From positions 1 through 30,824 of the forward strand of contig JBEDHF010000004.1 in assembly GCA_041174245.1 (NCBI GenBank): a stretch of DNA of 30,824 nt, written 5' to 3'. Under the pieces are notes generated by a model, which saw only the letters and a list, made by a program, of their open reading frames with translations, searched no databases and was not told where the DNA came from. This document shows, piece after piece, positions 1-30,824 of this stretch. Numbering within the stretch: position 1 is the first letter of the stretch; every line of letters begins with the position of its first letter. The stretch comes from Cyanobacteriota bacterium (GTDB lineage: Bacteria > Cyanobacteriota > Cyanobacteriia > PCC-6307 > Cyanobiaceae). Both the position numbers and the translations under genes were made by a program.

Positions 1-1
1 C

Positions 2-1180
2 CCCCGCTACAACACCCAGAGCCGCCGCCGCAAGACCCGCAGTGTGCGCGTCGGCGATGTCTGGATCGGCAGCGAACACCCGGTGGTGGTGCAGTCGATG
101 ATCAATGAGGACACCCTCGACATTGAAGGGGCCACCGCCGGCATCCGCCGCCTGCACGAGGCGGGATGCGAGATCGTGCGCGTCACGGTGCCCTCCCTGG
201 CCCATGCCAAGGCGATGGGTGAGATTCGCCGCCGCCTCGAAGCCACCTACCGGCCCGTGCCTCTGGTGGCCGATGTGCACCACAACGGCATGAAGATCGC
301 CCTTGAGGTGGCCCAACACGTGGACAAGGTGCGGATCAATCCCGGCCTGTTCGTCTTCGACAAGCCCGACCCCAACCGCACCGAATTCAGCGATCAGGAG
401 ATCGCGGCGATCGGAGCCCGGATCGAAGAAACCTTCGCGCCGCTGGTGGAGCTGCTGCGCGACCAGGACAAGGCGCTGCGCATCGGCGTCAACCACGGCT
501 CCCTGGCGGAACGGATGCTGTTCCGTTACGGCGACACCCCCCTGGGGATGGTGGAGAGCGCGATGGAATTCATCCGCATCTGCGACCGCCTTGATTTCCA
601 CAACATCGTGGTCTCGATGAAAGCCTCGCGGGCTCCGGTGATGCTGGCCGCCTATCGGATGATGGCCGACCGGATGGATGCCGAGGGCTTCCACTACCCG
701 CTCCATCTCGGCGTCACCGAAGCCGGCGACGGCGACTACGGCCGCGTCAAAAGCACCGCCGGCATTGCACCGCTGCTGGCCGAGGGCATCGGCGACACGA
801 TCCGGGTGTCGCTCACCGAGGCTCCCGAGAAGGAGATTCCTGTCTGCTACTCGATCCTGCAGGCCCTGGGGCTGCGCAAGACGATGGTGGAATACGTGGC
901 CTGCCCGAGCTGCGGCCGCACCCTGTTCAACCTCGAGGAGGTGCTGCACACGGTGCGGAACGCCACCGCCCACCTCACCGGTCTCGACATCGCCGTGATG
1001 GGCTGCATCGTCAATGGCCCTGGCGAGATGGCCGACGCCGACTACGGCTATGTCGGCAAGACGCCCGGCGTGATCTCCCTCTACCGCGGCCGCGATGAGA
1101 TCCGGCGCGTGCCCGAGGCCGAGGGTGTCGAGGCCCTGATCGCCCTGATCAAGGAAGACGGCCGCTGGGTCGATCCCTGA
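2..1180 (+). CDS. ispG: (E)-4-hydroxy-3-methylbut-2-enyl-diphosphate synthase IspG/GcpE (5' end outside the window)
   Basis: The frame is open from base 2 ([19 protein letters not shown]). Motifs include [44 protein letters not shown] and the 4Fe-4S ligands CPSCGR...GCIVNGPGE. Confidence 0.97.
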
Positions 1181-1356
1181 TCCGCTGGCGTTGATAGGCG
1201 CAGCCGCTGCAGCCCTGCTGCCGAAAAGCCACTGCTGCCGCAACGCACTGCAGCCTCAAGGCCACTGACAGCTGACCGCGCTCCTGTGGCCACGGCAACG
1301 CTCCAATCGCGACGCTGCCGACCAACAGCGCGACGCCACGCCCCGGCGGAGCTACC

Positions 1357-2727
1357 TTGAACAGACATTCCCGAGTTCTTCGAGGGCTCTCTTTGATGGC
1401 CAGCGGTCGCGCCAGCCTCTGTGTGCTGGTCGGATTGGGCGCCTGTGCAGCCACCGCCGTCGTTGCCGGAGAACTGGTCGGCGCTCCGACGCCGATCTCG
1501 CCGGTGAGCGACAGCCCCAAGGAGGTGATGGATCAGGCCTGGCAGATCGTCTTCCGGGACTACCTGGACATCAACGGCAAATACACCCCGGACCGCTGGC
1601 GCAAAATGCGCCACGACGTGCTGGCCAGGTCGTATGGCAACCCAAAGGAGGCCTACGACGCCATCCGCGGCATGCTCGGCAGCCTCGATGATCCCTACAC
1701 CCGCTTCCTGGATCCGCGGGAATTCAAGGAGATGCAGATCGACACCTCCGGGGAGCTGACCGGGGTGGGGATGCAGCTCAGCCTCGACAAGAGCACCAAG
1801 GAGCTGACCGTGATCGCCCCGATCGAGGGGTCACCGGCCTCCCGTGCCGGGGTGCAGCCCAAGGATGTGATCACGGCGATCGATGGCCGCAGCACCAAGG
1901 GCATGAGCACCGAGGAAGCGGTGAAGCTGATCCGGGGCCAGGCCGGCACCAAGGTGGAGATCACCCTGCGTCGCAAGGGCCAGAGCCTGACCTTGCCACT
2001 GGTGCGTGAGCTGATCGAGCTGCACGCCGTTGAACACCAGATCAACACCAGCGCCGATGGGCGCCGCATCGGTTACATCCGCCTCAAGCAGTTCACGGCC
2101 AATGCCTCCCGTGACATGCGGGCCGCGATCAAGGACCTCGATCCAAAGGTCGATGGCTACGTGCTCGACCTGCGCAGCAACCCAGGCGGCCTGCTGATGG
2201 CCAGTGTCGACATCGCCCGCCAGTGGTTGAACGAGGGCACGATCGTTTCCACCCGCACCCGCGATGGCATCCAGGATGTGAAGCGGGCCAATGGCCATGC
2301 CCTGACCACCAAGCCGCTGGTGATCCTCGTCAACGAGGGCTCGGCCAGTGCCAGTGAGATCCTCTCCGGCGCGCTCCAGGACAACCACCGGGCCGTGCTC
2401 GTCGGCCAGAAGACCTTCGGCAAGGGGCTGGTGCAATCGGTGCGGAGCCTCTCCGATGGCTCCGGCATGACGGTGACCATCGCCAAATACCTCACCCCCA
2501 GCGGCCGCGACATCCACAAGCACGGCATCGACCCGGATGTGGTGGCCAAGATGGGCGACCGGGAGGTCGATCGCCTGCGGATCGAGGACATCGGCACCCA
2601 GAAGGACAGCCAGTACCGGGCCGCGGAAACAACGCTGATGAAGCAGATCCGTCAGGGAACAACCGTGGAGCGGCCGTACACCCCCGGCAGCGCCAACGTG
2701 CCCGCAGCGATGCTGCAGAAGCCCTGA
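1357..2727 (+). CDS. ctpA: Carboxyl-terminal processing protease (S41A, PDZ-containing; CtpA/B type). Alternative start at ATG 1396
   Basis: N-terminal hydrophobic segment, LDDPYTRF, PDZ region (GVGMQL...GSPASRAGVQPKDVI), DLRSNPGGLL, catalytic SASASEI and TFGKG motifs. Confidence 0.93.
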   Translation: MNRHSRVLRGLSLMASGRASLCVLVGLGACAATAVVAGELVGAPTPISPVSDSPKEVMDQAWQIVFRDYLDINGKYTPDRWRKMRHDVLARSYGNPKEAYDAIRGMLGSLDDPYTRFLDPREFKEMQIDTSGELTGVGMQLSLDKSTKELTVIAPIEGSPASRAGVQPKDVITAIDGRSTKGMSTEEAVKLIRGQAGTKVEITLRRKGQSLTLPLVRELIELHAVEHQINTSADGRRIGYIRLKQFTANASRDMRAAIKDLDPKVDGYVLDLRSNPGGLLMASVDIARQWLNEGTIVSTRTRDGIQDVKRANGHALTTKPLVILVNEGSASASEILSGALQDNHRAVLVGQKTFGKGLVQSVRSLSDGSGMTVTIAKYLTPSGRDIHKHGIDPDVVAKMGDREVDRLRIEDIGTQKDSQYRAAETTLMKQIRQGTTVERPYTPGSANVPAAMLQKP

Positions 2728-2885
2728 GAGTTGCGGCCCCAGGCCAAAGCTCGAGGAGCGCCGCGGAGGCCTTCCGTGGTGACCCCAGACGCTGCTCTGC
2801 TCAGGAGACTCAGGCCTTGGACCGATGGCCCCTCACGAGGGAGCCTGCCCCCTGACCCACCCGTTCCTGAGGGAGAGCTGAAACG

Positions 2886-3182
2886 ATGGCGGATCTCGAA
2901 GCGAACGGATCGCCGCAATCCCCAGCAGCAGACCACAGATCCCCCTCGATCTGGGAGCAGAAGCCCTGGTGGTGCCAACCCTGGTCGATCCTCGGCACCG
3001 GCATCACCGTGGTGGCCCTGAGCTGGCTGGCGCTGCAGATCTGGTGGCTGTCGGCGGCAACAGCGCTGGCCGTGGCCGCCTGGTGGTGGTTGTTTTTGCT
3101 GGCGGTACCCGCCGCCTACCGCCAGCAGTTTAAGACGGCCTTACAGGCGGGCAGCGAGATCCCACCAGAGAACAAGGGGTGA
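2886..3182 (+). CDS. Small two-TM cyanobacterial membrane protein (DUF6737-like)
   Basis: SIWEQKPWWCQPWSILGTG followed by two hydrophobic helices ending LAVPAAYR. The pattern is recalled from cyanobacterial DUF6737 proteins. Confidence 0.7.
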   Translation: MADLEANGSPQSPAADHRSPSIWEQKPWWCQPWSILGTGITVVALSWLALQIWWLSAATALAVAAWWWLFLLAVPAAYRQQFKTALQAGSEIPPENKG

Positions 3183-3297
3183 TGCGTAGACGCGGCCCGC
3201 GAGCAGACGTCCTTGGGCTGGGCGAACGTGGCAGGGCGACGCCGGCTGAGGCCACCTGATCGCTCGCGCCCTGGCCCGGATCGGGCTGATGGCCTGA

Positions 3298-3465
3298 TCA
3301 GGCCACGGGCTGCATCAGACCACCGCCGGGAGAGGAATCGTCGTCATCGTTTTCACCGCTCGGACGGGTGATGGCATAGATGCCGAGGGCGGCCATGCTC
3401 ACCAGGGCGGACAGCAGCGAGGAGACGGAGGACCAGTCGGACCCGAAATCGATGACCTCTCCCAT
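3298..3465 (-). CDS. 55-aa single-TM microprotein MGEVIDFGSDWSSVSSLLSALVSMAALGIYAITRPSGENDDDDSSPGGGLMQPVA (not in the ORF track)
   Basis: Translated manually: ATG at 3465, TGA at 3298-3300, GC-rich third positions, one TM helix, then an acidic run and a GGGLMQP tail of the kind seen in small picocyanobacterial hypotheticals. Confidence 0.75.
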   Translation of the reverse strand: MGEVIDFGSDWSSVSSLLSALVSMAALGIYAITRPSGENDDDDSSPGGGLMQPVA

Positions 3466-3473
3466 GACGGATC

Positions 3474-3501
3474 CGTTACAAGCGTTCTCAGGATTGTAAC
3501 G
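3474..3501. promoter_or_regulatory. Perfect 8-bp inverted repeat CGTTACAA-N12-TTGTAACG in the divergent microprotein/usp intergenic region
   Basis: Seen directly. It is an AT-rich palindrome in GC-rich DNA, 8 nt upstream of the microprotein ATG. Function is inferred. Confidence 0.45.
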
Positions 3502-3611
3502 AACTTTGTGGGGATGTCACCGAACTGCAGCAACTGCGTGAGCGCATCCGGACGTCCGCCAGGCCCTGCCTACGTTCTCGGGGCCTGGCCCAGGGTCCGC
3601 CTGCGCTGCCG

Positions 3612-4112
3612 ATGTATCACCACCTGCTGGTCCCCACCGATGGCAGCGCGCCATCAGAGCGCTGCCTCAGCCATGCCGTGGCCCTCGCCCGGGCCCTCGA
3701 GGCCCGGATCACCATCTTTCATGCCCGCGCCAGCGCCTATGCCCAGACGGCCGTGCTGCCCTACGGACTGGAGGCCGTGGCCTTCGATGCCGAGCTCACG
3801 GCCCGCTTCGAGGAAAGCCGGCGCCAGCAGGCCGAGCAGCTGCTCGCTGCCGCCGTGGCCGAAGCCAACGCCGCCGGGGTGGACGCCGAGTCCGAGAGCG
3901 TTGCAGCGGATTGCGTTTGGCGCGCCATCCTGGAGGCCGCCGAACGGCGCGGCTGCGACCTGATCATGATGGCCTCCCATGGCCGCTCCGGCCTGGCCGC
4001 CCTGTTGGTGGGCAGTGAAACGCTGCGGGTGCTGAGCCACAGCCCGGTACCGGTGCTCGTCGATCGGCCGCCGGCCGCGGCGTCAGAGCGGGGCGAGGAG
4101 ATGCCCGTCTGA
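3612..4112 (+). CDS. Universal stress protein (UspA family)
   Basis: N-terminal MYHHLLVPTDGS and C-terminal CDLIMMASHGRSGLAALLVGSETLRVLSHSPVPVLV. Confidence 0.95.
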   Translation: MYHHLLVPTDGSAPSERCLSHAVALARALEARITIFHARASAYAQTAVLPYGLEAVAFDAELTARFEESRRQQAEQLLAAAVAEANAAGVDAESESVAADCVWRAILEAAERRGCDLIMMASHGRSGLAALLVGSETLRVLSHSPVPVLVDRPPAAASERGEEMPV

Positions 4113-4137
4113 TCGCCGCTCGCCAGCTCTGGCCGCC

Positions 4138-6498
4138 TCAGACCTCGGTGAAGAAACCACTGCGGGCCAGGGCCTCCTCGGCCGGGCTGAAATGGGGCGG
4201 CTCAAGCGCCAGATCGGGGTTGTAGCGGTAGTTGTCGTGCAGGAAGCGGGAATGGAGCACGGCCTGCTCCACGGCGCTGATCGCCGCAGCGGCCCGCTCA
4301 CGGATCTGCGCCTGCTGCACCAGATCCTCCTGGTGCAAAGCGAGCTGCAGTTCATCGCGCAGGATCGAGAGATGCACCGCCGACTTGACGACGCCGTAGA
4401 TGCGCTGCACCCGGTCGCGACGGATCAAATCGATCGCCAGCGCATGGGCGCGCTCCAACTCGGAATCGAGGCCCGGCCAATAGCGCGTCGTGTAATAGGC
4501 GCTGTCGTCCTTGTGGAACCACTCCTCGCTGCGGGCAATCGACGACGACACCGTGTTGTGCAGCTTCCAGAGGAAGAGCCGCAGCGAGGCGCCGTCCTCG
4601 ATCACAGCCAGCTTGTCGGCCACGGTGACCTCGAGGGTGGGGGTGGCTTCTGTGGATCCGAGCAGCAGATACTCGATCGGATACATCGTCACCTCCCGGT
4701 TACGCACCACGTAACGGTTGAGATGGAAGCGGCAGTACGGGCAGGGATACATCGTGGCGAAGGCGGCGAAGAAGGCCTTGAACGCCTGGACCCCGCGCTG
4801 CTGCACTCCGGCGGGCTGGGCCGCCACCAGCTCGGCGCTGGTGTGCAGGAAGCGCCAGGTGGCCGGACCGATGTAGTAGGGGAAGCTGAGCCGCATCTCG
4901 CTGGCCGCGACGTCATCGCGGCCGAGATACACATCCAGGAAAGCGACGTATTGGCAGAGGAAGCCGGATTCACGGCCGAATTCCTGACGTTCGCGCCGCT
5001 TCTGAACACCGTTGAGGTAATGGCGGGTGAGCTCCCAGGCCCGCTTGATCTCCCGTTTGACCGTGAACGAACAGGCCGCGAAGCCATGCTTGACCGCCAG
5101 GCCATAGCGATCAAACTCGCCTTCGGCATCGGTGCGGGCGAACCAGGCATCGAGATCCGCCTCCGTGGTGCTCTCCCAGGCCCGTAGATCGTCAACGCTC
5201 AGCACACTGCAGGCCCGCAGCAGCAGCGGCATGAACTCCTCGTACCAGTAGGCCGTCGGCATGATCGAGCCCGCGAAGTGGCTGTCGCCGGCATCGACGA
5301 TCACCCGCTGCCAGGTCTCGAGATAGGGACGGCTGACGGCGCTGCTGGCACCGTCGCCGGCCCCAGACTCGGTGCTGCGGCTGAGTTCATGGTGGTCCTC
5401 CAGCAACCGCAGCCTGTTCAGCTCGAGATGGTGCAGATCCTCCAGGGTGATCGACTCAGGGCTGTGGCCAAGCAATCCGGCACTGAGCAGCAACTCCACC
5501 AGGGCGGCAAAGATCTGGTGGTGATGGTCGAGCGCTTCCAGCTCTTGCTCGAGCACCGCCTCGGCCTCCAGCATCGCCTCGGTGTGGGGGATCTGATCCC
5601 AGCGGGCCATGCGATCGCGCAGCTCCGCCTCGGCCCGGTTCACCGACGCCCGCAGCTCCTCGAAGGGGGCTTCGGCTCCAGCTTCAACAAGGCCCAGAGC
5701 CAGGTAGTAATCGAGGGCCGCATTCACAAAGCGGCAGAAATCAGGAATCGTGTAGGGAAGGTCGTAGGCGCGCAGGTGCGTTTCCGAGTTAGCGGAATAG
5801 CTTTCGCGGAAACTGCGGTAGGCCGCGCCCTGCAGCAACCGGAACAGGCCGATCTGCATCTGCAGCGGTGAAGTGCCCAGGCGCGGATCGTCGGCGACCT
5901 GAGGATCCGGTCGCAGGGGCGCCTGGCCGCCAGCCAGGGCAGCGTTCGCCGCAACCGTCGCCGTACCGGACGGGGCCGGAACGGCCTGGAAGGCGGTGCC
6001 GGGTTGGTTGGCGCGATAGGCGCGGGGATGGGGATCGAAGGTCTCCGGCAGGTAGGCCAGAAACTTCTGGGCGCTGATCGTTTCGCCACCGTCCTGATCC
6101 ACCTCCAGCACGATCGCCTTGGCGGTCTCGCTCGGAATCTCAAACAGGTCGAGCAGGCGCTCAAGGCTGGCCACGGAGATCGTGGTCTTGCCGGCGGCCA
6201 GCAGCCGGAAGGCCTCGCGGCCTCGCAGGGCCTGATCGCCGAGCAGCACCGTCAACAGCAGCCGCAGCTGCTCGTTGCTGAGGTTGGTGGTGGGCAGTCG
6301 GTAGCTGTGCAGAGCGGCCAGCAGCTCCGAGGCGGGAATGGTCAGCCCCTCCGTCGCCACGGCCTGCTGCAGGGCCACCACCAGCCGATCGCGGGCGGAA
6401 CTGGCGTCGGCCTCAGCCGCAGCCACCGGAGCCTGCCAGCGCTCGAGCAGGCGATCCAGCTGCTGGGAGGAAAGAGTGGCCACTGCAACACAGCGCAT
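4138..6498 (-). CDS. 786-aa protein: degenerate EF-hand pair, uncharacterised middle region and C-terminal Erv1/ALR-like FAD sulfhydryl-oxidase domain
   Basis: The segment REAFRLL...TISVASLERLL...IVLEVDQDGGETISAQKF follows calmodulin-lobe spacing. The C-terminal IGPATWRFLHT...YPCPYCRFH...FLWKLHNTVS matches the Erv/ALR signature (GxxxWxxLH, YPCxxC, WxxHNxV). Confidence 0.8.
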   Translation of the reverse strand: MRCVAVATLSSQQLDRLLERWQAPVAAAEADASSARDRLVVALQQAVATEGLTIPASELLAALHSYRLPTTNLSNEQLRLLLTVLLGDQALRGREAFRLLAAGKTTISVASLERLLDLFEIPSETAKAIVLEVDQDGGETISAQKFLAYLPETFDPHPRAYRANQPGTAFQAVPAPSGTATVAANAALAGGQAPLRPDPQVADDPRLGTSPLQMQIGLFRLLQGAAYRSFRESYSANSETHLRAYDLPYTIPDFCRFVNAALDYYLALGLVEAGAEAPFEELRASVNRAEAELRDRMARWDQIPHTEAMLEAEAVLEQELEALDHHHQIFAALVELLLSAGLLGHSPESITLEDLHHLELNRLRLLEDHHELSRSTESGAGDGASSAVSRPYLETWQRVIVDAGDSHFAGSIMPTAYWYEEFMPLLLRACSVLSVDDLRAWESTTEADLDAWFARTDAEGEFDRYGLAVKHGFAACSFTVKREIKRAWELTRHYLNGVQKRRERQEFGRESGFLCQYVAFLDVYLGRDDVAASEMRLSFPYYIGPATWRFLHTSAELVAAQPAGVQQRGVQAFKAFFAAFATMYPCPYCRFHLNRYVVRNREVTMYPIEYLLLGSTEATPTLEVTVADKLAVIEDGASLRLFLWKLHNTVSSSIARSEEWFHKDDSAYYTTRYWPGLDSELERAHALAIDLIRRDRVQRIYGVVKSAVHLSILRDELQLALHQEDLVQQAQIRERAAAAISAVEQAVLHSRFLHDNYRYNPDLALEPPHFSPAEEALARSGFFTEV

Positions 6499-6563
6499 GC
6501 AGCGACAAGGTAGCCGCGTTCATGCAGCAGCATCCAGCACTGCAACAGGCTGCTGACGCTTGA

Positions 6564-7331
6564 ATGGGGCAGGGTCAAGGCCAGGGGGCCATGCATTCAG
6601 GGGCCAGCCGTCCGTGGCATCCGATCCCGGTGATCGAGAGCGGCGAGCCGCTGTTGCCGCTGCCTGCGGACCTGCTGCGGCTTGAGCCCCATCCCTACCA
6701 GGCGCTCGGTGCCCCCTATGGCAACGGCGCCTCGCCCTTTCAACTGCGGCAGGGGGTGATCGAGCGCCTGCTCACGGCCCAGCGCCTGCTGCAGCAGGAA
6801 CGCAGCGGCTGGAGGCTGGCGATCTTCGATGGCTGGCGCCCCGTGGCGGTGCAGCGCTTCATGGTGGAGCACACCTTCGCCAGTGAATGCCGCCGCCTGG
6901 GTGTGGATCAGGATCAACCCTCCAGGGAGCGGGATCAGGTGATCGAAGCAGTGGCTCGGCTATGGGCACCACCGAGCGAAGATCCAGCCACGCCACCGCC
7001 CCACAGCACCGGCGCCGCCGTTGATCTGACCCTGGTGGATCAAGGCGGGCAGGCCGCAGCGATGGGGTCAGCGATCGATGCCATCGGGGCGAGCGCCGAA
7101 CCCGATCATCCCGGCCGTCTGGCCCTGGCCCTGCCCCCCGGTGAAGAACGGGAGCAGCTGCTGCGCCACCAGCAGCACCGCGATCTGCTGCAGCGGGCCA
7201 TGACCGGCGCCGGCTTCGCCCAGCACCCAGGGGAGTGGTGGCACTTCAGCTGGGGCGATCAACTCTGGGCCTGGCGCTCTGGGGCCCCTGCCGCGATCTA
7301 CGGACGCTGGTCAGAGCGTTCCACCGCCTGA
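6564..7331 (+). CDS. ddpX: D-alanyl-D-alanine dipeptidase (M15D, VanX/DdpX-like). Alternative start at ATG 6591
   Basis: IFDGWRP, Zn-binding PPHSTGAAVDLTL and EWWHFSWGD motifs. Confidence 0.88.
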   Translation: MGQGQGQGAMHSGASRPWHPIPVIESGEPLLPLPADLLRLEPHPYQALGAPYGNGASPFQLRQGVIERLLTAQRLLQQERSGWRLAIFDGWRPVAVQRFMVEHTFASECRRLGVDQDQPSRERDQVIEAVARLWAPPSEDPATPPPHSTGAAVDLTLVDQGGQAAAMGSAIDAIGASAEPDHPGRLALALPPGEEREQLLRHQQHRDLLQRAMTGAGFAQHPGEWWHFSWGDQLWAWRSGAPAAIYGRWSERSTA

Positions 7332-7942
7332 ACGCCGGCCTCAGGCAGGGACGTTTCGCGGCGCTGCTCGGCCCAGGCCTCCAGCTGCCGGATCTCAGTA
7401 CTGCGCTGTAGCACCAGTTGCTGCTGCAGGTTCAGCAACTGAGGGCTGGCGGTATGCACCTGGGCCTGCAACGCCAACATCTGACCGAAACGAAGGTAAG
7501 GAACCACCTGGCGCACATAGGCCCGGTCGTGATCAACGGCGGAAACAACGGCCTGCGGATCGAGCACCAGCCCGGGCACATTCAGAGCCAGCGGCGACCA
7601 GGTCGGCACCTCGCGGCCAAACCAGTGGCCATACCAACGACTGAGCAGGGCCTGATCCTGCCGTTGGCGCTCGCGGATCAGGGTCGCCAGATGACGCAGC
7701 CGTGGATCCTGCAGCCAGGGGATGGCCTGATCGGCCAACACCAGGGCACCGGCCTGATGCAACAGCAAGGTGCCGATCAGGTGCTGATCAATCGGCGGCA
7801 AGACTGCCGCACGAACCACCCCAGAATCAGCCGCCGCCGCTTCGCCGGCCCTGCTCAAGCCCGGAGCCAGCACCCACAGGCCAGCCATCAACGCCAGCGC
7901 GACACGATCAAGAGGGCGGAACACAAGCAGAGACGGGGGCAA
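7298..7942 (-). CDS. Exported DUF305-like (ferritin-fold, CopM-related) protein with degenerate metal motifs
   Basis: Signal peptide-like N-terminus and two repeats resembling DUF305 (IDQHLI...LRHLATLI...WYGHWFG; DRAYV...SPQLLNLQQQL...EIRQLEAW). Confidence 0.6.
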   Translation of the reverse strand: MPPSLLVFRPLDRVALALMAGLWVLAPGLSRAGEAAAADSGVVRAAVLPPIDQHLIGTLLLHQAGALVLADQAIPWLQDPRLRHLATLIRERQRQDQALLSRWYGHWFGREVPTWSPLALNVPGLVLDPQAVVSAVDHDRAYVRQVVPYLRFGQMLALQAQVHTASPQLLNLQQQLVLQRSTEIRQLEAWAEQRRETSLPEAGVQAVERSDQRP

Positions 7943-8087
7943 GAACGCCAGCGTCCAGGCTGCTGCCCTGAAGGCCTTGATCGCTGCTTCAAAGCGCCGT
8001 AGATCGGCAGGGGAACAGCATCAGCCCTCGGCCACCGGAGCCAAGGGGGCGCAAAGCGGACTGAGCAAAAGCAGAACGGAAGAGCGA

Positions 8088-8537
8088 TCAAGGCATCGGC
8101 GTCGTTGCAAGCGATACTCGGCCACGAACAAGAATTGAACTGGGAATCACACTGGCGGAGGCACAAGCACGCATCGGCCAGAGCCTAAGACGCTCCTGGC
8201 GAGGGAGATAACTGATGCGATCCAGAGGACAGCGCCTGGAAAGGTCCTGCCGCAGGGCAACCTCACCCCGAAGACAGGTGTACGACGGTGATCGGTAAGG
8301 GGACGACGGCTGGCTGTGATCCACACAACGGCCAAGTTCCCGAACGACGATCGCAAGCTGAGGCATGCCAGGCCTGGTGTCATTGATCCAGCGCTGAAAC
8401 GACGAGGCCAGTGGATCAAAAGGCAGGGCATCAGCTGGCAAGGCCACTGCAACCGATGAGAGGGCAAGAACCAGCGGGGCGAATTGCCCCAGGGAGCTCG
8501 AACCATAAAGACAACGACGAAGCGGAGAGAACACCAT
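8088..8537 (-). CDS. Hypothetical secreted protein with four Cys in the mature part
   Basis: Signal-like LVLALSSVAVALPADA followed by LPFDP. Start chosen at ATG 8537; the track gives TTG 8546. Confidence 0.55.
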   Translation of the reverse strand: MVFSPLRRCLYGSSSLGQFAPLVLALSSVAVALPADALPFDPLASSFQRWINDTRPGMPQLAIVVRELGRCVDHSQPSSPYRSPSYTCLRGEVALRQDLSRRCPLDRISYLPRQERLRLWPMRACASASVIPSSILVRGRVSLATTPMP

Positions 8538-8619
8538 CACCAACAATCAAGAAACAACAGGAACGGAAGACACGAAGGCCAACCAGGCTGCACAAGGACA
8601 GCTGAGAAAAGCAAAAACA

Positions 8620-8985
8620 CTATGCCCAATGAAAAAGCACAATGACCTCAAAGGCGAGAACAGCGCACCAGGCCAAGATAGCAACAGCAACGGCAGCCGC
8701 TGCCATGTCCTTGATGCCGCCGATCACCTCAGAATGGCCAGACTCAATAACATCGCATAAGGATTCAATCACGGTATTGAAGATCTCGGCCATCAACACG
8801 AGAGCCGTGACCACCACCAAGAGGTCCACATGGATCCATTGGTGCTGCACCAGGGCGACGATGAGCAGTGGCACCGAAAGAGCAACCTTGTAAGCAACCG
8901 CAAAATCGGTGACAATCGCACGTTTCAGCCCTAGCAACGCCACCCTAGCCTTCAGGAATGGATCAAACCGCTTCGTCCTGATCAT
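8620..8985 (-). CDS. dgkA: Prokaryotic diacylglycerol kinase (DgkA family)
   Basis: LVLMAEIFNTVIESLCD...IGGIKDMAAAAVAVA is the E-xx-NT-xxE...KD-xxx-AV signature. Three TM helices. ATG 8985 gives 121 aa, the typical length. Confidence 0.88.
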   Translation of the reverse strand: MIRTKRFDPFLKARVALLGLKRAIVTDFAVAYKVALSVPLLIVALVQHQWIHVDLLVVVTALVLMAEIFNTVIESLCDVIESGHSEVIGGIKDMAAAAVAVAILAWCAVLAFEVIVLFHWA

Positions 8986-9814
8986 GGGCGAAACGATGGT
9001 AGAGAAAGTCGAGGGCCTGGTTACGAAGCTCGTAATAGCGAGGATCCTCCATGATGTCCTCACGATTACGAGGACGGGAAAAATCAACCTCGAGAATCTC
9101 ACCGATCGAAGCAGATGGACCATTGGTCATCATCACGATTCGATCGGCAAGAAACAGGGCTTCATCGATATCATGGGTGATCATCAGAACCGTACACTTC
9201 TGGGTATTCCAGATCTGCAGCAGCTCCTCCTGAAGCTCCTCTTTGGTGATCGCATCGAGAGCGCCAAAGGGTTCATCCAGAATCAGCACCTCCGGACGAA
9301 TCGCCAAAGCACGGGCGATGGCCACCCGCTGCTTCATGCCACCAGAGAGTTGGGTAATGAGCTTGTCAGCCGCTGCCGTGAGGCCAACAAGTTCCAGGTG
9401 CTCCATCGCGATCTCACGCTTCTCGCGCTCGCTCAACTGTGGCTTGACAGAATCAATAGCCAGGTGAACATTGTCATAAGCGGACAGCCAGGGGAGCAGG
9501 GCATAGCCCTGAAACACAACCATCCGATCGGGACCCGGCCTCAGAATCGGTTGGCCGTGAAGCAACACGTCACCCGATGTCGGCTTCGCGAAACCCGACA
9601 CCATATTCAGAAGCGTGCTCTTGCCACAACCGGAATGACCGATCACACAAATGAATTCTCCTGTTTGAACCTCAAGATTAATACCCTCAAGGACAGGATA
9701 CGGACCTGAGGGAGTCGCATAGGCCATCCCGAGTTGATTGAAACGCAATAACGGTTGAGATTCGGGAGCACGGTGAGTTTGATCGCCAGGAGCGTGGGTG
9801 GAAAGAAGATTCAT
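8963..9814 (-). CDS. cmpD: Bicarbonate ABC transporter BCT1 ATP-binding subunit CmpD
   Basis: GHSGCGKST, LSGGMKQRVAIARAL, LDEPFGALD and THDIDEA motifs. It is the last ABC gene of the cmp operon. Start moved to ATG 9814 (MNLLSTH). Confidence 0.88.
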   Translation of the reverse strand: MNLLSTHAPGDQTHRAPESQPLLRFNQLGMAYATPSGPYPVLEGINLEVQTGEFICVIGHSGCGKSTLLNMVSGFAKPTSGDVLLHGQPILRPGPDRMVVFQGYALLPWLSAYDNVHLAIDSVKPQLSEREKREIAMEHLELVGLTAAADKLITQLSGGMKQRVAIARALAIRPEVLILDEPFGALDAITKEELQEELLQIWNTQKCTVLMITHDIDEALFLADRIVMMTNGPSASIGEILEVDFSRPRNREDIMEDPRYYELRNQALDFLYHRFAHDQDEAV

Positions 9815-9927
9815 CGTTTCAGTGAGGGGAGTTGACAAGGGTGTGAGGTCATCAATAGGATGAAAAGGTCTGAGACAGACATCAGCAGCGGGCGCTCCAT
9901 CCAGAGAACACCGCCAGAGAACTGGCG

Positions 9928-11931
9928 TCAAGTGATGAGCGCTCGAGCCGGAGGCATGGCGATTTCGGCAATACTGAAATCCTGATGGATGGAGAGTTCA
10001 TTGAGGTAACGAATCGGATCGTCACTGTTAAAGGGTCGTCCATCAAACAGTTCAATAGGACCACGCTGATAGCTGATGTCCTCGAATCCGAGTTCGCGAA
10101 CTGCGGTGCTGAACACACTGACATTGCAGATCCGCTCAAGAATCTCGACGTAATTCCGAGGGAAGGGAATCTCAGCCCAACGGGCCAGCTGGGTCAGAAT
10201 CCAAAGGTGCTCAGAACGGCTGGGACGATTAATCCCGGGACCAAAGAACTGGTGATGGGGTAAAGCATGGGGATTCCCTTGCACTGCGCGCTCACTCCCA
10301 GATCCGGCCCCGAAGCTGATCATCTCCTTCTTCATGCCCAGATAGCGGCGATCAGAGAGGAGTTCAGCCATCTCCTCCCAATGGGAAGGATCAGCGCAGA
10401 ACTGACAGGCCTCAAGCAAAGCCTTGGTGAGAGCGATGTGGGTGTTCGGATAGGCCAGGGCCCAGTCTTCACGCACGCCGAGCACCTTGCCGGGATGGCC
10501 ATTCCAGATTTCCAGATCACCGACAATCGAAACACCATGGCCATCCAGGCTGGCGCGAAGATTCCAGGGTTCACCGATGCAGTAACCATCGATCGAACCG
10601 TCCTTGAGGTCGGCCAGCATCTGCGCCGGAGGGATGGTCTGCAGGTGAACATCCTTGTCCGGGTCGATACCACTTGCGGCCAGCCAGTAACGCAGGAGCA
10701 AGTTGTGCATCGACGCAGGATGGACGATGCCGAGGGTGTGAGGTTCGCGGTCATGGCTCTGAAGCCAACCGCGGTACTCCTCAATGGAGTGCACACCCTG
10801 ATCGGCCAACCGTCTGGCGAGGGTGACCTGATTGCCATTGCGACTGATCGTCAACGCTGAAACAATTGGCGTTGGATCACCGCCATGCCCGCCCGCCGTC
10901 ATCCAGGCGGGCATACCGGAGGGCATCAGCGCCGCATCGAGGGTGCCGTCGAGGAAGCCATCGGTGACCCCTCGCCAGCTGGTTTCACGCACGAGCTGCA
11001 CGGAATCCAGGCCATGGCGAGCAAACAGCCCTTTGGCTTCAGCGATGGCCAGCGGGGCACAGGCCGCCAGGGGAACGAAGCCAAGATCAAGGTTCACCTT
11101 TTCCAGACCATGACGAGCCAGCACCTTGTGGGGCTTGGCCTGCCATTGCTTCACCCGCTTCTGGCGGTTAAGGAAGTAGATGATCTCAGAACGAAGGCTG
11201 TAGTAGCTGGGGTGATGCACCACCTCCAGGCGCTGACGGGGCCGGGGAATATCGACCTCAAGAATGCCACCGATCCTGGAGCCGGGACCATTGGTGAGCA
11301 TCACGATGCGATCAGAGAGGAGCACAGCCTCATCAACATCGTGGGTGACCATCACGGCCGTGAGCTGATGCTCATTGCAGATCTGCATCAGCTTTTCCTG
11401 CAAATTGCCCCGGGTAAGGGCATCAAGCGCTCCAAACGGCTCATCGAGAAGGAGCAGTTTCGGCTTGATCGCCAGGGCACGGGCGATGGCGACGCGCTGC
11501 CGCATGCCTCCCGAGAGCTGCAAGGGCGGCTTATCGGCGGCATGGGCAAGACCGACCATGGCGATGTGCTCATCAACCACAGCGTCGCGCTCAACCCGGG
11601 AAAGATCAGGTAGGACTTCGTCCACAGCCAGACCAATGTTCTCGCGCACCGTCAGCCAAGGCAGCAGCGAGTAGTTCTGGAACACCACCATCTTGTCAGG
11701 ACCAGGGCGACGGATTGTTTCACCGTCCAACAGCACGGTGCCATCGCTGGGAAGGTCCAGTCCTGCCAACATGTTGAGCAAGGTGCTCTTGCCACAACCT
11801 GAGTGGCCAATCAGCGAAATGAATTCACCCTTGCGAATCTCAAGATCAATTCCCTTGAGAGCGAGGTAAGTGCCGCCTGTCGTCAGAGAAAATGTCTTGG
11901 CAACATCCTGAACAGCAACGAGGGAGGTCAT
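9928..11931 (-). CDS. cmpC: BCT1 ATP-binding/regulatory subunit CmpC (ABC domain plus C-terminal NrtA/CmpA-like domain)
   Basis: N-terminal ABC domain, then ARHGLEKVNLDLGFVPL...RETSWRG...HPASMHNLLLRYWLAA. 667 aa, closely resembling the S. elongatus CmpC sequence as recalled. Confidence 0.92.
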   Translation of the reverse strand: MTSLVAVQDVAKTFSLTTGGTYLALKGIDLEIRKGEFISLIGHSGCGKSTLLNMLAGLDLPSDGTVLLDGETIRRPGPDKMVVFQNYSLLPWLTVRENIGLAVDEVLPDLSRVERDAVVDEHIAMVGLAHAADKPPLQLSGGMRQRVAIARALAIKPKLLLLDEPFGALDALTRGNLQEKLMQICNEHQLTAVMVTHDVDEAVLLSDRIVMLTNGPGSRIGGILEVDIPRPRQRLEVVHHPSYYSLRSEIIYFLNRQKRVKQWQAKPHKVLARHGLEKVNLDLGFVPLAACAPLAIAEAKGLFARHGLDSVQLVRETSWRGVTDGFLDGTLDAALMPSGMPAWMTAGGHGGDPTPIVSALTISRNGNQVTLARRLADQGVHSIEEYRGWLQSHDREPHTLGIVHPASMHNLLLRYWLAASGIDPDKDVHLQTIPPAQMLADLKDGSIDGYCIGEPWNLRASLDGHGVSIVGDLEIWNGHPGKVLGVREDWALAYPNTHIALTKALLEACQFCADPSHWEEMAELLSDRRYLGMKKEMISFGAGSGSERAVQGNPHALPHHQFFGPGINRPSRSEHLWILTQLARWAEIPFPRNYVEILERICNVSVFSTAVRELGFEDISYQRGPIELFDGRPFNSDDPIRYLNELSIHQDFSIAEIAMPPARALIT

Positions 11932-11961
11932 CGAAGAAAAAAGCAGAGGAACAACACCGAG

Positions 11962-12132
11962 TCAAGAGGCGCGATTAGCCAGCCAGAAGAACAGGAACAT
12001 CGCCACCATGAACAAGTAACGACCGACAAGAAAACGAATCACATTGAGACGACGACTGAAGAATGCCTCGATGGAAGCACCGATCACCTGATAGATCGCC
12101 AAAACATTCCGCAAGGGGCCTTGAGCGATCAT
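11962..12132 (-). CDS. 56-aa hydrophobic ORF MIAQGPLRNVLAIYQVIGASIEAFFSRRLNVIRFLVGRYLFMVAMFLFFWLANRAS inside the cmp operon (not in the ORF track)
   Basis: Translated manually. The ATG begins 2 nt after the cmpB TGA, the stop is at 11962-11964, and the ORF fills the 203-nt cmpB-cmpC gap on the operon strand. Confidence 0.6.
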   Translation of the reverse strand: MIAQGPLRNVLAIYQVIGASIEAFFSRRLNVIRFLVGRYLFMVAMFLFFWLANRAS

Positions 12133-12134
12133 GA

Positions 12135-12995
12135 TCAACGTCCCGAAGCAATGCGGGCCTGCAGCCAGGTCATCAGTCGATCAAGAATCAGACCAATGGC
12201 ACCGATCCAGATCACACCAAGAACGATGTCCGAGACATAGCTGTTCTGGTAGGCATCCCAGATGAAGAAACCAATGCCGGGGGTGCCGGGCATCACGATT
12301 TCAGCCGCGATGATCGCCAGCCAGGCCAGGCCGATGGAGATGCGCAGGCCGGTAAAGATGTAAGGCAGAGCAGAAGGGATCAGAACTTTAGTGAAGAAGC
12401 GACGATTGGACATCTGCAACACCAATGCGACGTTCCGGTAGTCCTGGGGAATCTGGCGCACACCTTCTGCTGTATTGATCAGAATCGGCCAGATGGAGGT
12501 GATAAAGATCACAAAAATTGCAGCCGGTTGATTGTTCTGGAACAGCACCAGGGCAATCGGCACCCATGCCAGCGGAGCAACCATCCGCAGGAACTGGAAA
12601 AGAGGATCAAAAGCCCTGTTCAACCCTTTGTTCAGACCAACTGCAACGCCAACAGCGATGCCGACGACAGCAGCCAGGGAATAACCGAGGGCGACTCGAC
12701 TGAGACTGCTCATGGCGTGAAGGAACAGCCCCTTGTCAAGACCGCCGCGGTCAAAGAAGGGATAGAACAGCAGGTCGCGCGTGCGCTCTTCGGTGAACAA
12801 GCTCAGCGGACCAGCAAGTTTCGTCAGGCCAAGACTGGCGCTGAGCTGCCAGAAGAGCAGAAAACCAGCAATGCCCAGAATCGGGGGCACAATCGTTTTG
12901 CGAGAGTTTTTCCACCAAAGAGCCAGGCCGGTCGGAGCCAGGCGCTGGTCGGACTTGGCGCTTGAGTTCGTGCTTGGGATGGTGCTATTGGTCAT
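12135..12995 (-). CDS. cmpB: BCT1 permease CmpB
   Basis: NrtB/CmpB-type permease with PLAWVPIAL, IWPILINTAEGV and LPYIFTGLRI. The C-terminal IGFFIWDAYQ motif is CmpB-like. Confidence 0.9.
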   Translation of the reverse strand: MTNSTIPSTNSSAKSDQRLAPTGLALWWKNSRKTIVPPILGIAGFLLFWQLSASLGLTKLAGPLSLFTEERTRDLLFYPFFDRGGLDKGLFLHAMSSLSRVALGYSLAAVVGIAVGVAVGLNKGLNRAFDPLFQFLRMVAPLAWVPIALVLFQNNQPAAIFVIFITSIWPILINTAEGVRQIPQDYRNVALVLQMSNRRFFTKVLIPSALPYIFTGLRISIGLAWLAIIAAEIVMPGTPGIGFFIWDAYQNSYVSDIVLGVIWIGAIGLILDRLMTWLQARIASGR

Positions 12996-13108
12996 CAGTC
13001 AGAGTCCTGGAACGGAATGAAAAAGAAGGGATAAATCTTGAATTCAGACAGCCTTGACGATGGCTTGGCATGCCCGGCGCAGCCCTGAGTTGCTGTGGGC
13101 TCCTGCGA

Positions 13109-14449
13109 TCATTTCTTGATCGTCAGGGAATTGAGATAAGCCTGAGGATTTTCAGGGTCATAAACAACGCCGTCAAAGAAGATTTCCTTGCCTCGGCTGG
13201 AGCCGTTGGGAATCTCCTGGGCAGGCACACCAACCGCCTGGGCAGCCTGGCGCCAAAGGTCTTCGCGCACCGAGCGCTCATTGATCGCTTTCACCTGATC
13301 GATCGTGTCAACCGTGCCCGGGAAGAACTTCCAGCGGATGGATTCCAGCAGGAACCATTGCGTCAGGCTCTTGTAGGGGTAGGAAATGACACCGCGATCG
13401 CTGCTCCAATAGAGCGGAGCCATGGATGGATTGGTTTGAGGAGTGCCGGCGGCACCGATCTTGTACTGCCCTTTCAGGGCTTCCTGGAGCACCGGCAGAG
13501 GCACGTTGTACCACTTGCGGGAGCTGAGAATCCTGGCGGCTTTGTCCTTATTTTCGGGCTTGTCGAGCCAACGCTGGGCTTCAATCAGGCCCTTGAGCAA
13601 GGCAACGGTGGCCTTCGGATTCCGGTTCACCCAATCGGAACGAATGGCGAGGTATTCCTCAGGATGAACCTTCCAGATCTGGGCGGTGGTGGCCGCCAGA
13701 TAACCAACCTTGTCTGTGGCAATCCGCGATGGCCAGGGATCACCCGTGGAAAAGGCTTCCATCGTGCCATTCTTCATGCCCTGAAGGGTTTCAGGGGCAG
13801 GAACCTTGAGCAATTCCACCGCCTTGTCGGGATTCACCCCATTGGCGGCCAGCCAGTAGCGGATCCAGATCTCCTGGTTGGCCTTCGGGAAGGTGTAAGC
13901 GGCACGGAACCGGCGGCCCTCTTTCTTGTTGAAGGCGTCAAAGAATCCAGGCGAGCTCTGGCGGAGATTGAGGCTCAGATTGGCTGGTCGGACGCTGTTG
14001 GCAGCTGCGATGCCATTCCCCTGACTCATCAGCATCGCCAGAATCGACATCGGCACTTTCTTGCCATTCGTGATCGCACCCTCGCCGATCATCTGGGGCA
14101 TCGGCAGCTGCCACTGGCCGCCATCGATACCACCACCAGCAGAGCCGAGGACGACGTTGTCGCGCGCGGCTCCCCAGCTGGCCTGCTTGAACAGCTTCAC
14201 ATCCAGACCATGGCGGGCAAAAAAGCCTTGCTCAACCCCAATCACCAGGGGCGCCGCTTCCAGGATCGGAATGTATCCGAGGCTGATGGTGTTGGTTTCC
14301 AAGCTCGGATCAACAACCAGCGCCGTAGCCGAGCCAGAACCACTGCCATTGCCGCTGCGATCCGGTGGGTTGCCAAGACATCCGGCCAAGACAACGGAGA
14401 GCGCGAGTGCACTGCCGCAAAGGGATCGAAAACGTCGACGACGTGTCAT
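13109..14449 (-). CDS. cmpA: BCT1 bicarbonate-binding lipoprotein CmpA
   Basis: Lipobox LAGC. The motifs LGYIPILEAAP, GIDGGQWQLPMP, FSTGDPWP and HPEEYLA match CmpA rather than NrtA (GAHILTPMP, HPEK). Start set at ATG 14449; the track gives 14473. Confidence 0.92.
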   Translation of the reverse strand: MTRRRRFRSLCGSALALSVVLAGCLGNPPDRSGNGSGSGSATALVVDPSLETNTISLGYIPILEAAPLVIGVEQGFFARHGLDVKLFKQASWGAARDNVVLGSAGGGIDGGQWQLPMPQMIGEGAITNGKKVPMSILAMLMSQGNGIAAANSVRPANLSLNLRQSSPGFFDAFNKKEGRRFRAAYTFPKANQEIWIRYWLAANGVNPDKAVELLKVPAPETLQGMKNGTMEAFSTGDPWPSRIATDKVGYLAATTAQIWKVHPEEYLAIRSDWVNRNPKATVALLKGLIEAQRWLDKPENKDKAARILSSRKWYNVPLPVLQEALKGQYKIGAAGTPQTNPSMAPLYWSSDRGVISYPYKSLTQWFLLESIRWKFFPGTVDTIDQVKAINERSVREDLWRQAAQAVGVPAQEIPNGSSRGKEIFFDGVVYDPENPQAYLNSLTIKK

Positions 14450-15348
14450 CAGAAAACAATCGATTGGGAACAAAAAATGACATCAGGATCGAACCAGTCC
14501 AATGCAGCGAACAGCAGCACCCAAAGGCGGGCAGTGCAGCGGCCAGGGGCAGAACAAATCCCTGAAATGGAAGCAAAATTAGGATCAATCCAGATACCGA
14601 GGCGATCAAAAGCAACGGCCAGAGATGACCTCAGTCATGCGAGGAAGTCGTTGCAGAACAATCCGATCAAACCGCACCAGAGCGCGAGCCGATGGATTCA
14701 TTCAGCAACCTGAAGCCGCAACTTGATTCGGGCGATCATCAGCAGCAGCCATGATCCACCAGTCGAACCCATTCAATTCCAGGCATCCATCCCTACCAAC
14801 CGCATCAGCGGTAGGCCTGGTAAGACTTGAGGAACGCATGGATCAAGCCGCGATCCAAGCGGATAGCGAACGCCACAGCGAAGCTGTGGCGCCGCCTGGA
14901 ACATCAGCCAATGAGGCGACGGAGAGCGACAAAAGCCTATTCAGGTCTGCAATAACAGCTCTGAATCAATCCGGCATCGAAAGATGCCAAGGGAATGGAA
15001 GCCGGAACGGAACACCAGAACTCCGGCTTCCAATCAACTCCGCGGGAGTTCACCGCTGCCGCCACGGCTGTGGCGACGACGCTGACCTCTTCGGCAGCGC
15101 CGGGAGCCACATCGCTGCCGCTGAGCGCTTTGGTGGGTGGATGACATCGTTCAGGGACTGGCGAAGAACGAGTGATCGACTTGCGATGGAGAAAGAGTAA
15201 GGAGGATCGACAGATGTTGGGTCACGATCCACCGCAGGATCGGCAATCCAGTCGATAAGCACTCTTAATCATCAACAGGATTCAGCCACGACCCAAGGTG
15301 CAGACTCTGGTTCTATGGTCCACGCGCCAGGACACCCTGCTGCAGACG

Positions 15349-16227
15349 ATGCCGTTCTCCAGCCCTTTGGAGCGCTATCGCGGTCGACGGTTGTGCCTCT
15401 CCAGTCAGCACCGCAAAGAGCAAGCCCTCGCCAGGCCCTTTCGGGCCGGACTGGGGATGATCCTGGTGACACCAGCCGGCCTCGATACGGACCGCTTCGG
15501 CAGTTTCTGCGGTGCACAGCCACGGCTGACGGATGCCCAACAAAGCTGCCGCCAGAAGACTGAAGCCGGCATGGAGCTGAGCGGACTGACGCTCGGACTT
15601 GGCAGCGAAGGCAGTTTCGGCCCCCATCCAGCCCTGCCGTGGCTGGCGGCCGGCAGCGAATGGCTGACGTTCATGGATCGCGAGGCTGCGCTGGTGATTG
15701 AGGAATCACGAATCAGTGCCAGGACCAATTTCAGTCATCTCGAAACGAAACCGGGTGCCGCCATCGACAGCTGGCTGCACCAGATCGGCTTCCCATCCCA
15801 TGCCGTGCTCGTCCGCCCCCAGCAACCCCCAGGCCTGAGCAGCGCAGCACCGGTGGCCAAGGGCATCCAACGCAGGGATCTCCTCGATCGGGCCATCCGC
15901 GACGCGGCCACACGATCGGCTGATGGCATGGCGCTGCTCGAAACCGACATGAGGGCCCACGTCAATCCCACCCGGATGCGGGCGATCCGGCAGCTCGGCA
16001 TTCAGCTCGTGCGTCGTCTTCGCCGCCCATGCCCTGCCTGTGGAGCCCCAGGCTGGGGGCTGATCGAGCGGCTGCCCGGATTGCCTTGCCGCTGGTGCGG
16101 CCAACCGACGGAACGGGTGGCCCTGGAGATCTTCGGTTGCGCCGCCTGTGACCACCAGCAGGAGCGTCCCCGCCCCGATGGTCTCCTGGCCGCCGATCCT
16201 GAGCACTGCCTGACCTGCAATCCCTGA
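15349..16227 (+). CDS. DUF6671-like protein with a C-terminal multi-Cys (four CxxC) putative Zn-binding region
   Basis: Motifs HRKEQAL, DTDRFGSF, GSEGSFGPHP, GFPSH and DMRAHVNPTRM, then CPAC, CRWC, CAAC and CLTC. Start at ATG 15349; the track gives 15298. Confidence 0.8.
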   Translation: MPFSSPLERYRGRRLCLSSQHRKEQALARPFRAGLGMILVTPAGLDTDRFGSFCGAQPRLTDAQQSCRQKTEAGMELSGLTLGLGSEGSFGPHPALPWLAAGSEWLTFMDREAALVIEESRISARTNFSHLETKPGAAIDSWLHQIGFPSHAVLVRPQQPPGLSSAAPVAKGIQRRDLLDRAIRDAATRSADGMALLETDMRAHVNPTRMRAIRQLGIQLVRRLRRPCPACGAPGWGLIERLPGLPCRWCGQPTERVALEIFGCAACDHQQERPRPDGLLAADPEHCLTCNP

Positions 16228-16249
16228 AGGCGTTGAGGCGAAGCCGACT

Positions 16250-17635
16250 TCAGTCCGCAGGCTCGCCTGGTGTCGCTTCCCGCTGCTCAAGACCGACCTC
16301 AACGCCGAGGTGCTGGTTGGGATGGCCGATCAACAGCAGGGCGCCGCGTTCGCGGTTGGCGATGCCCCAGAGCCATTTGGTGAGCAGGATGACGCGGTTC
16401 TCCATCACCGGCATGAAGGCCAGGTGGGCCAGCCCCCAGAGCAGCCAGCCGAGGGTGCCGCTGACCCGCACCCCCCGCAGATCGGCGACCGCATGCAGCG
16501 GTCCGAGCACCGCCATCGAACCGAAATCGAAGAAGCGGAACGGTCGCCGTTCGCGCCCCTCGATCGCCGCCACGATGTCCTGGGCCACCCAGGTGCCCAT
16601 CTGCACCGCCGGCCCTGCCATCCCTGGCAGGGGCTTGCCATCGATCGTGTGGCTGTAGGCGCAGAGGTCGCCGACCACCCGGATCTCGGGGTGGCCTGGC
16701 AAGGAAAAATCAGCCTGCACGGGCAGCCGGCCACCGCGATCGGTGGCGATGCCAAGGCGATCAGCCAGGAGTTTGCCGAGGTGTGAGGCGCGCACCCCGG
16801 CCGTCCAGGCGATCGTGGCCGCCTGCACCACCTCGCTGCCAGCGGCGGTGCCGACGGTGACCGCCCCCTCCTCGATCTGCTGAACGCGTCCACCCAGCAG
16901 CAGGCGAATGCCCACCGATTGCAGATAGGTCCCTGCCGCTGCCGAGAGGCTCGGATGCATCGCCCGCAGCACCCGATCGCCGGGATCGATCAGGGTGACG
17001 CTGGTATCGGCTGGATCGAGCTGCTTGAAATCGCGGTCGATGGCGTGCTGAATCAGCTCCATCGTCGAACCGGCCAGCTCGCAACCGGCCGGGCCGGCGC
17101 CAACGATCGCCACCGATTGCAGGAAGCGGCGCCGCTGCCGATCAGGGGTCTGCTCCGCCTCTTCCAGGGCCATCAAGACGCGCCGACGCAGTTCATCGGC
17201 GTGCTCGAGGATCTTCATCGGCGGCGCCAGCGACCGCCACTCTTCATGGCCGAAATAGGTGCTGCCCGAGCCGGTGGCCAGGATCAGATGGTCGTAGGCG
17301 TAGCGGCAGTGGTTGAAATGAATCTCCCGCGCCTCCACATCGATGTCATCCACCTCACCGAGCAACACCTGCACATTCGGGGCCTGACCGACCAGCTGCC
17401 GCAGCGGCCGGGCCACATCGCTTTCAGCCACCAGGCCCGTGGCCACCTGATACAGCAGGGGCTGGAAGAGATTGAAATTGCGCTTGTCGATCAGGGTCAC
17501 CCGCACGGGCTTGTTGATCAGGGCATGACACGCCTTGATGCCAGCGAAGCCACCCCCAACAATCACCACATGGGGAGCCTGACGGAGGCGCGCTTCCGGA
17601 GGCTCAAGCTCAAGGAAAAAGCGTTCTCTGGTCAT
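16250..17635 (-). CDS. ndh: Type II NADH:quinone oxidoreductase (NDH-2, Ndb family)
   Basis: Two Rossmann motifs (VVIVGGGFAG; AIVGAGPAGCELAG), FQPLLYQVATG, YDHLILATGS and WTAGV. Confidence 0.9.
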   Translation of the reverse strand: MTRERFFLELEPPEARLRQAPHVVIVGGGFAGIKACHALINKPVRVTLIDKRNFNLFQPLLYQVATGLVAESDVARPLRQLVGQAPNVQVLLGEVDDIDVEAREIHFNHCRYAYDHLILATGSGSTYFGHEEWRSLAPPMKILEHADELRRRVLMALEEAEQTPDRQRRRFLQSVAIVGAGPAGCELAGSTMELIQHAIDRDFKQLDPADTSVTLIDPGDRVLRAMHPSLSAAAGTYLQSVGIRLLLGGRVQQIEEGAVTVGTAAGSEVVQAATIAWTAGVRASHLGKLLADRLGIATDRGGRLPVQADFSLPGHPEIRVVGDLCAYSHTIDGKPLPGMAGPAVQMGTWVAQDIVAAIEGRERRPFRFFDFGSMAVLGPLHAVADLRGVRVSGTLGWLLWGLAHLAFMPVMENRVILLTKWLWGIANRERGALLLIGHPNQHLGVEVGLEQREATPGEPAD

Positions 17636-17835
17636 TCAGGATCCAGTGGCCTGCCGAAACGCTATCGACGTTGCACGGTTGTGCTGCGGTTCTGAGGAGT
17701 TGCTGCAGCTTTGCGGTGGCGATGACAACGACCACGACCTCTGCACCCTCCCTGCCGTTGGCCGTGCTTCTTGTCAGGCCAGGTTGTTGGCGGCCTCCAG
17801 TGCTGACGGCCTGGAGGCCAACGCACGGTCGCCGC

Positions 17836-18585
17836 TCATTGCCCCAGGTAGGAGCGCTGCAGCTCACGGTTCTGGCGCAAATCGGCGGCCGCACCCTCCA
17901 GGGTGAGACGGCCCGCCTCCAGCACATAGGCCCGGTCGGCCACCGCCAGGGCCGCCGCCGCGTTCTGCTCCACCAGCAGGATCGTCAGGCCTTCAGCATG
18001 GAGGGCCGCCAGGGTGGCCATCAGCTCCTGCACCAGCTTCGGCGCCAGACCAAGGCTTGGTTCATCGAGCATCAGCAGGGTGGGGCGGGCCATCAGCGAA
18101 CGGGCAATGGCCAGCATCTGCTGTTCGCCGCCGGAGAGGGCACCAGCCAGCTGATGGCGCCGCTCCGCCAGCCGCGGGAACAGGCCATAACAACGCTCCA
18201 GATCCTGGGCCACGGCCTGCTGATCCCGTCGTAACCAGGCCCCCAGGGCCAGGTTGTCGGCAACGCTCTGGCTGGCCAGCACCCGTCGGCCCTCCGGACA
18301 GTGGCTGATGCCCAGCCGCACGGTGCGCTCCGTGCTGAGCTGATCGATCCGCGCCCCCCGCCAGAGGATCTGACCGGCCGTCAGAGGCACCAGGCAGGAG
18401 ATGGCGCGCAGGGTGGTGGATTTTCCGGCCCCATTCGAGCCGAGCAGGGCCACCAGTTCCCCTTGCTGAATCTCAAGATCCAGCTGATCGAGGGCGCGCA
18501 CACTGCCGTAGCGCACACCCATGGCCTCGAGCCGGAGCAAGGGGGCCGCCGCCCTGGGGACGCTGGCCGGAGGGTGCTGCATCAC
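17836..18585 (-). CDS. livF: Branched-chain/neutral amino-acid ABC transporter ATPase LivF
   Basis: GSNGAGKST, CPEGRRV, LSGGEQQMLAIAR, LDEPSLGLAP and VEQN motifs. Confidence 0.92.
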   Translation of the reverse strand: MMQHPPASVPRAAAPLLRLEAMGVRYGSVRALDQLDLEIQQGELVALLGSNGAGKSTTLRAISCLVPLTAGQILWRGARIDQLSTERTVRLGISHCPEGRRVLASQSVADNLALGAWLRRDQQAVAQDLERCYGLFPRLAERRHQLAGALSGGEQQMLAIARSLMARPTLLMLDEPSLGLAPKLVQELMATLAALHAEGLTILLVEQNAAAALAVADRAYVLEAGRLTLEGAAADLRQNRELQRSYLGQ

Positions 18586-19337
18586 TGACCGCCCCCCAGA
18601 TAGGCGGCGATCACCCGCGGATCGGTGCGCACCTGCTCGGGCGTGCCCAGGGCAATCAGGGCCCCGAAATCAAGCACGGCCAGACGATCGCAGAGGCCCA
18701 TCAACAGCGGCACATGGTGCTCGATGATCATCACCGTGAGCTGATGGCGCTGGCGCAGTTCAGCGATCAGCTGGCCCAGGCGCTCCTTCTCGCTGGGGTT
18801 GAGGCCGGCCGCCGGTTCATCGAGCAGCAGCAGCGTTGGCCGGGTCGCCAGGGCGCGGGCGATCTCCAGCCGGCGGCGATCGCCGTAGGCGAGGGTGCCG
18901 GCATCCCGCTCCGCCAGGCCGCTGAGGGCGAGCTCCTCAAGCAGGCCCCAGGCGGTGGCCAGGGCCTCGGGCTGCGAACGCCGCTGGGACGCCTGGGCCA
19001 CCAGCAGGTTCTCCAGCACGGTGAGGCGATCGAAGAGGCGCAGGTTCTGGAAGGTGCGCGCCAGACCGAGACGATTGAGGCGATCAGGCGGTAACGCGCT
19101 GATCGTCTGGCCCTGCCAGCACACGTCGCCGGAGCTGATCGGTGTGACGCCGGAGATCAGGTTGAACAGGGTGGTCTTGCCGGCGCCATTCGGTCCGATC
19201 AGCCCGAAGATCTCGCCAGGATGCACGGCGAAGCTGACCCGATCGAGGGCCTGGAGGCCGCCGAATCGGCAGCTGAGCCGATCGAGGCTGAGCAGCGGCA
19301 GCGACGACGAACTCATGGCTTCCCCCCTGTTGACCAA
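18582..19337 (-). CDS. livG: Branched-chain/neutral amino-acid ABC transporter ATPase LivG
   Basis: FGGLQAL, GPNGAGKTT, ARTFQN, LEIARAL, LDEPAAG and the C-terminal VIAAYLG. Overlaps livF by 4 nt. Confidence 0.92.
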   Translation of the reverse strand: MVNRGEAMSSSSLPLLSLDRLSCRFGGLQALDRVSFAVHPGEIFGLIGPNGAGKTTLFNLISGVTPISSGDVCWQGQTISALPPDRLNRLGLARTFQNLRLFDRLTVLENLLVAQASQRRSQPEALATAWGLLEELALSGLAERDAGTLAYGDRRRLEIARALATRPTLLLLDEPAAGLNPSEKERLGQLIAELRQRHQLTVMIIEHHVPLLMGLCDRLAVLDFGALIALGTPEQVRTDPRVIAAYLGGGQ

Positions 19338-20233
19338 CGCCAGCGGCCGATCCGCTCCAGCAGGGCCGGGGTGATCAGGCCCTGGGGCACCAGCAACGGA
19401 CCGAGCAGGATCACCAGGCCGAACAGCACCAGCCGGGCATCGCCCACCGGCCGCAGCAGTTCGGGCAGAGCCGTGAGCAGCAAGCCCCCGAACACCGGAC
19501 CGAGCCAGGTGCGGGAGCCGCCGAGGATCACAAAGGCCAGGGTGGTGACGCTGGCATCAAAACTTCCCTGGCGGGCATTCCAGGTGTTGAAGACATGGGC
19601 GGCCAGGGCGCCGGTGCTGCCGGCGAGCACAGCACTGAGCACAAAGGCGGTCAGCTTGACGCGGAGGGTGTGGATGCCGAGGCAACGGGCCGCCAGCTCG
19701 TCATCACGGATCGCGGCCATCGCCAGCCCGAGCGGCCGGGTTTCCAGATGCTGAAGGCCCCAGCCGGCAAGCAGCAGCAGGCCAAGGGCAGGCAGCAGGT
19801 AGCCCGAGGCCGTGGCGAACACCTGGGGAATACCGAAGATGCCGACAGCACCGCCGGTGAAGGGCAGGTTGAGGATCGCCACCCGCACGATCTCAACCAG
19901 GGCGATCGTGGCGATCGCCAAATAGATGCCCCGCAGCCGCAGCACCGGGCGACCAAGCGCCAGGGCCAGGCCGCCGCAGAGCAGACCGGCCAGCAGCATC
20001 TCCAGCAGCAACGCATGCAGCGGAAACGCGGCCGCATCAGCGCCGTTGAGGCCCGTGCCGGCCCCGACCAGCTGCGGGAAGCGGGTGGAGACCAGGGCCG
20101 CCAGGGTGCCACCGATGGCATAAAACGCTGGTGTGGCCAGGGACAGCTGCCCGGCCGCCAGGGGCAGATACACGGAAAGACCCAGCAGGGCTCCAAGCAG
20201 CATCTGCACCAGCAGGGCGTGGTCGATCATCAC
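19313..20233 (-). CDS. livM: Amino-acid ABC permease LivM
   Basis: GQLSL, LRLRGIYLAIAT, AIRDDELAA, VILGG and GPVFG motifs; multi-TM. Confidence 0.9.
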   Translation of the reverse strand: MMIDHALLVQMLLGALLGLSVYLPLAAGQLSLATPAFYAIGGTLAALVSTRFPQLVGAGTGLNGADAAAFPLHALLLEMLLAGLLCGGLALALGRPVLRLRGIYLAIATIALVEIVRVAILNLPFTGGAVGIFGIPQVFATASGYLLPALGLLLLAGWGLQHLETRPLGLAMAAIRDDELAARCLGIHTLRVKLTAFVLSAVLAGSTGALAAHVFNTWNARQGSFDASVTTLAFVILGGSRTWLGPVFGGLLLTALPELLRPVGDARLVLFGLVILLGPLLVPQGLITPALLERIGRWRWSTGGKP

Positions 20234-20262
20234 GGCATCGGCTCCAGGCCACGGCTGAGCAT

Positions 20263-21198
20263 TCAGACCTTCTCCACGGCACGGCGGCCGAGCAGGCCAT
20301 CGGGGCGCAGCAACAGCACCACAAACAGAATCGCAAAGGCGACGGCATCGCGCCAGCCGGAGAGGGCACTGGGCACGAAGGCCTCGACCAGGCCCATCAG
20401 CAGCCCACCGGCGATCGCCCCCGGCACGCTGCCAAGCCCACCGAGCACCAGCACCGCCAGGCCCTTGAGCCCGAAGGCCATGCCGAAATAAGGACCAGCC
20501 AGACTGACGCTGACGCCGATCAGGCCCCCGCCCAGACCGGCGAGCACACCGCTGATCCAGAAGGCCAGCCGCACCATCCGATCGCTGTTGATGCCGAGCA
20601 GGCGAGCGGTGGTGGCATCTTCCGCCACGGCCCTCAGGGCGCGGCCGCTGCGGCTGTGGTCCAGCCAGAGGGTCAGCGCCAGCACCGCCAGGGCGCAGAC
20701 CAGGAGCAGCAGCAGCTGCAGGGTGCGGATGCGGGCGGCACCGATGGCGAGCGAGACCGGCAACGAGGCCAGAGCCGAGGCCGGGAAGGCATAGCCCTCA
20801 GCGCCCATCAGGATCTGGAGCAGATTGACCAGAACCACACCGGCCCCAAGGCTGGTGATCAACGACAGCAGCGGTTCGGCCTGGCGGCGACGCAGCGGCG
20901 CGAAGGCGATCCGTTCCACCACGAGCGCCACCAGCCCCGAGAGCACGGCCGCCAGGGGCAACGCCAGCCAGAACGGCATCGCCACGGGCAGCATCCCCCC
21001 GGGCAGGGCGCCATTGACACCGATTCGACCGCCCATCAACAGATAGGTGAGGTAACCGCCCAGAGAGAAGAGGGCTCCCTGGGCGAAGTTGATCACCCCC
21101 AGCACCGAGAAAATGAGCGTGTAGCCGAGGGCCACAAGCGCGTAGACACCACCGCTGGCGATGCCATTGAGCAGGCTCTGCAGCAAAGCGTCGCTCAT
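20263..21198 (-). CDS. livH: Amino-acid ABC permease LivH
   Basis: NGIASGGVYALVALGYTLIF...INFAQG, GRALRAVAED and VLGGLGSVPGA motifs. Confidence 0.92.
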   Translation of the reverse strand: MSDALLQSLLNGIASGGVYALVALGYTLIFSVLGVINFAQGALFSLGGYLTYLLMGGRIGVNGALPGGMLPVAMPFWLALPLAAVLSGLVALVVERIAFAPLRRRQAEPLLSLITSLGAGVVLVNLLQILMGAEGYAFPASALASLPVSLAIGAARIRTLQLLLLLVCALAVLALTLWLDHSRSGRALRAVAEDATTARLLGINSDRMVRLAFWISGVLAGLGGGLIGVSVSLAGPYFGMAFGLKGLAVLVLGGLGSVPGAIAGGLLMGLVEAFVPSALSGWRDAVAFAILFVVLLLRPDGLLGRRAVEKV

Positions 21199-22547
21199 GG
21201 CCGCCTCCGATCCGGTGCTGGGCTCGGATCAAGGTCAATGTCCCGCACCAGGGTGAAGCGGCCGCGACGGCCATCGGCCTGCATCTGCACCTGAGCCACA
21301 TAAAAACGCCCTTGCACCACTTCTCCGTCGGCACGGAAACGGATCGGTCCGAGCGGGGTGTCGTAGCGGCCGGCCAGCAGCTCGTCATTGAGGAGGCGGC
21401 GGGCCTGGGCCAGGGTGCGCTGGTGAAAACCGTTCCGCCGCTGCAAGCGCTCGATCGCCTCAGCCAGCACCTGGTAAGCCGTCCACGCCTGGGCCGTGAT
21501 CTGCGAGGGCGCCTGGTCCGGGTGGCCCTGGTGATACAACCGCACAAAGGCCTGATTGATCGGACTGGCCAGCTCAGGGCTGTAGGCCTGGGCAATCAGA
21601 ATGCCGTCGCAATAGCGCTGGCAGATCGGATAGATGTTGGGCGTGTTCAGGCCATTGCCCACCACGATCTGGCCGCGATAGCCAAGCTCCCGCAGCTGAC
21701 GGATCAGGTTGCCCCCATCCACGGCCTGGGCGGAGATCACCACCAGATCGGGGCGCTGCTGCAGGGCCGCCGTGATCGGGGTCTGGAAATCGTTATCGGC
21801 GAGCTGGGTGCGCTGAATCGACACCGGCGCCAGGCCACGGGCGCTCAGGGCCTGCTGAAAAATGGCAGTTTCAGCGGTGCTGTAGGCATCGTCCTGGGCA
21901 TAGAAGACAGCGACGCGCCGGATCGAGGGATCACGGCGCAGCGCTTCCGCCACCGACAACGGCGCAATCACCGAGCTCTGGGCCGAGACCCGGCTGATGA
22001 AGCGTCCGATCTGGGGAATGCCCTTGGCGGTATTGGAGGGAGCGACCACAGGCACACCGCGGCGCTGGGCGATCGGATCGGCGGCGAAAGCCTGCTGGGA
22101 GAGGGTGGGGCCGATCAGGGCGATGGCGCCACGGTTGATCTGCAGATTGAAGGCAGCCATCGCTGAAGCCTCATCGCTGGCCCCGTCCTCGAGCCGCAAG
22201 ACGGCAGGGCGCCCGCAGGGGGTGGCGGCAGCCTGGCCCTGGAACCAGCGCCGTGCCAACGCAAGGCCGAGTCGTTGATCCTGGCCATAGAGATTGGCGT
22301 TGCCCGTCAGGGCGATCACAGCCCCGATCGTCAGGGGCTGATCGGGGTGGAGCGTCGCCGAGGCGGGATCATTGCGCTGACCGAGCAACACCAGCCCACC
22401 GAGGCCAGCCGCCAGCACCGCCGCCAGGCGCAGGGCTCCACGCCGTCGTTGCTCCAGGCGCTCCAGTCGCTCCAGTCGCTCTAGGCGCTCCAGGTTTTGC
22501 GCGGGTTGCAGGGTCAACTGGGCAGCAGTGGAATCCAGCGACGGCAC
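21195..22547 (-). CDS. livK: Periplasmic amino-acid-binding protein (LivJ/K, PBP1 fold); exact start uncertain
   Basis: TM anchor, then IGAVIALTGNANLYG, IGPTLS, IPQIG and DLVVISA motifs. First gene of the liv operon. Confidence 0.85.
   Translation of the reverse strand: MPSLDSTAAQLTLQPAQNLERLERLERLERLEQRRRGALRLAAVLAAGLGGLVLLGQRNDPASATLHPDQPLTIGAVIALTGNANLYGQDQRLGLALARRWFQGQAAATPCGRPAVLRLEDGASDEASAMAAFNLQINRGAIALIGPTLSQQAFAADPIAQRRGVPVVAPSNTAKGIPQIGRFISRVSAQSSVIAPLSVAEALRRDPSIRRVAVFYAQDDAYSTAETAIFQQALSARGLAPVSIQRTQLADNDFQTPITAALQQRPDLVVISAQAVDGGNLIRQLRELGYRGQIVVGNGLNTPNIYPICQRYCDGILIAQAYSPELASPINQAFVRLYHQGHPDQAPSQITAQAWTAYQVLAEAIERLQRRNGFHQRTLAQARRLLNDELLAGRYDTPLGPIRFRADGEVVQGRFYVAQVQMQADGRRGRFTLVRDIDLDPSPAPDRRRP
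22451..22494. repeat. 9-nt tandem repeat x5 (gctccagtc-like) encoding LERLERLERLERLEQ
   Basis: gctccaggc gctccagtc gctccagtc gctctaggc gctccagg, seen directly. Confidence 0.9.
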
Positions 22548-22882
22548 ACGTCTCTCTCGATGCTAGCCAGATCCGAACCCTGCCCATCAGGCCAGGAAAC
22601 AACAGCAAACAACACGCGAATCAGCACGGGGAACAGAAGCGAATGCCAAGGCGCAACACGACCCCTGAACCAGCGATTCGCCAATCCCTGCAACCGATTC
22701 CATCGATACCATCCAACAAGCAACCCATGGCGCGGGCTGAATCTTGAAGCCTCGATAGGTCGCCCCGGTCCCCCTGGATCCCTGATCTGAATGTCTGGTA
22801 GGGATGGCTGAGATCAAGACCACCAGAGCAAAGGTTCCAGGCCCAAGCTCAGACCCGACGCGCTTGGAGACTCATCGCACCA

Positions 22883-23407
22883 GTGCCAGAACAGGTGAGC
22901 CAGGATCCAGAGGTCGTGCCATCATCTCGCCAGAGGATGGCCCCCAGAATGCAGACACTCAGGCTGCGGGCCGCCCAGGCCGCCACCGTGATCCTGGCCC
23001 TGTTCGCGGTCATCATCACGGCGTTGCAATGCCGTGATTTCAAAGCCGCCACGGAGGTGTTTCCAATCAGCGGATTTGTGGTGACGCTGACCCTGGCCTC
23101 GATCGCCATCGGCTGGTCAAGAATCTCGCCCCCGATGTCGACGGTCGCTGAATTGAAGCGGATCAAACGAGCAGGCCTCGATCTGATCCTCTCCAGCGCC
23201 CTGACACTCAGCTCCGCTGCGCTCTTGCTCCTGGCTCAGGATCGCCTGTTGAAAGCCACCCCCCTGATCACACCGGTTCTGGTTGTCCATCTCCTGAGCC
23301 TGGGCCTGGGTCTGTTCTTCGGCTGGCTGGGGGTCGCCACCCTGCTGAACCAGGCCGCCAGGCCATCGCCAGAGCAGGCGGCAGACGCTGCCCTCGGCGG
23401 TGATTGA
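22883..23407 (+). CDS. Hypothetical four-TM membrane protein
   Basis: 174-aa ORF with four hydrophobic segments and no recognised family motif. Confidence 0.6.
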   Translation: MPEQVSQDPEVVPSSRQRMAPRMQTLRLRAAQAATVILALFAVIITALQCRDFKAATEVFPISGFVVTLTLASIAIGWSRISPPMSTVAELKRIKRAGLDLILSSALTLSSAALLLLAQDRLLKATPLITPVLVVHLLSLGLGLFFGWLGVATLLNQAARPSPEQAADAALGGD

Positions 23408-23766
23408 GAGCGCAGGCTTGCGATCAAGAGCGTCAATCGTGCAGAAGCGGCCGACCACAACAAGCTGAGCGCCAGCGATGGTCAGGCCACGCGGCCGAGG
23501 GTCCATGCCCCCTGCTGACAACCCTGCCAGAACGGGCGCTCGGGCCAACGCCGCACCTGCTGATGAATCCATTGGTGCTGCTGGCGGTAAACACGATGGA
23601 TCTCGCCAAGATGTTCGCTGTAGGCCTGCAGCGCCCCAGAATCACCGCTCTCTGCGGCGTGAATCGTGGCCGCCGCCCGCAGGCCTGTGTACGCGGAACT
23701 GGAGCAGAAGACCAATCGGGCCTGCTGAGGGTTGCTTAGCGGCGCAACACTTCCGCAGACCTCGTT

Positions 23767-25083
<1,317 letters not shown>

Positions 25084-25278
25084 GACGTGATCCGCAGACG
25101 GTGGGGATGGCGATGGCCGCCGGAGGCGAGCAAGCCGCAGACCATCCTGACCCAGAAGAGGCAGGAATAGCGGCCATCGTCTTCCCAGTTTGAAATCCGG
25201 CGCCCCCGATTCGCGGCAGGCCCGTGACAGCCAGACCGTTCTCGGTCATTCTGGGGCGGCGGATCGAGGCAGACGAGC

Positions 25279-26745
25279 TTGGACTGGGGCGCCATCCGCC
25301 GCGAACTGCTGCGCCACCTGCCGGCCCGCTCCGTGGTGTCCGCCCGTCAGGAGCTGCTCAGCTACGACTGCGACGGTCTCACCCTGCATCGCCACCAACC
25401 GCCCTTGGTGGTGCTGCCGGAAAGCACCGAGCAGGTGGCCGCGATCCTGCGGCTCTGCCACCGCGACGGCATCCCCTTTGTGGCCCGCGGCAGCGGCACG
25501 GGCCTCTCCGGTGGTGCGGTGGTCGAATCAGACGCCCTGGTGATCGCCACCAGCCGGATGCGATCGATCCTCTCGGTGGATCTGGCCAACCGCCAGATCA
25601 CCGTTCAACCTGGCGTGATCAACAACTGGGTCACCCAGGCCGTGGCCGGGGATGGCTTTTATTACGCGCCGGACCCCTCCAGCCAGGTGGCCTGCAGCAT
25701 CGGCGGCAACGTCGCCGAGAACTCCGGCGGTGTGCACTGCCTCAAATACGGCGTCACCAGCAACCACGTGCTCGGCCTGGAGGTGGTTCTGCCCGATGGC
25801 ACGGTCACCCAGCTCGGTGGCGAGGGCCCAGAGCGGCCGGAGCTCGATCTGCGCGGCGTCTTCATCGGCAGTGAAGGCACCCTCGGCATCGCCACGGCCG
25901 TGACCCTGCGGCTGCTGCGCGCACCCGAAAGCGTTGCCGTGCTGCTGGCCGATTTCGACAGCATGGAAGCCGCCGGTGAGGCGGTGCAGCGGGTGACGGC
26001 AGCGGGGGTGCTGCCGGCGGGAATGGAGATGATGGACCGGCTGACGATTGCCGCGGTCAACGACGACGAACGGCTTGAGAACTATCCGGCCGACGCGGCG
26101 GCGGTGCTGCTGATCGAGCTCGATGGCCAGGGTCAGGAGGTGGAGGCGGCCGTGGCCCTGACCACCGATCTCTGCCGCCAGGCCGGCGCCCGCACGATCC
26201 GGCAGGCCTGGGACAGTGCCGAACGGGCCCTGCTCTGGAAAGGACGCAAGAACGCCATTTCCGCCCTCGGGCGCCGCTCCAGCAGCTACTACCTCCAGGA
26301 CGGTGTCGTGCCTCGCGGCGCCCTGCCCTCGGTGTTGCGGGCGATCGAAACGCTCAGCGAGCGCCATGGCCTGCCGGTGGCCAACGTCTTCCACGCCGGC
26401 GACGGCAATCTCCACCCGCTGATCCTCTACAACGCAGGCGATCCCGAGGCCTGTGAACGGGTGCAGGTGCTCGGCGGCGAAATCCTGCGTCTCTGCCTGG
26501 AGGCTGGCGGCAGCATCAGCGGTGAGCACGGCATCGGCAGCGACAAGCGCTGCTACCTCGACTGGATGTTCAGTCGCGATGACCAGGAGACGATGCAGCG
26601 GGTGCGCCGGGCCCTCGATCCCCGTGGGCTGGCCAACCCCGGCAAGATCTTCCCGACCCCGAGGGGTTGCGCTGAATCCTCACGCACGGTGCGGGTGCTG
26701 CAGGCCGATGGCCGGCCCCTGCCCGAAGCTCTGGAAGTGTTCTGA
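25279..26745 (+). CDS. glcD: Glycolate dehydrogenase/oxidase FAD subunit GlcD
   Basis: RGSGTGLSGG, PDPSSQVACSIGGNVAENSGGVHCLKYG, GSEGTLG, QDGVVPR, FHAGDGNLHP, GEHGIG and NPGKIFP motifs. Confidence 0.92.
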   Translation: MDWGAIRRELLRHLPARSVVSARQELLSYDCDGLTLHRHQPPLVVLPESTEQVAAILRLCHRDGIPFVARGSGTGLSGGAVVESDALVIATSRMRSILSVDLANRQITVQPGVINNWVTQAVAGDGFYYAPDPSSQVACSIGGNVAENSGGVHCLKYGVTSNHVLGLEVVLPDGTVTQLGGEGPERPELDLRGVFIGSEGTLGIATAVTLRLLRAPESVAVLLADFDSMEAAGEAVQRVTAAGVLPAGMEMMDRLTIAAVNDDERLENYPADAAAVLLIELDGQGQEVEAAVALTTDLCRQAGARTIRQAWDSAERALLWKGRKNAISALGRRSSSYYLQDGVVPRGALPSVLRAIETLSERHGLPVANVFHAGDGNLHPLILYNAGDPEACERVQVLGGEILRLCLEAGGSISGEHGIGSDKRCYLDWMFSRDDQETMQRVRRALDPRGLANPGKIFPTPRGCAESSRTVRVLQADGRPLPEALEVF

Positions 26746-26784
26746 GAGCCAGGAGGCTCGGCCACGCCACCCGGCTCCAGCCAC

Positions 26785-27279
26785 TCAGGTGGGGAACCAG
26801 GGCAGGCCATAGCCGAAGCGGCCCACCATCCGCACCCCCCAGGCGATGGCGAGCAACACGGCCAGGCCGGCCAGGGCAACACCGCTGCCATGGGCTGGCA
26901 CCAACCGCTTCTGACGGATCGAGACCACGCTCCAGACGATCAACATCAGCGCTGCCACCGGTCCGATCGGATGCCAGTGCACCGCCGTGGCCAGATCGCC
27001 GTGCAGGCTGGCAGCCACGGCGCGGGTGAGGAAGCAGCCGGGGCAGGGAATGCCGGTGAGCGCCCGCAGCGGGCAGCTGAGGCCGGGCAAGCCGGTCTGA
27101 AAGCCCTTGACGAACAGATAGCCGCTGAGCACCGATGGCACCAGCGAGGCCAGCCGCCCACGGCTGAGGCCGCTGCGGCCGATCGTGGCCAGCTGGAGCC
27201 GGCCCAGGGCTTCCAGGGGCTGAGGGTGTGGGCGGTCCGCCTGGCTTGGCGTGGCGGGCTGCCGTTCGTGTTCAGCCAC
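26785..27279 (-). CDS. DUF2752-like membrane protein
   Basis: CPLRALTGIPCPGCFLTRA motif plus TM helices. The probable start is GTG 27279, overlapping the xth stop; the track's ATG 27339 lies inside xth. Confidence 0.8.
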   Translation of the reverse strand: MAEHERQPATPSQADRPHPQPLEALGRLQLATIGRSGLSRGRLASLVPSVLSGYLFVKGFQTGLPGLSCPLRALTGIPCPGCFLTRAVAASLHGDLATAVHWHPIGPVAALMLIVWSVVSIRQKRLVPAHGSGVALAGLAVLLAIAWGVRMVGRFGYGLPWFPT

Positions 27280-28144
27280 GGAAACCGCCGCGGCCAGCGA
27301 GAGCTTCCTGATCGCCATCGCCATCGTCGTCGTCGCCATCGGCGGCGGCGTCCCAGGCCAGCGTCACGACCACCGGCGCGTGGTCGCTGGGCTGCGGGTT
27401 CCCCCTGAGCTGGCGATGAATGCCACAGCCGATCGCGCAAGCGGCCAGCTCCTGGGACAGGTAGATGTGATCGATGCGCCAGCCACGATCAAGATCCCAG
27501 GCCCCGGTGCGGTAGTCCCACCAGCTCCAGTGGCCGGCATCGCTCTCGAACATCCGGAAGGCATCGACCAGCCGTTCGCCCAACAGGCTCTGGAGTGCTT
27601 CCCGCTCCTTGACGCTGGCCATGATGCCGCCCGTGAGGCGATCGGGGTCGTGCAGATCGCGGGCCTCGGGGCCGATGTTGAAGTCACCGACCATGCACAG
27701 CGGATCCCCCTGTTGCTCCTGCACCGCCAGATAACGCTGCAGGCAGGACAACCAGCGCAACTTGTAGGCGTACTTGTCGGAACGGAGCGAGGAGCCGTTC
27801 GGGACATAGAGGTTCAGCACGCGCACGCCGTCAATCAGGGCACTGATCACCCGCTTCTGCTCCAGCAGCTCCTGGGCGTCGGCATCCTCCGGCAGCAACG
27901 CCGCAAATCCAACCGCCACGTCCTCAATCGGCAGACGGCTGAGAATGGCCACGCCGTTATAGGCCTTCTGACCACTGATCACCACCTGATAGCCAAGGGC
28001 CTCGATCGGTTCACGGGGGAACAACGCATCGCTGACCTTCGTTTCCTGGAGGCACACCACATCGGGAGCTTCCTCCTGCAGCCAGGCCAGCAGCTGCTCA
28101 AGGCGCATGCGGATCGAATTGACATTCCAGGTGGCGATGCGCAC
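27272..28144 (-). CDS. xth: Exodeoxyribonuclease III (AP endonuclease)
   Basis: IATWNVNS, LQETK, YNGVAI, YVPNG, GDFN, WWDYR, WRIDHI and SDHAPV motifs. Confidence 0.97.
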   Translation of the reverse strand: MRIATWNVNSIRMRLEQLLAWLQEEAPDVVCLQETKVSDALFPREPIEALGYQVVISGQKAYNGVAILSRLPIEDVAVGFAALLPEDADAQELLEQKRVISALIDGVRVLNLYVPNGSSLRSDKYAYKLRWLSCLQRYLAVQEQQGDPLCMVGDFNIGPEARDLHDPDRLTGGIMASVKEREALQSLLGERLVDAFRMFESDAGHWSWWDYRTGAWDLDRGWRIDHIYLSQELAACAIGCGIHRQLRGNPQPSDHAPVVVTLAWDAAADGDDDDGDGDQEALAGRGGFRG

Positions 28145-28220
28145 GGCGATCAGGCTCCGGGGTCAGGGCGGGCCCTGGGCAGGCCCCGTACCATTACCCC
28201 ACGTTCTGCTCTCCCCCGCC

Positions 28221-28697
28221 ATGCGTCCGCTCCCGCAACGGGCAGCCCTGGCTGTGCTTCTGGGGTTCCCACTGCTGTCGCCACTGCTCTCGCCCCTTGT
28301 CGGTGGCCGGGGTGGTGCGGCCCGTGCCGACTACGCCTACGGCTACTCCAAGGTCGAGCAGCAATTCATCAATCAGGACACCACCGGCAACGGGCCAGGC
28401 AAGGGAGACTCCATCCTCGATTCGACCAACCCTCTGGAGCTGATGAACAAGCTGCGCCGGGGCGCGGCGATGGAGGAGGCGACGCCGCCGAAGGATTCAA
28501 TCGATGCGGCCCTGATGGAACTGGAGCAGCTCTCCAAGCCCGCCACCGCCTCCACAGCCGGCGTCAGCGCTGCTCCTGCCGGTGCTACGGCGAGTCCGGC
28601 ACTGTCCCCTGCGGCACTGTCCCCTGCGCAGCTCTCCCCGGCGCCGCTGGCTCCGAAGCCCGTGGCGCCGCTGCCGACGTCCCTGGTGAGACCCTGA
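28221..28697 (+). CDS. Conserved picocyanobacterial secreted hypothetical protein with an Ala/Pro-rich tail
   Basis: Signal-like N-terminus ending ARA-DY, and a core ILDSTNPLELMNKLRRGAAMEEATPPKDSIDAAL. Start at ATG 28221. Confidence 0.7.
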   Translation: MRPLPQRAALAVLLGFPLLSPLLSPLVGGRGGAARADYAYGYSKVEQQFINQDTTGNGPGKGDSILDSTNPLELMNKLRRGAAMEEATPPKDSIDAALMELEQLSKPATASTAGVSAAPAGATASPALSPAALSPAQLSPAPLAPKPVAPLPTSLVRP

Positions 28698-29532
28698 GCG
28701 GAGCATCCGCTGCCGGGGATCCAACGGGGGCCTGGCGTCGCAGAGCCCCCAGACCCCAGGCTGCCGCCACCCGATCCAAGGAGGCCTCGGAAGCGGTGCC
28801 GGCCCGGGATCGGGCCTGCTGCAACAGGGCCTGGGCCTGCTCGGTCTGGCCCTTGTCCTGCTTGATCAGGGCCAAGGCCAGCAGCGGCCTTGGATCCCGC
28901 GGAAAATCGCTGACCATGGCCGCACAGGTGGCCTCCGCCTGGGCCGCCTGACCCAGTTGACGCTCCAGATCAGCCAGCAACAGGCCAACGGCGAGCGCCT
29001 CAGGCAGCACCTGGGGCTTGGTCTGACGGTTGTAAAGGGCCCGCAGCCCCTGGGCCGCTGCGGCACCTCGGCCTGTCTCCAGCTTCAGGCGGGTGTCGAG
29101 CTGCAGGGCCTCGATCTGAGCCGGGAGCACATTCAGCACCTGGCGCACCTCCCGCTCGGCGGCCGTGCGATCGCCAAGATCCCGACGCAGTTCGGCCAGG
29201 AGCAGCCGCAACCGCCAGCGCTCAGGCTGCTGATCAGCCATCTGCTCCAGCAGCCGACTGGCCTGCTCGCGGCGGTTGAGCGCGATCAGCACCTCCAGCA
29301 ACCGCTGGCGATCACGGTTGTCGGCCTGGCCCAGGTCCAGCCGCTGCTGCAGGCTGAGGGCCTGGTTCTCCAGGGCCTGCCGGGAGGAAGCGCTGGCGCC
29401 GTTGTTCTCCAGACGCCGACCCAGCCACCAACCACCCGCCAGGCTCACCACCACCAGGGCCAGCAGCGAGGCCAGCAGCAGACGCGGGCGCTCCTGGCGC
29501 AGGGGAGCCCCAGGCTTGGGTCGAGCGGGCAT
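28585..29532 (-). CDS. Membrane-anchored tetratricopeptide-repeat protein
   Basis: N-terminal TM, then helical TPR-like units (LLLAELRRDLGDRTAAEREVRQVL; PRDPRPLLALALIKQDKGQTEQAQALLQQA). Confidence 0.8.
   Translation of the reverse strand: MPARPKPGAPLRQERPRLLLASLLALVVVSLAGGWWLGRRLENNGASASSRQALENQALSLQQRLDLGQADNRDRQRLLEVLIALNRREQASRLLEQMADQQPERWRLRLLLAELRRDLGDRTAAEREVRQVLNVLPAQIEALQLDTRLKLETGRGAAAAQGLRALYNRQTKPQVLPEALAVGLLLADLERQLGQAAQAEATCAAMVSDFPRDPRPLLALALIKQDKGQTEQAQALLQQARSRAGTASEASLDRVAAAWGLGALRRQAPVGSPAADAPLRVSPGTSAAAPRASEPAAPGRAAQGTVPQGTVPDSP
28599..28643. repeat. 15-nt tandem repeat (two perfect copies plus one degenerate) inside a convergent gene overlap
   Basis: gcactgtcccctgcg gcactgtcccctgcg cagctctccccggcg, seen directly. 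Confidence 0.85.
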
Positions 29533-29614
29533 GGCCGAATCCGGATCTGATCCCAGTGTCGCTGGTGCAGGCTGGCTACATTGGCCCGCGGGCCAACGGT
29601 TGCCCTGATTGCCA

Positions 29615-30373
29615 ATGCGTCACCATCCCATTTCCCCGGTCACCGAGCCGCAGCAGTACCGGGCCATCGGAGTGGTGCGCGGTCACTACCGACCGAGCGA
29701 TCCCGAGCAGCTCACCCGCGGCACGATCGTCTGCGACGACGGCTCCGAAGTCGAGGCCGTCGTTCTCGGCCGTCTGCTGACGCTGCTGCGTCGCCACGTC
29801 GACCTCGAGCAGCCCCATCTCTGGGTCGTGTATCCGCGCTACCGCAACGAAACCGTGCTGCATCTGCAGCTGGTGGGGGTGTGGGAACCCAGCACCCTGG
29901 CCGGCCAGGACAGGGAACGCAACGACGAACCTGCCGACAGCAGCGCCGATGCCCTGCCGGAAGGGGACAACTACTTCTCAATCCGCGGCGATCTGATCTT
30001 CACCCGCCCCGACCAGGGCGAACTGGCGGTGAAGATCCGGCCGATGGCGAAGGCGGACGGCAGCCGGGCCCTGCCCTTCAAGCTGCAGTTGAAAGGCGAG
30101 GTGCCAGTCGAAGCCCTGCGCCATTTCGTCTCCCTCGACGTTCACCGCGATGGCCAGGAGCTGCACCTGGATCGCTTTGAGGTGATCGCCCCCCTGAGCC
30201 AGCGCAGCAGCAGAGGCGGCAAGGGCAAACGGGGCGACCGCGGCCGGGGCGGTGGCGGCGCTGGACGCAAGCCCCGCAGCGACCGCGGTAGCGCCGAAGC
30301 AGCCACCGCTGCCACGGGCGAGACCACGGCCCCATCCCAGGAGCGGGGCGCCCTGCGCCGCCCGGCCCGCTGA
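29615..30373 (+). CDS. Conserved cyanobacterial hypothetical protein
   Basis: MRHHPISPVTEPQQYRAIGVVRG...HLWVVYPR...NYFSIRG is a recognisable cyanobacterial hypothetical, with a basic Gly/Arg-rich tail. Start 29609 or 29615. Confidence 0.75.
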   Translation: MRHHPISPVTEPQQYRAIGVVRGHYRPSDPEQLTRGTIVCDDGSEVEAVVLGRLLTLLRRHVDLEQPHLWVVYPRYRNETVLHLQLVGVWEPSTLAGQDRERNDEPADSSADALPEGDNYFSIRGDLIFTRPDQGELAVKIRPMAKADGSRALPFKLQLKGEVPVEALRHFVSLDVHRDGQELHLDRFEVIAPLSQRSSRGGKGKRGDRGRGGGGAGRKPRSDRGSAEAATAATGETTAPSQERGALRRPAR

Positions 30374-30375
30374 CG

Positions 30376-30824
30376 ATGCCTGAACCCGGTCGCAGCGGAG
30401 CTGCCGTGGCCATCGTCACGCTGCTGGCGGTGGCGGGTCCTCCGCTTGGCCTTTCCGCCGCCTGGATCACCGTGGGGGTGATCACGGCACTGGTGGCCAT
30501 CAGCCTCGATGCCGCGGCCTTCGCCGGCATGGGTGGCCATGTGCTGGCCGAAGCCCTGCCGGGGGGGCTGGAGCGGTTACGCCGGATTGCCATCCACGAA
30601 GCGGGCCACGGCCTGCTGGCCAACGATGAGGCACTGCCGATCGGCGAGGTGCTCGTGGGCGGCCTGGCCTGCCTCAGGGCCGGTCGCCGCAGCCTGGGCA
30701 GCACCGCCCTCGAACCCCCGGCCCAGGCCAAGCTCTCAGCCGAAGATCTGCGGCGCTGGAGCCGGGTGCTGCAGGCCGGCATGGTGGCCGAAGAGCTGAT
30801 CTACGGCGACGCCAAGGGCGGGGC
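30376..30824 (+). CDS. Stand-alone M41/FtsH-type Zn metalloprotease-domain membrane protein (3' end outside the window)
   Basis: Translated manually from ATG 30376: two TM segments, RIAIHEAGH (HExxH at 30595-30609) and AGMVAEELIYG. No stop before the window end. Confidence 0.85.
   Translation, partial: MPEPGRSGAAVAIVTLLAVAGPPLGLSAAWITVGVITALVAISLDAAAFAGMGGHVLAEALPGGLERLRRIAIHEAGHGLLANDEALPIGEVLVGGLACLRAGRRSLGSTALEPPAQAKLSAEDLRRWSRVLQAGMVAEELIYGDAKGG

Follow-up and report, generated by a model that had tools for sequence, protein, structure and literature searches.

Organisation of the Erv-fusion gene

The gene described here lies on the reverse strand of the window, a stretch of 30,824 nucleotides of contig JBEDHF010000004.1 from a Cyanobacteriota bacterium. 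It occupies a single first-ATG-to-stop frame encoding 786 amino acids, as had been read in a preliminary description of this DNA. From the N- to the C-terminus, the product is made up of a calmodulin-like domain, a linker, a middle module, an Erv core and a helical tail (Table 1). The architecture originally proposed, namely an EF-hand-type module separated by a long helical spacer from an Erv/ALR core with a CxxC and the W/H/HN flavin motifs, was borne out. Translation of the frame placed the three Erv motifs where they had been reported (IGPATWRFLHT at 4840-4872, CPYC at 4732-4743 and FLWKLHNTVS at 4546-4575).

Table 1. Position of the Erv-fusion gene and of the parts of its product in the window.
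Feature	Residues	Position	Strand	Basis
Erv-fusion gene, 786 codons and stop		4138..6498	-	First-ATG-to-stop frame; homologues; dN/dS; AF2 model
Decayed N-lobe (EF1/EF2 positions of Nostoc orthologue P0124), calcium ligands gone	9-86	6241..6474	-	Alignment; profile; dN/dS 0.60
C-lobe, EF-hand-pair fold	87-155	6034..6240	-	VIA on model; alignment; dN/dS 0.30
Linker, poorly conserved, predicted disordered	156-205	5884..6033	-	pLDDT 33-40; gaps; dN/dS 0.53
Family-specific helical middle module	206-540	4879..5883	-	Conservation; VIA; dN/dS 0.045-0.07
Long helix, its hydrophobic end (~325-345) lying in the EF-hand-pair groove of the model much as a target helix lies in calmodulin	307-345	5464..5580	-	Model only
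Erv/ALR core, with a conserved insert of ~40 residues between helix 3 and helix 4	541-690	4429..4878	-	PF04777; alignment
W548-x3-H552, helix-1 flavin-contact motif	548-552	4843..4857	-	Invariant in 29 divergent members; aligned to yeast Erv1
C586-P-Y-C589, redox-active CxxC (by family)	586-589	4732..4743	-	Present in 121/121 close homologues
H647-N648 of the WKLHN motif, helix 4	647-648	4555..4560	-	Invariant
Two long antiparallel helices and conserved C-terminal tail	691-786	4141..4428	-	Conservation; model; dN/dS 0.10

A word-based search returned 333 homologues of the protein, and the reading frame was unbroken in all 80 homologous loci retrieved. Comparison with the nearest relative (locus L002) gave a dN/dS of 0.13 for the whole gene. 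By part, values of 0.04-0.07 were obtained for the Erv core and the middle module, as against 0.3-0.6 for the calmodulin-like part. The homologues and the dN/dS values rule out a spurious ORF in GC-rich DNA; the Erv-fusion ORF is a genuine gene. The AF2 model of the full 786-residue protein had a pLDDT of 79.4 and a pTM of 0.77. An Rfam search of the whole window gave no match.

The Erv/ALR core

Sequence comparisons identified the protein as a member of the Erv/ALR sulfhydryl oxidase family. The Pfam family Evr1_Alr (PF04777), named beforehand as the one to be expected, matched residues 546-658 (profile positions 2-82 of 93) with 37.5 bits and an E value of 3.1e-9, the gathering cut-off being 27.6 bits; when the organism's own genome was searched with PF04777, the protein scored 33.1 bits. 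Yeast Erv1, AtErv1, ALR and Erv2 were the best matches in a phmmer search of the PDB (E 4e-4 to 1e-2), with helices 1-3 of the core aligning to yeast Erv1 and AtErv1. An NCBIfam search with the protein returned no family.

Residues W548, H552, C586, H647 and N648 were invariant in 29 divergent members extending down to 31% identity and including the eukaryotic ones. C589 was retained in at least 90% of the same members, and the second cysteine of the CxxC was lost in one distant homologue only (P0143). The CxxC, W, H and N residues are thus conserved in homologues, as the preliminary description had supposed, and the core shows a dN/dS of 0.04.

Among 121 close homologues, C586 and C589 were the only conserved cysteines, being found in all of them, while C515 was present in 80 and C476 in 60. 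No second conserved pair, of the kind that serves as a shuttle in Erv1, ALR and Erv2, was found in this set, which agrees with the earlier failure to see a second shuttle CxxC. Lacking such a pair, the active-site CxxC would have to meet its substrate directly.

Inspection of the N-terminus by eye disclosed nothing resembling a signal peptide or a twin-arginine motif, and the homologues were alike in this respect. Hydrophobicity peaked at residue 329, which the model puts in a helix of the globular fold, and no 19-residue Kyte-Doolittle mean in the protein exceeded the value reached there (1.53). A transmembrane reading of residues 329-347 was rejected because the model places the stretch, with confidence, in a soluble helix and its hydrophobicity falls under the usual threshold; no transmembrane segment was found elsewhere. 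The absence of a signal peptide and of membrane segments had already been remarked upon. In view of this absence of export signals, the protein is probably cytoplasmic.

The middle module and the C-terminal tail

Between the calmodulin-like domain and the core lie approximately 385 residues (156-540) that matched no Pfam family, corresponding to the stretch of about 400 amino acids previously left unassigned. The most conserved motif of the entire protein is found here, at residues ~208-255, within the middle module. The tail beyond the core carries the motif EEAxARSGxFTE, and its residue R779 is invariant.

When the whole model was compared by VIA with 48,161 PDB chains, the best three matches were QSOX enzymes (Z 11.2, 11.2 and 9.5), including the human psi-Erv/Erv fragment 3lli_A (Z 11.2, 232 of 251 residues aligned, model residues 204..766), and the baculovirus P33 oxidase was matched at Z 6.5 over 201 residues; VIA Z values below about 13, as those of the QSOX matches are, can reflect an arrangement common among helical proteins. 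The core of the predicted model matches Erv-containing structures and may form the four/five-helix bundle of Erv enzymes. Single-domain Erv structures were absent from the top 50 matches of the whole model by VIA, and a Foldseek search of the PDB with the whole model gave no Erv match.

In the model, the first bundle of the middle module (~210-433) packs against the Erv core as psi-Erv does in QSOX. From this placement, the enzyme may form a pseudo-dimer in the manner of QSOX instead of the homodimer of Erv. The reading of the middle module as psi-Erv comes from one whole-model alignment and may hold. Folded alone, the module resembled generic or designed four-helix bundles (VIA Z no higher than 6.9), with neither QSOX nor Erv among its top 50 matches, and Foldseek returned nothing useful (E of 3 or above). 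A search of PDB sequences with the module's profile yielded coiled-coil-like noise only (E of 0.017 or above), and an ESM-atlas feature search with residues 200-540, from which PF04777 clusters were excluded, gave no usable match. An hhalign comparison of the middle module with the Erv core, made as a test of internal duplication, found no similarity (probability 0.3%).

A calmodulin-like domain without calcium ligands

The N-terminus is, by its profile, homologous to four-EF-hand calmodulin. The N-terminal profile of the family matched full-length calmodulin with E values of 7e-37 to 1e-27. The Nostoc orthologue P0124 carries four Pfam EF-hands, orthologues match PF13499, PF13405 and PF00036, and many of the marine Synechococcus orthologues keep canonical loops (DQDGDGWIELAD). 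The window's protein itself gave no EF-hand HMM match at E<=1 in Pfam, and in the PDB phmmer search it matched centrin/caltractin only at E 0.18-0.4. Its loop 4 (DQDGGETISAQK, 6064-6099), the best of the four, has G at position 5, E at 6 and K at 12. Loop 3 (AAGK-TTISVAS) bears a one-residue deletion and has no acidic ligands, and loops 1 and 2 were unrecognisable as EF-hand loops when aligned with the orthologues. The canonical ligand pattern (acidic or polar residues at 1, 3, 5 and 12; Gly at 6) is missing from all four; neither in this protein nor in its closest relatives (P0003-P0009) does any loop have a full ligand set.

The EF-like pair originally noticed at about 6060-6220 falls within the C-lobe (6034-6240), whose fold is retained in the model. 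Residues 88..153 superimposed on EF pairs with VIA Z values of 6-7.5 and an rmsd of 1.7-2.8 Å, for example on 3mse_B (1.7 Å over 66 residues). In many cases the VIA alignment with a CaM-peptide, CDPK or calcineurin structure extended over model residues 87 to ~342, and the Foldseek comparison of the whole model with the PDB produced weak calmodulin-like matches (best E 0.33). The "regulatory EF-hand" of the preliminary description was not supported, given four loops devoid of calcium ligands, no Pfam EF-hand at the above threshold and relaxed constraint. Calcium control of the window's protein is doubtful because the ligands are missing from the loops and because dN/dS in this part is 0.3-0.6, as compared to about 0.04 in the core.

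Distribution and genomic context

Relatives of the gene were found in 259 of 185,579 species genomes. They occur in picocyanobacteria (Synechococcus, Cyanobium and some Prochlorococcus lineages), in Nostocales, in Microcoleus and in some alphaproteobacteria, as well as in some eukaryotes. Within the family of the host the gene is scattered, being present in 16 of 200 genomes and 5 of 64 genera. The alphaproteobacterial sequences are nested among the picocyanobacterial ones, an arrangement that indicates horizontal transfer. A family-pattern search of IMG/VR viral contigs gave no relative.

All-against-all clustering of the ORFs of 81 loci identified no operon partner conserved beyond close relatives, and the Pfam-annotated neighbourhoods differ among lineages. 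The window's neighbours are common to the nearest relatives only: a Usp gene is shared with loci L002 and L012 and a VanX-like gene with L002 and L016. Genes for MscS channels recur next to the Erv-fusion gene in several lineages.

The NCBI pipeline calls the family "ERV1/ALR-related protein", and the UniProt pipeline has named it as well. The presence of PF04777 in cyanobacteria has already been noted in print, in a paper (PMC10598087) whose loose account of the Erv family has it act on "periplasmic-bacterial proteins". The original view of the protein as undescribed and not normally bacterial must therefore be narrowed in the light of the 259 species genomes, the occurrence in eukaryotes, the database names and the printed record; a literature search nevertheless found no functional or biochemical study of any member. 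The family is conserved and, by that search, represents an unstudied form of a known kind of enzyme.

Proposed mechanism and alternatives

We believe the protein is likely to be soluble and cytoplasmic, to belong to a subfamily of its own among the FAD-linked sulfhydryl oxidases of the Erv/ALR type, and to combine a possibly QSOX-like core with a decayed calmodulin-like domain. FAD binding, catalysis, electron acceptor and substrate are those that we infer from the Erv family. The Erv core would hold FAD against W548, H552 and H647-N648. Two electrons would pass from a substrate dithiol to the C586-P-Y-C589 disulfide and from there to the flavin, which would reduce O2 to H2O2 or pass them on to a different acceptor. 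Either a partner protein or a small thiol might be the substrate met by the CxxC. The middle module would buttress the core, with its first bundle at the psi-Erv position of QSOX. The calmodulin-like domain would take the place of the QSOX Trx domains, its C-lobe clamped, as modelled, on the internal hydrophobic helix. In the orthologues with intact loops (Nostoc and many marine Synechococcus) the oxidase could be calcium-gated; in the window's lineage the ligands have been lost, and the domain has more probably persisted as a remnant, structural or autoinhibitory, that does not depend on calcium. An O2-reducing thiol oxidase would need tight gating not to be costly in a cytoplasm that is reducing and rich in thioredoxin; calcium, the obvious gate, looks broken here.

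A broader reading, which we offer as a rather improbable one, makes the family the bacterial and algal/protist counterpart of QSOX. A psi-Erv/Erv pseudo-dimer driven by the clamped calmodulin-like domain would then act as a signal-gated generator of cytoplasmic disulfides or H2O2, re-oxidising for example thioredoxin-controlled enzymes after the calcium transients of light-dark or osmotic shifts, an example with which the recurrence of MscS-channel neighbours would fit. The window's lineage would represent a natural "calcium-blind" variant.

Erv1 and ALR prefer cytochrome c in vivo. This preference and the lack of a shuttle cysteine pair argue for a disulfide relay operating without O2, in which electrons would go to a cytochrome, a quinone or a protein, one dedicated partner would be oxidised and little H2O2 formed. 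A specific partner is likewise suggested by extensive surfaces, strongly conserved and peculiar to the family, at residues 208-255 and 480-540 and in the C-terminal tail. Such a relay is possible but on the unlikely side, however, as no partner gene is conserved alongside and the neighbourhoods vary by lineage. We find it improbable that calcium switches the window's protein, the Erv core being released or activated once the EF-hand module has bound the ion. The homology to calmodulin, the orthologues with canonical loops, the modelled position of the C-lobe on an internal helix as in CaM-target complexes and the partial constraint on this lobe (dN/dS 0.30) are all consistent with such a switch; against it stand the ligand positions in this protein and in P0003-P0009 (Lys at 12, Gly at 5, a deletion elsewhere), the missing Pfam EF-hands and the N-lobe dN/dS of 0.60.

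The patchy distribution, the decayed N-terminal domain and the indication of horizontal transfer could be taken as signs of a dead pseudo-enzyme, with a structural or sensor role for the Erv-like fold, or of an acquired gene in decay. This is very improbable, since the residues of catalysis and flavin contact do not vary even between very distant members, the core is under strong constraint, the frame is intact in every locus retrieved and the loss of the second cysteine is confined to P0143. It is scarcely to be expected, either, that the protein is exported to the periplasm or the thylakoid lumen as a disulfide catalyst complementing DsbA/VKOR-type systems. Disulfide formation in bacteria is normally extracytoplasmic, and the "periplasmic" wording quoted above points the same way, but the protein and its homologues carry no signal peptide, twin-arginine motif or transmembrane segment, and a variable domain of calmodulin type occupies the N-terminus.

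In the textbook picture, bacterial disulfides are formed outside the cytoplasm and Erv enzymes belong to eukaryotes or viruses. Here, a conserved, strongly constrained Erv oxidase lacking an export signal occurs in lineages of the globally abundant picocyanobacteria, among Nostocales and in certain alphaproteobacteria. If active, it would give oxygenic phototrophs, whose metabolism is run by thiol switches, an enzyme dedicated to making disulfides or H2O2 in the cytoplasm. The orthologues with intact loops would tie calcium signalling to redox chemistry in bacteria, and the window's protein, with its decayed calcium sites, would be the natural control.

Comparison with known systems

Erv1, ALR (GFER) and Erv2 (PF04777; PDB 4e0h, 2hj3, 1oqc, 1jr8) share with the Erv-fusion protein the W-x3-H, the CxxC starting helix 3, the HN in helix 4, a PF04777 score above the cut-off and the helical-bundle core, here that of a predicted model. 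They are proteins of ~110-200 amino acids, whereas the bacterial protein has 786. The latter lacks their N- or C-terminal shuttle CxxC/CxC and their CX16C structural disulfide, and has in addition the helix 3-4 insert, the middle module, the calmodulin-like N-terminus and the helical tail. Unlike these enzymes, it is probably no simple homodimer.

A shuttle disulfide is not universal in the Erv family, small viral enzymes being without one. Vaccinia E10R and ASFV pB119L have only the active-site CxxC, depend on partners and work in the reducing cytoplasm. The Erv-fusion protein resembles them in possessing the active-site CxxC only, and baculovirus P33/Ac92 (PDB 5xki) in being a multi-domain Erv protein. 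It differs from the viral oxidases in the nature of its accessory domains, in the lack of any viral context and in having no evident equivalents of the A2.5L/G4L partners.

The plant CDPK regulatory apparatus (2aao) and Chlamydomonas calredoxin (5e37) likewise join a module of four EF-hands, in the same polypeptide, to a catalytic or redox domain. Calredoxin (VIA Z 6.9) sets a precedent for the coupling of such a module to thiol-redox chemistry, and the modelled seat of the C-lobe on the internal helix recalls the grip of CDPK and calcineurin. In the present protein, however, the calcium ligands are lost and an Erv oxidase stands in place of the kinase or thioredoxin as partner domain.

Similarity in sequence to QSOX (PDB 3lli, 4p2l, 3qd9) is confined to the Erv core. 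The thioredoxin domains of QSOX are lacking (no Trx-family Pfam match at E<=1), and with them a redox-active shuttle, as are its signal peptide and secretory route; the middle module is three times the size of psi-Erv and, taken alone, resembles generic bundles only. What the two have in common is an N-terminal accessory module on a flexible linker and, in the model, the packing of another helical bundle of the same chain onto the Erv domain. This possible two-bundle core bears on the origin of QSOX-type enzymes.

The Erv core is conserved and constrained

Translation of the gene reproduced the hallmarks that the preliminary description had placed in it: IGPATWRFLHT at 4840-4872 (put at about 4840-4875), CPYC at precisely 4732-4743 and FLWKLHNTVS at 4546-4575 (put at about 4545-4575). 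A Pfam scan identified an Evr1_Alr domain (PF04777) at residues 546-658, scoring 37.5 bits (E 3.1e-9) against a curated cut-off of 27.6 bits. The best phmmer matches among PDB sequences were yeast Erv1, Arabidopsis Erv1, ALR and Erv2 (E 4e-4 to 1e-2); NCBIfam has no model for the protein. Conservation of the catalytic residues was checked in an alignment of 29 members reaching down to 31% identity: W548, H552, C586, H647 and N648 are invariant and C589 nearly so, being lost in one distant homologue (P0143). By family knowledge and the alignment to Erv1, these residues occupy the helix-1 W-x3-H, helix-3 CxxC and helix-4 HN motifs, which define flavin binding and catalysis in Erv enzymes. C586 and C589 are the sole cysteines conserved in 121 of 121 sequences, in line with the claim that no shuttle CxxC exists. 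The reported lack of a signal peptide or transmembrane segment held up as well: the hydrophobicity maximum over 19-residue windows is 1.53, at residue 329, and the N-terminus shows no signal-peptide or twin-arginine character when judged by eye. Comparison with the nearest relative, L002 (80% amino-acid identity), gave a dN/dS of 0.13 for the whole gene and of 0.04 for the Erv-core segment, the latter an approximate value from one pair with dS near saturation. The sequence evidence marks the Erv gene as genuine, under constraint and part of a defined family.

Coordinates of the Erv gene and other features of the window
Feature	Coordinates	Strand	Remarks
Erv gene	4138-6498	minus	one 786-codon frame, first ATG to stop
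Diacylglycerol-kinase-like gene	8620-9123	minus	lower-GC block
ABC transporter ATPase, nitrate/cyanate-type	8963-9931	minus	lower-GC block
ATPase fused to NMT1_2 binding domain, nitrate/cyanate-type ABC transporter	9928-11931	minus	lower-GC block
ABC transporter permease, nitrate/cyanate-type	12135-12995	minus	lower-GC block
Long ORF, 547 aa	13070-14713	plus	no Pfam match
Long ORF, 454 aa	13109-14473	minus	may be the substrate-binding protein of the nitrate/cyanate-type transporter
Pyridine-nucleotide-disulfide oxidoreductase gene	16250-17635	minus	about 10 kb from the Erv gene
Five-gene urea/branched-chain-type ABC transporter operon	17836-22547	minus	two ATPases, two permeases, one Peripla_BP_6 binding protein

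A calmodulin-like domain without calcium ligands

The N-terminal part had been described as a calmodulin-lobe-like pair near 6060-6220, in a regulatory EF-hand-like module. The pair was located at 6034-6240 by translation, and both its homology and its fold stood: a profile of the family N-termini matches calmodulin along the full length (E 1e-27 to 7e-37), and in the AF2 model residues 88-153 align structurally with EF-hand pairs at Z 6-7.5 (3mse_B: rmsd 1.7 Å over 66 residues). The calcium sites, however, look decayed: neither the window's protein nor those nearest to it retain the ligand set in any of the four loops. Loops 1 and 2 can no longer be recognised, loop 3 carries a deletion and lacks acidic residues, and loop 4 (DQDGGETISAQK) has Gly at position 5 and Lys at the bidentate position 12. 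Pfam detects no EF-hand in the window's Erv protein at E<=1; it detects four in the Nostoc orthologue, and the third loop is DQDGDGWIELAD in many marine Synechococcus orthologues. The N-lobe has a dN/dS of 0.60 and the C-lobe one of 0.30, versus 0.04-0.07 in the rest of the protein, a sign of relaxed selection on this domain in the window's lineage; these per-segment values are approximate because they come from a single sequence pair with dS near saturation. Given the missing ligands, the lack of a Pfam EF-hand and the raised dN/dS, calcium regulation is doubtful for the window's protein, while plausible for the family.

The middle module and its resemblance to QSOX

The 385 residues between the two domains, described beforehand as about 400 unassigned residues, fall into two parts. 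A poorly conserved linker, predicted to be disordered (residues 156-205), leads into a middle module (206-540) with a dN/dS of 0.045-0.07. Of all motifs in the protein, the best conserved lies within this module, at about residues 208-255; no Pfam, PDB-sequence or atlas match was found for the module. AF2 modelled the full-length protein with confidence (pLDDT 79.4, pTM 0.77), and this model was used in an exhaustive structural search of 48,161 PDB chains. The three top matches were QSOX enzymes: rat (Z 11.2), the human QSOX1 psi-Erv/Erv fragment (Z 11.2; 232 of 251 residues aligned, covering model residues 204-766) and T. brucei (Z 9.5). The multi-domain baculovirus oxidase P33 matched at Z 6.5, and no single-domain Erv structure appeared among the top 50. 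The extent of the QSOX match indicates that, in the model, the middle-module bundle adds to it and would occupy the place of the degenerate psi-Erv domain. The search tool's own note puts the threshold for a safe helical match above a Z of 11. Folded alone, the module (pLDDT 82.5) matched generic four-helix bundles only (Z<=6.9) and had no Foldseek match, and a profile-profile comparison with the Erv core was negative. We therefore rate a QSOX-like pseudo-dimer as reasonable but unproven.

Many of the EF-hand matches stretch from model residues 87-154 on to about 325-344, including those to calmodulin-peptide sensors, the CDPK regulatory apparatus, calcineurin and the EF-hand/thioredoxin protein calredoxin. 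Thus, the model has helix 307-345 lying with its hydrophobic end in the groove of the EF pair, in the fashion of a target helix.

A small, patchily distributed family

A word-based search returned 333 homologues (best 97% identity), many of which come from picocyanobacteria of marine and freshwater origin and bear the NCBI label 'ERV1/ALR-related protein'. The family is small, since an exhaustive HMMER search of 1.84 billion representatives gave 222 clusters only. Three groups make up the family: relatives of full length that share 43-45% identity, Nostoc proteins (P0124) among them; a Chlorokybus atmophyticus protein (P0129), also of full length; and shorter eukaryotic forms without the N-terminal domain, such as that of the choanoflagellate Didymoeca costata (P0138). 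The 616-aa AlphaFold-DB cluster representative R1F7L0, in this third group, aligns to residues 205-786. With one genome per species, relatives occur in 259 of 185,579 species. Cyanobacterial carriers are Synechococcus, Cyanobium, some Prochlorococcus, Nostocales, Microcoleus and Scytonema; the carriers also include the alphaproteobacterial isolates Rhizobium sp. FKL33, Pararhizobium antarcticum, Salipiger aestuarii and Jannaschia formosa. The GTDB family to which the window belongs has the gene only in places (16 of 200 other genomes, 5 of 64 genera), although some genera have it in every sampled member. The genome itself, a 1.23-Mb MAG that is 54% complete, has one PF04777 gene.

A quick maximum-likelihood analysis of 93 sequences gave a midpoint-rooted tree with long branches. 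In it, the window's protein pairs with L002; marine Synechococcus joins this pair next (support 96). A freshwater Rhodobacterales and Rhizobiaceae clade is nested within the picocyanobacterial clade, beside Cyanobium (support 97), which indicates that the gene was transferred across phyla, between picocyanobacteria and alphaproteobacteria. Full-length alphaproteobacterial members, among them those of the cultured isolates, are at loci L023, L028, L029, L031, L032, L033 and L036 (and L039, L042, L057). In the same tree the Chlorokybus protein is sister of all bacterial sequences, and the short eukaryotic forms fall outside both. Some Cyanobium/Synechococcaceae MAGs (L044, L051, L055, L058, L059) have instead a second type of gene, which falls with the copies of filamentous cyanobacteria and not with the picocyanobacterial clade. 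Three MAGs titled Klebsiella sp., Pimelobacter simplex and Pseudanabaena sp. (L008, L026, L027) have copies near-identical to those of Cyanobium/Synechococcus UW140 MAGs; these titles probably reflect mis-binning or mislabelling and not true hosts.

Gene neighbourhood

In window coordinates, the Erv gene is preceded by ispG, ctpA, a DUF6737 gene and a universal stress protein gene, of which the last is convergent with the Erv gene; on the other side are a divergent VanX-like M15 dipeptidase gene and a DUF305 gene. These neighbours are common only to the nearest relatives (L002, L016, L012). ORF clustering of 81 loci found no partner gene conserved across lineages, and the Pfam-annotated neighbourhoods of Synechococcus KORDI-100, Nostoc sp. 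B(2019), one 4.9-Mb genome and two freshwater picocyanobacteria are each different. The Erv gene seems to be transcribed by itself, as a monocistronic unit, and to have no dedicated partner in its vicinity.

A single recurrent neighbour emerged, an MscS-type channel gene, adjoining the Erv gene or within 3 kb of it in 12 of 80 species loci (L082:4689-5885, L084:8617-10197, L041:4077-5699, L045, L019, L038, L034, L037, L007, L024, L049, L054). It directly adjoins the Erv gene on the upstream side in a marine Synechococcus clade and on the downstream side in Nostoc MG11 and B(2019); it is also upstream in Nostocales HT-58-2 and within 1.5-3 kb in Prochlorococcus, and it occurs twice in Microcoleus N3A4. 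There are at least five different arrangements across these lineages. With 2-9 MscS genes per genome, roughly 1-2.5% would be expected within 6 kb. The association in other lineages is loose but probably non-random; the window does not show it.

Elsewhere in the window, the block at 8000-15300 has a GC content of 0.54-0.58, against 0.65-0.70 on either side, and looks like a horizontally acquired nutrient-uptake island. Its two long ORFs overlap on opposite strands and are alternative candidates for the real gene. The oxidoreductase gene is followed by the five-gene ABC operon; other genomes gave no sign of a link to the Erv gene.

Proposed mechanism and relation to known enzymes

The conserved catalytic apparatus suggests that electrons would pass from a substrate dithiol to C586/C589, then to FAD, and on to O2 (yielding H2O2) or another acceptor. 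As there is no shuttle pair, the substrate would have to come into direct contact with the active-site disulfide; candidates for its recognition are the surfaces specific to the family, which are strongly conserved. The calmodulin-like domain would probably act as a lid or clamp on helix ~325-345, calcium-responsive in orthologues with intact loops and constitutive in the window's protein.

Four main rivals were weighed, all judged less likely. Electrons might go to an acceptor other than O2 through a dedicated relay, an idea to be weighed with the changing neighbourhoods. True calcium switching of the window's protein would draw on the calmodulin homology and has to be set beside its degenerate loops. 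The protein might also be a pseudo-enzyme, to be considered with the invariant motif residues and the one homologue lacking C589, or an exported enzyme, to be considered with the character of its N-terminus.

PF04777 in cyanobacteria and other bacteria has been mentioned in passing (PMC10598087). Family membership is already labelled in databases, the NCBI and UniProt pipelines using 'ERV1/ALR-related protein' or 'thiol oxidase'; a full-text literature search found no functional or structural study of the calmodulin-like/Erv architecture. Compared with other Erv enzymes, the subfamily of the window's protein has a conserved insert of ~40 residues between helices 3 and 4 (YPxEYLLLG...) and a long conserved stretch past the HN motif.

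Follow-up and report, generated by a model that had tools for sequence, protein, structure and literature searches.

The window, by which we mean the whole stretch of 30,824 nucleotides of Cyanobiaceae DNA analysed here, carries on its minus strand an operon for BCT1, which takes up bicarbonate with high affinity for the cyanobacterial CO2-concentrating mechanism and has become a candidate for chloroplast engineering. The genes follow the order A-B-C-D, with an NrtB-type permease, an ATPase fused to a regulatory domain, and a second ATPase (Table 1). Judged by similarity to proteins of known structure, the operon is cmpABCD and not nrtABCD. The substrate-binding protein scores 514.7 bits against CmpA (2i48) versus 382.8 bits against NrtA (2g29), and CmpC scores 1036 bits against the PDB chain of CmpC (9ua0_C) versus 803 bits against NrtC (8wm7_C). 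Orthologues of the permease recovered in a search of the organism's own family are 72-90% identical to it. The cmpD frame listed in Table 1 overlaps the cmpC stop by 4 nt (window positions 9928-9931); its true start probably lies about 40 codons further in, because homologous CmpD proteins are about 280-285 residues long.

Table 1. Genes of the cmp operon in the window (positions on the forward strand; listed in the order of transcription)
Feature	Position	Strand	Description
cmpA	13109..14473	-	Substrate-binding protein; longest ORF, start unrefined; PF13379
cmpB	12135..12995	-	Permease, NrtB/CmpB family; 286 aa, TGA stop; PF00528; TIGR01183, 317 bits
small ORF	11962..12132	-	56 codons plus TGA, between cmpB and cmpC
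cmpC	9928..11931	-	ATPase fused to NrtA-like C-terminal regulatory domain; 667 aa, ATG at 11931
cmpD	8963..9931	-	Second ATPase; longest ORF, from TTG; PF00005; TIGR01184, 403 bits

A gene of the DUF6671 family (window positions 15349-16227, plus strand) adjoins cmpA in divergent orientation. The same kind of gene precedes cmpA in two metagenomic cmp loci that are unrelated and whose other neighbours differ (L070:926-1984 and L073:902-1780, both minus strand), and may be conserved alongside the operon. Two more NrtB-like permease genes, 52-53% identical to CmpB, are found on other contigs of the same genome (G000:C153:9632-10399 and G000:C92:1417-2184). These paralogous transporters appear to do without the small ORF, of which a search with the single peptide found no second copy in the genome.

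The spacer between cmpB and cmpC measures 203 nt and is nearly all taken up by this small ORF. Its ATG (12132..12130) stands 2 nt past the cmpB stop, and the cmpC start follows 30 nt after its TGA (11964..11962), exactly as a sequence-only reading of the window had described. An alternative in-frame TTG at 12138 overlaps the cmpB stop; the ATG is the start preferred by homologues. The same reading called the ORF hidden and unannotated, which overstates the case: the exact peptide is already present as a called gene in a protein collection, and RefSeq annotates homologues as 'hypothetical protein' (e.g., WP_233133760.1 and WP_254948963.1). A literature search found no paper on the family to which they belong.

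Comparison among relatives leaves little doubt about the nature of this frame. Across the 14 syntenic copies checked from the same family, it is the only one free of stops in all. Six phylogenetically independent pairs of copies gave a pN/pS of 0.36 (nd 117, sd 104; binomial p = 8e-14), and their differences were distributed 64/43/114 over the three codon positions (p = 1.4e-8), an excess at the third. Alternative frames either gave ratios near or above 1 or contained stops, and the antisense frame that shares the wobble position is interrupted by stops in most copies. Pairwise dN/dS ranged from 0.10 to 0.58 at dS values of 0.4-1.4. Frame conservation and a dN/dS below 1 in orthologous spacers, which the sequence-only reading had put forward as the check on its proposal, are therefore both observed. 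The small ORF is a real protein-coding gene under purifying selection. As to its expression, one freshwater metatranscriptome library yielded two contigs (depths 2.3 and 4.6) that span window positions 11877-12176 and so take in the ORF together with both junctions. These contigs could be DNA carry-over; they are a weak hint of expression and silent on translation. Other RNA runs, having no cover over the same interval, are uninformative on expression.

The encoded protein combines a basic segment, FSRRLNVIRF, with a hydrophobic stretch that follows it, both of which had been pointed out from the sequence. The best 19-residue Kyte-Doolittle window covers residues 34-52 (mean 1.99). With an alignment of 50 sequences, AlphaFold2 predicts a single helix over residues 7-55, at pLDDT 87-96 in the C-terminal half. 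Charge is distributed very unevenly along the family's members, with a mean of 5.0 Lys and Arg residues on the N-terminal side versus 0.16 in the C-terminal tail, and an invariant Arg is followed by 15-20 uncharged residues (median run 19) that reach to the end of the protein. Leu35 and Arg38 are invariant in the 50-member alignment and Met45 and Phe49 nearly so; an acidic residue at position 22 is common (Glu22 in the window copy), and the basic segment takes the form RR..N.IR. The N-terminal half evolves fast; the transmembrane pattern is kept even in copies that share only about 18-47% identity with the window protein. A further proposed feature, an amphipathic N-terminal helix, holds up in part: the hydrophobic moment of the window copy (muH 0.42) is equalled by 47% of its own shuffles, but a modest amphipathic signal is present across the family.

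From these features the protein is predicted to be tail-anchored with its N-terminus inside, and to consist of a cytoplasmic helix at about residues 1-33, a transmembrane segment at about residues 34-53 and, in the window protein, a tail of three residues. By prediction, it is thus under 60 residues long and crosses the membrane once, as small membrane accessory subunits do. Since practically none of it is predicted to be periplasmic, contact with the periplasmic CmpA is unlikely. The candidate partners, on this modelled topology, are CmpB within the membrane and the ATPase or regulatory domains in the cytoplasm.

Profile searches of Pfam, NCBIfam and PDB with 50 members of the family returned chance-level matches only, and the best hit in a feature search of the ESM Atlas (0.83) fell in the noise range. 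An origin by duplication of the first transmembrane helix of CmpB was also considered and dropped, as profile-profile comparison with CmpB gave nothing (probability 0.1%). We discarded the IMG label 'predicted Na+-dependent transporter', attached to homologues of 52-57 aa (P0081-P0084, in the cluster of P0013), which looks like an annotation artefact. The long, M23-peptidase-like sequences P0086 and P0087, placed in the same 90% cluster, are unrelated and look like an artefact of clustering.

The small gene keeps close company with cmpB and cmpC wherever it is found. Our sample of the organism's own family comprised 201 genomes, which were searched with CmpB; 38 contain an orthologue at 72% identity or more, and 16 of these have a homologous ORF of 42-63 aa in the cmpB-cmpC slot. 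Among 33 loci examined in this family, 15 carry an ORF of 49-57 aa in the spacer with the common pattern ..E..L.R..N(V/A)I(R/T)FL..R.LLM..M...F, and in the remaining 18 the spacer is 25-121 nt long and lacks such a frame. Searched against all 201 genomes, a profile of the family gave 16 strong matches, one per genome and each directly downstream of the cmpB orthologue, and no strong match away from cmpB. Four weak matches elsewhere in these genomes (E 3.6e-4 to 1.6e-3) lie inside or overlap longer frames and were set aside as chance.

A second sample consisted of the 80 named loci nearest in CmpB, found with CmpB as the query and limited to one per species, of which 79 could be scored. An ORF homologous to the small one, within the same 42-63 aa range, is present in 60 of these 79 loci from Cyanobium, Synechococcus and Aphanothece. 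Carriers include Cyanobium sp. FGCU52, FGCU6, Cruz CV13-4-11 and N.Huapi 1H5, Synechococcus sp. BO 8801, CS-1332 and CCY 0621, and Aphanothece cf. minutissima CCALA 015; Vulcanococcus limneticus LL, Synechococcus sp. GreenBA-s and Aphanothece stagnina RSMan2012 are among those without it. Several metagenome-assembled genomes with picocyanobacterial cmp operons, whose CmpB is 77-91% identical to that of the window (L096, L098, L137, L140 and L144), bear the titles Bordetella parapertussis, Bifidobacterium breve, Rhizobium sp. Q54 or Chitinophaga pinensis; given the operons on their contigs, these titles are evidently mislabelled.

Beyond the family, the gene disappears from view. In 360 genomes from other cyanobacterial families, at least 177 of which carry a CmpB-like gene, the profile had no match at E <= 0.001. 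Likewise, 24 cmp loci from other families contain no related ORF; their cmpB-cmpC spacers measure 8-305 nt or hold another gene, and one locus, in a 2.7-Mb single-contig genome, has a spacer of 28 nt only. Against 1.84 billion representative proteins, profile A1 matched 47 clusters at E <= 1e-3, all of 33-95 aa; a word-index search with the single peptide retrieved its own cluster only. All five of the readable contexts of the profile matches are cmpA-cmpB-x-cmpC-cmpD or a fragment of that order. P0082, P0090 and P0050, all of them divergent, come from complete A-B-x-C-D operons whose flanking genes differ, and the binding proteins of these three operons are CmpA-like (513-519 bits to 2i48 versus 372-380 to NrtA). 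Two others, P0045 and P0036, were found on short contigs, where a long gene follows immediately downstream. Among the genomes searched, then, the small gene occurs only between cmpB and cmpC in operons of the CmpA (bicarbonate) type. A single family (Cyanobiaceae/'Prochlorococcaceae') accounts for all the copies found, and there it is present in about 40-75% of cmp operons depending on the sample.

Within the slot, short gaps (median 13 nt on one side and 19 nt on the other) separate homologues from their flanking genes; sometimes they shrink to 4-6 nt or the genes overlap, as in the ATGA of L030. It follows that the small gene shares the transcript of the operon, and its translation is probably coupled to that of its neighbours.

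The history of the gene within the family has been uneven. In a tree of CmpB and CmpC, lineages that branch early in the family's cmp clade have the ORF; a large derived clade lacks it, as do some smaller clades, a pattern that requires four or five gains or losses. A published analysis traces the acquisition of cmp by this family to a beta-cyanobacterial source (PMC9477826), and the simplest history for the small gene would be a single origin after that acquisition, followed by several losses. In close relatives of carriers the ORF is cleanly absent and not decayed. Natural variants also occur: a truncated relic that ends before the transmembrane helix (L152:627-797), a decayed remnant with stops (L134:2149-2315), and a short form of 42-44 aa in which the transmembrane part is kept and most of the N-terminal helix is gone (L110:2069-2223). 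Four to five changes on the tree imply that the gene is dispensable, and its clean loss in close relatives, together with its decay in L152 and L134, indicates that BCT1 works without the small protein. No alignment column of CmpB or of CmpC residues 1-260 tracked the presence of the ORF (at >=85% versus <=25%), a comparison of low power given only about five independent changes.

These observations set bounds on what had been proposed from the sequence, namely that the peptide is a fifth component or accessory subunit of BCT1. As a general component it can be set aside, in view of the searches of 360 genomes of other families and of 24 of their cmp loci, in which it was not found, and of its repeated gain or loss. 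The related suggestion, that it might matter for the difficulty of expressing BCT1 in heterologous hosts, has weak grounds. That difficulty concerns beta-cyanobacterial BCT1, and because no such ORF was found there, the small protein cannot explain the behaviour of the model beta-cyanobacterial transporters. Further, the inactivity of heterologous BCT1 has been accounted for by auto-inhibition through the CmpC regulatory domain (CRD), which nitrate relieves (PMC13287603). The CmpBCD structures reported in 2026 were obtained with Pseudanabaena proteins expressed in E. coli (PMC13287603). The CmpC of the window has kept both Arg315, the lock residue, and Lys482, which binds nitrate (Lys481 in the solved chain), so the CRD mechanism probably operates here as well (PMC13287603). 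The accessory part of the proposal fares better. An open frame under purifying selection that occupies an exclusive slot in the cmp operon is most economically read as having an accessory or regulatory role with BCT1.

Other readings of the locus have to be weighed against this one. That the spacer is non-coding and the frame open by accident, or that the ORF is the shadow of a conserved RNA element, might seem an obvious objection, since one 57-codon open frame in a 203-nt spacer is not improbable alone (about 0.065 per frame, by our own estimate) and a single genome carries no statistics. With a lone open frame no rarity by chance, it is the conservation established later, among relatives, that carries the argument. 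About 74 copies, their synonymous divergence near saturation, keep the frame open; it shows the excess of third-position changes, and each of the other five frames has stops or ratios of 1 or more; we consider chance, or an RNA element, extremely improbable. An effect mainly in cis is somewhat easier to entertain, and still quite improbable in our judgement. The ORF would then couple or throttle the flow of ribosomes from cmpB to cmpC and cmpD, for example to secure a 2:1:1 ratio of subunits, and the peptide would be a by-product constrained just enough to be harmless. The nearness of its start and stop to the neighbouring stop and start, with gaps often of 4-6 nt and an overlap in L030, would suit such a device, as would the short spacer, of 25-83 nt, found instead in operons that lack the ORF. 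However, a purely cis-acting ORF should keep no protein motif, and this one displays amino-acid constraint at the pN/pS given above, the invariant Leu35 and Arg38, a conserved acidic residue, and a transmembrane pattern that persists at very low sequence identity.

A third idea is that the product is a real membrane protein co-expressed with cmp at low inorganic carbon and directed at another target, which might be the membrane as a whole or a different complex, whether of carbon uptake or of the membrane, with the operon shared for regulation only. The evidence for coding and for membrane insertion is equally compatible with this idea, no residue of CmpB or CmpC covaries with the presence of the ORF, and repeated loss with no visible compensation fits a function loosely connected to the pump. 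Yet the ORF was never found apart from cmpB and cmpC in 201 genomes of the family and 401 of the class, it always lies between the membrane and ATPase genes and not at the end of the operon, and its tight spacing suggests co-translation with the complex. We therefore think a separate target unlikely, if less so than an effect in cis.

Taken together, exclusive synteny, tight coupling and predicted topology make it most likely that the small protein serves freshwater picocyanobacteria as an optional accessory subunit of their BCT1, and we think this reading probably correct. That it binds BCT1 we infer from strict synteny. As such a subunit, a small inner-membrane protein of about 50-57 aa would be made together with the bicarbonate transporter. 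Its basic helix of about 33 residues, with one conserved acidic residue, would lie in the cytoplasm, and the invariant Arg would mark the membrane face. A hydrophobic helix of 15-20 residues would follow the Arg, leaving almost no periplasmic tail. The transmembrane helix would pack against the CmpB dimer, and the cytoplasmic helix would sit near the coupling helices or the ATPase and regulatory domains of CmpC and CmpD. From this position the protein would stabilise, assemble or tune BCT1, in the manner of KdpF or CydX. A complex prediction for the CmpB dimer with the small protein, run without controls, scored 0.00, with a pLDDT below 50 for the partner, and carries no weight on either side of the binding question.

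We speculate further, and more tentatively, that in freshwater alpha-picocyanobacteria the protein might be a genuine fifth subunit of BCT1, a version we would not bet on at even odds. Its transmembrane helix would rest on CmpB and its basic helix on the ATPase or regulatory domains of CmpC and CmpD, altering the stability of the pump or its nitrate-gated auto-inhibition. If this were so, the protein would to our knowledge be without precedent as a small-protein subunit of a type I ABC importer, and transfers of a Cyanobium-type BCT1 to other hosts would do well to include it.

What is new here is the five-gene BCT1 operon and its small-protein family. Many freshwater picocyanobacteria possess such an operon, in which the extra gene encodes a conserved, uncharacterised and predicted tail-anchored small protein. 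Its repeated natural loss provides ready comparisons between sister strains with and without the gene.

Small membrane proteins that serve larger complexes are well represented in bacteria. A 2025 review describes KdpF, CydX, AcrZ and MgtS as partners that stabilise or modulate transporters or oxidases, and does not mention ABC transporters (PMC12648545). Profile searches of Pfam, NCBIfam and PDB revealed no sequence relation between our family and those of KdpF, AcrZ, CydX or MgtS, so any likeness is functional and architectural only. The nearest analogue in genetic setting is KdpF, a single-pass protein of 29 aa encoded inside the operon of its own transporter, the KdpFABC potassium pump (PMC12648545). 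KdpF is dispensable in vivo, yet stabilises its complex (PMC12648545). It differs in being encoded first in the operon and in having a P-type ATPase complex as its partner, whereas the small cmp protein is longer, has a predicted cytoplasmic helix of about 33 residues, is encoded within an ABC importer operon between the genes for permease and ATPase, and is presumed to bind that importer. CydX and CioY (34-37 aa), which are required for or help the stability of cytochrome bd-type oxidases (PMC12648545), are likewise small transmembrane proteins recognised by conserved synteny with their complex. CydX, however, partners an oxidase and is widespread, while the small cmp protein is restricted to a single cyanobacterial family, in which repeated losses have occurred.

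AcrZ (49 aa) and MgtS/MgtR (30-31 aa) are small, single-pass proteins with the N-terminus inside that bind a transporter and tune its specificity or turnover (PMC12648545). Binding is known for these and presumed for the protein described here. Unlike the small cmp ORF, which is embedded in the operon of its presumed target, they are encoded away from their targets and are under stress regulation of their own. In the genomes searched, the small gene is encoded with, and only with, the genes of its presumed partner complex, as expected of an accessory subunit. The remaining comparison is with the regulatory domain of BCT1 itself. The CRD exerts post-translational control at the cytoplasmic face of the transporter as a fused domain present in all CmpC; the small protein is the product of a separate, lineage-specific gene and has no similarity to it. 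Should the small protein bind the pump, it would add a further layer of control or stabilisation beside the CRD and extend regulation by small proteins to ABC importers.
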